Notes under the pieces: generated by a model
Told to the model about the DNA's origin: nothing
Databases searched by the model: none
What the model saw: the letters and a program-made list of their open reading frames with translations, nothing else
Position numbers and translations under genes: made by a program
NCBI GenBank assembly: GCA_001303705.1
Contig: LJUI01000004.1
Coordinates: 14,495-78,494, forward strand
Source: a candidate division TA06 bacterium SM23_40
GTDB lineage: Bacteria; LJUI01; SM1-40
DNA length: 64,000 bases
Reading direction: 5' to 3'
In this document: piece by piece, positions 1 to 64,000 of the stretch
How the letters are laid out: each line of letters begins with the position of its first letter
Position numbering within the stretch: position 1 is the first letter of the stretch

Positions 1-155
1 AGAGAGGGGGCTCGAATCGGAGCCCTCGGTGATTCTCTGTCTCTGTTCTATTGTGCGGCTGCTGTGAGACAGGTTTCTTCTCTCCATTGCCGGGCCTTCA
101 CGGATCTCGATCCCCAACCATCCGGCCGCCGACCGCCACCGGCTCGAGTCGCTGC

Positions 156-2579
156 ATGATTGATGAGCACACCATCAAGGTTCTGGAGTTCAAGAAGATC
201 AGGGAGATGGTGGCGGACCGTGCTGTCTCTGAGTTGGGGCGCGAGGAGGCACGGCGCGTCCGCCCGGGGGCCAACCATGAGGCGGTCGCGCGATCGTTTG
301 AGGAGATCTCCGAACTCAAGGAGAGCATCCTCTCCGGCGACGATCTTCCTCTGACGGGTCTGCGCGACATACGCACCGAACTCGAGAAGGCCCGGATCTC
401 CGGATCAGCCCTCCGTCCGGAGGGACTGGCAGCCGTCGCCTCGATTCTGCGCGCGGCGAGGCTGGCGAAAAAACTGTTCCGGAACGGGGAGAGGTTCGCG
501 CGGCTGTTCGGTCTGACTGAGTCGATAGTAGTACTGCTCGAACTCGAATCGGAGATCGAGCGGTCGATCGACCCGCAGGGGGAGATACTCGATACCGCCA
601 GCAGACGTCTGGGCCGGATCCGGAGCGAGCTTGAGTCGTGTCGCCAGGAGGTCCACGACCGTCTCGCGAAACTGGCCGGCAGCAAGGTGGGCGATGCCCT
701 CCAGGAGAAGATCATCACCATCCGCGACGGCCGATATGTCGTGCCGGTGAAGGGTAGCGAACGCAGCCGCATCAAGGGAATCGTCCACGACGTCTCGGCC
801 AGTGGCGCTACAGTCTTCGTTGAGCCGCTCCCGGTGGTGGAGGGGAATAATCGGCTCCGCCAGCTGGCGTGCGAAGAGGAGGATGAGATCGCCCGCATCC
901 TCGTACAGCTGACATCGCATGTGGGCGAGGCAGCGGATGCGATCGAAGAAGATCTGCAGGTACTCAAGCACCTTGATCTCCGGTACGGCCAGGCGAGACT
1001 ATCGATCGATCTGGACTGCATTGCTCCGGAGATGAACGAAGAGGGGCAGATCGACATCCGCTCAGGGCGTCATCCGCTGCTCCTCGCAAGGCCTGGTGAC
1101 GGCTCAGAGGTTGTACCGCTTGATGTCAGACTCGGAGACGAGGATGCGCTCCTATTGCTTCTCACCGGACCCAACACCGGAGGGAAGACAGTTGCTCTCA
1201 AGACAGTCGGACTCCTCACCCTTATGGCGCAGGCCGGGCTCCATGTTCCCGCGAAGCCGGGTACCCGTCTCGCCCTGTTTCAGAGTATCTACGCAGATAT
1301 CGGAGACGAGCAATCGATCGAGGAGAGTCTCTCTACATTCTCCTCACATCTTCAGCAGATCGTGAAAATCCTCGATGAAGCCGATCAACGTTCGCTCGTG
1401 CTCCTGGACGAGGTCGGAGTCGGAACCGATCCCGTACAGGGGGCGGCGCTGGCGATGGCGGTGATGGAGGAGCTCGTTGAACGTTCGGCGCGGGTAGTCG
1501 CTACTACCCATTACGGATCGCTCAAGGCCTTCGCACACGACCGGCATGGTATGGAAAATGCCGCCATGGAGTTCGATCCGGAGACGCTGCGCCCGACATA
1601 CCGAGTACGCATGGGAGTGCCGGGCTCCTCGAATGCATTCATAATAGCGAGGCGGCTCGGGATGCCGCCGGAGGTCGCAGAGAAGGCTCAGCGGTTCGTC
1701 GATTCCGACGAATTGAGAGTAGATGATCTTCTCGTTCGGCTCGAGCATCGGGTGGCGGAGGCAGAGGAGAGAGAGCAGAGGCTCGGTGAGAAGGAGCGCG
1801 AGCTGGATGAGATGCTTGATCGCTACCGCAAGGAGCTCGGCACCATCGACGAGCGCAGGCGGAATGTCACTGAGCGCGCACGCGAGGAGGCGAGAGATCT
1901 CGTCAGGCAGACGAAGGCGCAGGTTGAGGAGCTGGTCAGGGAGATCAGAGAGTCGGGCGCAGCGAAGGAGGTCGTACAGCGTACGCACCGTGAGCTGAAT
2001 CAGCTCTCGAAGCACATCGAGCCCACGGTGCGCCGCGAGCGTCATCGTCCCCTCGACAAGGTCGCGGTGGGGCAGTCGGTGAGGGTCCGTCCGCTGGACT
2101 CGATTGGCATCGTGCGGACGCCTCCCGATGATCAGGGGAGGGTGGAGGTTGAACTCGGGGGGATGCGTCTCCACGTCTCCCTTGGCGATCTGGGGAGCGT
2201 CAGGCAGGACGAGGGGGCGGAGAGGGATCGCCCCAGGGGCGGCACGAGGGCCGTCCTCGACGCCTCGAAGAAGTATTCGGTCCGGCTCGACCTGCGCGGC
2301 CTCTACATTCATGACATCGCCGACAAGATCGACAAATTCATCGATGATGCCCAGGTTGCGGGGCTCGCTACCCTGCGCATAGTACACGGGAAGGGGACGG
2401 GTGCACTCCGCAAGGAGGTGGAGAGGGTCCTCCGTAACGATGTCCGCGTGAGAGAGTACCATCTCGCGGGCTGGAACGAGGGAGGTACCGGGGTCACAGT
2501 CGTGAGCCTGGCGCGCGACCATGAAGCAGGCGTAGATGAGGGCGGGGCTGATCGGGAACCGACGGCAGACGAGCGATAG
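156..2579 (+). CDS. mutS2: Endonuclease MutS2 (MutS ATPase domain + C-terminal Smr domain). The ORF track starts at 51; the more plausible start is ATG 156 (MIDEHTIKVLEF...).
   Basis: Walker A LLLTGPNTGGKTVALKTVGL. C-terminal Smr-like LDLRGLYIHDIADKIDKFIDDA...LRIVHGKGTGALRKEV. Size ~800 aa. Confidence 0.85.
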   Translation: MIDEHTIKVLEFKKIREMVADRAVSELGREEARRVRPGANHEAVARSFEEISELKESILSGDDLPLTGLRDIRTELEKARISGSALRPEGLAAVASILRAARLAKKLFRNGERFARLFGLTESIVVLLELESEIERSIDPQGEILDTASRRLGRIRSELESCRQEVHDRLAKLAGSKVGDALQEKIITIRDGRYVVPVKGSERSRIKGIVHDVSASGATVFVEPLPVVEGNNRLRQLACEEEDEIARILVQLTSHVGEAADAIEEDLQVLKHLDLRYGQARLSIDLDCIAPEMNEEGQIDIRSGRHPLLLARPGDGSEVVPLDVRLGDEDALLLLLTGPNTGGKTVALKTVGLLTLMAQAGLHVPAKPGTRLALFQSIYADIGDEQSIEESLSTFSSHLQQIVKILDEADQRSLVLLDEVGVGTDPVQGAALAMAVMEELVERSARVVATTHYGSLKAFAHDRHGMENAAMEFDPETLRPTYRVRMGVPGSSNAFIIARRLGMPPEVAEKAQRFVDSDELRVDDLLVRLEHRVAEAEEREQRLGEKERELDEMLDRYRKELGTIDERRRNVTERAREEARDLVRQTKAQVEELVREIRESGAAKEVVQRTHRELNQLSKHIEPTVRRERHRPLDKVAVGQSVRVRPLDSIGIVRTPPDDQGRVEVELGGMRLHVSLGDLGSVRQDEGAERDRPRGGTRAVLDASKKYSVRLDLRGLYIHDIADKIDKFIDDAQVAGLATLRIVHGKGTGALRKEVERVLRNDVRVREYHLAGWNEGGTGVTVVSLARDHEAGVDEGGADREPTADER

Positions 2580-2593
2580 AGGGAATATCCGCC

Positions 2594-4405
2594 ATGGCGA
2601 GGATTGCGGCAGAGATCATCGAGCAGGTGCGTGAGGCGACAGATATCGTCGCTCTCATCTCGGAGTATGTCCCGCTCAAGAAAGCCGGTCGCAGATACCG
2701 AGCACTCTGCCCGTTCCATACGGAGAAGACGCCCTCGTTCTTCGTCGATCCCGAGCGTCAGATGTATCATTGTTTCGGTTGCCGCGCAGGGGGCAACGCG
2801 TTCGGGTTCCTCATGGAACACGAGAAGATGGGCTTCGTTGAAGCGGTCAGGATGCTCGCTCAGCGAGCCGGCATTCCGATACCCGAACGGGGCCGGTCGG
2901 CGGCGAGCGAGCGGTTCGATCCACTCTATGAGGCCAACGCCCTGGCTGTACGGTTCTACCACCGCCTCCTGCTGCGAACCGAGGGAGATGTCGCGAGGCG
3001 CTATCTCTCTCAGCGGGGATTCGTCGACGAGATCCTCGAGACGTTCCAGCTCGGTTACGCGCCCGGGGGATGGGATGGTCTGTTGCGGGAGGCTCGACGC
3101 GCTGGTGTTGCGCCCGAGGTGCTGGAACGGGCGGGTCTCGTCATTGAGTCGGAGAAGGGCGGACACTACGATCGGTTTCGTCATCGCGTTGTCTTTCCTA
3201 TCTTCAGTCTTGCGGGTAGAGTTGTCGGATTCGGAGGACGAGCGCTCGGCGATGATGTGGTGAAGTATGTCAATTCTCCTGAGACACCAATCTATCACAA
3301 GGGGCGTGTGCTGTACGGTCTGTTCCAGGCTAAGGATGAGATACGACACACCGGCCGCGCGTTCGTCGTGGAGGGTTACACCGATCTCCTTCGTCTCGTG
3401 CAGCACGGGATCACTAATGTGGTTGCTACCTCGGGAACTGCACTGACTGCCGACCAGGGACGTCTGTTGGCACGATACGCGGGAGAGGCGGTACTCGTCT
3501 TCGATGGAGACGATGCAGGAGCTGCTGCCGCTCTGCGGGGGAGCGACGAGCTCCTGGCAGCAGGTCTCGAGGTGAGAATTGCCTCAGTGCCGCCAGGGTC
3601 GGATCCGGATGCGTGGGTCGGGGAGGTAGGGAAGGAGGTCTTCCTGAAGCACGTCGCCGGGGCGAGAAGCGCGTTCGATGTAAAGCTCGCGCATGCGGCA
3701 GCGGGACGTCCTCTGACGGATCCTGACACGAAGGTATCGGTGATTAAAGCGATGGCCCCGACGCTCGCGGGTACCGGGGACGAGGTTCAGCGGAAGGTAT
3801 ATGCACATGAGCTGGCGACACGGCTCCGCGTGGATGAATCGAGGATCTGGGAGGCTATGGCGCGTGCCGGTGTCCCGGAAGAGGAGAATCTGGCAGGTGA
3901 GCCGGGGCGGAGCGTCCAGGAGGAGGCCGAGATGCAGTTGCTTGGCCTGGCGCTGGCGGACAGAGATGTGATGGAACAGATCGCTGGTTCTCTCAGAGCG
4001 AGCGATCTCGTACCAGGCCTGCGGCGGAGATTGATCGAGATCCTGCTCGATGCCTGGGAGAAGGGCCAGTGGCTGGATGCGTCGAGACTGCTCGATCGTG
4101 CTGAAGACGAGGAATGGGGCCGAGTCATCAGCGACGCGGTCTTTGCAGCCGAGACGGTGAGCGAGCCGGGGGACGCAGCCTGCAAGTGTGTGGTGGCACT
4201 CAAGCGATTTCAGTTCGAGCGTATGATCAGGGAGGTGAAGAGAAAGATCGATGAGACGGAACAGGACGGAGATGAGCGGCTCCTTGCTGCTTTGCTTAAG
4301 GAGCTCCAGGAGCTGGTGAAACGGAGGAATGTGATCGTTACTGAGGGGGAGCGGGCACTACGTCCACCGAGCGGTGGTTCTCGAGGCAGTGTGAGAGGTG
4401 CTTGA
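2594..4405 (+). CDS. dnaG: DNA primase DnaG
   Basis: Zn-ribbon [49 protein letters not shown]...FDGDDAG. RBS GAGGGA before ATG. Directly upstream of rpoD. Confidence 0.9.
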
Positions 4406-6144
4406 TAGTGGAGAAGAGTTACATCGATCGGCAGACCGAGCGGATCGTCAAGGTGGCCAAAGCTCAGGGGCGAATTACGTACGAGAAGATCAACGAGCTC
4501 CTTCCCGATGACATTGTGAGCGCCGACGCGATCGACAGCCTCATCATCGCCCTGACGGAGATGGGGATCGAGGTGATCGATAAGGGGGAGCCGGAGACAG
4601 CGCGGAGACCTCGCGAGAGGAAACGGCCGACAAAATCGGAATTGGGGATGGTCAAGTTCGACGATCCCGTGCGGATGTACCTTCGCGAGATGGGCCGGGT
4701 ACCATTGTTGGACAGGGACATGGAGGTCGAGATCGCAAAGAGGATCGAGGCCGGCCAGAAGATGATTGCTGCGACTGTTTATCAATCGTCTTTGTCGATC
4801 AAGGAGTTAGCTGCTCTAGGGCAGAAGCTGCGGCGAGGCAAGTTGCCGATTGAGGACTTTGTGCGCATAGATACGAGTGGTTGGTCGAGTCGGTACTCGG
4901 GGTGGAAGGAACGTCAGACGGCCCTGAGGTCCCTCAAGCTCGTGGAGAAATACCGCAACGAGCTCGATGGCATCGAGAGGCGGCTGAAGGGGGAAAAGAA
5001 CGAGAAGCGGAGAGCTGAACTCGTGACGCGGCACCAGCGCGTCTCGCAGAAGATCGTCGAACGACTGGAACGGCTCGGCATCCACCCGAACCAGCTCGAT
5101 CGGCTCGTCGATCGGCTCAAGGCACTTGTCCGGAAAATCGGCGAGAGCGAACGTGAGATCGCTGCTGATGCGAAAAAGCTGAAGGTAGAACCAGCCGTCA
5201 TTCTCCGCACGGCACGGTGCGTGCAGAGGGGGGGGAAGGGGTCACGGCGAGCGCTCTCCGACACGGGCTGCAGCAAGGCGGAGATCCTGGAAGCTGCCAG
5301 GCGCATCCGGAACTGCCAGCGCAAGATCCGGCGCGTGGAGATGGATGCGAGAATGTCTCACCAGGAGATACAGGGGCTCGTGGATACCATCTGCCGCTGC
5401 GAGAGGGCGATCGAGCGGGCGAAGCGTGAGATGATCGAGGCCAACGTCCGTCTCGTCATCAGTATCGCAAAGCGCTACACTAACCGTGGTCTCGAGTTCA
5501 TCGATCTGATCCAGGAGGGAAACAGCGGCCTGATGAAGGCCGTGGAGAAGTTCGATTACCGGAAGGGCTACAAGTTCAGCACCTATGCCACATGGTGGAT
5601 CCGGCAGGCGATAACTCGAGCGATTGCCGATCAGGCGCGGACCATACGTGTCCCTGTTCACATGATCGAGGCGATCAACAAGGTAGTGAGGGCATCGAGG
5701 TCCCTGGTACAGGAGTATGGGCGTGAGCCGACGCCGGATGAGATTGCCGAGCGCCTCGATCTGCCCCTGGAGAAGGTCAAGAGCGTGTTCAAGGTGGCGC
5801 AGGAACCTATATCTCTCGATCGGCCGATAGGGGAGGATGAGGATAGTCACTTCGGCGATTTCATCGAGGACACCGGTATCGTCTCGCCGGCGCAGTCAGC
5901 CGCTCTCCTCATGCTCCAGGAGCGAATGGAGAAGGTGCTGACGACGCTGAGCCGGCGCGAAGAGAAGGTGATTCGGCTCAGGTTCGGGATCGGAGATGGG
6001 TGTCCGCGGACGCTCGAGGAGGTAGGGAGTATCTTCAATGTGACCCGTGAGCGAGTGCGTCAGATCGAGGCGAAGGCGCTGAGGAAGCTACGTCACCCAA
6101 CTCGCTCGAGGAGGCTTAAGGGCTATCTCGATATGTCGCCCTGA
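4402..6144 (+). CDS. rpoD: RNA polymerase sigma-70 factor RpoD (TTG/GTG start overlapping the dnaG stop)
   Basis: Region 2 [77 protein letters not shown]. Region 4 [14 protein letters not shown]...[17 protein letters not shown]. Confidence 0.92.
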
Positions 6145-6174
6145 CGAAGCGCCGGCGGTCGGGTGATGCAACTG

Positions 6175-6203
6175 TTGACATCGTCAGTATGGTCATCCAT
6201 AAT
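6175..6203 (+). promoter_or_regulatory. Sigma70-type promoter TTGACA-N17-CATAAT driving the downstream tRNA
   Basis: TTGACA at 6175-6180, 17-nt spacer, CATAAT at 6198-6203. tRNA 5' end lies 21 nt downstream of the -10 hexamer. Confidence 0.5.
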
Positions 6204-6223
6204 GGCGTCCAGTCGGATCGGGA

Positions 6224-6300
6224 GGGCCCATAGCTCAGTTGGTTAGAGCGGCTGACTCATAATCAGCTGGTCCCAGGTTCGAGTCCTGGTGGGCCCACCA
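6224..6300 (+). tRNA. tRNA with CAT anticodon (elongator Met or, more likely, tRNA-Ile2 lysidine type), 77 nt with encoded CCA
   Basis: Cloverleaf with acceptor GGGCCCA/TGGGCCC and anticodon loop CTCATAA. G1-C72 present, so not an initiator. C4-G69 and C5-G68 pairs resemble TilS determinants. Confidence 0.85.
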
Positions 6301-6347
6301 TTGAATAGAGCGGCTGACCGCCAGTCAGGGGCAGGACGGCCGGTGAT

Positions 6348-6368
6348 GCCCACCTTTCCGGGGTGGGC
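6348..6368 (+). terminator. GC-rich hairpin (GCCCACC-N7-GGTGGGC) 48 nt after the tRNA; possible intrinsic terminator without a clear T-tract
   Basis: Perfect 7-bp inverted repeat read directly. Confidence 0.25.
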
Positions 6369-6427
6369 TCCTCTCTTCCGGGACACCGCCTCACGTCCCG
6401 CACTCCTGTATGCGCCCCACAATTCGC

Positions 6428-6456
6428 TTGACGCGGCATCGGGCGCGGGGTATCCT
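6428..6456 (+). promoter_or_regulatory. Candidate sigma70 promoter TTGACG-N17-TATCCT upstream of the Yip1-like gene
   Basis: Hexamers at 6428-6433 and 6451-6456 with a 17-nt spacer. Confidence 0.3.
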
Positions 6457-6568
6457 GTCATGATTCTCTTTCCCGTGAATCTGTTTTCGTGGAACATTCT
6501 TGAGCGGAGGACGTAAGTTTCAGTAGAGCGGGTTTGTTGGCGCCACAAAGGAGAAGGAGGGTACGCAA

Positions 6569-7315
6569 GTGGCCAACGGACAGAATGAGCAAGCAGAGGC
6601 CGGCCCGTCTATGCCCTGGTACCGCCGTATCATCGCGGTCTTTGCGGCACCCGGCGAGCTCTTCGGACATCTCTCTGACAGGCCGGACTGGATCCTGCCG
6701 ACCATTGTGGGGGTGGTGATCATCCTGCTCATCATGGCTGTGCTGGCTCCCCGAGTTATTCTTCCCATGCAGGAAGAGGCGATGATGGAGCGGCTGAGTT
6801 CCCGGCCCGATGTCAGCCCGGATGAGATTGACGCTATGCGGCAGCGAGTGCGCGGGCCCATCGCGATGGTGTCCACCCTGGCGGGAACGGCGATCATGCA
6901 CCCTGTGGCACTTGTCATCCAGGCGGCTGTCTTCTACTGGGTATTCCTCATCCTGGGAGGAGAACTCACCTATCGCAAGGCACTTTCGGTAGCCGCCTAT
7001 GCTTCTCTCATTGCTGTGCTCGGCGTGGTGCTGAATGCTCCGCTCAGGATCTTGAAGGAGTCGCTTTTCGCAGGGACGAATCTCGGGATCCTCCTGCCGC
7101 CGGAATCCGAAGGGACGTTTTTCCACACGCTGCTCGTCCAGGTGGATCTCTTCACGATCTGGAGGCTGCTCGTCATAGCGGCGGGAATGGCGGCAATCGC
7201 AAAGGTCTCCCAGGCGAAGGCTCGTCTCACAGTGGGGATCCTCTGGGTTGTCTGGATCGTCATCTCTGCAGGGGGATCGATGCTTCCCAGGCTCATGTTT
7301 GGGGCAGCGGGATAG
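6569..7315 (+). CDS. Yip1-domain-like polytopic membrane protein (hypothetical)
   Basis: N-terminal soluble segment, then about 5 hydrophobic helices. Resembles bacterial Yip1/DUF1282 proteins. RBS AAGGAGAAGGAGGG upstream. Confidence 0.5.
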   Translation: MANGQNEQAEAGPSMPWYRRIIAVFAAPGELFGHLSDRPDWILPTIVGVVIILLIMAVLAPRVILPMQEEAMMERLSSRPDVSPDEIDAMRQRVRGPIAMVSTLAGTAIMHPVALVIQAAVFYWVFLILGGELTYRKALSVAAYASLIAVLGVVLNAPLRILKESLFAGTNLGILLPPESEGTFFHTLLVQVDLFTIWRLLVIAAGMAAIAKVSQAKARLTVGILWVVWIVISAGGSMLPRLMFGAAG

Positions 7316-7361
7316 CCGTGTTTGCTGGTTCGTCTGGCTCTCGCTACAGGAGGAGTGATAG

Positions 7362-8828
7362 GTGAGAGGGAAGAAGAAACTGATCATCATCCCGATCGTA
7401 GTTGTACTCGTGGTCGTCATCGTCATCCTCAATATCCGCCGCGAGAAGGGCGGGGTGCGCATTCAGACGGCGAAGGTCACGAATGCGGATATCGTCTCTG
7501 AAGTGAGCGCTCCCGGGAAGGTCGAACCGGTGACGAGGGTGCAGGTGAGCGCCTACGTGATGGGGCGAGTCGTCGAACTGCCCGTGCGTGAGGGCGACTG
7601 GGTGGACGAGGGCGATGTGCTCGTGGAGATCGATCCGGTCAACTACCAGGCTCTCGTAGCGCAGGCCAGGGCCTCGCTGGAGTTGTCTCAGGCCAGATTG
7701 AGGCAGACGGAGCAATCACTGCAGCGGACGCGTGAACTCTTCGCGCGTGATCTCATATCGAAGGAGGAACTGGAGCGAGTCGAAACCGACTGGTCGGTCC
7801 AGAGAGCGCAAGTCGCCCGGGATCAGGCCGCGCTCCACCAGGCGCTCGATCAGCTCAGCAAGACCACGATCCGGTCCCCACTGTCGGGAGTCGTGACTCA
7901 GCTCAACGTGGAACAGGGGGAGGTCGTCGTCACCGGCACGATGAATATGCCCGGCTCGGTGATCATGACAGTTGCCAATCTCTCGGAGATGAAAGTTGAA
8001 GTGGAGGTGGATGAGACTGAGGTTCGAGATATCATGCCCGGCCAGGAGGTGGAGATCGCCGTCGATGCGCTGGGGGATACGAGCCTGATCGGCATCGTCG
8101 AGACTGTCGGTGAGGCAGGTGTGGAGACGATGGTCGGTGGGGAGCCGCAGACGAATTTTGAAGTCTCGACGCTCCTGAATAAGGTGCCACCCAAACTCCG
8201 GCCCGGGATGTCGGCCGTGGCACGGATCAAGACCGCGTCGAGGAAGGATGTGCGCGCCGTTCCGATATCGGCAGTGATTCTGCGCGATTGGGAGCGCGAG
8301 ATTGAGCAGGCCGAGTCGCGGTCCCCGGGGCGGAGATCCGGGGGCAGGGAAGCGACAGAGCAGGAGGAGTCTCCGGGAGAGCAGCAGCGGGAGGAGGGGG
8401 CTCGTGAGCCAGAACAGGAGGGGATAGTCGAGGAGCCGGTACAGGAACAGAGCACCGAGCAGGCGGGAGAGGGAGATGCGCCGAGCGCGGAGGAGCTCGT
8501 GTCTGGGCAAGCAGGTGGTGAGAGCACGGCTGAGACAGCTGAAACAGAGGGGACGGCGGAGGAGACAGAGCCTGACAGCACTGCAGAGGAGAAGGTCGGC
8601 GAGGTTGAGGTCGTATACGTCGTGCAGGACGGCAAGGCCATTGTCAGGCGGGTGGAGACCGGAATCAGAGATGACAATAACATCGAGATCCTCTCCGGAC
8701 TGGAACTCGATGAAGAGGTGGTGACCGGACCATTCCGCGTTCTCAGGACCCTCAAGCACGAGACACGGGTCAAGGTCGACAACTCCCTCGTGAGAGAAAT
8801 GGGTGACAGGGGGGGCCGAAGACAATGA
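7362..8828 (+). CDS. Efflux transporter periplasmic adaptor (HlyD/MacA-type membrane fusion protein) carrying a ~120-aa acidic low-complexity insert
   Basis: N-terminal TM anchor, then GKVEP...V.....GRV.EL.V.EGD.V..GDVL..ID. Coiled-coil hairpin. C-terminal VYVV.DGKA..R.V..G..D...EI.SGL. ATGA overlap with the downstream permease. Confidence 0.8.
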   Translation: MRGKKKLIIIPIVVVLVVVIVILNIRREKGGVRIQTAKVTNADIVSEVSAPGKVEPVTRVQVSAYVMGRVVELPVREGDWVDEGDVLVEIDPVNYQALVAQARASLELSQARLRQTEQSLQRTRELFARDLISKEELERVETDWSVQRAQVARDQAALHQALDQLSKTTIRSPLSGVVTQLNVEQGEVVVTGTMNMPGSVIMTVANLSEMKVEVEVDETEVRDIMPGQEVEIAVDALGDTSLIGIVETVGEAGVETMVGGEPQTNFEVSTLLNKVPPKLRPGMSAVARIKTASRKDVRAVPISAVILRDWEREIEQAESRSPGRRSGGREATEQEESPGEQQREEGAREPEQEGIVEEPVQEQSTEQAGEGDAPSAEELVSGQAGGESTAETAETEGTAEETEPDSTAEEKVGEVEVVYVVQDGKAIVRRVETGIRDDNNIEILSGLELDEEVVTGPFRVLRTLKHETRVKVDNSLVREMGDRGGRRQ

Positions 8829-10066
8829 GATGGCTCGAGTTCATAACGTCCGCGCTCACCGCGCTGCGCACCAACAAGCTGCGCTCAACTCTGACCACGC
8901 TCGGCATCATTATTGGAGTCTTTGCTGTCATCGCAATCATCTCCCTCATCCAGGGGATGAATCGGTTCATCGCCGACCAGATTCAGTCGCTGGGTTCGAA
9001 CATCATCTCTGTCAGCAAGTACCCGTGGGTCAGCCTGGGTGAAGAAGACTGGCGGGAGATCCACAGGCGCAGGCCGCTCACCGTTGAGGATGCTGAGGCG
9101 ATCTCACGTCTTCCGAGCGTTGCCATCGTCGCCCCCAACATCTACAACTGGGGGGGGGAGCAGATCAAATACCGCGATGAGACGGTACGGGATATTCCCG
9201 TGATCGGCGTCACCTCTACGTATCAGGAGGTGAATCTTCACTTCGTCGAGTCCGGCCGGTACATTCAGGAGACCGACAACGAACACCGCCGCCATGTTGT
9301 CGTGCTGGCGCAGGATGTCGTCGATGCGCTTTTTCCGACCAGCGACCCGGTCGGCAAGCGCGTGCGGATTGGCGTACAGGAGTTCTCCGTTGTGGGAGTT
9401 CTGGAGAGGAAGGGTAACTTCCTCGGGCGCAGCCTCGATAACCATATCCTCATCCCGCTCTCCTCGTTCCAGAAGATGTACGGTGCGACAGGACGGAGGG
9501 GCCGGCTCAATTCGGTCACGATCGATGTCCAGCCGAAGAATGCGGCTACGCAGGAGATTGCGATCGATCAGATCACCGAACTCCTCAGGCGCCGCCGCAA
9601 CGTTCCGCTTGACGAGCCGGACGACTTCAGCGTCAATACCCAGAGCGCGCTGACAAGCGTATACCGGGCGATCACCGGCACCGCCTTCGCGGTCATGATC
9701 GGTGTCGCCTCGATCTCGCTGATGGTGGGAGGCATCGGCATCATGAATATCATGCTTGTCTCTGTCACCGAGCGGACTCGCGAGATCGGCATCAGGAAGG
9801 CGGTTGGCGCACGCCGCCACGAGATACTGTGGCAGTTTCTGATAGAGGCAGTCACCCTCAGCTGCTTCGGCGGAGGGATCGGCATCGCTCTTGGATTCAT
9901 TGTAGCGAAACTTGTCGCAACCTTCACATTCATGCACGCTGCGATCTCGCCGTGGGCCGTTCTTCTCGGATTCGGGTTCTCGGCCGCAGTAGGCATCTTC
10001 TTCGGTATCTTCCCCGCCACAAAGGCGGCCAGACTCGATCCGATCGTCGCCCTCCACTACGAGTAG
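8825..10066 (+). CDS. ABC transporter permease, MacB/FtsX family (4 TM helices with a large periplasmic domain); no ATPase is encoded here
   Basis: LRTNKLRSTLTTLGIIIGVFAVIAIISL at the N-terminus. C-terminal FtsX helices with GIMNIMLVSVTERTREIGIRKAVGA motif. Confidence 0.85.
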   Translation: MRWLEFITSALTALRTNKLRSTLTTLGIIIGVFAVIAIISLIQGMNRFIADQIQSLGSNIISVSKYPWVSLGEEDWREIHRRRPLTVEDAEAISRLPSVAIVAPNIYNWGGEQIKYRDETVRDIPVIGVTSTYQEVNLHFVESGRYIQETDNEHRRHVVVLAQDVVDALFPTSDPVGKRVRIGVQEFSVVGVLERKGNFLGRSLDNHILIPLSSFQKMYGATGRRGRLNSVTIDVQPKNAATQEIAIDQITELLRRRRNVPLDEPDDFSVNTQSALTSVYRAITGTAFAVMIGVASISLMVGGIGIMNIMLVSVTERTREIGIRKAVGARRHEILWQFLIEAVTLSCFGGGIGIALGFIVAKLVATFTFMHAAISPWAVLLGFGFSAAVGIFFGIFPATKAARLDPIVALHYE

Positions 10067-10216
10067 ACTTATCCCTCTACGTATCACTATCTCGCCTTTT
10101 CATTCCCCTGGTGTCGATTGACGTTGCAAAACATGTCGGCCTGTGATACGCTCACTCCGCTCCGGAAAGAGATACTGTCCCCTCATGTGGAGATTGAGAG
10201 TTCCGGGAGGAATGAG

Positions 10217-12079
10217 GTGACTCGACCCACAACACCATCGAGTTCATCCGCCTCTTCGGGCGGCTCGCGTGAGCAAGCGAGAGAGAGACTGGCGGCCTTC
10301 TCCGAGTTCGCGGGTACAGGGCTTGACTCTGTCGTGAGCGACCTCGCCCGACTGGAGAAGACGTGGAACAGGATCCGGTCACGACTCGTCGCCGGGGAGC
10401 GCGACTCGGCGAGCGCGGAGCTCGAGAGCGCGATCGAGCGGCTCGCGAACCGGGCTGTCCAGATGCGGCGGGAGTTCGATGTGGTGAGCGCCGGTCTGTC
10501 GTTGGCGGTGGACGACCTGACCGACGAGGCAAGGCAGAGCGAGCGGATGCGCCAGCGCCTGGAGACGCTGCATCGGGTCGGCAAACTCGTCCATTCGGAG
10601 ACAGATCTTGATCGGCTCATCGACCTGGCAATCGATGCGGTCCTTGAGGTGACGGGAGCAGAGCGAGGGTTTCTCGTCCTGGTGGAGAACGATCGCCTTG
10701 TCACGAAGGCAGTGCGCAACATCCAGACCGAGGCGCGGGGAGGCGAGGATACAGCTCTCAGTCAGACCGTGGTGCAGAGTGTTGTGGACGGCCGCGCTCC
10801 CCTGTTGATCCGCGATGCGGCAGAGGATGAACGGTTCAGGAAGATCGGCAGTGTTATCGACCTCCGCCTCCGTTCTGTGCTGTGCGTTCCTCTGCTGCTC
10901 GATGATGAGGTCACGGGCGCGATCTATATCGATAACCGGACCGCAGGCGGCATCTTCTCCGCAGATGACCTCGATCTCATGAAGAGGTTTGCTGAGTTCA
11001 TCGCCATCGCGATCCGGAATGCCTCGATGGTGCAGGGTCTCGAGCGCTCGCAGGAGGCGCTTCTGCGTGAGTTGCGAGCGACCCATCGATTCGAAGATGT
11101 GATCGGCACAAGCCGGGGCATAATCGAGGTCCTCGATCTCGTGAGCAAGGTGGCAGACAGCGATGTTTCGATCCTCCTCCTGGGTGAGAGCGGGACCGGC
11201 AAAGAGCTGATCGCCAGGGCGGTCCATGCGAACAGTGGGCGCAGCAGCCTGCCGTTTGTCTGCATCAACTGCGCGGCCATCCCCGAGCACCTTCTCGAGG
11301 CCGAGCTCTTCGGCCACGAAAGGGGGGCGTTCACGGGAGCTGTCAGGTCCCGGCGGGGCAAGTTCGAGACAGCCGATCGCGGAACGATCTTCCTCGATGA
11401 GATTGCGGATATGAGCCCTTCACTACAGGCGAAGTTGCTGCGTGTTCTCCAGGATGGCCGATTCGAGCCCCTGGGCAGCAATGAAGTTCGTGAGGTAGAC
11501 GTGAGGGTGATCGCGGCCACTAACCGGGATCTCGAACGTCTCGTCGCCGAGGGAACATTCCGGGAGGATCTGTACTACCGGCTCAACGTGGTCGAGGTAA
11601 GGCTGCCTCCGCTCCGCGAACGCAAGGAGGATGTTCCACTCCTGGTCGATCATCTATTGCACCAATTGAGAGCCAAAACAGGCAAATCTATAGAGTCTGT
11701 CGATGATGCAGCGCTCCGCGCACTTGTGGCCTACGACTATCCCGGCAACGTGCGCGAACTGGAGAACATCGTCAAGCGTGCCGCGGTACTGGCAAAGGGT
11801 CCGACGATCATTGTTGCAGATCTGCCCGAGAAGATGCGGAGCTCCGCCGGGGCGGGACCGGGCGCGCCTCCCGCCAACCGGAGTGAGCTGCGCCGGGCAA
11901 GGGAGGAGGCGCGGAAGGTTGCCGTCGCCGAGGTCGAACGGTCCTTCGCCATGGAGGCGATGCGGCGGAACAAGGGGAACGTGGCGCGGGCAGCGGCCGC
12001 GGTCGGGATGGATCGGAGACAGTTCTACCGTCTGCTGAATAAGCACGGCATCTCGAAGTCAATGTTCGGCGAGGGGTGA
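10217..12079 (+). CDS. Sigma54-dependent transcriptional activator (coiled-coil N-terminus, GAF domain, AAA+ sigma54-interaction domain, Fis-type HTH); no receiver domain. Probable start is GTG 10217 with RBS GGGAGG; the ORF track starts at 10118.
   Basis: GESGTGKELIARAVH Walker A. GAFTGA-like ERGAFTGA. FLDEIADM. C-terminal HTH NKGNVARAAAAVGMDRRQFYRLL. GAF-like region upstream. Confidence 0.85.
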   Translation: MTRPTTPSSSSASSGGSREQARERLAAFSEFAGTGLDSVVSDLARLEKTWNRIRSRLVAGERDSASAELESAIERLANRAVQMRREFDVVSAGLSLAVDDLTDEARQSERMRQRLETLHRVGKLVHSETDLDRLIDLAIDAVLEVTGAERGFLVLVENDRLVTKAVRNIQTEARGGEDTALSQTVVQSVVDGRAPLLIRDAAEDERFRKIGSVIDLRLRSVLCVPLLLDDEVTGAIYIDNRTAGGIFSADDLDLMKRFAEFIAIAIRNASMVQGLERSQEALLRELRATHRFEDVIGTSRGIIEVLDLVSKVADSDVSILLLGESGTGKELIARAVHANSGRSSLPFVCINCAAIPEHLLEAELFGHERGAFTGAVRSRRGKFETADRGTIFLDEIADMSPSLQAKLLRVLQDGRFEPLGSNEVREVDVRVIAATNRDLERLVAEGTFREDLYYRLNVVEVRLPPLRERKEDVPLLVDHLLHQLRAKTGKSIESVDDAALRALVAYDYPGNVRELENIVKRAAVLAKGPTIIVADLPEKMRSSAGAGPGAPPANRSELRRAREEARKVAVAEVERSFAMEAMRRNKGNVARAAAAVGMDRRQFYRLLNKHGISKSMFGEG

Positions 12080-12127
12080 CGAAGCCGGGATGCCGCGTTG
12101 GGTTCAGCACTCGTCGTGGGGTAGATC

Positions 12128-15100
12128 ATGCGTGAGGTGGCCGATAGTGAATGGCTGGGCGATCGGTATGAAGTCCTCGGGCGGATTGGTTCCGGCGGCA
12201 CGGGTGTGGTCTATCGGGCTCGGGACTGCCGGGAGGAGCGCGAGGTCGCCATCAAGGTCTTCTCCACCGCTTTGTCGCCCGCCAGAGCTACTGCGCTCCT
12301 GAGGGAAGAATTCGAGACGCTCTGTCGTCTTTCCCATCCGAACATCGTGCGGATGTTCGCTCTCGGCGAGGACAGGAGAGGTCCCTTCTTGGTGGTGGAG
12401 CTTGTCCCCGGAGATGATCTCTCGCAGCACATGAAGGCGGGGCTCAACTGGGCTTCCGCGCCGGAGAGGGTCGCGGAGATCGCCGGGCAGATCTGTGGGG
12501 CTCTGGACTACATACACTCCCGCGATGTCGCCCACCTTGACCTCAAACCCTCGAATGTCCTCCTCGATCGGTCTGGTACGGTGCGAGTCACTGACTTCGG
12601 GCTCGCAGTGAGAGTCAGCGAACTCGCCGGCGCAGGCCCCCGCGCGCAGGTATCAGGTACCCTTGAATATATAGCTCCGGAACAGCTCCTGGGCCGGCCG
12701 CCCGACTTCCGGAGCGATTTCTTCAGTCTCGGGCTTCTCCTGTACGAACTCGTGACAGGCCAGCTTCCCTTCGCTCCCGAGCCGGCCGGGGTGGTCATGG
12801 CCGAGAACCCCGGGGCACATCCGGCACGCCCTCATCGGCTCGTCTCCAACCTGCCTCCCGCGCTCGAAACAGTAATGCTCCGTCTGCTGAGACGGGAGCC
12901 GGAGGACCGTGTGCAGAGCGCGCTCGAGGTTCTCGACATACTCCGGAGGACAGCACCTATGAAGGCTCCGCCGGCCGGGGCGCCGGAGGCGCTGCAGGCG
13001 CGGGGGCTGGTTGCGGGAGCATTGGTCGGCCGGGAGGAGGAGGTACGGGTACTCGATCGATGTCTCGCCGATGCGGTGCGGGGAATGGGACAGGCAGTAC
13101 AGATCAGCGGCCTCCCCGGGGTCGGGAAGACGAGGCTTGTGAGGGAACTCGTTGGCCTTGCCGGAACAAGAGGGATGGGCAGGTTCGAGATCAGATGCCA
13201 TGAGGCGGGCTCTCCTCCCCTGGAGCCAGTCGCTGAACTCATCCGCCGGATGCTGGGCTGGCTTGAGCAGAGCTCCCGGGAGACTGTCTCCCGTCATCTC
13301 GGTGAACAGAAGGGATTATTGCTCTCTCTCGTTCCGGAATTCATCGATCGCGAGTACATGGCAGGCGAATCTGTCGCCGGGCGTCTGGCAGGCGCAGCGG
13401 AGCAGCAGGCACTGTTCGACGCAGTGATCGGATTCCTCGTCAGCACTTCTCAGGAGTGCCCTCTGCTCTTGGTCTTTGAAGACCTCCGGTGGGCGGATTC
13501 TGCCACGCGCCAGTTCCTGCGGCGTCTCGCTGATGCGATCTCCGACGCACATATCCTGGCTGTGGTGACTATCCGTTCGGGCGAGACTCCGGAGGCCGGC
13601 GAGGGACGGTTGCCCCCATCGATACTCCATCTGGAGCTGACTCCTCTCGCCCCGGAACAGTCGAAGGCGCTGGTGGGATCGCTCCTTGCGTCCGGTCAGG
13701 TCCCCCGAGTGCTTGGTGAATGGATTGATGAGAAGGAGCCGGGGAATCCTCTCTATCTCCAGGAGGTGGTGCGCTCCCTGGCCGAGGAGGGACGGCTCCA
13801 GCGTCGGCGGTCTCGATGGCTGTACGTCGGAGAACCGGCACATCTAGATGCGGTGCCTGATGGAGCGGCCGAGGTTATCGGACTCCGCTCGCTCCGTCTG
13901 AGAAGAGAGGCGAGGGAAGTGCTTGACTGGGCGGCAGTGGCGGGGGAGGAGTTCAGGCGCGAAATTATCGAAGGGGTCTGTTCGGGAGGCCGGGCCGGCC
14001 TCTCGGAGGCGCTCGAGGAGCTTGAGGATCGTCAATTGATTCAGGAGGAGTACGGATCCGGCGGGCGGCGGTACCTCTTTTCGCACAGCCTGGTGCGCGA
14101 AGTCACCTATGATCAGATCCCGGTGAGGCGGAGGCGTCGCCTCCACGTGGCGATGGGCGACGCGCTCGAGCGCCAGGCAGGCGGTGAGGTCGAGCCGGAG
14201 GCAGATAGACTGGCCTATCACTTCTACCTCGGCCAGAACTGGCACAAGGCTGCCACCTATGCCGAGGCCGCGGCCGCGCGTGCAACCTCTCTCTACTGTC
14301 TCGATGACGGCCTGCGATATCTCGACTGGTCTCTCGATGCCCTCGGCCGCCTGGGCGAGACGGACGAGACATTGGAAGGAAAAGCTCGAAACTGGCGGTT
14401 GAAGGGCGAACTGCTGCGGCGCTCAGGCGATTTCAGGGCGGCTGCCGGGGCACACGAGGAAGGCCTCAACTGGGCGCGCAGGGCTGAATCGGACGAGGAG
14501 ATCACCCGGAACCTTAACAATTTCGGCCTGTGCCAGTGGCACCTCGGTGCGTTCTCTGATGCCCTTGCTGCGTTTACGGAAGCGACTGTCGTTGCCGAGC
14601 GGCTCGGCGAACGAGAGTTGCAGGGGCAGTTGCTGAACAGCATCGGGCTCGTCCATTGGTCCCTCTCGGAGTTCGAGCAGGCGCTCGCGCACTTCCAGCG
14701 GGCGCTCGATCTCGCGCTCGCGATACAGGATTCAAGGGGCCAGGGGATCCTGTTGGCGAATATGGGCCTTGTTTGTGCAGCCCTCGGTCGATACGAGGAG
14801 GCCATCGACCTCACGCTCAAGGGGCTTGAGATATGGAAGGCGAGGGGCGACCGTCAGGAAGAGGCGATCGCGCTCGGGAATCTTGCGACGTTTTATGTGC
14901 GGCTCGCCCGATATGATGAGGCGAGAGAGGCGACACTCTCGGCACTCGAGACCAGGAGGGAGATCGGCGATCGGTGGGGCGAGGCAGTGAGCATAGCGAA
15001 CCTGGGACAGATTCTATATCATCTCGGCCGCCCCGAGGAGGCGGCGAGCCATCTGAGGAGGGCGGTCGCAGGCCTGCGCGATCTGGGCGATAAGAGGAGC

Positions 15101-15730
15101 GAGGCCGGCAATCTCATCAATCTTGCGAACGCCCTGATTGAGATGGGTGAGAGAGCGAAGGCGAAAGAGTGCGTTGACCAGGCCATGGCAGCTGCCGCCC
15201 AACTCGAGGACCGGTCGGCTCAGGCATTTGCGCACGCTACCGCGGGCCGATGGCACCGGCTCGCGGGGGAGATCGATAAGGCGGTCGCGGAACACCGCGC
15301 TCTCCTCGGGCTGGCGGGCGAGATCGGCGAGCCGTCGATCGAGGTCGAGGGCCGGCTGGAGCTGGCGAAGGATTTCGCTGCTCAGGGCGATCTCGAGGCG
15401 TCGAGGAAGGAGGCGGAGGCGGCCGCCCGCGCGGCGCGCTCCATGGGGATGGCTCATGAGCTGTGGCAGGCCCTGGCGCTGTTGGCGCGGGTGAGGCGGG
15501 AGACGCGTGAGGAGGTAGAGGCGGTTGACGTCTTTCTGGATGCGCTGATGGTGCTCGATCGAATCCTGGGCGGCCTGCACGAGGCGCGGGATCGGGCGAG
15601 CTACGCCGGATGGACCGGCGTCCGGGGGGTGCTCGACGAGGCAAAGGAGATCGGGACCACGGTCCGCTCCTCGCGCGCTCGGGAGCTCGTGCATGCTGCA
15701 GAGCGCCTGCTCTCGGTGATCCAGGCATGA
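12128..15730 (+). CDS. Multidomain Ser/Thr protein kinase fused to a STAND/AAA ATPase and TPR repeats (PknK-like architecture)
   Basis: Kinase motifs LGRIGSGGTGVVYRARD, AIK, HLDLKPSNVLL, DFGLA, APE. P-loop ISGLPGVGKTRLVREL. Multiple TPR-like repeats with NLG/NIG...A...A periodicity in the C-terminal half. Confidence 0.8.
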   Translation: MREVADSEWLGDRYEVLGRIGSGGTGVVYRARDCREEREVAIKVFSTALSPARATALLREEFETLCRLSHPNIVRMFALGEDRRGPFLVVELVPGDDLSQHMKAGLNWASAPERVAEIAGQICGALDYIHSRDVAHLDLKPSNVLLDRSGTVRVTDFGLAVRVSELAGAGPRAQVSGTLEYIAPEQLLGRPPDFRSDFFSLGLLLYELVTGQLPFAPEPAGVVMAENPGAHPARPHRLVSNLPPALETVMLRLLRREPEDRVQSALEVLDILRRTAPMKAPPAGAPEALQARGLVAGALVGREEEVRVLDRCLADAVRGMGQAVQISGLPGVGKTRLVRELVGLAGTRGMGRFEIRCHEAGSPPLEPVAELIRRMLGWLEQSSRETVSRHLGEQKGLLLSLVPEFIDREYMAGESVAGRLAGAAEQQALFDAVIGFLVSTSQECPLLLVFEDLRWADSATRQFLRRLADAISDAHILAVVTIRSGETPEAGEGRLPPSILHLELTPLAPEQSKALVGSLLASGQVPRVLGEWIDEKEPGNPLYLQEVVRSLAEEGRLQRRRSRWLYVGEPAHLDAVPDGAAEVIGLRSLRLRREAREVLDWAAVAGEEFRREIIEGVCSGGRAGLSEALEELEDRQLIQEEYGSGGRRYLFSHSLVREVTYDQIPVRRRRRLHVAMGDALERQAGGEVEPEADRLAYHFYLGQNWHKAATYAEAAAARATSLYCLDDGLRYLDWSLDALGRLGETDETLEGKARNWRLKGELLRRSGDFRAAAGAHEEGLNWARRAESDEEITRNLNNFGLCQWHLGAFSDALAAFTEATVVAERLGERELQGQLLNSIGLVHWSLSEFEQALAHFQRALDLALAIQDSRGQGILLANMGLVCAALGRYEEAIDLTLKGLEIWKARGDRQEEAIALGNLATFYVRLARYDEAREATLSALETRREIGDRWGEAVSIANLGQILYHLGRPEEAASHLRRAVAGLRDLGDKRSEAGNLINLANALIEMGERAKAKECVDQAMAAAAQLEDRSAQAFAHATAGRWHRLAGEIDKAVAEHRALLGLAGEIGEPSIEVEGRLELAKDFAAQGDLEASRKEAEAAARAARSMGMAHELWQALALLARVRRETREEVEAVDVFLDALMVLDRILGGLHEARDRASYAGWTGVRGVLDEAKEIGTTVRSSRARELVHAAERLLSVIQA

Positions 15731-15817
15731 GGCCGCCTCATCACGAGTTATCGTTCTGATAGTACAACATGATGTGATGAAACGGGCAGAAGGAGCGGCG
15801 TAAAGGGAGGGTTTTGC

Positions 15818-15846
15818 TTGACTTTTCCGGGCACCTGTAATAGGTT
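15818..15846 (+). promoter_or_regulatory. Promoter-like motif TTGACT-N17-TAGGTT (copy 1) ~110 nt upstream of the first gene of the glycosylation cluster
   Basis: Exact hexamers and spacing read from the sequence, followed by GCAAGGG. The same architecture recurs at 21227-21255. Confidence 0.35.
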
Positions 15847-15954
15847 TTGCAAGGGAACGCCTCAAGAGTTCCGGGAGCCCCGTGGGCTTCCTTTTCACTA
15901 TCTGCTGTGGCAGATCTTGTGTTGAGTCGAGGCGGGAGTAACGAGGAGGCGTCT

Positions 15955-16908
15955 ATGCGAGTCCTGGTCACGGGAATCACCGGTTTTGCCGGCAGCCACC
16001 TGGTGGATTATCTATTGACTCTGCCCGATGTACAGGTCTTCGGGATCAAGCGCTGGCGCAGTCGCACAGAAAATATCAAGCACTTCGAGCAGAAAATCGC
16101 AATCTACGAATGTGATCTGAGGGATGCATCTTCGGTGCGCGATATGATCGAGGTGGTGCTGCCGGATCGCATCTTCCATCTCGCGGCACAGAGCTTCGTG
16201 CCGACCTCGTGGAGCGCTCCCACAGAGTCGCTTGTGACCAACGTGATCGGCCAGCTCAACATTTTCGAGGCTGTGCGCCGCATCGGACTGGAGCCCCGCA
16301 TCCAGCTAGCGTGTTCCAGCGAGGAGTATGGGCTTGTCAGTGAGGATGAGATACCTATCAAGGAGACGAACGCGCTGCGTCCCCTCAGCCCCTACGGGGT
16401 AAGCAAGATCGGCCAGGACATGCTGGGGTACCAGTATGCGAGGAGCTACGGGATGTTCATCGTGAGGACGAGAGGGTTCAATCATACTGGGTGTCGGCGT
16501 GGTCCTGTCTTTGTCTGCTCGGATTTCGCCAAACAGGTCGCTGAGATCGAGAAAGGCAGACGGGATCCCGTGATATGGGTCGGGAATCTCGATGCGATCC
16601 GTGACTTTACGGATGTCCGGGACATAGTGCGGGGCTACTGGCTCGCACTCGAGCATTGCGATCCTGGAGATGTGTACAACATCTGTTCCGGTGTGGGACG
16701 CAAGATCCGCGATGTGCTCGACATGCTGATCGGGATGACGTCGAAGTCAGTGGAAGTGAAGGTTGACGAGTGCAGGCTTCGGCCCTCAGATGTGCCCGTT
16801 CTGATCGGAGATAACACCAAATTCAGAGAGAAGACTGGCTGGGAGTTGACGATACCGTTCGAGATCACGCTGAAGGAGATTTACGAGTACTGGCTCGAGC
16901 GTGTGTGA
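15955..16908 (+). CDS. NAD-dependent sugar epimerase/dehydratase, SDR family (GDP-/UDP-sugar 4,6-dehydratase or 4-reductase-like). Start ATG 15955 with RBS AGGAGG.
   Basis: Rossmann motif VLVTGITGFAGSHLVDYL. Catalytic YxxxK PYGVSKIGQD. Confidence 0.8.
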   Translation: MRVLVTGITGFAGSHLVDYLLTLPDVQVFGIKRWRSRTENIKHFEQKIAIYECDLRDASSVRDMIEVVLPDRIFHLAAQSFVPTSWSAPTESLVTNVIGQLNIFEAVRRIGLEPRIQLACSSEEYGLVSEDEIPIKETNALRPLSPYGVSKIGQDMLGYQYARSYGMFIVRTRGFNHTGCRRGPVFVCSDFAKQVAEIEKGRRDPVIWVGNLDAIRDFTDVRDIVRGYWLALEHCDPGDVYNICSGVGRKIRDVLDMLIGMTSKSVEVKVDECRLRPSDVPVLIGDNTKFREKTGWELTIPFEITLKEIYEYWLERV

Positions 16909-16966
16909 TGAAAGACCGCGCCGTCTGGACGCTGTGATGACGTGGGGCGGCTGCCGAGCGAGGACA

Positions 16967-17926
16967 ATGGTTCAAGTACTGGTCACAGGAGCCGAGGGAT
17001 TCGTCGGCGGACATCTTGTACCTCTGCTGCTAGCGCGTGAGAGGCGAGTGAGCGGCACCGCGCTGGACGAGAGGGATGTGGAGAGGATCGAGCGTTTCGA
17101 TGGGGCTCGGGGCGTGGCCTGCGATATCACCGAGAGGGAGGGGATCGCCGGCCTCGTAGAGCGCCTCCTTCCCCGGGAGATCTACCATCTGGCGGCGCAG
17201 AGTTCGTCGGCGTTCTCTTTCTCCGACCCGTATGGCACGATTGCGGACAATGTGATCGGATGTCTGAACGTGCTCGATGCCGCCAGGCAGGCTGCCCAGA
17301 CTGCGCGCGTCCTTATCGTCAGTACGGGAGAGATCTACGGCGTCGGGTCAGAGAACCCGCTTACTGAAGAGGCGCCTGTCGGCCCGATGACTCCTTACGC
17401 GGCGTCGAAGGTGTCGATGGAGCTCGTTGCTCGTCAGTACTGGAAAAGCCTGGGGCTTCCGGTGGTGATCGTCCGCCCCTTTAACCATACAGGGCCTGGT
17501 CAAAGTCCTCGGTTCGCCCTCTCGAGCTTTGCCAAACAGGTCGCCGAGGCGGAACTAGGGCTGAGCTCACCACTGATAGAGGTAGGGAATCTGGACGTAC
17601 GTCGTGACTTCCTCGATGTGAGAGATGTCGTGCGGGGTTACTTGCTCGCTCTCACCGAGGGTGCTCCTGGCGAGATCTACAACATCTCCTCTGGCATTGC
17701 GTCATCGCTTCGCGATGTTCTCGATCTGCTCCTGGAATCGGCGAATGTCTCGATCAAGGTCGAGATCGGCAACGATCGTCTGAGAAAGGTCGACATACCC
17801 GTGCTGTGCGGCGACAGCTCGAAATTCAGAGCTCGCACGGGTTGGAGTCCTCGCTACGAACTCAGGCAGACGCTGCACGATCTTCTGGACTACTGGCGTC
17901 ATGAGCTTCAAGATTCTGGTCGTTAA
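16967..17926 (+). CDS. Second NAD-dependent sugar epimerase/dehydratase, SDR family (Rmd/GDP-4-keto-6-deoxyhexose reductase-like)
   Basis: VLVTGAEGFVGGHLVPLL. YxxxK PYAASKVSMEL. Paralogous to the preceding gene. Confidence 0.8.
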   Translation: MVQVLVTGAEGFVGGHLVPLLLARERRVSGTALDERDVERIERFDGARGVACDITEREGIAGLVERLLPREIYHLAAQSSSAFSFSDPYGTIADNVIGCLNVLDAARQAAQTARVLIVSTGEIYGVGSENPLTEEAPVGPMTPYAASKVSMELVARQYWKSLGLPVVIVRPFNHTGPGQSPRFALSSFAKQVAEAELGLSSPLIEVGNLDVRRDFLDVRDVVRGYLLALTEGAPGEIYNISSGIASSLRDVLDLLLESANVSIKVEIGNDRLRKVDIPVLCGDSSKFRARTGWSPRYELRQTLHDLLDYWRHELQDSGR

Positions 17927-19064
17927 CTGGCAGGACAGAACGAACCCGCTGGCAGGTGGGGCGGAAATACATCTGCACGAGATCTTCGGGCGCCTGGCGA
18001 TGCAGGGTGATGAGGTCTGGCTTCTCTGTTCCTCCTATCCCGGCGCAGCTCCGGTCGAGTATGTCGACGGTATTCGTGTGGTGAGAAGGGGAGGACGGTT
18101 CACGTTCAATATCAGCGCCTTTCTCGCATATTATCGGGAGTTGGCGCACGAACAATTCGACGTTGTCGTCGAAGATATGAACAAGATTCCGTTCTACACT
18201 CCTCTCTATGTGCATGGTCCGGTCCTCGCGATGGTACCGCATCTATTCGGAACGACAGTCTTCCAGGAGGCGATCGTTCCTCTGGCGGTCTATGTCTATC
18301 TCTGGGAGCTGCCGATTCCGCTGATCTATCGCCGCGTGAGGTTTGAGGTCATTTCCGAGAGCACCAAGGAGGATCTCGTTGCCCGCGGGATTCGGTCCGA
18401 TCTGATCCATGTCGTTCACTGCGGGATCGATCGCATGGTTTATCATCCCGGGGGTTCAAGAGACGAAGATCCGCTTATCGTCTATCTGGGCAGGTTCAAG
18501 AAGTACAAGCGCGTAGACCTCCTGCTCAGCGCCATGGTGAAGGTGAAGGAGCGAGTGCCACGCGTGAAGCTTCTCCTGGTCGGCGGTGGAGACCATCTGG
18601 GTGCGCTGAGGGAGCTTGTGGAGCGGCTCGGACTCTCTGACACTGCGTCGTTCACCGGGCACGTGGACGAACAGGAAAAGGTGGGCCATCTCCGTCGCGC
18701 ACACCTCGTGGTCAACACCTCTCCGAAGGAGGGCTGGGGGCTTACCGGCGTCGAGGCGAATGCCTGCGGTACACCTGTGGTTGCATCCGACTCGCCCGGT
18801 CTGCGCGACTCGATCGCCGATGGCAAGAGCGGCCTCCTCGTGCCTCACGGCGACGTGGGTGCGCTCGTCGAGGCCATAGTCCGCATGCTCACAGATGAAG
18901 AACTCAACTGGAGACTGTCGCGGGGAGCGGTCGATTGGGCAGCCAGGTTCAGCTGGGATGCTGCAGCGGAGAGGACCAGACAGCTAATCGAAGAGGTCGT
19001 AGGTAGCGAGAGAGGTTCGGGTCCTCGGGGCCCGGCCGGCAAAACGCCAGGAGCGAGTGTGTGA
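17901..19064 (+). CDS. Glycosyltransferase family 4 (GT-B, retaining)
   Basis: GT4 fold signatures. C-terminal EGWGLTGVEANACGTPVVASDSPGLRD (E-x7-E-like motif). Confidence 0.8.
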   Translation: MSFKILVVNWQDRTNPLAGGAEIHLHEIFGRLAMQGDEVWLLCSSYPGAAPVEYVDGIRVVRRGGRFTFNISAFLAYYRELAHEQFDVVVEDMNKIPFYTPLYVHGPVLAMVPHLFGTTVFQEAIVPLAVYVYLWELPIPLIYRRVRFEVISESTKEDLVARGIRSDLIHVVHCGIDRMVYHPGGSRDEDPLIVYLGRFKKYKRVDLLLSAMVKVKERVPRVKLLLVGGGDHLGALRELVERLGLSDTASFTGHVDEQEKVGHLRRAHLVVNTSPKEGWGLTGVEANACGTPVVASDSPGLRDSIADGKSGLLVPHGDVGALVEAIVRMLTDEELNWRLSRGAVDWAARFSWDAAAERTRQLIEEVVGSERGSGPRGPAGKTPGASV

Positions 19065-20038
19065 GAAAATGGCTCTGGCTCTTCGTCAGGCTCATCGTCA
19101 GTGCGGGTCTGCTCGCCTTTCTGCTGAGCCGTATTGATCTCGCTCGGCTCGTCGAGCTCGTGCGCGGGGCCGATGTCCGCTTTCTTGCCTTACCGTTTAT
19201 ATCGCTCGTTGGGTTCATCATCATCGCTGCTTTTCGCTGGCGGATACTCCTCCGCTCCCTGGAGAAGCGTGTCGTGATGAGGCGGCTCGTCGCGTACTAT
19301 TTTGTCGGCCTCTTCTTCAACAATTTCTTCCCCACCACAGTGGGAGGAGACGCACTGCGGGGGTACTATCTCTCTCGCGAGGGTTCGGCCAAATCCGAGG
19401 CGTTCGCGTCAGTCTTTGTGGAGCGGCTTTCCGGCATTGCCGCGCTGCTGATTCTTGCTCTGGTCGCCTCGGCTCTGATCTATGCGAGCATGGGAGATAG
19501 AACGATCATCCTCTGGGTTTCCCTGGGGTTCGCCATCGCTGGAACGCTGACGCTCCTTCTCTTCAGCGTGTCTGTGGGGGCGGCTATTGAGCGCGGTCTA
19601 GCCCGGGTCACTATTTTCGGATCGGGAGCCAAGCTGACGAGGTTTCTCCGGGCATTGCGGTTCTATCGCGGCCAGAAGAGGGCGGTCGTTGCTGCAGTCG
19701 TCATCTCCTGCATCATTCAGTCGATCCACATCTACGCCAACTATCTCGTGGGGAGGGCCCTGGGTCTGGAGGTCCCACCACAGTACTACTTCCTATTCGT
19801 GCCCATCATCACCGTAGCGGCCATGTTGCCGCTAACGATAAATGGGGTGGGTATCAGAGAAAACGCGTTTGTCTTGCTCTTCGGCCGCGTCGGGATGGGG
19901 GCGGCCGAGGCGACGTCAGTGTCGTTGCTCATATTCGGAACGTGGGTCGTCGTGAGCCTCATTGGCGGCGTGATCTTCCTTTTCGGCCCAGCGACCTGGA
20001 GGGTTGCTCCCGAACCCGGGACACCCCAGCGGCCGTAG
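19061..20038 (+). CDS. Flippase-like polytopic membrane protein of the lysyl-PG-synthase-TM / UPF0104 family (paralog 1). GTGA overlap with the upstream GT4.
   Basis: About 8 predicted TM helices. Motif FFNNFFPTTVGGDALRGYYL typical of the LPG_synthase_TM (MprF flippase domain-like) family. Confidence 0.6.
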   Translation: MRKWLWLFVRLIVSAGLLAFLLSRIDLARLVELVRGADVRFLALPFISLVGFIIIAAFRWRILLRSLEKRVVMRRLVAYYFVGLFFNNFFPTTVGGDALRGYYLSREGSAKSEAFASVFVERLSGIAALLILALVASALIYASMGDRTIILWVSLGFAIAGTLTLLLFSVSVGAAIERGLARVTIFGSGAKLTRFLRALRFYRGQKRAVVAAVVISCIIQSIHIYANYLVGRALGLEVPPQYYFLFVPIITVAAMLPLTINGVGIRENAFVLLFGRVGMGAAEATSVSLLIFGTWVVVSLIGGVIFLFGPATWRVAPEPGTPQRP

Positions 20039-20059
20039 GAGCGATCGGAGAGGGCAGTC

Positions 20060-21016
20060 GTGTCCGCAAGGGGAAATCGGGCGATGGAACAGAATGTCGA
20101 TCGGGTATCGATAATAGTGCCGGCGCTCAATGAAGAGGAGAATGTGCCGGTCGTGGTACAGCGGATCTCCGAGATGATCGAGGAGAGTGGCCTCGACTGT
20201 GAGGCGATTTTGGTCGATGACGGCAGCACCGATGGCACGTATCAGGCTGGATTGCAGGCGCGGGAGCGTTATCCCTTCCTCAAGGTGGTCCGTCATCGGC
20301 GGAACCGCGGTAAGACTGCCGCCCTTCTCACCGGGGCGGAGGAGGGTACAGGCGGGGTGCTCGTGCTGCTTGACGCCGATATGCAGTTCGATCCGGCAGA
20401 GGTGCCGAAGCTCGTAGCAGGGATCGAACAGGGCGCGGATCTCGTCTCCGGCCGGAAGGTGGGCAAGTACGAGAAACGTTTCGTATCGTGGATATACAAT
20501 TTCCTATGTCGACGGCTGTTTCACGTGACGGTGCACGATCTGAACGCGGTCAAGGCATTCAGGCGAGAGGTTCTTGAGGCCCTCGATCTCAGAAAGGACT
20601 GGCATCGGTACCTGGTGGTACTCGCTGCAGAGAAAGGATTCACGATCGCCGAGGAGGAGGTGCAGCTCTATCCTCGTCTGCACGGCGAGACCAAGTACGG
20701 CGGCGTCGGGCGCATCGCAGTCGGTGTGCTCGATCTGATTGCAGTCAAGTTTCAGCTCTCCTTTATGCGCAAGCCGATGCTTCTGTTCGGCGGAACAGGA
20801 GCGTTCCTGCTCTTCTGCGGGATGATCGTCGGCTTCATCTCGCTGTACCTCCGTTTTGTGATGGAGATGGGCTTCCGGCCTCTGTTGTATCTCGTTATTT
20901 TGCTCGTCACCTCCGGGCTCCTGCTCTTCGCGCTGGGATTTCTGGCTGAGGCGATCGCGAACGTCCAGGAGAGGCTGGAGGGAGTTGAGCGGGCGGCGAA
21001 GAAGAGACACCTCTAG
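20060..21016 (+). CDS. GT2 glycosyltransferase, polyprenol-phosphate sugar synthase-like (DPM1/GtrB/ArnC-like) with a C-terminal TM anchor
   Basis: VSIIVPALNEEENV...ILVDDGSTDGT...DADMQ (DxD). Two C-terminal TM helices as in GtrB/ArnC. Alternative start ATG 20084. Confidence 0.8.
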   Translation: MSARGNRAMEQNVDRVSIIVPALNEEENVPVVVQRISEMIEESGLDCEAILVDDGSTDGTYQAGLQARERYPFLKVVRHRRNRGKTAALLTGAEEGTGGVLVLLDADMQFDPAEVPKLVAGIEQGADLVSGRKVGKYEKRFVSWIYNFLCRRLFHVTVHDLNAVKAFRREVLEALDLRKDWHRYLVVLAAEKGFTIAEEEVQLYPRLHGETKYGGVGRIAVGVLDLIAVKFQLSFMRKPMLLFGGTGAFLLFCGMIVGFISLYLRFVMEMGFRPLLYLVILLVTSGLLLFALGFLAEAIANVQERLEGVERAAKKRHL

Positions 21017-21226
21017 CCGCCCGGAGCCGCCAGAGACAGTAATCGTGCTCGGAGCGGGCTCCCGCCCCACAGTCTTCCCTAGAGTATGAATCCCCCTTCA
21101 CAGGCGGACCGATGCCCGATTCACCAGGGCTGCCCCCTGGCGATGCCCCGATCGACCCGTGGTACGGCCGAGGTCTGGGGAGGAATGAACGACGCCCTAT
21201 CTACCCCAGCGGAATGGGTTTTTCCC

Positions 21227-21255
21227 TTGACTTCCCTAGAGATATGGCATAGGTT
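21227..21255 (+). promoter_or_regulatory. Promoter-like motif TTGACT-N17-TAGGTT (copy 2) ~150 nt upstream of ugd
   Basis: Identical hexamers and spacer length to 15818-15846, followed by GGCAAG. Confidence 0.35.
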
Positions 21256-21406
21256 GAGGGGCAAGTGTGAGGGTTCAGCGGTCGGTCTCCGTCCGGATTC
21301 GGGGTGGCCCACCCAGAACGGGTGTGTCGAAGGGGGGGTGGTCTATTCAGAGTCCTCTCCGCATCCTGGTCGAGACGACCGTACCGGCTATTTGACGAGG
21401 TGATCC

Positions 21407-22705
21407 ATGAAGGTCGGAATCATCGGTTCAGGATATGTCGGATTGGTGACCGGCGCGTGTTTCGCTGAAATGGGAAACGATGTCATCTGCGTCGACAATG
21501 ACGAGGCGAAGATCGACATGCTGAAGCGCGGCGAGATGCCGATCTATGAGCCTGGACTCGGCGATCTGGTAGCCCGCAACACAGCAGACGGCAGGCTCGC
21601 GTTCACAACGTCGATAGAGGAGGCAGTTGACGCGTGCATGGTGCTCTTCATCGCCGTTGGCACACCATCAAAGGATGATGGCGAGGCAGATCTTTCTGCC
21701 GTCGAGGCAGTGTCCCGCAAGATCGCGGAGTGCATGAAGGAGTACCGTCTGGTCGTTGAGAAGAGTACGGTGCCGGTGCAGACCGGCGCCTGGATCAGGC
21801 GAACGCTCGAACGGTACAACCCGGACGGGGCTGAGTTCGACGTGGCGTCGAACCCGGAGTTCCTCCGAGAAGGATCGGCGATCGGAGACTTCATGCATCC
21901 GGACCGTGTTGTCATCGGGGTAGAATCGGAACAGGCTCGTACGATATTGCTCGATCTCTATGCGCCCCTCGAGTGTCTCATCGTGGTCACAGATATCGAG
22001 AGCGCCGAGATGATCAAGCACGCGAGTAATTCGTTTCTTGCCATGAAAATATCATTCGTGAATGCAGTGGCTAATATCTGTGAGAGGGCAGGGGCAGATG
22101 TCACTCAGGTTGCCGCTGGGATGGGATATGACCATCGCATCGGCAAGGAATTTCTGCGCGCCGGTGTTGGCTTCGGCGGTATCTGTTTTCCCAAGGACCT
22201 CCAGGCGTTTCGCAAGATAGCTGAGAGTTTCGGATATGATTTCGGGCTGCTCAAAGAGGTTGAGAAGATCAACGAAGAGATGAAGCGGCTGGCGGTGGAG
22301 AAGGTGCGAGAGGCGCTCTGGGTATTGAAGGGAAAGACGGTGGGGGTGCTGTGGCTGTCGTTCAAGCCGAATACCGATGACATGAGGCGGGCGCCTGCCG
22401 TCGACATCATCAATTATCTCCTGGAGGAGGAGGCCACTGTACGGGTGTATGATCCCGTGGCGATGGATAGGGCGAAGACGATACTCAGTGATGTTACGTT
22501 CTGCAAAGATCCGTATGAGGTCTGCGCCGGCAGCGACGCGCTTCTCATTGTGACGGAGTGGGAGGAGTTTGCGAACCTCGATTACGCTCACGTGGCGAAG
22601 CTCATGCTTACCCCGATCCTGATAGACGGCAGGAATATGCTCGACCCCGACAACATGCGGGAACTCGGCTTCGTCTATCGGGGGATTGGCCGTGCGACTC
22701 GATGA
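21407..22705 (+). CDS. ugd: UDP-glucose 6-dehydrogenase
   Basis: MKVGIIGSGYVGLVTGACFAEMGNDVICVD at the N-terminus. Catalytic Cys region GFGGICFPKD. Length 432 aa. Confidence 0.9.
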   Translation: MKVGIIGSGYVGLVTGACFAEMGNDVICVDNDEAKIDMLKRGEMPIYEPGLGDLVARNTADGRLAFTTSIEEAVDACMVLFIAVGTPSKDDGEADLSAVEAVSRKIAECMKEYRLVVEKSTVPVQTGAWIRRTLERYNPDGAEFDVASNPEFLREGSAIGDFMHPDRVVIGVESEQARTILLDLYAPLECLIVVTDIESAEMIKHASNSFLAMKISFVNAVANICERAGADVTQVAAGMGYDHRIGKEFLRAGVGFGGICFPKDLQAFRKIAESFGYDFGLLKEVEKINEEMKRLAVEKVREALWVLKGKTVGVLWLSFKPNTDDMRRAPAVDIINYLLEEEATVRVYDPVAMDRAKTILSDVTFCKDPYEVCAGSDALLIVTEWEEFANLDYAHVAKLMLTPILIDGRNMLDPDNMRELGFVYRGIGRATR

Positions 22706-22780
22706 CTGCCTCACAGGCTCTCTTGCCGCGCGAGGCGACATCATGGGGCTCAATGAACGTGAGGAGGTATTGGAGATCGG

Positions 22781-24655
22781 ATGGGCCGGCGCAGGAAACG
22801 TGCAGCAGAAGAATCGAAGACGAAAGGCAACAGTAGATCCAGGAAGAAGCAGCGCCCTGCGGTCGGGGCCGCCCCTCAGCGAAGGGCTACCGATGCGGGA
22901 GGGAAGGTGCAGGGTGATACTGCTTCCGAGACGGCTGCTGCCAGAGTCGCTCCGGAAGAAGGGCATCGGGACGAACGCGAAGAGAGAGCGGTCTCTCTCG
23001 ATGAGAGGGCCGAATCTGGGTACGAGAGCAGGCTGTGGCTCACGTCGGCGGCCAGGAAGGCACCTCTCATCACACTCGTGGTGATCCTGCTCCTTGCAGG
23101 CCTCTTCGGCGCTCTCCTCTTCGATCCGAAGCCGAGTGTCGGCGGCGACAATGCCCATTATCTTCTCCTGGCGAAAGCCCTGGCTACCGGTAGAGGCTAT
23201 CGATCGATCGAATCGCCGGGAGACCCACCTCATACCCATTTCCCATTCGGCTACCCCATGCTGTTGACCCCGCTCGTTCGTCTCATTCCGGGGAGCATTC
23301 TCCCGCCGAAGATGTTGTCCCTGGTGCTGTTCGTAGGGTCGCTTCTTCTCCTGTACCCACTCCTGACGCCGCGGATCGGATATGGCCTCACTCTGAGCGT
23401 ACTTGCCTTGCTCGCCATCAGCCCCATTATGCTCGAATTCTCGCACTGGGCCCTGTCGGAAATCCCCTTTCTCTTCTTCACGATTCTGTCGATGATACTC
23501 TTCAGCGCTGCAGAGAGGGGGGGGAGAAGGTCGTGGTGGTGGTTTGCCTTGGGATCACTGTGTCTGGTGTGGACATTCTACATCAGAACAGTCGGCATTG
23601 CTCTGGTGATCGCGGTGCTAGTCCGTCTCGCGTGGAGACGGTCGTTCAAGAGGGCTGCGCTGCTTCTGATCATAGTGGTCTTGCTGGCAGCACCCTGGAT
23701 GATCCGCAACGCGATACTGCCATCGGATGTAGGTGATCCGGCGACCGCGAGCTACATCTCTCAGGCGATGATGGTGAGCGCGTTCGATCCGGAGGCGGGA
23801 ACACTTACGGCACGTGAGTACCTGGTGCGGGTGTTCCGCATCGTCAGCGCCTACTGCAATCGTGTACTGCCCAAAGTCATCCTGCCGCCTCTCTGGGCGA
23901 GCGAATCGCTCTTTGAGCTCCCTCAGATCGCAAAAGCATTCGTATGGCCCCTCATCCTGGGCCTCACACTGTTGGGACTGTTCCTGCAGCTGAGGAGAAG
24001 GCCCGCTCTGTTCGACATCTATGTCATTGCTTACCTCCTGGTTCTCTGGGGGTGGGCGAACAAGAATATAGCCGCGGGGCCACGGTATCTGTTGCCCGTG
24101 CTCCCGTTCCTCTTTGTCTACTTTCTCGAGGGATGTGACCGGGTACTCAAATGGTCGGTTCCTCAGCGAAGCACACTGCTTCCCCTCGTCCTCGTTTGTG
24201 TTCTTCTAGTAACAGGTACTTGGGTTCTTCTTCCTCCCGTGTCATCGAACCTTGCCGACCTATCGGCGTATATAGCCGGTGATCCCTTTGCCGGATATTC
24301 CGACTCATGGGCCAATTTCTTCTCAGTAGCGCTCTTTGCCTACGACAAGATACCTCGTGATGCCATCATCATGACGCGCAAGCCCGCACTCTTCTATCTC
24401 TACTCGCATCGGAAATCGGTGATCTATCCCTATACTCGGGATGAAGAGAAACTATATGAGGCGTTAGCCGAAAACAACGTTGACTTCGTCCTGGTGGATG
24501 CGTTCCGCTGGACGAAGACGACACAGAGGTACCTCATCCCTGCCATACTGGCAAGGGTCGATCGGTTCAGAGTCATCTGCGTTACGATCCCGCCGAAGAC
24601 CTATCTGCTCCAGGTACTTGGTGATCCACGAGAGTGGTCAGGAGGAGAAGAGTGA
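22781..24655 (+). CDS. GT-C fold membrane glycosyltransferase (PMT/ArnT/GT39-83-like) with an unusual ~100-aa Lys/Arg-rich N-terminal extension
   Basis: Multi-TM N-terminal half, GDNAHYLLLAKALATGRGY loop motif, large C-terminal soluble domain. Basic N-terminus MGRRRKRAAEESKTKGNSRSRKKQRP. Confidence 0.6.
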   Translation: MGRRRKRAAEESKTKGNSRSRKKQRPAVGAAPQRRATDAGGKVQGDTASETAAARVAPEEGHRDEREERAVSLDERAESGYESRLWLTSAARKAPLITLVVILLLAGLFGALLFDPKPSVGGDNAHYLLLAKALATGRGYRSIESPGDPPHTHFPFGYPMLLTPLVRLIPGSILPPKMLSLVLFVGSLLLLYPLLTPRIGYGLTLSVLALLAISPIMLEFSHWALSEIPFLFFTILSMILFSAAERGGRRSWWWFALGSLCLVWTFYIRTVGIALVIAVLVRLAWRRSFKRAALLLIIVVLLAAPWMIRNAILPSDVGDPATASYISQAMMVSAFDPEAGTLTAREYLVRVFRIVSAYCNRVLPKVILPPLWASESLFELPQIAKAFVWPLILGLTLLGLFLQLRRRPALFDIYVIAYLLVLWGWANKNIAAGPRYLLPVLPFLFVYFLEGCDRVLKWSVPQRSTLLPLVLVCVLLVTGTWVLLPPVSSNLADLSAYIAGDPFAGYSDSWANFFSVALFAYDKIPRDAIIMTRKPALFYLYSHRKSVIYPYTRDEEKLYEALAENNVDFVLVDAFRWTKTTQRYLIPAILARVDRFRVICVTIPPKTYLLQVLGDPREWSGGEE

Positions 24656-25548
24656 GAGAGTCCACTGGGACTAGTGGAGAGAGAAAGCCACTCGTGAGCG
24701 TCGTCATCCCGGCGTTCAACGAGGAAGAAGCCATCGCCGATGAACTGAGAGAGATTACGACGGTGATGGACCGATCGGAATATCAGTATGAATTGATCGT
24801 GATCGATGATGGTTCGACAGACCGCACCGGCGAGATCGCGAAGGCCTCCGGCGCTACGGTGATCCGGCATCCGGTTAATAAGGGCAGCGGTGCATCTCGC
24901 CGTACGGGGATTCATAACTCGCAGGGAGAGATTATCGTGATGGCCGATGCTGACGGCACGTACCCCTGCTATCAGATTCCCGAACTTCTCAAGTGGCTCC
25001 CGGAGTACGACCAGGTGGTGGGGGCGAGACACACGGAAGAGGGCACGTTGAAGCTATTGCGAATGCCGACCAAGTGGTTCATTCGCCACCTGGCCTGCTT
25101 TTTGAGCGGGAAAGAGATACCCGACCTCAATTCGGGGTTGCGAGCTTTCAAGCGTGATGTGATGCTCAAGTTCGTCGACTTCATACCGGACGGATTCTCC
25201 TGCGTTACGACTATGACCCTTTCTTTCTTGACAAACGGGTATACCATCAAGTACGTGCCGATCGAATACTTTCGACGGGTGGGAAAGTCGAAGTTCCATC
25301 CCGTTCGAGATACCTACAATTATATGCTGCTCGTAGTGCGCATGATCATGTACTACAATCCGCTTAAAATCTTTGTTCCCGTCGGGATGGCGATCTTGGT
25401 TGCCGGTCTCGCCAAGGCAGTGCGCGATATGATTGTCTACTACTTCAAGGTGACAGGGTCTGCGATCGTGGCGATCAGTGTTGGCGTCCAGATCATCGTG
25501 GTCGGCCTTCTGGCCGATCTGATTGTGAAGCGGGTCGGGAAGACGTAA
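24652..25548 (+). CDS. GT2 polyprenol-phosphate glycosyltransferase-like (GtrB/ArnC/CsbB-like) with C-terminal TM helices. GTG start with RBS AGGAGG, GTGA overlap.
   Basis: VSVVIPAFNEEEAI...LIVIDDGSTDRT...DADGT (DxD). Two C-terminal TM helices. Confidence 0.8.
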   Translation: MRESTGTSGERKPLVSVVIPAFNEEEAIADELREITTVMDRSEYQYELIVIDDGSTDRTGEIAKASGATVIRHPVNKGSGASRRTGIHNSQGEIIVMADADGTYPCYQIPELLKWLPEYDQVVGARHTEEGTLKLLRMPTKWFIRHLACFLSGKEIPDLNSGLRAFKRDVMLKFVDFIPDGFSCVTTMTLSFLTNGYTIKYVPIEYFRRVGKSKFHPVRDTYNYMLLVVRMIMYYNPLKIFVPVGMAILVAGLAKAVRDMIVYYFKVTGSAIVAISVGVQIIVVGLLADLIVKRVGKT

Positions 25549-25599
25549 TTGCTCCGAGCGGAAACCGGATTTCGAGCGGCTCTGTCTACCTGAGAGCGG

Positions 25600-26625
25600 A
25601 TGACAACCGGAGAGCTTGTGGTGGAGGCCGATATAGTACCAACGAAGGGGTATCGCGGGCTTCGGCATCGTCTAGTGATCTTCGCCTCGGCCCTGGTTGG
25701 TGTCGGCCTGATTGTTGTGCTGTTGTCCTTCATCGATCCGAGAACGATCATAATGCTCTGCTCGCAGCTCGACCCACGCTGGGGGCTCGCGGGCGCGCTA
25801 TGCTACGGTGCGACCTATCTCTTCCGTGCTGCTCGTTTTCAGGTTCTGCTTGCGGAACGTCGCACCGCGATCGGGCGTATGTATTCGGTAGCCTGCGTCC
25901 ACGGGATGCTCAATCACCTCTTGCCGATGCGGTTCGGGGAGGTCTCGTATCTCTATCTCGTGAGGAGAGCCTTCGGCGTGAGTCTAGGAGAGGCGGCTGT
26001 TTCCCTCCTGGTGGCACGGCTGTTCGATTACATGGTCGTATCGACCATCTTCATGATCGCCGCCGTGCGGGTTCTCCCCGAACTTCCCGGTGGCGTGGGC
26101 TGGTACCTGGTAGGTGCCGCAGCACTCGCGGCTCTCGCAGTGCTGGGGCTGATCCTGGCCGTGCGCTTGAGCCACCGGCTACAGACGTGGGGAGCGAGAA
26201 TCAGGCAGGAGAGGCGTCGTGGCGTTCTGAGCTGGGTCGGTCAGAAGCTCGACGAGGTCGCGAGGGCATTTGACTCCGCCTCGCGTGCCCGGGTCTACAT
26301 GCGGGTGCTAGGACTGTCAGTACTCGTCTGGGGCGGCGTCTTTGGCACGTTCTACTGCCTGTTGCGTGGGTTGGGATTTGGTGTGAGCCCGTGGCTCGCG
26401 ATCGTCGGAGGAACCTTTGCCGTCCTTACAAGCGTGCTTCCGTTGAGTGGTGTCGGGAGCTTCGGCACACTGGAGGCCGGCTGGACCGCTGGTTTTCTGT
26501 TGATCGGATTTGAGAGAGAGCAGGCGATCGCGAGCGGGTTTGCGGTGCATCTCCTCTTGTTCGCAATGGTTATTCTTCTCGGCCTTGTTGGTGCGGCTGC
26601 GATTGCCGTGGGTCGAAAACGATGA
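25600..26625 (+). CDS. Flippase-like membrane protein, LPG-synthase-TM/UPF0104 family (paralog 2)
   Basis: Polytopic membrane protein with the family-typical N-terminal IDP...G..Y..R..R segment. Confidence 0.6.
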   Translation: MTTGELVVEADIVPTKGYRGLRHRLVIFASALVGVGLIVVLLSFIDPRTIIMLCSQLDPRWGLAGALCYGATYLFRAARFQVLLAERRTAIGRMYSVACVHGMLNHLLPMRFGEVSYLYLVRRAFGVSLGEAAVSLLVARLFDYMVVSTIFMIAAVRVLPELPGGVGWYLVGAAALAALAVLGLILAVRLSHRLQTWGARIRQERRRGVLSWVGQKLDEVARAFDSASRARVYMRVLGLSVLVWGGVFGTFYCLLRGLGFGVSPWLAIVGGTFAVLTSVLPLSGVGSFGTLEAGWTAGFLLIGFEREQAIASGFAVHLLLFAMVILLGLVGAAAIAVGRKR

Positions 26626-27827
26626 AGGTGTTGTTTATCGTCACCGCTTTTCAGCGCCATGAAAAAGACGTCATCACTCCCTGGCTTCTCGAGACGATCA
26701 AGAGTCTCGGCGATCTCGGTATCGAGGTCACGGTGTTTGCTCCCTCATACCGTGGGCTCGCCGATCACACCATTAAAGGTATCCCTGTCAAGCGGTTCCG
26801 CTACTTCTTCCGTCGATGGGAGAACCTGACCCACGAAGAGACGACGCCCGACCGCCTGAAACGCGGTCTCTTTTACAAGGGACTGGTGGCATTCTATGTC
26901 CTGGGCGGTATGATTGGCATTATGCGACTCTGCGCCCGCGAACGGTACGACATTATTCATGTCCACTGGCCCTTCCCTCATGCGCTCTTCGGCTATCTGG
27001 GGCGTTGGATGTGCGGAGGACGACTTGTCTGCACGTTCTACGGGGTAGAGCTCCAGTGGGTGCTCAACAAGATGCCGGCGTTTCGCCCATTTCTCAAATG
27101 GGCGGCACGGGTTTCGGATGAGGTTGTCGCTATCTCGAGCTACACGGCAGCGATGCTCCGCAACGTGGAAGATGTTCCGATTCGCGTCATTCCGTACGGC
27201 ATCTCAGTCCGGGAGTTATCACCGCCTGTCAGACGGTCTTCCGGACCGGCGACGATCCTGTTTGTGGGGAGACTGGTAGAGCGGAAGGGTGTGGCCTTTC
27301 TGATAGATGCGTTCCAGAACCTGTGCAGGTCGTCCGATGTTCGGTTGGTGATAGTGGGAGATGGGCCGGAGAGACGGGCTCTTGAACAGAGAGCTCGTTC
27401 GAGGGGCATAGAAGGGGAGGTCCGGTTTGTCGGCCAGGTGGAAGCGGATCGACTCAAAGAGTGGTACAGGGCCTCTGATATCTTTGTGCTCCCCGCAGTC
27501 TTCGATTCGAAGGGAGATACCGAAGGGTTGGGAGTGGTGCTTCTTGAGGCGTTGAGCCACGGGAAGGCGGTAATCGCCAGTCGCGTCGGCGGTATCGTAG
27601 ACATAGTAGAAGACGGCAAGACGGGTCTTCTCGTCGAGGAGAAGGACGCGACGGCACTTGCGCGTGCGATTGAGCGCCTTCTCTCCGATCATGAGCTGTA
27701 TCGCCATATCGTCGAGGAGGGACAGAAGAGAGTCCGAGAGAGATTTCTCATCGGAGCTGTTGCCGGGCGGCTGGCGGAGACCTACGGGGCGCGAACGACA
27801 GCCCGTACTCCGGAATCGACGGATTAG
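26622..27827 (+). CDS. Glycosyltransferase family 4 (ATGA overlap with the upstream gene)
   Basis: GT-B C-terminal domain with EGLGVVLLEALSHGKAVIASRVGGI. Confidence 0.8.
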   Translation: MKVLFIVTAFQRHEKDVITPWLLETIKSLGDLGIEVTVFAPSYRGLADHTIKGIPVKRFRYFFRRWENLTHEETTPDRLKRGLFYKGLVAFYVLGGMIGIMRLCARERYDIIHVHWPFPHALFGYLGRWMCGGRLVCTFYGVELQWVLNKMPAFRPFLKWAARVSDEVVAISSYTAAMLRNVEDVPIRVIPYGISVRELSPPVRRSSGPATILFVGRLVERKGVAFLIDAFQNLCRSSDVRLVIVGDGPERRALEQRARSRGIEGEVRFVGQVEADRLKEWYRASDIFVLPAVFDSKGDTEGLGVVLLEALSHGKAVIASRVGGIVDIVEDGKTGLLVEEKDATALARAIERLLSDHELYRHIVEEGQKRVRERFLIGAVAGRLAETYGARTTARTPESTD

Positions 27828-27831
27828 AATA

Positions 27832-28584
27832 ATGCGTGACTACTATCGTCAGGTTTCCGCATCAACGAGGTACCGCGATTCGCGCCGAAAGAAGGCGAAA
27901 CTGATAGCGGACGTAATCGGGGAATTACTTGACGACGCGCAGATGATTATCGATCTGGGGTCGGGAACAGGCCTCATCAAGCAGTACCTCAGTCAGAAGA
28001 TCAAGAAGCCGATTCTGGGCATAGAGGTGGACCCGGATTTCATAGTGCAGAAGGAAGATACCGCTATTGGAACGGTGACCGAACTTCCCGTGAAGGACAA
28101 TTCCGTAGATCTTGTCCTCTGCAACCATCTCTATGAGCACGTGCAGGACCGGTCGGCGCTGTTCTCAGAGATGCGGAGGGTACTCGCCCCGTCGGGAAGG
28201 ATCTATTTGACGGTCGGGAACAGGTTCCAGCTCATGGAGCCACACTACCGCCTGCCGTTTCTCAGTTGGTGTCCTGTATGGCTTGCGAACACCTATCTGC
28301 GGGTAACCAGACGGGGGAGTGACTACCGTGATATACACTTTCCCACGTATGGCGAGCTGGTTCGTGCCGTGCGTGCTCAGTGTCTTGAGGCCGACGATAT
28401 TACGTTCGATGTGCTCTTCCGTCGCAGGCGTCTGATGAGCACACCGCTGAGGAGAGTCCTGTTGTGGGTGCTGCTCCGCCTTCCTGACAGGCTGCGGCGC
28501 GTGCTCCTGAGATGGCTGACACCTCAGTGGTTCTTGCTGCTCCATCATCAGCAGGCTGGCCGAACCATGTGGCACGGATCGTGA
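27832..28584 (+). CDS. Class I SAM-dependent methyltransferase. The ORF track starts at 27658, overlapping the GT4; ATG 27832 is more likely.
   Basis: Motif I IIDLGSGTG. Post-I acidic residue. DLVLCNHLYEHV. Confidence 0.65.
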   Translation: MRDYYRQVSASTRYRDSRRKKAKLIADVIGELLDDAQMIIDLGSGTGLIKQYLSQKIKKPILGIEVDPDFIVQKEDTAIGTVTELPVKDNSVDLVLCNHLYEHVQDRSALFSEMRRVLAPSGRIYLTVGNRFQLMEPHYRLPFLSWCPVWLANTYLRVTRRGSDYRDIHFPTYGELVRAVRAQCLEADDITFDVLFRRRRLMSTPLRRVLLWVLLRLPDRLRRVLLRWLTPQWFLLLHHQQAGRTMWHGS

Positions 28585-28586
28585 GG

Positions 28587-29522
28587 ATGTTCTCTACCGG
28601 ATCATCTGCGCGCTTGCGCGAAAGAGCTGAACGTCGTGTGTCGTGGAGGAGGATCGCCCAGGTACTCCTCGTTTCAGCTGCGGTTATCTATATCGTTCAG
28701 CGCATCATCGCGGACGCGTCGAAGCTGCTGGAATTCGACTGGCGACTGAAGCTGGGATCTCTGGCAGTCTCCTATCTGCTGCTCTTTGCCGCGTTCTCAG
28801 GCTATCCCGTTGTCTGGTGGCTACTATTGAGGGGGATGGGAGAGAGGCTCCCGCTCGGTAAGGCTTTTCGGATCTGGTATGTGTCCAATCTCGGGAGATA
28901 CGTACCCGGTAAGATCTGGCAGATAGTGGGCCGTGTGGAGTTGGCGAAGGATCTGGGTGTGGCTCGATCTACCAGTGCGGCCAGTGTCGTCTACGAGACA
29001 GGATTGATCATTACGAGCGGCATCATTGTGTTTGGAGTTGCCACGGTAGCCTCCAGAGATGCTACACCCTTCTCGTCGGTCTGGCCGATCTTTCTCGTAT
29101 TGCCCTTTGGCATAGTCCTGGCCCATCCGCGAGTCCTCTCCGCCGTGACGAATGTAGTTTTGAGGAAGGTGCGCAAGCCGGAGATAACGTTAGACGTGGG
29201 CCTGCGATGGGCGGCCTCTGTCTTGGCGCTGTACGGGATATTGTGGATCATCCAGGGAGCGGGCTTTTTCTTTCTTGTCCGGTCGTTGACGGCGGTGTCT
29301 TTTCGCTGGTTGCCACAGCTCGTGGGCGTATTTGCTGCAGCATGGATTGCCGGGTTTCTCAGTTTCATCACGCCCGGTGGTCTGGGGGTGAGGGAAGGTG
29401 TCATGACTTTTCTTCTCAGCCTGTACCTACCGCCATCGATCAGTGCTGTCGTTTCCATACTGTCGCGCATCTGGATTACTGTAGGCGAGGTTGTCTGCGC
29501 TCTTGTGTCGTCGAAAGCGTAG
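28587..29522 (+). CDS. Flippase-like membrane protein, LPG-synthase-TM/UPF0104 family (paralog 3)
   Basis: Polytopic. GKIWQIVGRVELAKDLGV and other family-typical segments. ATG 28587 lies just after the MTase stop. Confidence 0.6.
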   Translation: MFSTGSSARLRERAERRVSWRRIAQVLLVSAAVIYIVQRIIADASKLLEFDWRLKLGSLAVSYLLLFAAFSGYPVVWWLLLRGMGERLPLGKAFRIWYVSNLGRYVPGKIWQIVGRVELAKDLGVARSTSAASVVYETGLIITSGIIVFGVATVASRDATPFSSVWPIFLVLPFGIVLAHPRVLSAVTNVVLRKVRKPEITLDVGLRWAASVLALYGILWIIQGAGFFFLVRSLTAVSFRWLPQLVGVFAAAWIAGFLSFITPGGLGVREGVMTFLLSLYLPPSISAVVSILSRIWITVGEVVCALVSSKA

Positions 29523-29641
29523 AGAGGATGACCGTCGAGTGGGACGGGCGTCCTTGGGGCGGATCCTGGGATAAATGAGCGCTCTGTGCGGTAGGAGTGT
29601 ACAGTGGAAGAATCGTTCAGAATGGCCGGAGGGTCTGGGGA

Positions 29642-32062
29642 GTGAGCAAACGGAAGAAAAAGAATGAGCCGCAACGGCGAGCGAGCGGCGCTGGTCGCTC
29701 GGTTGCCTCCGGGGAGCAAGCGACGGATCGGTTGGTCGTCCCTCTGCTCCTTGCGGGCATGGTTGTTGCGATCGTCATTCTATTCCGGGACTTCATCTTC
29801 TCAGATCGCATGCTTCACGGTTCCGATGTCCTCACCTCGGCATACTATTTTCGCGTCTTCGGGAGCGAATATCTTCTCGAGCACCTCCGCTGGCCATCGT
29901 GGAATCCGTACATTTTTGGAGGGCTCCCCTTCGTTGACGCGATGCATAGCGACATATTCTATCCGACGTGGATTCTGCGGCTCCTGGTCCCGGTAGCGAG
30001 GGCGAACGGATACGTTTTCTGTATTCACATATTCCTCTCTGGTGTCGCGACCTTCTGCTTTGTTCGTTCGCTTGGAGTGGGGCGCACAGGTGCAGCCATC
30101 TCCGCGTTGGCGTACATGTTCTCGGCGGGGATAGTCTCGTTCATATTCGAGGGTCACGACGGGAGGCTCATTGTGACCTCAATGTTGCCGGTGGCGCTCC
30201 TATTCCTCCACCGTGGAATGGCCGGCAACGGGGCTTGGAACTACATCGTGGCAGGAGGGGGGGTTGGGCTCGCACTCCTGTCTCCCCAGGTGCAGATGTC
30301 GTACTATCTCGGGATAGCAGTCTCCCTCTTCTTCCTGGTGGAATTGTGGTATCGATGGCAGCGATCGCGTGATCCGAGAAAGGCGGTATCTGCGATTCTG
30401 CTTTTCGTTGCCATGGTGGGGGTCGGGTTGAGCCTCGCGGCGGTTCAGTTCCTCCCGGCGTATTCGTATCTCGAGTACTCTCCCCGGGGTGGTGGAGGGA
30501 GGGGGTACGAGTTCGCCACGTCCTGGTCGATGCCTCCGGAAGAGACGATCAATCTGGTGGCGCCTTCCTTCTCCGGGCTGCTCGAGAGCTATTGGGGGCG
30601 CAATTACTTCAAGCACCACTCGGAATATCTCGGTATCATCACGCTCGTGTTGGCCGGCACAGGAGTGGCACTCAGCCGGCGGAGGCCGTACGCCCGATTC
30701 TTTATCGGTCTGGCGGTCTTCAGTCTGATTATGGCCTGGGGTGGACACACTCCGTTGTATAGAATCGCATACTATATCATACCGAGGATCAAGCAGTTCC
30801 GCGCTCCTTCGCTGATCTTCTACCTTTTCTCGTTCTCGGTGGCTGTGCTCGCGGGATTCGGCCTTGACTCTTTGCACAGTGAAACCGGTGCGAGGGCGAA
30901 GCGGCTCATACGGGGGCTGGCAATCGTTCTCGGTGTCCTGGCAGTCTGCCTGATCGTCTGTGTGGTCGCACGCGAAGGTGTGACCCGATCGATTGCAGAC
31001 GGGGTTATTCCCTATCTCAGGGCTCACTATGCGCCGGAGATGGTTCAGATGAAGGTACGCAGCCTGGGGGCCAACTATTCCGCATTCCTTCTCTCCTTCT
31101 TCAGATCGCTGGTCGTGGCCGGTATCTCGATCGTGATCATCTGGATGCTTGTTGAGAGAAAGATACTTCCCGCGACCGGTCTGTATCTGCTGGGTCCGTT
31201 ACTTCTTTTCGATCTGCTCCTGGTGGATGCGAAGTTCGTCCGGACGGTGCAGCCAGCTGACGAGTTCTTTGCCGAGGACGAAGTGGTGAGATATCTAAAG
31301 CAGGATGACAGCGTATTCAGAGTATTCCCGTACGACCACCGACCTAACGATGACTACCTGATGCTGTTTGGCCTCCAGAGTGTAGGTGGGCACCATGGGA
31401 ATCAGCTCCAACGGTATCAGCGGTTCATCGGGGGTGCAGAGACAGTGATGTTCTACGCCCCCAATCTTCAGTACCGCAACTTCCTCGATCTGCTGAACGT
31501 CAAGTACATCGTAGCATCGAAACGGGTGCCCGCGTCGGGCCTTCCGGTGGCCCACTCTGGTGCTGCATTCAACATCCTCACAAACGAGACTGTGCTCCCA
31601 CGGGTCTTTATCGTGCCGGACTACCGTGTGGTGACAGATGATGATGCGTTGGATCTTCTGAAGCGGTCCGACTTCGATCCCAGTGCTACCGTGCTGCTGA
31701 GCGAGGATCCTGGCTTCACTCCTGTATCGAGTGATACGTCTGTGGGCGAGGCGCTGCTCATCTCGTATGAGCCCGATCGGGTGGTGGTCGAGGCTACCAC
31801 TTCGAGCACGGCTCTGCTTGTCCTGAGCGACAATTACTACCCGATGTGGAGAGCGGTGATCGATGGTCGGCCGACGAAGATCTACAGGGCCTATTACACT
31901 CTCCGGGCCGTGGTGGTGGAGCCGGGCTCGCACGCGGTAGAATTCGTGTACGATTCGATCTATCTCAAGGTCGGTTTCGTATTGAGTCTGGTTGCATCGC
32001 TGATGGTGCTGGCGGCAGGTTGCGTGGTCATTGTACAGTGGCAAAGGAGGCGCAGAGCGTGA
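29642..32062 (+). CDS. YfhO-family large polytopic membrane glycosyltransferase (GT-C-like). Start GTG 29642 with RBS GGAGGG; the ORF track starts at 29597.
   Basis: About 800 aa with 13+ TM helices and a C-terminal extracytoplasmic domain. N-terminal WPSWNPYIFGGLPFVDAMHSDIFYP resembles the YfhO family. Confidence 0.6.
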   Translation: MSKRKKKNEPQRRASGAGRSVASGEQATDRLVVPLLLAGMVVAIVILFRDFIFSDRMLHGSDVLTSAYYFRVFGSEYLLEHLRWPSWNPYIFGGLPFVDAMHSDIFYPTWILRLLVPVARANGYVFCIHIFLSGVATFCFVRSLGVGRTGAAISALAYMFSAGIVSFIFEGHDGRLIVTSMLPVALLFLHRGMAGNGAWNYIVAGGGVGLALLSPQVQMSYYLGIAVSLFFLVELWYRWQRSRDPRKAVSAILLFVAMVGVGLSLAAVQFLPAYSYLEYSPRGGGGRGYEFATSWSMPPEETINLVAPSFSGLLESYWGRNYFKHHSEYLGIITLVLAGTGVALSRRRPYARFFIGLAVFSLIMAWGGHTPLYRIAYYIIPRIKQFRAPSLIFYLFSFSVAVLAGFGLDSLHSETGARAKRLIRGLAIVLGVLAVCLIVCVVAREGVTRSIADGVIPYLRAHYAPEMVQMKVRSLGANYSAFLLSFFRSLVVAGISIVIIWMLVERKILPATGLYLLGPLLLFDLLLVDAKFVRTVQPADEFFAEDEVVRYLKQDDSVFRVFPYDHRPNDDYLMLFGLQSVGGHHGNQLQRYQRFIGGAETVMFYAPNLQYRNFLDLLNVKYIVASKRVPASGLPVAHSGAAFNILTNETVLPRVFIVPDYRVVTDDDALDLLKRSDFDPSATVLLSEDPGFTPVSSDTSVGEALLISYEPDRVVVEATTSSTALLVLSDNYYPMWRAVIDGRPTKIYRAYYTLRAVVVEPGSHAVEFVYDSIYLKVGFVLSLVASLMVLAAGCVVIVQWQRRRRA

Positions 32063-32775
32063 GGACCCTGGTGGTCGTTCCGACATACAACGAAAAGGAA
32101 AACATCGAGCGGATCATCGAGGAGGTGCTGGCCACCAATCCTGAGGTAGAGATATTGGTCGTGGACGATAACTCGCCGGACGGTACAGGGGAGATTATCG
32201 ACCGCCGTTCAGAACAGGAGCCCAGAGTGCACGTCCTCCACCGGGAAGGAAAGCTCGGTCTGGGATCGGCCTATGTTGCGGGCTTCAAGTATGCAATTCG
32301 GGAGGGGTATGACGCCGTATTCGAAATGGATGCCGATTTCTCTCACGATCCGAAGGTGATTCCGGAGTTCCTCAAGAAGCTTGTTGACTACGATCTGGTC
32401 CTCGGGTCGAGGTACCTCGACGGCGTGAGCGTCATCAACTGGCCGATGTCAAGGCTGCTGCTGAGCTATTTCGCCAATATCTACGCTCGAGTTGTCACCG
32501 GCGCTCCGATCCGTGATCTCACGGGTGGATACAAGTGTTTCCGGAGGGAAGTGCTCGAGGCTATCGACCTGGATAAAATCCATTCAGACGGATATGCGTT
32601 CCAGATCGAGATGGACGTCAAGACCTGGAGGAAAGGGTTCAGGGTGCTGGAGATCCCCATCATTTTCGTTGAGCGGGGAGTAGGTACGTCCAAAATGTCG
32701 CGGCGCATCATATGGGAAGCGCTGTGGCTGGTGTGGCGTCTGCGTTTCGCCTCCTTGCTCGGGAGATTGAAGTGA
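32059..32775 (+). CDS. Polyprenol-phosphate mannose/hexose synthase, DPM1/Ppm1-like GT2 (GTG start, GTGA overlap with yfhO-like stop)
   Basis: LVVVPTYNEKENIERIIEEVL...ILVVDDNSPDGTGEII...KLGLGSAYVAGFKYA...MDADFSHDP. Classic DPM1 signature. Confidence 0.85.
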   Translation: MRTLVVVPTYNEKENIERIIEEVLATNPEVEILVVDDNSPDGTGEIIDRRSEQEPRVHVLHREGKLGLGSAYVAGFKYAIREGYDAVFEMDADFSHDPKVIPEFLKKLVDYDLVLGSRYLDGVSVINWPMSRLLLSYFANIYARVVTGAPIRDLTGGYKCFRREVLEAIDLDKIHSDGYAFQIEMDVKTWRKGFRVLEIPIIFVERGVGTSKMSRRIIWEALWLVWRLRFASLLGRLK

Positions 32776-33557
32776 GGGAGTTGGATTTATCGATAGTGAT
32801 CATACACTATCGCATGGTTGATGATCTTCTCAGGTGTCTCGCCTCGATCTATGATCGGAAATGGGACGTCGCGTTCGAAGTACTCATCATCCACAAGCCC
32901 TCCGGTGATCGCTCCCGACAGACGATCGTCGAATCGTATCCAGCTGTGAGAATAGTCGAGACCTGTCGATTCGGCATCGCCTCGATGCGCAACCTGGGGA
33001 TCGCCGGTGCTTCAGGTCGCATTCTGTGTACGCTCGATGCGGACGTCGAAGTTCTTCCCGGCGCGTTCGATCGATTGGTGGAGTTCATGGATACGCACGC
33101 CGGCGCAGCAGGTGCCGGACCGAAGACACTGCGGCCCGATGGTAGCCTCGAGCCGAGCTGTCGGAGGTTCTATACGGTGCGGACGTTATTGGCGCGGCGG
33201 ACACCGCTGCGCCCCCTGATCGGAGGTGACCGGCTCGAACGAGTCCATCTGATGGAAGACTGGGATCACGGCAGCGTGCGTGAGGTCGACTGGGTCGCCG
33301 GAGCATGCATTGTGATGAGCAGGGACGCTGTCGGTGCCATCGGGATGTTCGATGAGTCGTTTGTGTACGGATTTGAGGACGTCGATTGGTGCTATCGAGC
33401 TCGCCTTAGCGGGCGGACGGTCTACTACGTGCCGGATGCGAGTATCATACACCACGTGCAGCGGAGGAGCGCGAGAGGTCTTAACTGGATGACCCTCCAA
33501 CATCTGAAGAGCGCGTTCCACTTCTACCATAAACACCGTCGGCAACGTCGATGGTGA
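32772..33557 (+). CDS. GT2 glycosyltransferase (rhamnosyl/hexosyl transferase-like), GTG start with GTGA overlap
   Basis: LSIVIIHYRMVDDLLRCLASI. DADVEVLPG (DxD). GFEDVDWCYRA motif typical of GT2. Confidence 0.75.
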   Translation: MRELDLSIVIIHYRMVDDLLRCLASIYDRKWDVAFEVLIIHKPSGDRSRQTIVESYPAVRIVETCRFGIASMRNLGIAGASGRILCTLDADVEVLPGAFDRLVEFMDTHAGAAGAGPKTLRPDGSLEPSCRRFYTVRTLLARRTPLRPLIGGDRLERVHLMEDWDHGSVREVDWVAGACIVMSRDAVGAIGMFDESFVYGFEDVDWCYRARLSGRTVYYVPDASIIHHVQRRSARGLNWMTLQHLKSAFHFYHKHRRQRRW

Positions 33558-33574
33558 ACAGAGGCCCTGATTCG

Positions 33575-35023
33575 ATGACTGCGACCTTTCTCGTCCCTCC
33601 GCCGCTGGAGGGGACCCGCGTGCCGGAGCGCGTCTTCGGGTGCAACTACGGGCTGTACCCCATACCCAATATCTTCATGCTTATCGCGGCAGCATTGCTG
33701 GAGAGGAATGGATACCAGGTCTCCGTGGTGGACGCCGCCATCGCCCGCTGGACACGGGAGCGGTTTGCCCGATTCCTCGCCTCCGACAGCAGTTCGGTCT
33801 ACGTCATCTATTCCGTCGAGTTGGCGAAGAAGACGGATCGTCTCGCCTGGAACATGATCCGGGAGGCACGCGGCTCGATACCGGTCATCTTTGCCGGACC
33901 GGCTCCCACGTATGATCCTGATGGGTATCTCCTCGACGAGGAGACGATCATCGTAAGGGGGGAGGTGGAGATGACGATCGATGGGATCGTGGGGGCGATC
34001 GCCCGTGGTTCTTCGTGGGGAGGAATCGCCGGCATCTCCTACATGCATGGATCGCGCGCGATCCATGCACCAAGTCGAGCGCTGATCGAGGACCTGGATT
34101 CGCTGCCCTTCCCTGCCCGGCACCTGGTCGATCGGACGAAGTACTATAACCCGAAACTGGGATTGACGCCCAATACTGCTGTCCTCACGAGCAGGGGCTG
34201 CGGTTACTCATGCATCTACTGCGTACCCTGTTCGCTCAGTTTCGCCAGAGAGCTTGAGTATAAGGCCGCTCACGGCCGGAAACCGCCGGTCCGGCTCCGT
34301 TCGGTCGACAATGTGCTCGCCGAGCTCTCGCAGCTGGCACAGGCTGGTTATCGCAGCGTCAGCTTCCTCGATGACCAGTTCGTCTGGGGGGAGCGGCGCA
34401 CCGTTGCCCTATGTGAGGGAATCGCCAAACTCGGGCTCACGTGGGGATGTCTCGCGCGGGCAGATGTCTTGACAGAACCCATCGTACGGGCGATGGCTGT
34501 GAGTGGCTGCCGGTATGTCGATGTCGGCGTCGAGTCATTCGACCAGCGTGTGCTCGACTTCGTGCGCAAAGACATGACGGTAGGGGAGGCCGAACGCGGT
34601 ATATGCCTGCTCACCGAGCATGGGATCATGGCCAAGTTGAATATTCTGATTGGCGCCGCACCGTTCGAGACGAAGGAGACGTTCCGCAACAACTTCGCGG
34701 CGATCGACCGGCTGAGGCCCAATGCGGTAATGTTCAGTATCTGCACGCCGTTTCCCGGTACGGATCTGTACGAGCTAGCTGTCGAGAATGGGTGGCTTGC
34801 CCGTGACGGGTATCGGGCAGTCGATGTCCAGAAAGAGGCGTTGCTCGATCTGCCCTTCTTGAGCGCCAGTGAACTGGAGAGACTCGCGCATCGGGCCAAC
34901 ATACGCTTTTATCTCAATCCGGCGGTGGTGTGGCGTAACATCCGATCCGCACAGAGTTCGGAGTCGCTCGTCCAGATGTTCTCAGTTCTCCGGGGGAAGC
35001 TTCGTCATTCGGGCGGAACCTAG
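33575..35023 (+). CDS. B12-binding-domain radical SAM enzyme (class B rSAM; alternative start ATG 33551)
   Basis: N-terminal Rossmann-like B12-binding region. rSAM cluster motif RGCGYSCIYCVP (Cx3Cx2C). C-terminal TIM-barrel remainder. Confidence 0.8.
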   Translation: MTATFLVPPPLEGTRVPERVFGCNYGLYPIPNIFMLIAAALLERNGYQVSVVDAAIARWTRERFARFLASDSSSVYVIYSVELAKKTDRLAWNMIREARGSIPVIFAGPAPTYDPDGYLLDEETIIVRGEVEMTIDGIVGAIARGSSWGGIAGISYMHGSRAIHAPSRALIEDLDSLPFPARHLVDRTKYYNPKLGLTPNTAVLTSRGCGYSCIYCVPCSLSFARELEYKAAHGRKPPVRLRSVDNVLAELSQLAQAGYRSVSFLDDQFVWGERRTVALCEGIAKLGLTWGCLARADVLTEPIVRAMAVSGCRYVDVGVESFDQRVLDFVRKDMTVGEAERGICLLTEHGIMAKLNILIGAAPFETKETFRNNFAAIDRLRPNAVMFSICTPFPGTDLYELAVENGWLARDGYRAVDVQKEALLDLPFLSASELERLAHRANIRFYLNPAVVWRNIRSAQSSESLVQMFSVLRGKLRHSGGT

Positions 35024-35037
35024 ACAAGGAAAGCAGC

Positions 35038-36240
35038 ATGGCCACAAGGGTCGACGTGCTCGCCTACCTCATAGCAGCCCTGCTCGCCGCTGTTCTCGTT
35101 ATGATGTTGACGCCAGCGGTGAGACGGCTTGTGATTCGCTTCGGATTGCTTGACAGACCCGCAGACCGCAAAGTGCACACGTCTGCGATCCCCCAACTCG
35201 GCGGGATCGCGATCTACGTGTCGTTTGTCGTCGCCGCGAGCTTGGGCGTTCTCGTTTTGGGCGCCAGAGATCTGATCCCTGGCCTTGGAGCACTGCTCGC
35301 CGCCGGTCTGATTGTTGTGGGCCTTGGCATATATGATGATCTGATGACGGCTTCAGCACGTGTGAAACTGCCGGTTCAGATCATCGCGGCGCTCCTCATC
35401 GTGGGGTTCGGATTCCGGATCCACTCGATAACGAACCCGGTGGGCGGCGTGATCAGGCTGACGTGGATCTCAGTGCCGGTGAGTGTCGTCTGGCTCGTGG
35501 CGTTTATGAACGCGCTCAACCTCGTCGATGGGCTGGACGGTCTGGCGGCCGGTCTCGCAGCCATTGCGGCGGCGACGCTCTTCGTGGGTGGATTGATGTT
35601 CGGGAATCAGTTCTCGAGTGTATTGATGGCTGCCCTGTTTGGTGTCTGTGTAGCCTTCCTCTACTTCAACTTCCACCCCGCGTCGATCTTCATGGGAGAC
35701 ACCGGCAGCCTGTTCCTCGGGCTCGTGTTCGGCACAGTTGGGCTGGCGGAAGGTGGGAAGAGTGTGGCGTTGATCGTCCTCCTCGTTCCGCTCACTGCAC
35801 TGGGTGTGCCCCTCATTGACACCGTGATGGCCGTCTGTCGGCGGACGGCGAGACGTCGCTACATCTTCGCCGGTGACAAGGAGCACATACATCATCGCCT
35901 GCTCGGTCTCGGGTTCTCTCATCGGCAGGTCGTCCTCATACTCTACGGTCTGGCAGCGCTCTTGGGTATGGTGGCATTAGCACTTGCCACGGCAAACCGA
36001 GCAATCATCCTCTTCTTTTCGGCGACGGCAGCCGGGTTCGCTGGATGGGGTGCAGTCCGCCTCAGGATAATCGGTCCGGAGCGGAGGAATCGGATCAGCT
36101 CACAGGCCGGATCTCCTGGCGAGAGCGGGTCGGAACAGGTATCTACACTGCCGGGCAATTCCTCCCGGTCGCCGATGGATGGGGTATTGGCGCGCGGCGA
36201 TCGCCATCCGGGCAGGGGTGAACTGAGGGGAGATGATTGA
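35038..36240 (+). CDS. WecA/TagO/MraY-family polyprenol-phosphate HexNAc-1-phosphate transferase (priming glycosyltransferase)
   Basis: About 10 TM helices. DDLMT. NALNLVDGLDGLAAG. Resembles VF.GD.GS..LG. Confidence 0.85.
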   Translation: MATRVDVLAYLIAALLAAVLVMMLTPAVRRLVIRFGLLDRPADRKVHTSAIPQLGGIAIYVSFVVAASLGVLVLGARDLIPGLGALLAAGLIVVGLGIYDDLMTASARVKLPVQIIAALLIVGFGFRIHSITNPVGGVIRLTWISVPVSVVWLVAFMNALNLVDGLDGLAAGLAAIAAATLFVGGLMFGNQFSSVLMAALFGVCVAFLYFNFHPASIFMGDTGSLFLGLVFGTVGLAEGGKSVALIVLLVPLTALGVPLIDTVMAVCRRTARRRYIFAGDKEHIHHRLLGLGFSHRQVVLILYGLAALLGMVALALATANRAIILFFSATAAGFAGWGAVRLRIIGPERRNRISSQAGSPGESGSEQVSTLPGNSSRSPMDGVLARGDRHPGRGELRGDD

Positions 36241-36256
36241 TGCCGGAGGAACCTGA

Positions 36257-38498
36257 ATGATGCAGCGAGTTTCGGTCCGCCTGGCATACATGATGTCCCT
36301 GGCCGCAGGGCTCATCTTCGCCTCAGGCTGGATGATGCAGGTTGCGGCGAGGTCATGTCAGGGCGAGAGCTGGACCACGTATACGAATGCCAACTTCGTC
36401 GAGGACATAGTAGACGTCGATGATCGCCTATGGTGCGCTACCGGTGGCGGAGTCGCCCGCTGACACCACTGAACTCGATTTCACGGTCTTCACGAATGTC
36501 GATGGGCTTCCTGTGCTGGAGGTACGCGCGGTAGAGGTAGATGAATGGGGCAACATCTGGGTGGGCACAGAGGGAGGGGGGCTCGCCGTCGGGCAGGGCG
36601 AGGGTGCCACCTGGGCTACCTATCCCTCCTTTCAGCTCGAGCCAGAGAATATCCGTTCGCTCCTGGGCCGCGCTGATACGTTGTGGGTCTGCACAGACGA
36701 AGGACTGGCGCTCATCACGACTCGGATGACGGCCGACTGGAGCGACGACGAGATCGATCTCTTCACTGAGTCGGACGGACTCGCCAACGCGGACGTGAAT
36801 GTGGCTCTTGTGGCCGACAGCATCCTGTGGGTGGGGACTGTGGACGGCCTCAACAGGGTGCGGCTCGACGGGTTGGGAGATCCGGCTCAGTGGCAGGTGA
36901 TACGGATGGAGGATGGGCTGGCGAGCGACGTCGTTCTCAGCCTCGCCGTGCAGCCCGGTCTCGTATGGGCCGGAACGGATGAGGGGATCTCTCGCTGGGA
37001 TGGGAGCCAATGGGTATCGCAGCTGGCCGGCCTCGAGGTACGCCAGGTGGCAGTTGGGGGTGACAGCGTCTGGGCAACTACCGACGACGGGGTCTGGCGT
37101 TACCATGTCGACGGAGGGTGGTCAGACGTCACCGGCGAGCTGCCATTGCGAGATGCGGTAGCGGTCCACGTCGACAGCGGAGGTCACGTCTGGATTGGCT
37201 TGGGAAGCGGGCGAACAAGCAGCCGGCGTCTCTATGGCGAGGGGTTGGCCAGAAGAGGAGGGGACGGCTGGGAGCGGTATCTGTCAAACGGACTGGCATC
37301 GAATGCAGTGGCGGACGCAGTACTCGACCTCGACGGGACACTCTGGTGCACCCACTTCCCCGGCGGAGTGAGCCACCTTACTGCCGAGGGGTGGGAGACA
37401 TTTACCAGGGCTACGACCGAGGGCATGTTGGGAAGCGACTTCGTACTCTGGTGCGCGGTCGATAGCAGGGGCGACAAGTGGTTCGGGACCTGGGGCGGGG
37501 GAGTCTCCCGGCTGACTGCCGATGGTCAGTGGCTGCTCTATGACCAAGACAACAGTCCGCTCCAGACCGAGCTCGTCGGCGCCCTGACGGTCGACAGGCA
37601 TGACAATGTCTGGATCTTCGACTATCAGAATGCTCTGTACGTCCGCTCCGGAGATGACTCGACCTGGACCCGACTCGATCTTGCAGGGGAAGATGCCATC
37701 TTCGACATCGCGGTCGATGAGCAGGACATCGTATGGACAGGATCGTACGATCGGGGGATCAGGCGGCTCGACTACGCAGGTACGCTGAACGATCCTTCGG
37801 ATGATGCGGTGACTGCTTACTCGGTGGAGCACGGCCTTGCCAGTCCAGGTGTGAGGGCGGTAGCGAACGGCGCAGGGGCGACAATGTGGTTCGGGACCAC
37901 GGGCGGTGCGAGTCAGTTCGATGGGACAGATTTCACAACTTACCGAAGGGCGACGTCAGGCCTTCTGTCGGACTTCGTGAGCGATGTCGTCGTCGACGGG
38001 TGGGGATGCGTCTGGTTCCTTACCGATGGCGGCGTCTCCGTGCTCGAGCCGGGCGGGATCTGGCGCTCGTACACGAGCCAGAATAGCGGGCTCGTCTCCG
38101 GGACGATAGGTGATTGGAGCAATGCCCTCCTCATTGATGAGTCACAGGAGCGCGCCTGGATCGGAACAGTGTGGGGGCTCTCTTGCCTCAGTTTCATCCC
38201 CCCGTTTCCGCGTCCGGACGGCCTCGCCTCGGTTCGGGCCTATCCGAATCCCTTCGTGCCGTCGCTGGGACATCGTATAGTGCACTTCGCCTCCTTGCCC
38301 GAAGATGCCGAGGTATGCATCTTTGGGTTGGGCGGGGAGCTCGTCTGGGAGTCGGGCAGGGGTGCGGTCTCGAATGGGGAGATCAGCTGGTCGGTTGTGA
38401 ATTCCCGTGGGAAGGAGGTTGCAGGCGGCATCTATATCTATCTTGTGCGCGTTGCCGGGGGCGAAGTGCGAACAGGACGAGTGGCCGTGGTCCGGTAG
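36257..38498 (+). pseudogene. Secreted two-component-regulator-propeller-type beta-propeller repeat protein with C-terminal FlgD-Ig/T9SS-like sorting domain, apparently interrupted by a +1 frameshift near 36455-36465. The signal peptide sits in ORF 36257-36463 and the rest in ORF 36420-38498.
   Basis: ORF 36257 encodes a signal peptide plus the first repeat (DRLWCATGGGVAR). ORF 36420 continues the same repeat series (DEWGNIWVGTEGGGLAV...). C-terminus AYPNPFVP...IYIYLVRVAGGEVRTGRVAVVR. Confidence 0.6.
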
Positions 38499-38539
38499 AG
38501 GATGCCGGCCCTGAGCCCGTCAGACGTTCGGAGCTTCTG

Positions 38540-39142
38540 ATGAACGAGACCTACATACATCCAACAGCTGATGTCTCCGATAAGGCGATCGTCGGCGCGG
38601 GCACGAAAGTCTGGCACCAGGCCCAGGTACGTGAGAATGCAGTGATCGGGCCCGACTGCATCATCGGCAAGGGTGTCTATGTCGACCACGACGTCGTGAT
38701 AGGGTCCAACGTGAAGATCCAGAACAACGTCTCGCTATACAATGGCGTCACGCTGGCTGACGACGTCTTCATCGGTCCACATGTCACATTCACGAACGAC
38801 CTGTACCCTCGTTCCTTCGATCCGGAGTGGCATGTCTTGCCCACGCTCGTCGGTCGGGGAGCATCGATCGGCGCCAATGCCACGATCATCTGTGGAGTGA
38901 CGATAGGTGCATTCGCCATGATCGGGGCAGGGGCAGTGATTGCCGCAGATGTGCCGGACCACGGACTGGTGTATGGGAATCCCGCGCGGCTCAGGGGGTT
39001 CGCCTGTCAGTGCGGCAGGCCCGTGACGTACGAATCGAGGAAGCACGACACGGTTGTGCTCTTATGCCAGTCGTGTGGGGAAAGACTTGAGGTGAGCCGA
39101 GAGCTGTACGAACTCTCGACAAGGCCTGAGCATATTCCATAG
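38540..39142 (+). CDS. Left-handed beta-helix (hexapeptide) sugar N-acetyl/acyltransferase (WbbJ/PglD/WlbB-like)
   Basis: Hexapeptide repeats IGPDCIIGKGVYVDHDVVIGSNVKIQNNVSLYNGVTLADDVFIGPHV...IGANATIICGVTIGAFAMIGAGAVI. Confidence 0.75.
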   Translation: MNETYIHPTADVSDKAIVGAGTKVWHQAQVRENAVIGPDCIIGKGVYVDHDVVIGSNVKIQNNVSLYNGVTLADDVFIGPHVTFTNDLYPRSFDPEWHVLPTLVGRGASIGANATIICGVTIGAFAMIGAGAVIAADVPDHGLVYGNPARLRGFACQCGRPVTYESRKHDTVVLLCQSCGERLEVSRELYELSTRPEHIP

Positions 39143-39188
39143 CACCGTCGACAAATTCCATCGATAAGCTGCATCACATGGAGGGAGC

Positions 39189-40331
39189 ATGGACGTACCG
39201 GTTGCCAAGCCGTTCTTCTCCAACGAGGAGGTGGAGGCAGTTCGCCAGGTCATCGCCAGCGGATGGGTCTCCCAGGGGCCCAAGGTGCGGGAGTTCGAGC
39301 AGGCATTTGCTGCCTTTGTCGGCACGCGGGAGGCGGTGGCAGTCTCTTCCTGCACCGCAGCCCTTCATCTCTCCCTCGCCGCCTTGGGCATCAGGGAGGG
39401 GGATGAAGTGATCCTTCCCGCATTCACGTTCGTGGCGAGCGCTAATGTCGTGCTCTATCAGCGCGCCGTGCCCGTTCTCGCCGACATCGACCTCGACTCG
39501 TATACCATCGATCCAGACGATGTGGAGCGATGCCTCTCGCCGCGGACCAAGGCGATCATGCCCGTCCATCTCTTTGGACTTGCCGCTGACATGGATCCGC
39601 TGCTCGAGACTGCCGCCCGCCATGGGGTATCGGTTGTGGAGGACGCCGCCTGCGCTCACGCCGCGACTCATCGTGGGCGAAACGTGGGCACCTTCGGCAC
39701 AGTAGCCTGTTTCAGTTTTCACCCCCGCAAGCTTTTGAGCACCGGGGAGGGTGGTATGATAACGACCGATGACGCGGATCTCGCACGAAGGCTGAGGTCC
39801 CTCCGCTCGCACGGGGGGTCGGTCGAGGCCTACGAGAGACATGCGGCACGGTCGGTAGCGGAACCGAAGTTTGTGGAGCTCGGCTACAACTATCGGTTGA
39901 CGGACATACAGGCCGCCATTGGATTGGTGCAGCTCTCGAGGGCAGGTCAGATGCTCGAGCAGCGGCGGAAACTGGCGGATAGGTATGGAGAATCGCTCAA
40001 GGGGCTCAGGTGTCTGAGACTGCCGATGGAACCAGCCAGGGCTCTGCACACGTTTCAATCATATGTCGTGCGCGTGACGGAGGAATGTCAGGTCACGAGA
40101 GATGAGGTGATGGAGCAGCTTCAGTTGCGCGGGATCAGCACCCGGCGGGGGACTAACGCCATTCATCATGAACCGCTGTACCGTGGTCTGGTCCCTGCGG
40201 AGCCGGCGAAACTGAAGAGAAGTACTCATGCCGAGCAGAGCACGCTTGCCCTCCCGCTCTATCCGTCGATGACCGATGACGAGCAGGATGCGGTGATAGA
40301 GGCTCTGAGGGAGGTTCTTGCAAAGGAGTAG
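39189..40331 (+). CDS. DegT/DnrJ/EryC1/StrS-family PLP-dependent sugar aminotransferase
   Basis: N-terminal VAKPFFSNEEVEAV..VIASGW.SQGP.V.EFE. PLP-lysine region FSFHPRKLLSTGEGGMI. Confidence 0.85.
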   Translation: MDVPVAKPFFSNEEVEAVRQVIASGWVSQGPKVREFEQAFAAFVGTREAVAVSSCTAALHLSLAALGIREGDEVILPAFTFVASANVVLYQRAVPVLADIDLDSYTIDPDDVERCLSPRTKAIMPVHLFGLAADMDPLLETAARHGVSVVEDAACAHAATHRGRNVGTFGTVACFSFHPRKLLSTGEGGMITTDDADLARRLRSLRSHGGSVEAYERHAARSVAEPKFVELGYNYRLTDIQAAIGLVQLSRAGQMLEQRRKLADRYGESLKGLRCLRLPMEPARALHTFQSYVVRVTEECQVTRDEVMEQLQLRGISTRRGTNAIHHEPLYRGLVPAEPAKLKRSTHAEQSTLALPLYPSMTDDEQDAVIEALREVLAKE

Positions 40332-40340
40332 GGTAAGCGC

Positions 40341-42857
40341 GTGAGCACGAGAAATCGAATTGCTGGTTCCCTGATCGTATCCCTGTCTTTGCTCGTCTCG
40401 ATTTCATTGGCAGAGAGCGAGTCTGTCGCACAGGACGATGACCGCAAGGTCACGTCGGCCGCAACGGTCCAGACGCTTGATGCAAAGGCCAACGTTCAGC
40501 TGGACACGGGGGAGTTCCCCTCTGCTCGGCGAACCTACCGTTCGATTCTGAAATCACTTGAAGGTGAACCAGTCGAGGCGCGTGTGGCGCCGTATCTGGG
40601 ACTGGCGAGGTCGCTCATCGGGCTCCGTGAGTATGAGGAGGCGAGGGGAATCGTCGCTGCGGTACTCGACTCAGTGCCTTACGATGAGTGGACGGCCCAG
40701 GTGAAGCGTCGTGCTGGCGATATCGCGCTCCTTACCGGTGACTTCGCGAAGGCGGAGACGTTCCTTAGAGATGCGCTCGCCGATTCAGTCGATCGCGCTG
40801 CCCGCGACACTCTTCTCATCCAGCTCGCCGAGTGCGCATTCCGCCAGGAGCGATGGCGCGAGGCAGCGAGCCTGTTTGCATCGCCAGTGATCGGGGACTC
40901 ACTGCTCATTCCGTTCGCGCGGTATCGGATCGCGGCAAGTCTGGCACGTGACGGAGCAGTCGATGAGGCTCTGGCCGTACTCTCGGAGCTGGCCGACCGG
41001 CATGAGGATCGCTGGCTGGCGGTGCGGGCGCTGCAGCAGGCATTTGAGATTCAGTGTGAACATGAGATGTGGGATGAGGCGCTCCGCTCGGGCGCAGCTC
41101 TGCTGGCTCGGCATCGGGATCGGGTCGATGCAGGGCTGGTCCTCTATCGGATGGGCAGGTGTGAGGAGGAGCGGGGGAGGAGGGGGAGCGCGACGAAGTT
41201 CTACGCCCAGATTCTCCGAGACCATTGGGAGAGCGAGGGATCGATGTCCGCACGGGATCGGCTCGAGGAACTGGGCCAGCTGAGCATCAAGGATCGGTAC
41301 TACGCAGGCAGGATCTCTTATGCCGCCGGGCGGCATAGGACGGCGATCTCCGACTTCTCGCGGTATCTTCGGCGCTACCCAAACGGACCGCATGCGGCAG
41401 AGGCACGCTACTGGGAGGGGAGGGCACAATTCGATCGCCGGAGGTACAGAGATGCAGAGGCAGCATTCAGGAGCCTCATATCTTCCTCGTCGGGGCCTGA
41501 TTACGGAGCTCGCGGGCTCTATTTCCTCGGCCGCACCTATGTGCGGGCGGGCAAGGATGAGGATGCGATAGCGTCGTACCGGCGGCTCGCCTCCAGGTAC
41601 CCAACAGATCGTCTTGCTGACGATGGGCTCTATTGGGTGGGACGGATCTACGAGGATGCCGGGGACTTTGCTGATGCCTACGAAGCATACGCCCAGGTGA
41701 GCGAGCAGTTCCCCCATGGCGACATGGCCCCTTCGGCGCTGTACCGACGTGCGCTCATCGCTATCCGGGATTCAGAATGGGATGACGCCATACGGGTGCT
41801 GAGTGGGTACGTGAGGCGGTATCCAGAGGACGGGGACCTCCCGGCAGCGACCTACTGGTTGGGGAGATCCCACCAAACGAAGGGCGATACGGATCAGGCC
41901 GCGGCCGCGTATGAGCGAGTTGTCCAGGATTGGCCGCGTCACTACTACGCGTGGCTGGCGGCAGGTCGGCTGGACGAGATCGAGCGGTCGGGCAGCAGCA
42001 ATCCCGTGAACGAGACCGGCCATGCCGGGCGGGACAGAGTGCGGTTCTTCTCGATCATCTCTCCACCGCCGATCGACCCAGCACGGTGGCTCTCATCGTG
42101 GGTAGATCGAGGTGCGAAACGGGAATCGAACCGTTCGCTCCCTCCGGCAGGCCAGCGCGCCATGGCGCTTGCTGCTCTCGGGCTCATCGAAGCTGCCCAG
42201 GAGGAGTTCGAGGGCTTGGATCAAGCCGCGAATCCACATCAAGCGCTCCTCGCTGCGGAAGCAGCAAGTGGGGCCGGGCTCGACCTCGAGGCGATCTCCT
42301 TCGCGCGGGACGTATTGCAGCAGGCCCAGCGGGGCGGCCGGCACGATATTCCAAAGCGCCTCCTCGAACTCCTCTATCCGGCAAGCTTCGCAGAACTGAT
42401 CGATGACGCTGCGCTCGAGAATGGTCTCGACCCGTGCCTATTGCTCGCAGTGATCAGAGAGGAGAGCAGATTTGACCCGGAGGCCCTCTCCCGGGCTCGG
42501 GCGATGGGCCTGATGCAGATCATCGCGCCCACCGCGAAGAAGCTGGCGAAAGAGCTGGACGTACCGAGTTTCGTGATCGATGATCTGTATCGCCCTGCGG
42601 TGAGCATCAGGTTCGGTGCTTGGTACCTTCGCGGATTGCTCGAAGAATTCGGCCGTCCGGAGCTCGCCCTCGCTGCCTACAACGCGGGCGAGAGTAGGGT
42701 GAGGGAATGGCTCGAGAAGAGTGGTACTGATGAGCTCGATCTATTCGTGGAGAGCATCCCGTTCCAGGAAACGCGGCAATACGTGAAGCGGGTAATGGGC
42801 TCGTACCATGTCTATCAGGCCCTGTGGGGCAGTCGTTTCGCCCCGCAGGCGAAGTGA
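40341..42857 (+). CDS. Soluble lytic murein transglycosylase-like protein (signal peptide, TPR/superhelical N-terminal domain, C-terminal SLT domain)
   Basis: SLT motifs ES.FDP.A.S.A.A.GLMQI and AAYNAGESRV. Long TPR-like N-terminal region. Confidence 0.8.
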   Translation: MSTRNRIAGSLIVSLSLLVSISLAESESVAQDDDRKVTSAATVQTLDAKANVQLDTGEFPSARRTYRSILKSLEGEPVEARVAPYLGLARSLIGLREYEEARGIVAAVLDSVPYDEWTAQVKRRAGDIALLTGDFAKAETFLRDALADSVDRAARDTLLIQLAECAFRQERWREAASLFASPVIGDSLLIPFARYRIAASLARDGAVDEALAVLSELADRHEDRWLAVRALQQAFEIQCEHEMWDEALRSGAALLARHRDRVDAGLVLYRMGRCEEERGRRGSATKFYAQILRDHWESEGSMSARDRLEELGQLSIKDRYYAGRISYAAGRHRTAISDFSRYLRRYPNGPHAAEARYWEGRAQFDRRRYRDAEAAFRSLISSSSGPDYGARGLYFLGRTYVRAGKDEDAIASYRRLASRYPTDRLADDGLYWVGRIYEDAGDFADAYEAYAQVSEQFPHGDMAPSALYRRALIAIRDSEWDDAIRVLSGYVRRYPEDGDLPAATYWLGRSHQTKGDTDQAAAAYERVVQDWPRHYYAWLAAGRLDEIERSGSSNPVNETGHAGRDRVRFFSIISPPPIDPARWLSSWVDRGAKRESNRSLPPAGQRAMALAALGLIEAAQEEFEGLDQAANPHQALLAAEAASGAGLDLEAISFARDVLQQAQRGGRHDIPKRLLELLYPASFAELIDDAALENGLDPCLLLAVIREESRFDPEALSRARAMGLMQIIAPTAKKLAKELDVPSFVIDDLYRPAVSIRFGAWYLRGLLEEFGRPELALAAYNAGESRVREWLEKSGTDELDLFVESIPFQETRQYVKRVMGSYHVYQALWGSRFAPQAK

Positions 42858-42860
42858 ACG

Positions 42861-44252
42861 ATGCGGTCTACGCTACTGCTGGTACAGACGATTATCGTTA
42901 CCATCTTGGTACTGGCGGCGACGGGTCTGGGAGACGGATACGATCCGACGACCCTGGTCTTTCCACCCTATGGTCACACTATGGGGTATCACAAGGCCAC
43001 GTCGTTCCATCTCCGCCTTCTGTTGGGCTCGACGGTTCGATTCCGAAACCCGCAGGGTGTTGCGGTGGTGCGGTTGCGATCGACGGACGACCCTGTCGAT
43101 CATCATGATGATGACGAAGTCTCCGTGTACGCTGTGAATTCGGATGCCCATCAGATCGTTCACAATCGGTCATTGACGGACGTCGATATCTTCGGGCGTT
43201 TCGGTAGGGGGGAAGGTGAGTTCTGGAGCCCGCGGGGCATCGCCGCCAACGCCGATGGTGATGTCTACGTGGCCGATACGGAGAACCATCGCATCGTGCA
43301 TCTGCACGATGACGGTGAGGGGCTCTCGTTCGCGAAGACGATCGGGAAGTTCGGTGCCGCTCCAGGGGAGTTCGACCGCCCGAGAGGGGTGGCGCTCGAC
43401 GCACGAGGGACCATATACGTGACCGATACCGGGAATCATCGTGTACAGGTCTTCTCGTCGGAGGGCGATTTCGTGCGCTCGATCGGAGACCCGCGAGGGG
43501 GCCGGGGGCGGGTCGAACATCCTGATGGGATCGCGGTCTACGATGGACGTGACCAGTGGTCATTCTATGAGGATCGGTCTCTCTATGTCGTCGATCAGCA
43601 CGGGGAGCGTATTCAGCAGTTCTCTCTCGACGGTAGACTCATTGCCGCGGTGAAGATGTCTGACATCGGGGTGACAGACGCCGACATCGCATATCTGGCT
43701 GTCGACTACTACGGAAACCTCTATGCCACCGACATGAGTAATCATCGAATTCATAAGTTCGATCGGTCGCTCCGCTACATCATCTCTTATGGACGGTACG
43801 GCACAGGCGACAAGGAATTCGATTCGCCGCGAGGCATCGGTATCTGGAAGCGATTTGGACAGGTGTTCATAGTGGAGAGAGAGGGTGCACAGTACTACTG
43901 GGTTGGGGTCGACGCATCGATCCGGGGGATCTTTCCCAGGACATTCGGGATCGAGCACAGCGGGACGACGCTGTCGCTCTATCTCACAGAAGCATGCGAA
44001 GTGAACGTGAGCATCTCGGATGAGAACAAGAATGTGGTGCGGCGGCTCGTGCCGGAGTTATGGCGTGAACTGGGTGAGCACGAGATCGTCTGGGATGGCC
44101 TCGATGATGCACGTCGGCCGGTCCCTCCGGGCGTCTATCGCCTCAATGTCACCGTCGAGCCGACCTACTCGTCCAAAGGGTATTTCAAGAAAGAGCTGAC
44201 AGCGACAGTCGTCAAGGTCGAGGAGACGGAGGATCTATCCTCGCGCGGATAG
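42861..44252 (+). CDS. Secreted NHL-repeat beta-propeller protein with C-terminal FlgD-Ig-like domain
   Basis: Signal peptide. Repeated P.GIA....G..YV.DT.NHR...F units (NHL). C-terminal VSISDENKNVVRRLV...HEIVWDGLDDARRPVPPGVYRLNV. Confidence 0.7.
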   Translation: MRSTLLLVQTIIVTILVLAATGLGDGYDPTTLVFPPYGHTMGYHKATSFHLRLLLGSTVRFRNPQGVAVVRLRSTDDPVDHHDDDEVSVYAVNSDAHQIVHNRSLTDVDIFGRFGRGEGEFWSPRGIAANADGDVYVADTENHRIVHLHDDGEGLSFAKTIGKFGAAPGEFDRPRGVALDARGTIYVTDTGNHRVQVFSSEGDFVRSIGDPRGGRGRVEHPDGIAVYDGRDQWSFYEDRSLYVVDQHGERIQQFSLDGRLIAAVKMSDIGVTDADIAYLAVDYYGNLYATDMSNHRIHKFDRSLRYIISYGRYGTGDKEFDSPRGIGIWKRFGQVFIVEREGAQYYWVGVDASIRGIFPRTFGIEHSGTTLSLYLTEACEVNVSISDENKNVVRRLVPELWRELGEHEIVWDGLDDARRPVPPGVYRLNVTVEPTYSSKGYFKKELTATVVKVEETEDLSSRG

Positions 44253-44302
44253 GCGACTGGCCCACTCACCTGTGTCAGAGCTCGTGAGCTGAGGAGCGAA
44301 TA

Positions 44303-45349
44303 TTGCGGGGGAATCGAATTCTCTGGGGCATTGTGGGCACCGTCACTTTCGCGTTCTGGTGTGCGGAGATGGCAGAGGGAACGAAGTATGCAGGTGAGTA
44401 CCTCACGCTAGGTGTCGGCGGTCGTGCACTCGGACTCGGAGGCGCCTATGTCTCCATGGCAGATGATGTCACTGCCTCCTATTGGAATCCGGCCGGTCTG
44501 GCACTGCTCGACAGGCGTGAGATGTCATTCATGCACGCGGAGAACTTCGCTGGTATCGTTCAGTACGACTTCCTGGCATATGGTCAGGCATGGGGCGACT
44601 CTACGAGGCCGTCCGGCGTCGGGATAGGTCTGGTGCGTCTCGGCGTCGATGAAATTCCGGTAACGAGCACTCTTGAGTTGCTCGATTACGGGCTGGATGG
44701 AGAGCCCAACACGGGTGACGAGGGAGAGGGAAACGGTCGCCTGGACGTAAACGAGCGGATCGTATATGACGAGGACAAGATATCATGGACAAGCGACAAT
44801 GAGATAGCGGTCTACCTTAGCTACGGCCGTGGCATGTCATCGTCTCTCTATCTCGGGGGAAGCGTGAAAATCCTCGGAAAATTCCTCTACGAGAATAGTG
44901 CGGTCGGGATCGGCGCCGACGTTGGGGCACTATACAGACCTCGGTCCTGGCTCACAGTAGGAGCTGTGCTGCAGGATATGACGACAAGTCCGCTGGTGTG
45001 GAATACTGGTACACGCGAGACGATAACGCCGACTCTGAGGGCCGGCCTCAGTTCCCGCCACCTTGTGGAGAGGTTCGAAGGCGACCTGACGCTGGCGGCA
45101 GGAACTGATGTGCGGTTCGAGGAACAGAGTCTCGGCAGCACTCTATCTTCTGGCGGAGTAAGTCTTGACCTCCATGTTGGCGCCGAGTACCGATATCGTG
45201 ACATGGTTGGAGTCCGCCTGGGTGCTGATCGTGGCCGACTCACTGCCGGGGCGGGGTTCTCGGTGCGGATGTTCCTGGCGGATTATGCGTTTCTCGCCCA
45301 CGAAGATCTGGGAAATAGCCACCGCGTCTCTCTTGGTGTTCAGTTCTGA
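44303..45349 (+). CDS. Outer-membrane beta-barrel protein of the FadL/PorV/PorQ-like (UPF0164) type
   Basis: Signal peptide. GVGGRALGLGGAYVSMADDVTASYWNPAGLA motif near the N-terminus. Alternating amphipathic strands. C-terminal aromatic residue (..GVQF). Confidence 0.5.
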   Translation: MRGNRILWGIVGTVTFAFWCAEMAEGTKYAGEYLTLGVGGRALGLGGAYVSMADDVTASYWNPAGLALLDRREMSFMHAENFAGIVQYDFLAYGQAWGDSTRPSGVGIGLVRLGVDEIPVTSTLELLDYGLDGEPNTGDEGEGNGRLDVNERIVYDEDKISWTSDNEIAVYLSYGRGMSSSLYLGGSVKILGKFLYENSAVGIGADVGALYRPRSWLTVGAVLQDMTTSPLVWNTGTRETITPTLRAGLSSRHLVERFEGDLTLAAGTDVRFEEQSLGSTLSSGGVSLDLHVGAEYRYRDMVGVRLGADRGRLTAGAGFSVRMFLADYAFLAHEDLGNSHRVSLGVQF

Positions 45350-45530
45350 GGTTTTCCCTGATAGGGGCTGACCCGTAACCGCTACCAGGCCGGTACAGGG
45401 GTCGGCATGACAATCTGGGCCCGGTCGTGCAACTGCCCGGAGAAAAGGGCGACTTCGGCTCGACCGCATCTCAGTGCCGAGGTCGACCAATCGTCGAGCG
45501 GGTGAGTGCCGCTGGCGGGAGGGGTGATCG

Positions 45531-46097
45531 GTGCGCGAGTTTGAATGGAAACGAAAAGGCGTGCACCTGGGAGCGATAGTCCTGCCCATACTGTACTACC
45601 TGCTCCCAGTGCCGGTCGGTCGGGCGTGTTTGCTCGCCCTGACCGGCATCGTGATCATCTTGGATGTCGTGCGGCTCCGACACTCCACGGCCCACTCAAT
45701 ATTCGTCCTCGTCTTTGGCCCGGTGATCCGGCGCCACGAGGTCTGGAGTCTTACCGGTGCTACGTATCTGCTCTTCTCTTCTCTGATCTGTGTGTTTGTG
45801 TATGATAAGCCGGTGGCCGTTGCGGCTATCTCCTTTCTTGTCCTTGGCGATTTGATGGCCGCCATCGTCGGGACGCGCTGGGGGCGTGTCCGTGTGTGGG
45901 GAAAGACGATCGAGGGAGCAGTCGCATGCTTCGTCACATGCCTGATCGTCGTCTGGGTCATCCCGGAATTATCGCTGCGAGTGGGGTTGGCTGGAGCCTT
46001 GGTCGCGGCTGTCGTCGAGATTGTCCCCGTGCCGCTCGATGACAACCTGAGCATCCCGCTCATGAGCGGTCTGGCAATGCAGCTCCTCACGTTGTGA
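45531..46097 (+). CDS. Small polytopic membrane protein resembling CTP-dependent polyprenol/diacylglycerol kinases (SEC59/DGK1/CdsA superfamily); assignment tentative
   Basis: LVLGDLMAAIVGTRWGR...KTIEGAVACF resembles the C-terminal catalytic segment of dolichol-kinase-like proteins. 6 predicted TM helices. Confidence 0.35.
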   Translation: MREFEWKRKGVHLGAIVLPILYYLLPVPVGRACLLALTGIVIILDVVRLRHSTAHSIFVLVFGPVIRRHEVWSLTGATYLLFSSLICVFVYDKPVAVAAISFLVLGDLMAAIVGTRWGRVRVWGKTIEGAVACFVTCLIVVWVIPELSLRVGLAGALVAAVVEIVPVPLDDNLSIPLMSGLAMQLLTL

Positions 46098-46267
46098 CCT
46101 TAGCGATCGAGACTGTCGGCAGACGTAGCGATCACCGACGGTACTTGCCGAAGGGCGATCAAAAAAGTCGAAAAATATGGTTGACATGCTATTGACGCTG
46201 TGGTACCTTAATCAACTGAAGGCACCGCGTGTTAAGAGCTTCCAGCAGTAAGGAGGGTCAGAGGGTC

Positions 46268-46468
46268 ATGCCTAGGGGAAGAGTCAAGTGGTTCAATGAA
46301 AACAAAGGTTATGGGTTCATTGAACGCGAGGACGGTGAGGATGTCTTTGTTCACTTCTCGGCGATACAGGAAGAGGGATTCAAGACACTCACTGAAGGGC
46401 AGGAAGTCGAATTCGAGATAGTGGAGGGTGATAAGGGACTTCAAGCGTCGAATGTTACCAAAGTATAG
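46268..46468 (+). CDS. cspA: Cold-shock protein (CspA family)
   Basis: [28 protein letters not shown] (RNP1/RNP2 motifs). RBS AGGAGGG. ATG at 46268. Confidence 0.92.
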
Positions 46469-46765
46469 AGGGTCGATGTGAGGCGATAATTGAGGTGGCG
46501 AGGACTCCCCGAGGCTATTCAGATGCCAGGAGAGCCTCGCGTCTTGAGATGAGGCTGGAAGTGAGAGCTGGCCCCGGAGCGCAGATCTGCTGATAGAGCA
46601 TACTGATGGGGCGGGGCGATCTTTCGGCTGTGTCCCGCCGGAAGATCGGTAAGCCCCATATCCATAATCGTCCGGTGGCGCCAAGATAGAGCTGACGTGT
46701 ACAGCGATCGTGCGTTGCGAAAGCAGGCGGGTGAGCCGGCTTTCCGGATGGAAGGACCAGTGCGA

Positions 46766-46840
46766 GCGGGAATAGCTCAGTGGTAGAGCGCCACCTTGCC
46801 AAGGTGGATGTCGCGGGTTCAAGTCCCGTTTCCCGCTCCA
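46766..46840 (+). tRNA. tRNA-Gly (anticodon GCC), 75 nt with encoded CCA
   Basis: Near-identical to canonical bacterial tRNA-Gly: GCGGGAATAGCTCAG...CCTTGCCAAGG...TTCCCGCTCCA. Confidence 0.9.
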
Positions 46841-46913
46841 TCTGTTTGGGTGGCATCGTCGTTCTGTGCGATAGGCGCATTCTACACGAAGTTCTTCCAC
46901 AGAACGGAGTCGG

Positions 46914-46989
46914 GGCGGCATAGCCAAGTGGTTAAGGCGACGGTCTGCAAAACCGTTATGCTCCGGTTCGAATCCGGATGCCGCCTCCA
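46914..46989 (+). tRNA. tRNA-Cys (anticodon GCA), 76 nt with encoded CCA
   Basis: GGCGGCATAGCCAAGTGG... Anticodon stem-loop ACGGTCTGCAAAACCGT. T-arm CCGGTTCGAATCCGG. 3' end GCCGCCTCCA. Confidence 0.85.
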
Positions 46990-47136
46990 GTGGGGGTAGC
47001 CGGATCAGAGTGCATGCTGCCCTTCCGACAACCGATAGGTCGGGAAGACAGAGGTACACAGGGCACCGCATAGCCTTGCGGCCTCGGTACCCGATCTGCC
47101 TGTCGAGGGTGAGGAGAGGGGGAACTGGGAGGAAGG

Positions 47137-47169
47137 CCCACTTGCGTCGCCCGGCACGAGTGGGTTTTT
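47137..47169 (+). terminator. Intrinsic-terminator-like hairpin (CCCACT-N16-AGTGGG) followed by TTTTT, 150 nt after tRNA-Cys and 20 nt before the next gene's RBS
   Basis: 6-bp perfect stem plus a U-tract, which is rare in this GC-rich sequence. Confidence 0.45.
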
Positions 47170-47189
47170 GCTTTGAGAGGAGGAGGAAG

Positions 47190-48674
47190 ATGAGATACCG
47201 TACACAAATACTGCTGTGCCTTGCGGTCCTGACTCTGGCGTACATTGCGGGCACGGACCTTGCTGAAGGCACTCCCTATTGGTCGCTGGAAGACATGTCG
47301 AAGGCGGAGCTGCAAGGGGCGATCGACGGTGGGACCTCATACGCGGGCCCATTCTTACAGGACAGGTCTTCTCGGTTCCTATCGCCCGGTCTCGAGACGC
47401 CCGATTACCTGGAGCACTATACACTCCTTGCCGGCTTTCTCCGCGGCCTTCAGGTCTGGAATCCAGGGGGACCGGATCATGGGGGAATGCGCGAGGGAGA
47501 GCATCTACCGGATATCATAGAGACGGACAACACGGCGGAGGCGATCTGGGTCTGGTCGCACTATTACGAACTGACAGGAGACGATTCGTACTACCCGAAC
47601 GTCGAGGCGGCTTGGGAGTACTGTATGGCCCATCCGGCTTATAATGAGGAAGGGCCACCGCCGGGACCCCTTGCCTACTATAAGGTGTACAACTGTGCCT
47701 GGGCCCTGGCTGCGGAGGTCAAGTATCGGAATGTCTATGCAGACACCACCTACCTCTGGTACTCCGATACCTGCGCAACTTTCATCATCGCCTACCCTCT
47801 GGACGTCCACGCAGGTGCTCCATACTTCTCGCTCAACGCTCCGGTCCTGGGTTGGGCAGTGGGGAACCTGTATTCCTATGGAATGGACGTGGGGAGTACG
47901 GCATACCAGGAAGGCGCCGTGGAGTTGGGTGATAGTGTCCGCACGTGGATCGAGGAGGCACCCGTGAGATTGGCGATCAAGTACTGGGCGATGTCCGGCG
48001 GGGCGCCATTCTGGGGCGTGCTGAATTCATGCTTCCGGATGTACCCCGATGGAGAGCGAGCCTGGGCCACTGAATATGGTCCCTATCTTGATACTGAGGT
48101 GTACAGCGGACAGTTCCAGAATGCATATCGCGGCTGGTATGCGCTGGGACACGATGCCTGCTGGGAGGCGACTGCAGACACGACCTACAAGCGGGCGCAT
48201 GTCCACCTCGCGGATACGCTCGTGCTCAACGATGGGGATGTCGACGGCGGCATTCCTGCATCTGACCCCGAACCCGACAATCAGGATCAGTCATGGGTAT
48301 CGAACTACCTCGGCTATATGGGCCTCGACATCCTGATTCCCGTGGTGGATGTGGCAATCGCGCCCGATACGACCGTCGTGCCGCGCGGAGGTACGCTCGG
48401 CTTCCTCGTCTCGCTGGCGAACAACACCGATGCGGCGCAGGCCTTCTACGGCCAGACAGAGGCCTACTTGCCGAACGGCCAGCCGTATGCCGGCAATCCT
48501 CTCATCGGGCCGCTTCCCGTGGCCCTGCAGCCGCTTCAGGTGAGGACCGTCCACTTCTCTCATTCGATCCCATTGAACGCTCCGCTCGGCACGTACCACT
48601 ACCGTGTGAAGATCGGGACGCCGCCGAACACGCTGATCGATGAAGAAGAGTTCGCCTTCACCGTAACCGAATGA
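47190..48674 (+). CDS. Secreted hypothetical protein (signal peptide; function unknown, possibly a glycan-active enzyme fold)
   Basis: RBS GAGAGGAGGAGG. Signal peptide MRYRTQILLCLAVLTLAYIAGTDLAEG. No motif I could assign confidently. Confidence 0.5.
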   Translation: MRYRTQILLCLAVLTLAYIAGTDLAEGTPYWSLEDMSKAELQGAIDGGTSYAGPFLQDRSSRFLSPGLETPDYLEHYTLLAGFLRGLQVWNPGGPDHGGMREGEHLPDIIETDNTAEAIWVWSHYYELTGDDSYYPNVEAAWEYCMAHPAYNEEGPPPGPLAYYKVYNCAWALAAEVKYRNVYADTTYLWYSDTCATFIIAYPLDVHAGAPYFSLNAPVLGWAVGNLYSYGMDVGSTAYQEGAVELGDSVRTWIEEAPVRLAIKYWAMSGGAPFWGVLNSCFRMYPDGERAWATEYGPYLDTEVYSGQFQNAYRGWYALGHDACWEATADTTYKRAHVHLADTLVLNDGDVDGGIPASDPEPDNQDQSWVSNYLGYMGLDILIPVVDVAIAPDTTVVPRGGTLGFLVSLANNTDAAQAFYGQTEAYLPNGQPYAGNPLIGPLPVALQPLQVRTVHFSHSIPLNAPLGTYHYRVKIGTPPNTLIDEEEFAFTVTE

Positions 48675-48700
48675 TGAACTGAGACGGTCACTCTACTGAG

Positions 48701-48730
48701 AGCCCGGGCCGCACGGTCCGGGCTTCTTTA
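48701..48730 (+). terminator. Hairpin AGCCCGG-N10-CCGGGCT followed by TCTTTAT, between convergent genes; candidate bidirectional intrinsic terminator
   Basis: 7-bp perfect inverted repeat followed by a T-rich tract. Confidence 0.4.
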
Positions 48731-48829
48731 TCGACTCGCATGGTATCGATGAAGACGTGGGTGAGAGGGCGCACGTCTCTCAGGGGTTGCCGAGTGTGGA
48801 AGGCGGGGAGATCCGCCGGCGCTGATGGT

Positions 48830-49330
48830 CTAGTAAAGCCTCGCACGCGCAAAGAAAGTCTGAGCAAGCAGACCGGCGATCGGAGGGAAGAAGAATGTGC
48901 ACGCAGTTCGAATGAGCCAGAATCGCCAGCCCACGATTCCTATCTCCATCGGCAGCCGGTTCACTCCCCACACCGCCCAGCCCGTGAGAAAGGCGACCAT
49001 GGTCCCCACGCCGGCCCCGGAACGCAGGAGCCCGGCAGCGATGGGAAAACTGAGATACGGCCCTCCCGGCGCCAGACCACCCGCAACTGCCCCGATGAAA
49101 ATCCCCCGCAACCCCGACTCGGCCCCTACCCACCTCGACAAGAACTCGTGAGGAAGGAGGACTCTAACCATACCTGCCACGACGAAGGCGAGGATCAGCA
49201 GCGGGAGGATCTCGATCGTCATTCTAAGTCCCTGGCTTATGCCGGCGATGTGCTGTCCCTCACCACTGCGGTATCCCAGTATGATCAGGATGACTGCGAG
49301 CACTCCCATGATGAGCGTAGGGATCAACAT
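48830..49330 (-). CDS. Small polytopic membrane protein (hypothetical; start chosen at the internal ATG with RBS AGGAGG, not at ORF-track coordinate 49585)
   Basis: About 5 hydrophobic helices. The upstream 85 codons of the long ORF are Arg-rich and look like wrong-frame sequence. Confidence 0.45.
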   Translation of the reverse strand: MLIPTLIMGVLAVILIILGYRSGEGQHIAGISQGLRMTIEILPLLILAFVVAGMVRVLLPHEFLSRWVGAESGLRGIFIGAVAGGLAPGGPYLSFPIAAGLLRSGAGVGTMVAFLTGWAVWGVNRLPMEIGIVGWRFWLIRTACTFFFPPIAGLLAQTFFARARLY

Positions 49331-49425
49331 GGTCGACCTCCTCCTGCCTTGTGCCGTACTACTGCTCCGCTGTGCCATCGGTCCGGTTCTCGCGTCTTGA
49401 GGATGAAAAAGTCTGACGTGCCGCT

Positions 49426-49893
49426 CTAGAAGAGCTCGGATACCATTCTGCAGACCTCCTCGAGAAACCGAACGTCTTCCTCGGTGAACGGCGAGATGGT
49501 GTGTGAGTCGATGTCTAGCTCGCCCACGAACCGTTCGTGCTTGAGAATTGGGACCGCAATCTCGGACTGCACTCGCGGACTGCATGACAGGTAGTTATCT
49601 TCATCAGTTACGTCCTGAGCGACGACTGTCTTGCTTGCTGCCGCCGCCTGGCCGCATATCCCTCTCCCGAACGGTATGCGAACATGCTCAGTGGGTTCTC
49701 CTGCGAATGGTCCTAGAACGAGTTCCTCCTTATCCGCATCGGCCACGTAGAACCCCACCCAATCGTAATGCTCAACGCCGTCTCGCAGCATCGTGCAGAT
49801 GATCTTGAGCTTCTCATCTCTGTCCAGGGAACCGTTGACAGTGTCTCTCACGCAGCCCTGTAGGCGATTGAAAAGATCCGCTCTGTCAGTCAT
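49426..49893 (-). CDS. GAF-domain protein of the free methionine-R-sulfoxide reductase (fRMsr/YebR) type
   Basis: 155 aa. HYDWVGFY...GICG core typical of the fRMsr GAF family. Confidence 0.7.
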   Translation of the reverse strand: MTDRADLFNRLQGCVRDTVNGSLDRDEKLKIICTMLRDGVEHYDWVGFYVADADKEELVLGPFAGEPTEHVRIPFGRGICGQAAAASKTVVAQDVTDEDNYLSCSPRVQSEIAVPILKHERFVGELDIDSHTISPFTEEDVRFLEEVCRMVSELF

Positions 49894-50171
49894 CTACTTC
49901 CTCCGACGTATCTCTGTAATCTACGGGGACCCGACTCCTTTGGCTGGTCCGACGCACGAAGAGCTCTCCTGAGATGCGGGATCATAATCGATCCCCCCAC
50001 GATGAGGATAATGGCGAGCGTCTCGTCGACCTCTTCGTCGTTCATGCTCTGCGTGCGACAGTGGAATCGCTTGACGTCCCCGGCCACCGTATTTCATCAC
50101 GATCTCACTGGGTTTCTCTCTCTCTTCCATGAATTTCAGGATCGGGGAATCGGACATACTCAGAGTCTCCT

Positions 50172-50729
50172 CTAGAACCTATACCCACGCACCTCTTCAG
50201 GCGTGAGTTCCACACCGAGACCGAGTGCAACTCGGTTGACAAAACAGAAATAGCTGGTGATCAGATTAATGTTGAGAATGTCCTCATCTGAGAATCCGGA
50301 GCTACGCAGGGCCTGGATGTCTGAGCTGTCGATCTTCTCAGGGCTGAGACTGAGTGTGAGGGCATAGTCGACCAGGAGGCGCGACCTGTCAGGAAGATTT
50401 ACGGATCGAGGGTCGTTGATGAGCTTCCGGAGCTTCTCGTCGTCATGCCAGTAGTGACGCAGCGCCTCAGCGTGATGGCGCACGCAGTACTCACAACGGT
50501 TTGCTGCCGATACGATTACGGCGATCAGTTCACGTTCCTCTCGGGACAGCCCGGAGGTTCCGAACATGAGCGTCAAATACAGATCAATATGTGCGTGAAG
50601 AGCGGAGGGGTTCAGACTGTGCACCCTCATGATGTTTGAGATCTTGCCCCGTTCTCGCTTCAGGCGTTCGTACAGCTCCTTGAGCTGTCCCGTCGCCTCT
50701 CTGTCATCTATCGTAGAGATCCAGGGCAT
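50172..50729 (-). CDS. Carboxymuconolactone decarboxylase / AhpD-like peroxidase-related protein
   Basis: CxxHH-like motif ANRCEYCVRHH. Size ~185 aa. Start chosen at MPWISTIDD. Confidence 0.7.
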   Translation of the reverse strand: MPWISTIDDREATGQLKELYERLKRERGKISNIMRVHSLNPSALHAHIDLYLTLMFGTSGLSREERELIAVIVSAANRCEYCVRHHAEALRHYWHDDEKLRKLINDPRSVNLPDRSRLLVDYALTLSLSPEKIDSSDIQALRSSGFSDEDILNINLITSYFCFVNRVALGLGVELTPEEVRGYRF

Positions 50730-50910
50730 AACCTGGTACCTCCGGCTATCGTGAGTTCTGAGTCCAGGTCGGCAGGGGTGGTGGAACTCCGGTCTGACTG
50801 CTCCGGCCCCGCGGAGGGGGGGGTGTGACAATGGTGTGAAGCATACCAGATGAGACATATGCGAAGTCCCAATCCCGGCACAACGGACTCATCAGTTGCC
50901 TGGCTGGTGT

Positions 50911-53115
50911 TCACTTGAGCAATTCGAGCATCGTGTCGATATCGGTAGTCGGGAGTCTGCAGGCGTGGTCGATGCAGACATAGGCGGTTGCTTTGCCGTC
51001 GATGCTCGTCTGATGACTCACGTACCCGGCGAGTTGGTCCATGTGAGATGACTCAGGCCCGAGCGGGCGAAGCAGTACCACCTTGTTCGGCATGAACTGC
51101 CCGTTGAGTGCGCTCAGCATCTCTTTTGTGTCGCTGGCGTGTGGATCTCCGACGATGACCACTTCGTATGTTGGCCCGACTGCGAAGTCGACGGCGACCA
51201 TGAGCTGAGTGTGAGCAGTGACCGATCGGCTGACGATTCCGGAGAAGGCACTCCCGATCTGTGCCGCCCTCTCCTCGAAGTCAGGATTGGCGGTCAGGTG
51301 TGCGAGGCGGAGAAGGTTGAGCATCGATATTGAATTACCGGACGGTCGCGCACCGTCGTACGACTCCTTCCTGCGAACGAGCAGTGACTCGGCCTCGTCC
51401 GCCGTGAAGTAGAATCCGCCGTTGCTCTCGTCCCAGAAGTGCTCAATCGTGTAGGCGTTCAGGTCGAGCGCGGACCGGAGGTAGGAGACCTCGAACGTGG
51501 TTTCGTACAGCTCGAGCAGACCCCAAATGAGAAAGGCGTAGTCATCGAGGTGGCCAGCTATGGCGGCCTCGCCGTCTCGGTACCGGTGTCGGAGTCCACC
51601 ATCCTTGGTAAGCATCTGTTCGAGGATGAAGTCGGCGGCACGACGCGCAGCCGCAGCATATGCAGGATCGCGGAGTACGCGGGATCCTCTCGCCAGCGCA
51701 GCGATCATCAGACCATTCCAGTCGACGAGGATCTTGTCGTCTTTGCCCGGGCGGATGCGTTCCTCGCGGTGCGCCAGGAGCTTCTGCCGCACCGTCTCCA
51801 GGCGCTCCCGGAACTCCTCCTCGGAGGCTCCATATTGAGCGGAAAGTGCCCTGGTGGATTCTGTCAGGTGCAGGATGTTACTGTTCGTCCTCGTTCCAGT
51901 GGCCTCGTCAGAGAAGTTACCGCCCTCCTCTATGTTGAAGGTCGCCTCGACGAAGTCTGCCTCCTTCGGGGACAGTGATCCCCGTATCTCATCCAGGGTC
52001 CATACATAGAACTTTCCCTCCTCGCCCTCGCTGTCGGCATCCTCTGCGGAGTAGAATCCCCCCTCCGGAGATGTCATGTCGCGCAGCACATAGGCGAAGA
52101 TCTCCCGCGCGGTCGTGGCATACTCCTCGGCCGCGCTTGCCTGATACGTTTCCAGATACGCCAATGCCAGGAGGGCCTGGTCATACAGCATCTTCTCGAA
52201 GTGGGGGACGAGCCACCGGGAATCGGTGGAGTAGCGGTGAAAGCCGAATCCGAGGTGGTCGTACATGCCCCCCCGGCGCATCGCCTGGAGAGTCTTCTCG
52301 ACCATCTCCAGGGCGTGTTCCTCGGCAGTTCGTTTCCAGTAGCGGAGCAGAAAGAGGAGGTTATGCGGTGTCGGGAACTTGGGAGCGCCGCCGAACCCGC
52401 CGTCGTGCTCGTCAAACCTGCCGGCGAGCTGTTCGTATGTGAGCTGCAACGTCGCTGCGTCGAGCGCTCGGCCCGGTACGGGACGGGCTGTCTCTCTAAG
52501 CGCCGCACTGATGCGATCTGACTGCGTTAGCAGCTCGTCGCGCCTTGTGGCCCACAGCTCCCGGACGCGCGGGATCAGTTCCAGCATTCCGATGCGTCCC
52601 AGTCGAGCTACCTTCGGGATGTACGTGGCCGCGATGAACGGTCGCTTATCAGGTGTCATGATGATGGTTAGTGGCCATCCTCCGCTCCCTGTCATTAGCT
52701 GACAGACAGTCATGTACACCCCGTCTATGTCCGGCCGCTCTTCGCGATCGACCTTGATGCATACGAAGGCGTCGTTCATCAGTGCTGCCACGTCTGGATC
52801 TTCAAACGACTCATGTTCCATCACGTGGCACCAGTGGCATGTCGAATACCCGATGGAGAGAAAGATCGGCCTATCTTCTTTTACAGCTCTCTCAAAGGCT
52901 TCCTCGCACCATGGATACCAGTCCACCGGGTTATCCGCGTGCTGCACGAGATAGGGACTTTTCTCCGACGCGAGTCTATTCTGTTTTGCCGGGCGCTCGC
53001 CAGCTCTGTGCCTTTCTGACATCGTTCGTTCCTTCAGTAGAATGGCTGTGACCGCCAGCACGATGGCGAGCGCGAGCAATGAGCCAGCAAACCAGATACT
53101 ACGCCTGAGGGCCAA
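50911..53115 (-). CDS. Thioredoxin-domain protein YyaL/DUF255 family (thioredoxin-like N-terminus plus (alpha/alpha)6 N-acylglucosamine-2-epimerase-like domain)
   Basis: [62 protein letters not shown]. About 730 aa. Confidence 0.85.
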
Positions 53116-53207
53116 ACCTTGTTCTCACTCTCCAGCCACACTCCCGTTCGCCATGATCGGGGGCCCCGGGAGCCTGGGACCTGCTGCCCGACGGAGCAGC
53201 TTGTCGG

Positions 53208-53954
53208 TCAATCCTTCCGCATCACGAAGATAAACTGATAGGCGAAGTGCATGGGGAGAAACGCCCACAGTATTCTTCTCAGGGCTTGCTTCGTGACCGC
53301 AGCCGGGTTCGGCGACACTAGCAGGGGGGTCTGCTCGGCAAACCACCTATCCTGGTACACTCCAGATATTCGGAGGCGCTCGTTTGTGAAGATCCTCCTC
53401 CACTCCTTCAGGGACAGCAGGCGTTCCAGGATATCCTGTTGGGGGGTGCCTTTCGTCCCGATCCAGAAGAAAAGGTGGTTGCTGTTGGGTACTACGATGC
53501 AGAAACGGGCGCCACTCTTCGCGACCCGCACCATCTCTCTGATACCTTTCTCCATGTCGAGGAAGTGTTCGAGCGCCCCGATGCAGACGATGTAATCGAA
53601 GAAGCTGTCAGGGTATTCGAGATATTCTCCTCTTCCCACACGTATGTGGGAGTGAGGCGAGATCCTTTTCGCGATTACCACGCCCTCTTCTGAGATGTCC
53701 ACTCCGTACGTGTCCAGGCCTCGTTCGTCTGCTATCTTCAGTAAGTGTCCAGTCCCGCAACCGATATCCAGCAGTTTCCTGCCAGGTACTACGCCCAGGT
53801 GATTCAGGAAGACAGCGTATGCGTACGGAGGGCGCCATGCCTTCTCGCCGAGTCGCCGGTGCCGTTGGTCGTACCAACTCTTGATCTCTTCTTCTAGCAC
53901 CATGCGTGTTGCCCCGTCCGTCGGACAGTACGTATCTGAAGAGTTAATGCTCAA
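53208..53954 (-). CDS. Class I SAM-dependent methyltransferase
   Basis: Motif I LLDIGCGTGHL. Motif II-like FDYIVCIGALEH. Confidence 0.7.
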   Translation of the reverse strand: MSINSSDTYCPTDGATRMVLEEEIKSWYDQRHRRLGEKAWRPPYAYAVFLNHLGVVPGRKLLDIGCGTGHLLKIADERGLDTYGVDISEEGVVIAKRISPHSHIRVGRGEYLEYPDSFFDYIVCIGALEHFLDMEKGIREMVRVAKSGARFCIVVPNSNHLFFWIGTKGTPQQDILERLLSLKEWRRIFTNERLRISGVYQDRWFAEQTPLLVSPNPAAVTKQALRRILWAFLPMHFAYQFIFVMRKD

Positions 53955-53957
53955 GAG

Positions 53958-54698
53958 CTACCGTGTGAATAGATATGGCAGTTCACACCCGGTTATAAAT
54001 CTACCGGCCTCGGAGCAGAGAAAGGCTATGCCCTCAGCGATGTCCTGAGGCGAGGCACTGCTGCGCTTCTGCCATGCAGGTCCATGGCCGCACTGCTCGA
54101 TAGCCTCTTCCAGCGTCTCGATCGCCGGGACGGGTCCGGGTGCGATCACATTGACGGTAACGTCATGAGACCACGCCTGGTCTTGCGCCAGCAGCAGCGC
54201 TCGAGCTCGTGCCGCCTTGGCTGTATTGTAGGCATAGGCAGGGGGGAGGTTCGTGGGGTGCACGGCGATGCCGATGATCCTTCCGTGTCTTCGGTCGTAC
54301 ATGCCGGGGAGCAGGAGGCGCATCAGGTAATAGAGCGGCGCGATCTCCTGGTGCAGATCCTGGAGGGCGGCCTTCGTGTCGAGCGCATCGATCGGCTCCG
54401 GATGCCAGCCCGCACCGGGGCTCACGACACAGATATCGACCTGGCCGAACTGCTCGATCGCTGCATCGACGAGTTCCCTGCACCCTTCCTGGTCGAAGAC
54501 ATCGGCGCGGATGGCGACAGCGTTGCTGCCCCGGCGCTTGATGTGCGCCACGATCGCATCCGCACTCTCACCGCTTGTGCGGTAGTTGACCACCACCTTC
54601 GCACCCTCGCGAGCGAGCGTCAGCGCCGTGCTCCGTCCAATGCCCTTGCCCGTCGCTCCCGTGACGATCGCGACGTCGTCGCTACACGTCATGCCCAT
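53958..54698 (-). CDS. Short-chain dehydrogenase/reductase (SDR) family oxidoreductase
   Basis: VAIVTGATGKGIGRSTAL (TGxxxGxG). YAYNTAKAA (YxxxK). Confidence 0.8.
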   Translation of the reverse strand: MGMTCSDDVAIVTGATGKGIGRSTALTLAREGAKVVVNYRTSGESADAIVAHIKRRGSNAVAIRADVFDQEGCRELVDAAIEQFGQVDICVVSPGAGWHPEPIDALDTKAALQDLHQEIAPLYYLMRLLLPGMYDRRHGRIIGIAVHPTNLPPAYAYNTAKAARARALLLAQDQAWSHDVTVNVIAPGPVPAIETLEEAIEQCGHGPAWQKRSSASPQDIAEGIAFLCSEAGRFITGCELPYLFTR

Positions 54699-54986
54699 CT
54701 GACCTCCGAAGCTATTCGGTGTTAGCGTGTCTATCTGATCTGAGGCCCCCGGGATCCGTTTTCAGCACGAGATGAAGCGCGGATCGGTACGAAGGGTCGA
54801 TTTCTCTTCTGCATCACGCAGTCTTCTGCATCACGCAGGAAGAATACCGTCTGTCGTGTCCACTGTCAACACCGATTGCGATTGACCGGGTTCCGGGGGA
54901 AGGAACGAAGATCGAGCCCGGACCTGATGGCCCGGGCTCTTGTGCATCTATGCCCGCCTTGAGGCTGGAGTTCGTGTACAGAGTGG

Positions 54987-56051
54987 CTAGTCGAGCAACA
55001 TGAAGCACTCGTTAGTGTGCCACTTGTACACCCCTGCATCCCACACATTGCCTCCGAACGTGAGTATACCTTTGATCCCGCACTTGGCAAAGAAGACCAC
55101 ACTCTGATTTCTCGCCGGCATCGGCAACTGACCGGCACCCGGAATCTGGGACCATGTCAATGTGGCGAGATCGAGCGCCCACACGTCTCTAAAGAACTGG
55201 AACCAAGGATAGTTCCAGCCTCCGTGCACCAGCATTCGATGGGCGACCCAGTCATAGGTCACATCGTGACCTCTTCTCACTGCGGGAGGCCCACCGCTTG
55301 GAGTGAGTTCGACCCAAGACATAGCGCTGCCAGGTCCCTCGAGGTTCAGGGCCCATGTATCGTTGAGGAATTGCTCCGGGTCATTGTACCCACCGAACAC
55401 TATCATACGGTGTCCTTCGGGGTCGTAGATCGCTGCAGCCTCGCGCCTGCCAGACGGAGGAGTTCCACTCGGGTAGACCTGTGTCCAGTCGGACGTCGCC
55501 AAGTCGAACGCCCATACGTCGTTGAAGAACGTCGCGTACTCGCTCACACCACCGAAAATCACCACTCTGTGGGTAATTGGATCATACACAGCGACTGGCC
55601 CGAGCCTCGGCTCAGGGGCCTGCCCGGGTGGCGATAGGTCGGTCCAAGTCTCGGACCCTGGTGTGAGAGTTAGCTTCCACACGTCATTCAGGAGGGTTCC
55701 GCCGGCGTTGCCTCCGAACATGATCAGAGCATGATCCCCCGTATCCAGCACAAGTGCGTACTGCATTCTCCCTGGCGGAGCTGGACCCGCGGGCATGATA
55801 TGGCGCCAGTAGAGTCCTCTCTCGCAGTGGAGCCCCCAGACGTCATTCATATATCCCGATTCCCCCCAGCCTGCAGCAAGTACCATTTGCCCATTGACAG
55901 TGTCGACAACAGCCTGATGCCCGCATCGCGCCTCGGGGGCGAAGCGCTTCCACTCGTACGCCGCACTTGCTTGTGCGAGTACGAGCACCAGGCTCAGGCA
56001 GACAACACACAGACTTCCCCGGAGACGAAGGGGTGTCAGTGTCGCTCTCAC
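54987..56051 (-). CDS. Secreted Kelch-repeat beta-propeller protein (start chosen at GTG 56051 to give a signal peptide; the ORF track extends to 56282)
   Basis: Repeated Kelch units: MVLAAGWG...NDVWGL; HALIMFGGN...NDVWKL; RVVIFGG...NDVWAFDL; RMIVFGGYN...NDTWAL; RMLVHGGWN...RDVWALDL. Confidence 0.65.
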   Translation of the reverse strand: MRATLTPLRLRGSLCVVCLSLVLVLAQASAAYEWKRFAPEARCGHQAVVDTVNGQMVLAAGWGESGYMNDVWGLHCERGLYWRHIMPAGPAPPGRMQYALVLDTGDHALIMFGGNAGGTLLNDVWKLTLTPGSETWTDLSPPGQAPEPRLGPVAVYDPITHRVVIFGGVSEYATFFNDVWAFDLATSDWTQVYPSGTPPSGRREAAAIYDPEGHRMIVFGGYNDPEQFLNDTWALNLEGPGSAMSWVELTPSGGPPAVRRGHDVTYDWVAHRMLVHGGWNYPWFQFFRDVWALDLATLTWSQIPGAGQLPMPARNQSVVFFAKCGIKGILTFGGNVWDAGVYKWHTNECFMLLD

Positions 56052-56381
56052 GAGACAACTCCCGTAGTGTGCGGTTCGTCCCTCGCGGCCGGCGCAGTTG
56101 TCCGGCCGATTGCCCTTCTCGGATACGCGGGGGATCTGTCGGGAAGTGCGATCGGACGCTTGGTGCCAGGGAACAGAGCGCCTACTGCGGAATAGGAATT
56201 CGGAGAATGCTCGGCCTGATCTAGACCAGACGAGGTGGCAAAGGCCAGCCCTTGCCCTTGTATCCCTGCGTTCTTCCACCAATATACCCTATCACACGGC
56301 CGATACGGGGTCAATGAGAAAATGCCGACCTGATCAGATCCGTCCACGACTGGTCACAAGCCAGGGGAACCGCGAAAGTGA

Positions 56382-56410
56382 TTGACAGTGACTGGCGCGT
56401 GTGGTACAAG
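56382..56410 (+). promoter_or_regulatory. Candidate sigma70 promoter for purN: TTGACA-N17-TACAAG with upstream TG (extended -10-like)
   Basis: Hexamers at 56382-56387 and 56405-56410 with a 17-nt spacer. TGG immediately precedes the -10. Confidence 0.35.
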
Positions 56411-56439
56411 GAGCTATGATTTCATAGGAGGAGCAGCGC

Positions 56440-57078
56440 ATGATCACGAGGAGGTTGCCCGTAGGGGTGCTGGCATCGGGGAGAGGCTCAAACCTCCAGG
56501 CGCTCATCGACCATATAGAGGCCGGGCGGCTCGATGCAGAGATACGGGTGGTGGTGAGCGACGTGAAGGATGCCCAGGCGCTCGAGCGTGCCCGGCGGCA
56601 CGGTATCGACGCCTGCTATATCGACCCCGGGCCGCGCCGAACGATCCTGACAGCAGAAGCAGAGGAGCGCTACGTGCAATGCATGCGCGATCACGGTGTG
56701 GAACTCATTGCGCTGGCCGGTTTCATGCGCATACTGAAGGAACGGTTCCTCGCCGCCCATGCCGGGAGGATTCTGAACATCCATCCAGCTCTGCTCCCCT
56801 CTTTCCCCGGCCTCCAGGCTCAGCGTCAGGCGTTCGAGTACGGGGTGAAGGTATCGGGATGCACGGTCCACTTCGTCGACGCGGGCATCGATACCGGTCC
56901 GATCATTATCCAGGCGAGCGTGCCTGTCCGCGATGACGATACCGTGGCTTCTCTCAGCGAGAGGATCCTCGAGGAGGAACACCGTATCTACGCCGAGGCG
57001 ATTCAGCTCTTTGCCGAGGGCCGCCTGCGCGTGGAAGGGCGCCGTGTGATCATAGAGGGCCCTCGTGTTGAAGGGTAA
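56440..57078 (+). CDS. purN: Phosphoribosylglycinamide formyltransferase
   Basis: VLASGRGSNLQALID...ALAGFMRIL...NIHPALLPSFPG...GCTVHFVD. RBS GGAGGAG. Confidence 0.9.
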   Translation: MITRRLPVGVLASGRGSNLQALIDHIEAGRLDAEIRVVVSDVKDAQALERARRHGIDACYIDPGPRRTILTAEAEERYVQCMRDHGVELIALAGFMRILKERFLAAHAGRILNIHPALLPSFPGLQAQRQAFEYGVKVSGCTVHFVDAGIDTGPIIIQASVPVRDDDTVASLSERILEEEHRIYAEAIQLFAEGRLRVEGRRVIIEGPRVEG

Positions 57079-57285
57079 GCATACGCCTTCAGAGCGGCCG
57101 CGATGTGTGTGCACTCGCACGCCGTCGGGCCGATTCCATTTCAGATCAGGTCAGACACCCTGATCGGCGAACCGCCTGCAGAGCGGTCTCGGGTTCAGGT
57201 CGTGGGACGATGTTGTGGAGGAGGTGTCGCGGGAGTTGACCGAGGGGGAGCGCGGCGCAGGCACGGACTGAGTCGAGGTTCCTGA

Positions 57286-58839
57286 GTGTTTGCACATAAC
57301 ACAGCGAGGATCGTGTCGGCGGTCCTCTCAGGGGTTCTCCTGGTTGCTGCCTTTCCCCCCTTCTCCTTCAGCGCGCTGGCGTTCGTGGCGCTCGTGCCGC
57401 TTCTCGCTGCCATCGACGGAGTGCGTCCGGCCGCCGGCTTTCGTCTTGGTCTGCTCGCCGGCTTCGTGCTGTCGTTCGGATTGCTGTACTGGGTGAGCTT
57501 CGTGGAGGTGCGTGGGACCGTCTTCCCGCTGCTGCTCACCGGCGTGGTAGTGCTCTGCCTCTACCTCGGGTGCTGGTGGGGGCTCTTCGCCTGGCTGGTG
57601 AGCATCTGTCGCAAGGGAGGATCTGACCTCGGCCTCGTGCTCGCCCCACCTCTCTGGACGACATTCGAGTTCCTCCGAACGCTCACGCGTCTCGGCTTTC
57701 CCTGGGGATCACTCGCCTACACTCAGACCGATGCCGTTCCGTTCGTCCAGTTCGCCTCTTTCACCGGTATCGCGGGGGTGACGCTCTGGATCGTGATCCA
57801 GAATGTACTCGTCTATCGTCTGCTGTTCCGCGACACCGGCGCCCGGCGAGTCTGGACTGGATGCATCATCGCAGCGCTCTTTCTCCTTCCCTGCGTTCAC
57901 GGGCGTACCGTGTTGGGGAGAGTCCAGCCGCCGCGGGAACGCACGGTCATCCTCGTCCAGGCGAACATCGATCCCAACATGAAGTGGGAGGAGGGGTACC
58001 GAGATACGTCGTTCGCTGCGTACGATGCCTTGACACGCGACGCCGTCCGCAGATGGCAGGAGGCGGGTGGGGAGGAGGGCGGGGAGTATCCTCCGCTCGT
58101 AATCTGGGCGGAGACAGCCGTCCCATCGGCGGTGAGGTTCGACGCGAGCGCCCGGTACTTTGTCACAGGGCTCGCGCGCGAGCTCGGGGTCCCGATCCTC
58201 ACGGGAGCGCCGGATTTCCAGTCCGAGAGAGGGAAAGTATCACACTACAATGCAGCCTTCCTCGCTCTTCCGAGCGGGGAGATGGACGGCGAGTACCGGA
58301 AATTGCACCTCCTTCCCTTCGGGGAGATGATCCCATATGACGAGGTCATCCCGATCCTCCGGAGAGTGGACCTGGGGGAAGGCGACTTCTCGCCCGGAGA
58401 TGAGGCGACAGTATTCGAGGAGCCGGGTGGGACATCGTTCGGCGTTCTCATCTGTTTCGAGTCGGTCTTCCCTCGTCTGGTGAGGCGATTCGTGCTCTCG
58501 GGAGCGGAGTTTGTGGTCAACATCACGAACGATGGCTGGTTTGGCAGGAGCGCGGGTCCCTATCAGCATGCATCGATGGCTATCTTCCGCGCCATTGAGT
58601 ACCGTATGGGGCTCGCGCGGTGTGCCAACACCGGGGTATCGATGATCGTCGATCCCTATGGGAGGATCGTGTCGAAGACCCGGATCTTCGAGCGGGCAAT
58701 CGTCATCGATGAGGTCGCACTGAGACAGGGTATGACCTTCTATGCCCGGCATGGGGATCTCCTCGTGCTGGCGGCAGGGGCCGCCAGTCTCCTGCTGTTG
58801 CTCGTGCGGGTCGCGCGGACGAGGTTCACTCGCTCGTGA
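57286..58839 (+). CDS. lnt: Apolipoprotein N-acyltransferase
   Basis: N-terminal multi-TM region. CN-hydrolase domain with E...K...C triad region VLICFESVFP. C-terminal TM helix. GTG start. Confidence 0.85.
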   Translation: MFAHNTARIVSAVLSGVLLVAAFPPFSFSALAFVALVPLLAAIDGVRPAAGFRLGLLAGFVLSFGLLYWVSFVEVRGTVFPLLLTGVVVLCLYLGCWWGLFAWLVSICRKGGSDLGLVLAPPLWTTFEFLRTLTRLGFPWGSLAYTQTDAVPFVQFASFTGIAGVTLWIVIQNVLVYRLLFRDTGARRVWTGCIIAALFLLPCVHGRTVLGRVQPPRERTVILVQANIDPNMKWEEGYRDTSFAAYDALTRDAVRRWQEAGGEEGGEYPPLVIWAETAVPSAVRFDASARYFVTGLARELGVPILTGAPDFQSERGKVSHYNAAFLALPSGEMDGEYRKLHLLPFGEMIPYDEVIPILRRVDLGEGDFSPGDEATVFEEPGGTSFGVLICFESVFPRLVRRFVLSGAEFVVNITNDGWFGRSAGPYQHASMAIFRAIEYRMGLARCANTGVSMIVDPYGRIVSKTRIFERAIVIDEVALRQGMTFYARHGDLLVLAAGAASLLLLLVRVARTRFTRS

Positions 58840-58907
58840 GATGGCGACTCTCGGGGGCGGTCGAAGCTGCTCCCAAAGACCAGTCATCAGGCGGCAGAAG
58901 GTGTACC

Positions 58908-59873
58908 ATGACCATGCTGAGGGTCGTTCCCTACGACAGATCGCGCGACCGCGCCTGGCGGCGATTCCTGGATGAATCGACCAACGGGACGATATTCCAC
59001 GATCTCCGGTTTCTCGCCTATCACCGAGAGCGGGAGTGGTCAGATCACCATCTGCTGTTCTACGATGGGGAAGAGGTTGTTGCTCTCCTCCCCGGTGGCC
59101 TGGTCCCCGGGGAACCGCCGCGTTATGTGTCTCCGTGCGGGGCATCATTCGGTGGATTCGTCGTCCGCGGGCAGCCTCCGGCGCGCCTGGCGACTGCTCT
59201 CGTTCGCACGTTGATCGAGCATGTACGTGGAGAGGGTGCAGGGGCGATCGAGATCAGTCCCTCTCCGCCGGTGTACCAGGCATCGCCGGGGCATGCTATC
59301 GAGTTCGCCCTGTCTGCCGCCGGGTTCCGTAGACAGGTACGGGCCCTTACCCATGTCGTGACTCTTGGCGGCGTAAACAACCTTGGAGAGACGTTCGTGA
59401 GCAGTGCGCGGCGCGCGGCGCGCAGGGCGGGCCGGCTCGGTGTCAAAGTAGAATCGTCAGAGGACTATCGGAAATTCTATGATCTGTTGTGGGCCGATCG
59501 ACAGGCACTCGGTGCGGAGCCGACGCATAGTCTCGAAGATCTCATGCGCTTGCGGGAGCTTGTTCCGGAGGCGCTCCACCTGTTTCTGGCGAAGGCGAAG
59601 CGCGAACTCGTGGGAGGCACCCTGCTGTTCGTCTGCAACAGGCGGGTCGTGCTCAATTTCTATCTCTGCCGCAAGCGTGAACGTCAGGACCTGAGGATGT
59701 CTAACCTGCTCGCCTCCCAGACCATCGACTGGGCGAGCCGGGAAGGTTTTCTCTACTACGACTTCGGCACGTCGACGATCGACATGGAGCCGAACTGGGG
59801 ACTCGTGCGCTTCAAAGAGGGGTTCGGAGCGACCCCCTATCTCAGAGAGCACTGGAAACTCGAGTTGGGGTGA
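58908..59873 (+). CDS. FemAB-like / BioF2-like GNAT-fold acyltransferase (family often linked to exopolysaccharide or peptide-bridge biosynthesis)
   Basis: About 320 aa. Two GNAT-like halves. Motif resemblance to FemAB-related proteins; family-level call only. Confidence 0.5.
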   Translation: MTMLRVVPYDRSRDRAWRRFLDESTNGTIFHDLRFLAYHREREWSDHHLLFYDGEEVVALLPGGLVPGEPPRYVSPCGASFGGFVVRGQPPARLATALVRTLIEHVRGEGAGAIEISPSPPVYQASPGHAIEFALSAAGFRRQVRALTHVVTLGGVNNLGETFVSSARRAARRAGRLGVKVESSEDYRKFYDLLWADRQALGAEPTHSLEDLMRLRELVPEALHLFLAKAKRELVGGTLLFVCNRRVVLNFYLCRKRERQDLRMSNLLASQTIDWASREGFLYYDFGTSTIDMEPNWGLVRFKEGFGATPYLREHWKLELG

Positions 59874-59876
59874 TCT

Positions 59877-60650
59877 GTGAACATCGACGGACATGTCCAC
59901 CTCGGCAGGTGGTCTGATGAACGCTTCTTCGGAGTCGAAGCATCGATCGATGATGTCGAGCGGGCGCTAATCGGAGCCGGGCTCGATGGCGCGGCCGTGA
60001 CCGCTACCGATCTGAGGAGAAATGACTCGGTCCTCTCCTCCCTGGATCGTGCACGCGAGCGGGGATCTGCCTCCGAGGTTCGTGTGCGGTACTGGTTCTT
60101 CCCCTGGGTCGATGTCAATGATGTGGGAATGATGGACTTCGTCGGCCATCACATCGATCGCATCGACGGCCTCAAGTTCCACCCTTCATTCGATCGGACT
60201 CCCGCCACAGACCGGCGCTATCTGCCGTATGTGGAGCTCGCTGCCGAGCACGCTCTCCCCGTTCTGCTGCACTGCGGCCGCTGGCAGGAGATGGCGAGCT
60301 ACAAATTCGGCATAGAGCTCGCTTCCGCCCACCCGGGGGTCGACTTCATCCTCGCCCACATGGGAGGAGACGACCCGCGGTTGCGTATCGCCTGTGTTGA
60401 GGACGTGGCCGCAGGGGATCTGCCGAACGTCTATCTCGACCTTGCAGGGGTGCGCGAGTACTGGTGTCTGGAGCGGGCTCTCGACAGGGTTGGGAGCGAG
60501 CGGCTCATCTTCGGGAGTGACTTCCCGTTGGGACATCCCCGCGTCTACCGTGCGCTCATCGACGTGCTCGATCTCCCTGATGAAGTTGAGGCCGCGGTCA
60601 TGGGCAGGAACCTTCTGGGATTGCTGTCGAAACGCCGCATGAGCGAGTGA
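59877..60650 (+). CDS. Amidohydrolase-2 family TIM-barrel metal-dependent hydrolase
   Basis: N-terminal IDGHVHLG. Later HCG...H.GG...D motif positions consistent with the amidohydrolase fold. GTG start. Confidence 0.65.
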   Translation: MNIDGHVHLGRWSDERFFGVEASIDDVERALIGAGLDGAAVTATDLRRNDSVLSSLDRARERGSASEVRVRYWFFPWVDVNDVGMMDFVGHHIDRIDGLKFHPSFDRTPATDRRYLPYVELAAEHALPVLLHCGRWQEMASYKFGIELASAHPGVDFILAHMGGDDPRLRIACVEDVAAGDLPNVYLDLAGVREYWCLERALDRVGSERLIFGSDFPLGHPRVYRALIDVLDLPDEVEAAVMGRNLLGLLSKRRMSE

Positions 60651-60665
60651 GGGGAGGGCTGTTCT

Positions 60666-62221
60666 ATGAATGTCCTTCCCGTGCGAGCGGGGGGAGGAGC
60701 GGCCGGTTCTCCCGAGGGCCGGCCCCTCTGGCTGAGGATAGTACCTCTCGCCGCCCTTCTCGTCGGTCTGGCGCTCTTGAGGAGCATCTTCCTCACGCAC
60801 GATCCCCCGGCCGAGCTCGTCGAGTGGGGGCTCAACGTCGGCGGATTCCTGTATGATGAGGGATGGTGGACCGCCAATGCGCGCGACCACGCAGTCTTCG
60901 GCGAGTGGCTGAGCGGAGAGTTCGATCCGATCATCATCTCTCCCGTATCTTCGCTCCTGTTCAGAGCGAGCTTTCTCGTGCTCGGGCAGGGGCTGGTTCA
61001 GGCGCGCGTGGTCTCGGTCGTGCTCGGCATGGCGGGCCTCGTGTTGCTCTTCTCGATCCTCAGGCGGACGTCAGGAGAGAAGGCGGCGTTCTGGGGCGTT
61101 CTCCTCGTCGGCCTGTATGTGCCCCTTCTCATCGTTCACCGCACAGCTCTGCTCGAGTCCTCAGCTCTGTTCTTTGGCATCCTCAGCGTCTGGCTCTGGA
61201 TGCGGGGTTCGCCCACCGCCCATGTCGGATCCGGTCTGGCCATGGCCGCTGCCATGTTGACGAAGCCCACGGTGATCGTCGTTGCCATACCGCTCTGTAT
61301 TGCCGCCCTGTGGGTGCCGGCACGCTCGCGACGCAGAGAAGTGCTGAGTATTGTGGGGGGGCTCGTCGCAGGGGGCCTCATCTGGTGGCTTGTATGGGGA
61401 CTGGTGCAGCCGGGAGGTATGGTCCGGATGCTGTCATTCTATACTGGGCCACGTTGGCGGCCGATGAACGGAGGCTCCGCATCCTGGCTCTTCTCTGGCA
61501 GATTGGAGGCGGGTCCCTCCTCTCGCTCTCGGCATACCAGCCGATGCGCTACTTCGTCAAGCTCTCGCCCTCCATTGCTGTGCTGGCAGCGTCCGTCGTC
61601 CTGCCGGCGCGGCGGGATGGGAGGCTGTCCAGGGGTGAATCGTTACTCGCACTGGTCCTGGTAACGGCGGTGGCGAGCCAGGTGGCATACTCGCTTACGT
61701 TCGGCATCGTTCGCCGCTGGCTCGCTCGTCTCGACCTCCCCCAGCGGTCGATCGTCGACCCCGAGCCGTTCAGCCTTACGTCGGCGCTCCTCTCGCTCCC
61801 CGGAAACGGGATCCGTGCCGCGTTTCGGGGGCTGTACGCACAGGACGGTCTGCTGCTCGGGGCAGGGCTAGCCGCTCTCGCTGCCTTGGCGATCGGCCTG
61901 CCCGTCGCGCTCCTCGTCTGGCGGGTGTGGCTCCGGAGGCGCGCGACAGGAAATTCTGGTTGGATCGAGGCCGGCGGCCGACTCTTCCTCGTCCTCGCCC
62001 TTGTGAGCGTGGGCACCGACCTCATGAGATTCGGTTCGTGGGCCTCCTCCAGCAGGGCGACGGTCCGAGCGCTGGGACAGAGTCTCTCCCGGATGCTCCC
62101 TGAAGACGCCGTCATCAGCCCGGGGGCACGTACGCCCTGGGAACAGAACTCCGTTTCGATAACTCGTGCCTGCTCCGTCGTCGCATGTGGTCTCTTGAGC
62201 CTCCGGCGACTCACGTCTTAG
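60666..62221 (+). pseudogene. GT-C-type (PMT/ArnT-like) polytopic membrane glycosyltransferase apparently split by a -1 frameshift near 61430-61480 (ORFs 60666-61664 and 60863-62221 joined)
   Basis: The first ORF is membrane-protein-like up to ~61440 (FLYDEGWWTANARDHAVFGEW loop-1 acidic motif). Its tail is Ser/Arg-rich wrong-frame sequence. The second ORF is wrong-frame-like up to ~61437, then membrane-protein-like to its stop. Combined ~518 aa. Confidence 0.5.
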
Positions 62222-62430
62222 TATTGCTCGTACATCCTCTCGTCGGGAGCCGGACGGCGCAGGAGTTCGTTGCTCGCCATCCGGAAGTACGATTCGTACA
62301 GCGATTTGAGACCTTTGCTGGGCGTGCCGAGCTCGGTCTGTTCGCGATAAGCCGGGACGTGCCCCAATCGGCCGGGAATCGACCCGAACGGGGAACGATT
62401 CCTCTTCGCACGGGAGTTGGAGAAGCAGCG

Positions 62431-63543
62431 ATGAAGATCGTGACGGTCCTCGGGACAGTGTATGAACTCCAGGAGTATGCGTTGTTGGCGGAGGTGCTGG
62501 GCGTTCGTCACGAACTCGTTGTAGTGCTGGCAGGAGACCCGCACGAGCAGGTGGGCGCCCTCGGCACGTTGCCGATCGTGACCCCCGACTATCGGCTCGA
62601 TCCGGGGCGCGGGAGCCCTTCGGATCGGACCGCGAGGGTGCTCGTGGAGATCGAACGGCTCTTCGTAAGGGAGGAGCCCGATCTCGTCATCGTGCCAGGA
62701 GAGACGAGCGCCGCCCTCGCGGGAGCCCTGGCCGCCGCGAAGCTCGTCATACCTGCAGCACACATCGGGGCAGGTGTCCGTTCCTTTGACCGGGCCGCGC
62801 ACGACGAGATCAGCAGAGTGCTCGTCGATCGCATGTGCACCGTCCTCTTCTCGCCGACGGCGCGGGCGGCCTCGAATCTGGGCGGAGAGGGGATCCTCGA
62901 TCACGTCCACCAGGTTGGCGATCTAACCTTCGATCTATTCATCCGTCATCGCACTACGGTCCTCGGGGGCTCATGCTGCGGCGTGCCGAGGGTGGCATCG
63001 CGGTTCGATCTTGTGCCCGGGAACTTCCTCCTCCTCTCGCTCCGGCGCATGCCGGAGATGGGCAGGACGGCACTCAAGGGGATCATAGACGCGGTGCTGT
63101 CGGTCGACGAGAGGATAGTTCTTCCGGTGGGCCGTGAAGAGCGTCAGGTTCTTGCCGAGATCGATCTCCTCGATCGGCTCGAAAGCGCTGCGCATGTGAT
63201 GCTCGTTGACCCTCTCGCGTACGAAGATGTCGTCGCTCTGCAATATGGAGCCCGCATGGTTCTGGCCGACTCCGGGCGGGTGCAGAAGGAGAGCTACTTC
63301 GCCTGCACACCGTGTCTCACGCTCAGCGCGGCGAGCGAGTGGCCGGAGACGATAGAGGACGGCTGGAATCTGATAGTGGGATCCGATACTGGCCGAATCG
63401 TCGATGCCATAGGCAGGTTCAGGCCGGGAGAAGAGCGCGGAAGTCTCTTCGGGGACGGCCGCGCGATCGAGCGTATCGCCGAGCATCTGGAGGAGTGGGG
63501 TAGGTCCCGCCGGGCTCGAGGGTCCTCTGCGAAACGGTCTTGA
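62431..63543 (+). CDS. wecB: UDP-N-acetylglucosamine 2-epimerase (non-hydrolysing)
   Basis: MKIVTVLGT...ADSGRVQKESYF...VGSD family pattern. 370 aa. The ORF-track start 62185 lacks support; ATG 62431 chosen. Confidence 0.8.
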   Translation: MKIVTVLGTVYELQEYALLAEVLGVRHELVVVLAGDPHEQVGALGTLPIVTPDYRLDPGRGSPSDRTARVLVEIERLFVREEPDLVIVPGETSAALAGALAAAKLVIPAAHIGAGVRSFDRAAHDEISRVLVDRMCTVLFSPTARAASNLGGEGILDHVHQVGDLTFDLFIRHRTTVLGGSCCGVPRVASRFDLVPGNFLLLSLRRMPEMGRTALKGIIDAVLSVDERIVLPVGREERQVLAEIDLLDRLESAAHVMLVDPLAYEDVVALQYGARMVLADSGRVQKESYFACTPCLTLSAASEWPETIEDGWNLIVGSDTGRIVDAIGRFRPGEERGSLFGDGRAIERIAEHLEEWGRSRRARGSSAKRS

Positions 63544-63729
63544 CGTCCGGGAGAGCCTCGGCTATCCTGCCGCTGCGGCGAGCGTACACGATGAGAGGCC
63601 GCAACGACCTGTATAGATCGTGGGGTGCGCATCACGGGTGGAAGCGACGGCGGTCCGCATCGTGGTCGGAGTTTCATCTGAGCGCCTGAATGAGCGGCGC
63701 GGATCTGCTCTATTGCAGGTGACCGAACT

Positions 63730-64000
63730 ATGTGGAACGGAAAACGCTTGTTGAAGATCATTATTGCCGTCGCGGTTGTGGCCACGGCGGGCTCGGCACG
63801 TGAGGGTGAGGAGATCTATCGGCTTGCGGAGCGCCTGGCGGGGGAAGGGCGGTACGCGGTGGCCGCAGAGCAGTACCGGGCATTCCTTGCGGCTCACCCC
63901 GAGAGCCCCCGGGCAAAGGATGCGTACTGGGGGATGGCGGTCGCACTCGATTCGCTTGCGAGCCACGCTGAGGCAGCGCAGGCGTACGAAGACTTCGCGA
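63730..64000 (+). CDS. Secreted TPR-repeat protein, 5' partial (runs off the window end)
   Basis: Signal peptide MWNGKRLLKIIIAVAVVATAGSA, then TPR-like helices (YRLAERLAGEGRYAVAAEQYRAFLAAHPESPRA...). Confidence 0.4.
   Translation, partial: MWNGKRLLKIIIAVAVVATAGSAREGEEIYRLAERLAGEGRYAVAAEQYRAFLAAHPESPRAKDAYWGMAVALDSLASHAEAAQAYEDFA

Follow-up and report, generated by a model that had tools for sequence, protein, structure and literature searches.

Radical SAM enzymes are known to tailor the sugars of antibiotics (AprD4, GenK, DesII, BtrN) and of lipid head groups (HpnJ, Cds), and we know of no such tailoring in the mainstream polyprenyl-linked pathways that yield O-antigens, S-layer glycans and related polymers. 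HpnJ, the curated family nearest to the protein described here, itself acts on a sugar. It is a hopanoid-associated B12-binding radical SAM protein known from genetics only (PMC13459092), for which a non-methylating, pyranose-to-cyclitol ring contraction of lipid-linked glucosamine has been proposed (PMC13459092, PMC9204698); a paired family-2 glycosyltransferase (GT2), HpnI, first installs the hexosamine on the membrane lipid. Calditol synthase Cds (Saci_1489), which is archaeal and has a tetraether lipid substrate, is proposed to form a carbocycle from a hexose that a glycosyltransferase has first attached to a membrane lipid (PMC13459092). AprD4 (PDB 6FD2) is the radical SAM 1,2-diol dehydratase of apramycin biosynthesis and acts on an aminohexopyranoside, and OxsB (PDB 5UL2-4) performs a cobalamin-dependent ring contraction on the sugar ring of a nucleotide substrate. 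None of HpnJ, BchE and OxsB is a methylase, and cobalamin is not bound by AprD4 (PMC9204698, PMC12931638, PMC13459092). The class-B C-methyltransferases of the GenK, Fom3 and GenD1 type likewise join a Rossmann-like domain to a radical SAM core, GenK and GenD1 acting on sugars.

A radical SAM gene among glycan-assembly genes

The window, by which we mean the whole stretch of 64,000 nucleotides analysed here, belongs to contig LJUI01000004.1 of the candidate division TA06 bacterium SM23_40. A first-pass annotation had placed a B12-binding radical SAM gene at 33551-35023, between two GT2 genes and a WecA-family gene, and had suggested that it may C-methylate or otherwise radically modify a sugar, as in GenK- or Fom3-type chemistry. 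The open reading frame (plus strand; 490 aa at most) was recovered by an ORF check and its neighbours by profile searches. Its true start is most likely the second ATG, at 33575 (CDS 33575-35023, 482 aa), since a GAGG sequence lies 10 nt upstream, homologues begin at this position and a database entry of 100% identity to the window protein (P0001) is 482 aa long. The product scored 46.5 bits against the Pfam Radical_SAM model (PF04055; cut-off 29.5, E 5.9e-12), and the CX3CX2C [4Fe-4S]/SAM cluster motif reported earlier, RGCGYSCIYCVP, was found at residues 215-226 (C217, C221, C224; nt 34193-34228, plus strand), where it is invariant in 55 homologues. Motif and profile searches of the sequence together confirm that the gene is real and that it encodes a member of the radical SAM superfamily. 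The AlphaFold (AF2) model (pLDDT 92.6) comprises a Rossmann-like, cobalamin-domain-like N-terminal domain (residues ~10-160) followed by a TIM-barrel core of the radical SAM type (residues ~205-400), and Foldseek matched its fold to radical SAM structures, including the partial TIM barrel.

Within the window the gene is operonic, and all the neighbours listed here share its plus strand. Immediately upstream, GT2b (32772-33557, corrected start) encodes a 261-aa family-2 glycosyltransferase resembling WbbL and MftF, whose sequence matches AMJ71_06540 of candidate division TA06 bacterium SM1_40 at 100% identity. GT2b is preceded by GT2a (32059-32775, corrected start; 238 aa), which resembles short polyprenyl-phosphate sugar synthases and matches the AglJ, PpgS, dolichyl-P-hexose transferase and ArnC models, in every case below threshold. 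Each of the two genes overlaps a neighbour through a GTGA sequence, GT2a being translationally coupled both to GT2b and to the gene before it, which encodes a large, polytopic membrane protein whose C-terminus is of YfhO type (29597-32062). This product is a putative GT-C glycosyltransferase that would draw on a polyprenyl-P-sugar donor. Fourteen nucleotides past the radical SAM stop codon begins a gene for a polytopic phosphoglycosyl transferase (PGT; 35038-36240; Glycos_transf_4, 128.8 bits). The product scored 126 bits against the WecA model TIGR02380, below the cut-off of 326, and the earlier WecA label is therefore kept at the level of the WecA/MraY family rather than as a proven WecA. 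From its sequence this is the initiating enzyme of the locus, predicted to put a sugar-phosphate onto polyprenyl phosphate.

Further upstream lie the gene for an LPG_synthase_TM (UPF0104) 'flippase-like' membrane protein (28512-29522), assigned to the third module, and the separate SAM-dependent methyltransferase that had been recorded at 27832, a class-I enzyme (Methyltransf_11; 27658-28584, start probably near 27832) and a candidate conventional O- or N-methylase of the locus. Downstream are genes for a PorZ-like beta-propeller protein (36420-38498) with Reg_prop repeats (113 bits against the PorZ model, cut-off 260), a NeuD/PglB/VioB-family sugar N-acetyltransferase (38171-39142, real start probably near 38540) and a DegT/ArnB/PseC-family sugar aminotransferase (39189-40331). 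Most of this arrangement recurs in the locus of a 74%-identical relative (L041): the order YfhO-GT2a-GT2b-radical SAM-WecA-PorZ is kept, the aminotransferase and acetyltransferase are syntenic, and the acetyltransferase orthologue is 200 aa long. No cobalamin or other riboswitch was found near the module in the window or in five further loci, where tRNAs were the only RNA features.

Sequence and structural placement

Curated models ranked HpnJ (TIGR03471) first for the window protein, with 177.7 bits over residues 58-469 against a cut-off of 577.6, followed by AprD4 (NF033070; 127.7 bits, cut-off 500, radical SAM core only, residues 178-442) and BchE (TIGR02026; 99.5 bits, cut-off 481). The same order by best E-value held for all 55 family members, the best of which reached E 1e-63 against HpnJ; the HpnJ model was also the top match of the 94 next-nearest relatives, yet these too fell under its cut-off. 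True membership of the HpnJ, AprD4 or BchE families was ruled out by these scores. As every curated model lay far below its cut-off, the protein falls outside the BchE, HpnP/HpnR and porphyrin clades, within which a placement would have spoken against a role in glycan modification. Two other candidates were set aside: the ladderane-lipid radical SAM family (TIGR04072), considered in view of anammox homologues, scored 58 bits against a cut-off of 360, and a link to BzaD and the B12 lower ligand or to thiamine, suggested by thiE, thiC, purF and purM close by in several loci, gave 56 bits for BzaD against 450. The purF and purM genes are bona fide housekeeping genes that flank an inserted cassette. 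At the level of sequence, these comparisons show the family to be a discrete clade within a large 'HpnJ-like' radiation.

The closest solved structure was AprD4, both by sequence (phmmer E 3e-31, next-best PDB entry E 5e-5; family profile 133 bits) and by fold (Foldseek E 3.6e-25, TM 0.73/0.79). Both proteins carry a Rossmann-like N-terminal domain. By sequence the two nevertheless agree only in the radical SAM core (residues 179-446); the N-terminal domain of AprD4 binds no cobalamin (PMC12931638), whereas that of the window family aligns with true cobalamin domains, and AprD4 serves secondary metabolism rather than envelope-glycan assembly. Homology of ~25-30% cannot fix the chemistry of the enzyme.

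The results on the B12-binding Rossmann domain were mixed. The family profile aligned the N-terminal domain with the cobalamin domains of OxsB (E 8e-16), CysS (1e-12) and TokK (1e-6), and also of TsrM. The window sequence by itself reached CysS with E 0.006 in the PDB search, TokK and TsrM being reached only by the family profile, and its N-terminal domain searched alone against PDB sequences returned no match. Against PF02310 the domain scored 26.0 bits, under the gathering score of 32.1, and the match was absent or 'weak' in several family members. The canonical GGxH(x)T and GEGE motifs, the GGxH/GEGE pair of the HpnJ-like radiation, are replaced in the window protein by F-A-G-P-A-P-T and R-G-E-V-E, and the Asn of the family's T-V-N motif is a Glu. 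In the place of the 'His loop' of cobalamin domains stands a long beta1-alpha1 loop with a family-specific signature, R27-V-F-G30-C31-x4-Y36 (33641-33670, plus strand), invariant in the 55 family members, whose Cys aligns with a Cys of OxsB. OxsB resembles the family further: the profile alignment spans both domains, its G-x-S-x-N cobalamin motif corresponds to the family's T/S-V-N, and it shares the long His-less beta1-alpha1 loop and a single-Gly GG motif (PMC9204698). It differs in its ~15% identity, its extra N- and C-terminal domains, its CX4CX2C cluster motif and its nucleotide substrate. Judged from these alignments, cobalamin binding by the N-terminal domain is plausible.

These observations bear on whether the enzyme could be a cobalamin-dependent (class B) C-methyltransferase, which would use methylcobalamin and two SAM per turnover to place a branched or C-methyl sugar in the glycan. 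Consistent with such an activity are the alignment with the domains of OxsB, CysS, TokK and TsrM, which extends to the Ser/Thr-x-Asn motif beneath the corrin (PMC9204698), the fact that most annotated class-B enzymes are methylases (PMC9204698), and matches to P- and C-methylase models (Sden_1168, 98 bits; PhpK, 85; HpnR, 68). Two clusters of the family (L133 and L035) also contain canonical class-B paralogues, a setting typical of multi-methylation pathways, and the S-layer glycan of the anammox bacterium Kuenenia, which carries a methyl group of unassigned regiochemistry on its reducing-end HexNAc, is compatible with it (PMC5088730). The canonical paralogues, however, carry GGPHPS and GEGE where the window protein has lost both motifs along with the T-V-N Asn, and PF02310 stayed under threshold. 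The closest curated families, like the closest structure, are non-methylases, the methylase models that matched scored well below HpnJ and AprD4 (HpnR, 68 bits; MCR Gln C-methylase, 50; RiPP C-MT, 44; KedN5, 33), none of the curated-model matches was of GenK or Fom3 type, and the conventional SAM methyltransferases of the same loci can account for O-methyl groups. We regard C-methylation as a serious but less likely alternative, and the analogy with GenK and Fom3 drawn in the first-pass annotation found no specific support.

Gene neighbourhoods and a phosphoglycosyl transferase fusion

The protein belongs to an unnamed family (~50% identity) found in TA06, anammox Planctomycetota, Nitrospirota, Sumerlaeota, Thermodesulfobacteriota and one archaeon. 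Neighbourhoods were surveyed at 125 loci, which clustering at 80% identity reduced to 51 non-redundant ones, and this survey overturned a first impression of 'no glycan link' gained from five long contigs. A GT2 gene lay within four genes of the radical SAM gene in 36 of the 51 loci, and an orthologue of GT2b (84-252 bits) adjoined it in 21, which makes it the commonest direct neighbour. Glycosyltransferases or phosphoglycosyl transferases made up a fraction of 0.50 of the genes at +/-1 compared with 0.05 at a distance of four genes or more (OR 19.9, p 1.7e-18), and at least one lay within two genes in 37/44 non-redundant loci, so that the co-occurrence with glycosyltransferases, on which the glycan-modifying role depended, proved strongly conserved in relatives. 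The pairing is frequent but gene order is not obligate, since two of three GT2b orthologues examined in the reciprocal direction had no adjoining radical SAM gene.

The initiating transferase itself varies, being of WecA type in the window and of PglC type elsewhere. WecA-like genes flank the radical SAM gene in the window and in four other loci (L128, L096, L101, L133), four loci (L102, L092, L106, L117) have a tight operon of radical SAM, GT4-fold and PglC-like PGT genes, and one (L090) has a GT4::PGT fusion. Sugar carbamoyltransferases also recur near the family's genes. No AprD3-like reductase, nor any cluster of SDRs or reductases, and no HpnK-like deacetylase recurred among the neighbours of the 51 loci, so the pathway logic of AprD4 and of HpnJ is not reproduced. 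The family departs from HpnJ in its partner as well, the GT2 of the window being WbbL/MftF-like rather than HpnI-like, with an HpnI match of only 32 bits in the anammox partner.

Might the substrate instead be no glycan at all, but a cofactor or a lipid, be it the polyprenyl carrier or the head group of a hopanoid or an ether lipid, the glycosyltransferases marking a shared membrane-envelope theme? In ~7/44 loci the radical SAM gene stands alone among housekeeping genes, with thiE/thiC/thiL, NAD salvage genes or the dcw cluster as neighbours. In three loci of the family thiE recurs close to the gene, and lipid enzymes occur among the relatives, HpnJ and the ladderane candidate included. Neither hopanoid genes (shc, hpnH, hpnI, hpnK) nor lipid-synthesis genes were detected, however, among the ~48 window ORFs scanned or the recurrent neighbours, and the sharp enrichment spans several phyla and two unrelated PGT superfamilies. 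Together with a covalent fusion to a PGT, described below, this makes a non-glycan substrate improbable.

The fusion protein (P0121) is a natural radical SAM::Bac_transf polypeptide, 42% identical to the window protein, that scored 666 bits against the family profile and 224 bits against PF02397. In known PGT fusions, for example PglB of Neisseria, the transferase shares its polypeptide with an enzyme whose substrate is the UDP-sugar, and P0121 has the same design as these bifunctional, PglC-type monotopic PGTs, a sugar-modifying enzyme being linked to the transferase. A literature search combining phosphoglycosyl transferase, radical SAM and fusion retrieved no paper, and a search on the family or on links between radical SAM enzymes and PGTs returned nothing.

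The fusion does not tell a lipid-linked from a nucleotide-linked substrate. The enzyme could act on a soluble nucleotide sugar, such as a UDP-HexNAc derivative, ahead of the PGT, as a donor-synthesis step beside the dehydratase, aminotransferase and acetyltransferase of the locus. Adjacency or fusion to the initiating transferase, the precedent of PGT fusions with donor-sugar enzymes, the downstream aminotransferase and acetyltransferase kept in L041, the soluble substrate and keto-sugar product of AprD4 and the presence of the fusion in a locus that has no glycosyltransferase (L130) all fit such a step. The commonest partner of the family is nonetheless a GT2 that would act after the initiating transferase, HpnJ, the nearest relative by sequence, acts on a membrane-lipid-linked sugar, and no nucleotide-sugar enzyme recurred among the neighbours across the family. 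A nucleotide-sugar substrate appears unlikely.

Proposed role in envelope-glycan assembly

We tentatively propose, at somewhat under an even chance, that the radical SAM enzyme modifies a sugar when the assembly of polyprenyl-linked envelope glycans is initiated. Of the earlier proposal, the gene stands, as do its neighbours and their link to glycans; the specific analogy with GenK/Fom3-type C-methylation lacks support. The enzyme probably makes an unusual sugar, which need not be a methylated one, because the family is almost always found beside the enzymes that start lipid-carried surface glycans.

In the proposed sequence of events, the WecA-family enzyme would load a HexNAc-type sugar-1-phosphate onto polyprenyl phosphate and GT2b would attach a second sugar. 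The radical SAM enzyme would cleave SAM reductively, and the resulting 5'-deoxyadenosyl radical would take a hydrogen from a ring carbon of the lipid-diphosphate-linked mono- or disaccharide, or of the nucleotide sugar used by the transferase. The outcome could be a keto-deoxy sugar, formed by deoxygenation, or a rearranged ring, and the modified glycan might then be flipped and completed by the remaining genes of the locus. By analogy with HpnJ and AprD4, the closest characterised relatives, we slightly favour a radical transformation without methyl transfer over C-methylation.

A more specific and rather speculative version, which we consider unlikely, is that the family carries out a carbon-skeleton rearrangement, a pyranose-to-carbocycle ring contraction of the HpnJ or Cds kind, on the first sugar or sugars of the polyprenyl-diphosphate-linked glycan. 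By description only, Cds shares the underlying logic of 'glycosyltransferase first, radical rearrangement second'. If ring contraction were true, the envelope glycans of TA06, of anammox bacteria and of several other anaerobic phyla would contain, near the reducing end, a cyclitol or otherwise rearranged pseudo-sugar that resists hydrolysis, and cell-surface glycan assembly would gain its first known radical SAM step on a lipid-linked oligosaccharide.

The gene sets concerned, GT2b-radical SAM-WecA or radical SAM-GT4-PglC, comprise three genes and are small enough for reconstitution in E. coli, so that the function is directly testable; such work would also open the large HpnJ-like radiation to biochemistry for the first time. 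Members of the family occur widely in uncultured anaerobes and in anammox bacteria, which are of industrial importance. From the ties of the family to initiating transferases, in one case by fusion, we predict that surface glycans of these organisms carry, at or close to their reducing end, a sugar modification not yet described.

The radical SAM gene and its glycan locus

Consistent with the first-pass annotation, the open reading frame at 33551-35023 (+) encodes 490 residues and carries a CX3CX2C motif (RGCGYSCIYCVP, residues 215-226, nt 34193-34228); it matches the Pfam Radical_SAM model at 46.5 bits (cut-off 29.5). The second ATG, at 33575, is the likely start, since a GAGG lies 10 nt upstream of it, homologues start at the equivalent Met and P0001, the database entry identical to the window protein, is 482 aa long. 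The gene sits within a translationally coupled operon, where a YfhO-like gene (29597-32062) and two family-2 glycosyltransferase genes, GT2a (32059-32775) and GT2b (32772-33557), succeed one another through GTGA overlaps and are followed, after a 17-nt gap, by the radical SAM gene and, 14 nt further on, by a WecA/MraY-family Glycos_transf_4 gene (35038-36240). GT2b shares 100% identity with AMJ71_06540 from candidate division TA06 bacterium SM1_40. The class-I methyltransferase singled out earlier lies at 27658/27832-28584.

A large envelope-glycan locus occupies 15.8-40.3 kb of the window and includes two NDP-sugar dehydratase/epimerases, a UDP-glucose dehydrogenase, GT4s, an aminotransferase and an acetyltransferase. 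One module occurs three times in succession (17901-32775). Its members are a GT2 resembling polyprenyl-P-sugar synthases (20060, 24634, 32059), a 'flippase-like' membrane protein of the LPG_synthase_TM/UPF0104 type (19061, 25600, 28512) and a large polytopic membrane protein (22781, with a weak PMT match; 29597, with a YfhO-type C-terminus). This layout suggests three parallel decoration systems that would make a lipid-P-sugar, flip it by means of the MprF-type flippase domain and transfer it outside. T9SS genes of the PorZ-like and PorV/PorQ families flank the locus, namely a PorZ-like propeller (36420-38498; 113 bits, under the cut-off) and a PorV/PorQ-family protein (44303-45349; PorV_fam 102.9 bits, over the cut-off of 90), together with an NHL-repeat protein (42861-44252). 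The WecA-like to PorZ-like gene order is kept in a relative's locus, L041. Given these flanking genes, the glycan may, speculatively, serve in TA06 as the polymer on which T9SS cargo is anchored. Just upstream of the locus (12128-15730 and 10118-12079) are genes for a Ser/Thr kinase of 1200 aa that carries AAA_16 and TPR domains and for a GAF-domain sigma-54 activator, both possible regulators of the locus. Three tRNA genes (6224-6297, 46766-46837 and 46914-46986) were the sole Rfam matches in the window at the gathering threshold.

A discrete family beside glycosyltransferases and initiating phosphoglycosyl transferases

The window protein belongs to a discrete radical SAM family. A word-indexed search returned 988 relatives at E < 1e-10, the nearest 74% identical, and a tight group at 43-55% identity came from Brocadiaceae (anammox), Nitrospirota, Sumerlaeota, Thermodesulfobacteriota, Acidobacteriota, CSSED10-310 and an Aenigmatarchaeota MAG; none of the tight-group relatives carried a functional name. 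Mean column identity is 54-59% and the signature motifs are long. In an exhaustive profile search, a core of ~25 clusters (50% identity) scored above ~440 bits, followed by a continuum of relatives. HpnJ was the best model for 86 of the next 94, with 0/94 reaching its cut-off, which, on profile scores, places the family within a large uncharacterised HpnJ-like radiation. One member, P0138 (842 aa), is split by an intein with LAGLIDADG homing endonuclease and HTH domains. The more distant HpnJ-like relatives P0185 and P0211 (~290 bits on the family profile) each combine a strong B12-binding domain (83-91 bits) with a class-I SAM methyltransferase domain fused at the C-terminus.

The neighbourhoods of 125 loci, reduced to 51 clusters at 80% identity, were surveyed after clustering of the neighbouring genes. 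The gene is solitary among housekeeping genes in five long-contig loci, and the view drawn from these, that the family is not glycan-linked, was overturned by the survey. A GT2 lay at most four genes away in 36/51 loci, usually directly adjacent (-1 or +1) and co-oriented, and was a specific orthologue of GT2b in 21 of these 36 (84-252 bits). GT4-fold transferases occurred nearby in 16 loci by BLAST clustering (12 by phmmer with the window GT4), PglC-type (Bac_transf) transferases in five, and WecA-type transferases and NodU-type sugar carbamoyltransferases in four each. The fraction of glycosyltransferase or phosphoglycosyl transferase (PGT) genes fell from 0.50 at +/-1 to 0.20 at 2, 0.13 at 3 and 0.05 at >=4 genes (odds ratio 19.9, p 1.7e-18). 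Among loci having genes on both sides, 37/44 had such a gene within two positions; the co-occurrence with glycosyltransferases by which the first-pass annotation proposed to judge itself is thus borne out, and 7/44 were orphans. Two close GT2b orthologues do not adjoin a radical SAM gene; one was recovered from a sample that also yielded an orphan radical SAM contig, so that the partners may there simply be unlinked.

Four architectures recur. In the first, GT2b adjoins the radical SAM gene, often with a WecA-like gene (the window, L128, L096, L101, L133); in the second, the gene is followed at 3-5 bp spacers by a GT4-fold transferase and a small PglC-like PGT (L102, L092, L106, L117), the latter two being one fused protein in L090. 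Anammox genomes carry a cassette of an rSAM/SPASM gene, the family gene and a GT2, inserted between purF and purM. Finally, in L130 a carbamoyltransferase gene neighbours that of P0121, a single polypeptide of 675 aa in which a genuine family member (666 bits against the family profile, 42% identity to the window protein) is fused to a Bac_transf domain (224 bits). Thus, the family is tied to two unrelated superfamilies of initiating PGT, to one through neighbouring genes and to the other through a fused protein, which connects it with the first steps of polyprenyl-linked glycan assembly and strengthens the glycan context first proposed. Several GT2b homologues bear the automatic JGI name WbbL rhamnosyltransferase; WbbL acts on polyprenyl-PP-GlcNAc, the product of WecA.

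In three loci thiE is near, and divergent from, the radical SAM gene (L043, 6440-7162; L045, 7071-7724; L046, 5814-6464), with ThiC and ThiL-like genes adjoining it in two of them; no functional link to the thiE or purF/purM neighbours was found. A second, SPASM-type radical SAM protein of ~330-356 aa (L043, 8995-9993; L102, 10046-11113) recurs beside the family in anammox genomes and one locus of the second type, its best model being a tungsten-cofactor maturase, far under cut-off.

Nearest enzymes and the putative cobalamin domain

Every curated NCBIfam model matching the window protein scored far under its cut-off, led by HpnJ (177.7 bits; cut-off 577.6), AprD4 (127.7; 500) and BchE (99.5; 481), while the methylase models gave 85-98 bits (P-methylases), 68 (HpnR) and 33 (KedN5); this ranking was repeated in 55 family members. 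The nearest solved structure by sequence was AprD4 (6FD2; E 3e-31, runner-up 5e-5), the match being limited to the core, residues 179-446. An AlphaFold model built from a 55-sequence alignment (pLDDT 92.6, pTM 0.91) again retrieved AprD4 first with Foldseek (E 3.6e-25, TM 0.73/0.79), followed by TsrM, CysS, MgmA, OxsB and TokK. HpnJ, BchE and OxsB are non-methylases, a ring contraction of lipid-linked glucosamine having been proposed for HpnJ from genetics only (PMC9204698; PMC13459092), and AprD4, a diol dehydratase, binds no cobalamin (PMC12931638).

The window protein scored 26 bits against PF02310 (threshold 32.1), and its N-domain alone, in a single-sequence search, matched nothing in the PDB. 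Canonical B12 radical SAM paralogues of the same clusters retain GGPHPS and GEGE; in the family, by contrast, GGxHxT and GEGE are replaced by (x)GPAPT and RGE(P/V)E, and the 'His-loop' position is held by an invariant, family-specific R-x-x-G-C-x4-Y-x2-P-N loop. The family profile nevertheless aligned the N-domain with the true cobalamin domains of CysS (1e-12), TokK (1e-6) and TsrM. With OxsB it aligned over both domains (E 8e-16), whereas with AprD4 it aligned in the core only. The OxsB G-x-S-x-N motif under the corrin corresponds to T/S-V-N in the family, E replacing N in the window protein. Taken together, the sub-threshold score, altered motifs and profile alignments make cobalamin binding by the N-domain plausible but unproven.

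Proposed chemistry and significance

We consider it probable that the protein is a radical enzyme that tailors a glycan primer. The WecA-family enzyme would form polyprenyl-PP-HexNAc, which GT2b would then extend, and the 5'-deoxyadenosyl radical would take a hydrogen from a sugar ring, either of the lipid-linked primer or of the transferase's nucleotide-sugar donor; the P0121 fusion is compatible with both. The radical could then lose water to give a keto-deoxy sugar, the AprD4 outcome; after abstraction at C5, the ring could open and C1 be joined to C5 to form a carbocycle, the route put forward for HpnJ and calditol synthase (Cds); epimerisation could use the invariant Cys31 as hydrogen donor; or a methyl group could be transferred from methylcobalamin. 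Proximity in sequence and predicted structure favours a non-methylating outcome, to which, granted primer tailoring, we assign a roughly even chance. C-methylation, the GenK/Fom3-type reaction first suggested, is somewhat less likely: the nearest families and structure are non-methylases and lend it no specific support, while the cobalamin-domain similarity kept in the N-domain is compatible with it, canonical class-B paralogues co-cluster with the family (L133, L035), and a methylated reducing-end HexNAc was observed, by MS only, in the Kuenenia S-layer glycan (PMC5088730).

A literature search found no paper on the family, on its fusion to a PGT or on a radical SAM step acting on a polyprenyl-linked glycan. 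Radical SAM sugar-tailoring enzymes are already known as a kind; the family and its position in the pathway are new. The loci L133 (921-8756) and L035 (6836-11780) each hold three B12-type radical SAM genes with GT2, GT4, WecA-like and Wzy_C genes, one of the three belonging to the present family and the other two having canonical GGPH/GEGE motifs. In these uncultured lineages, envelope glycans may commonly be tailored by radical SAM enzymes.
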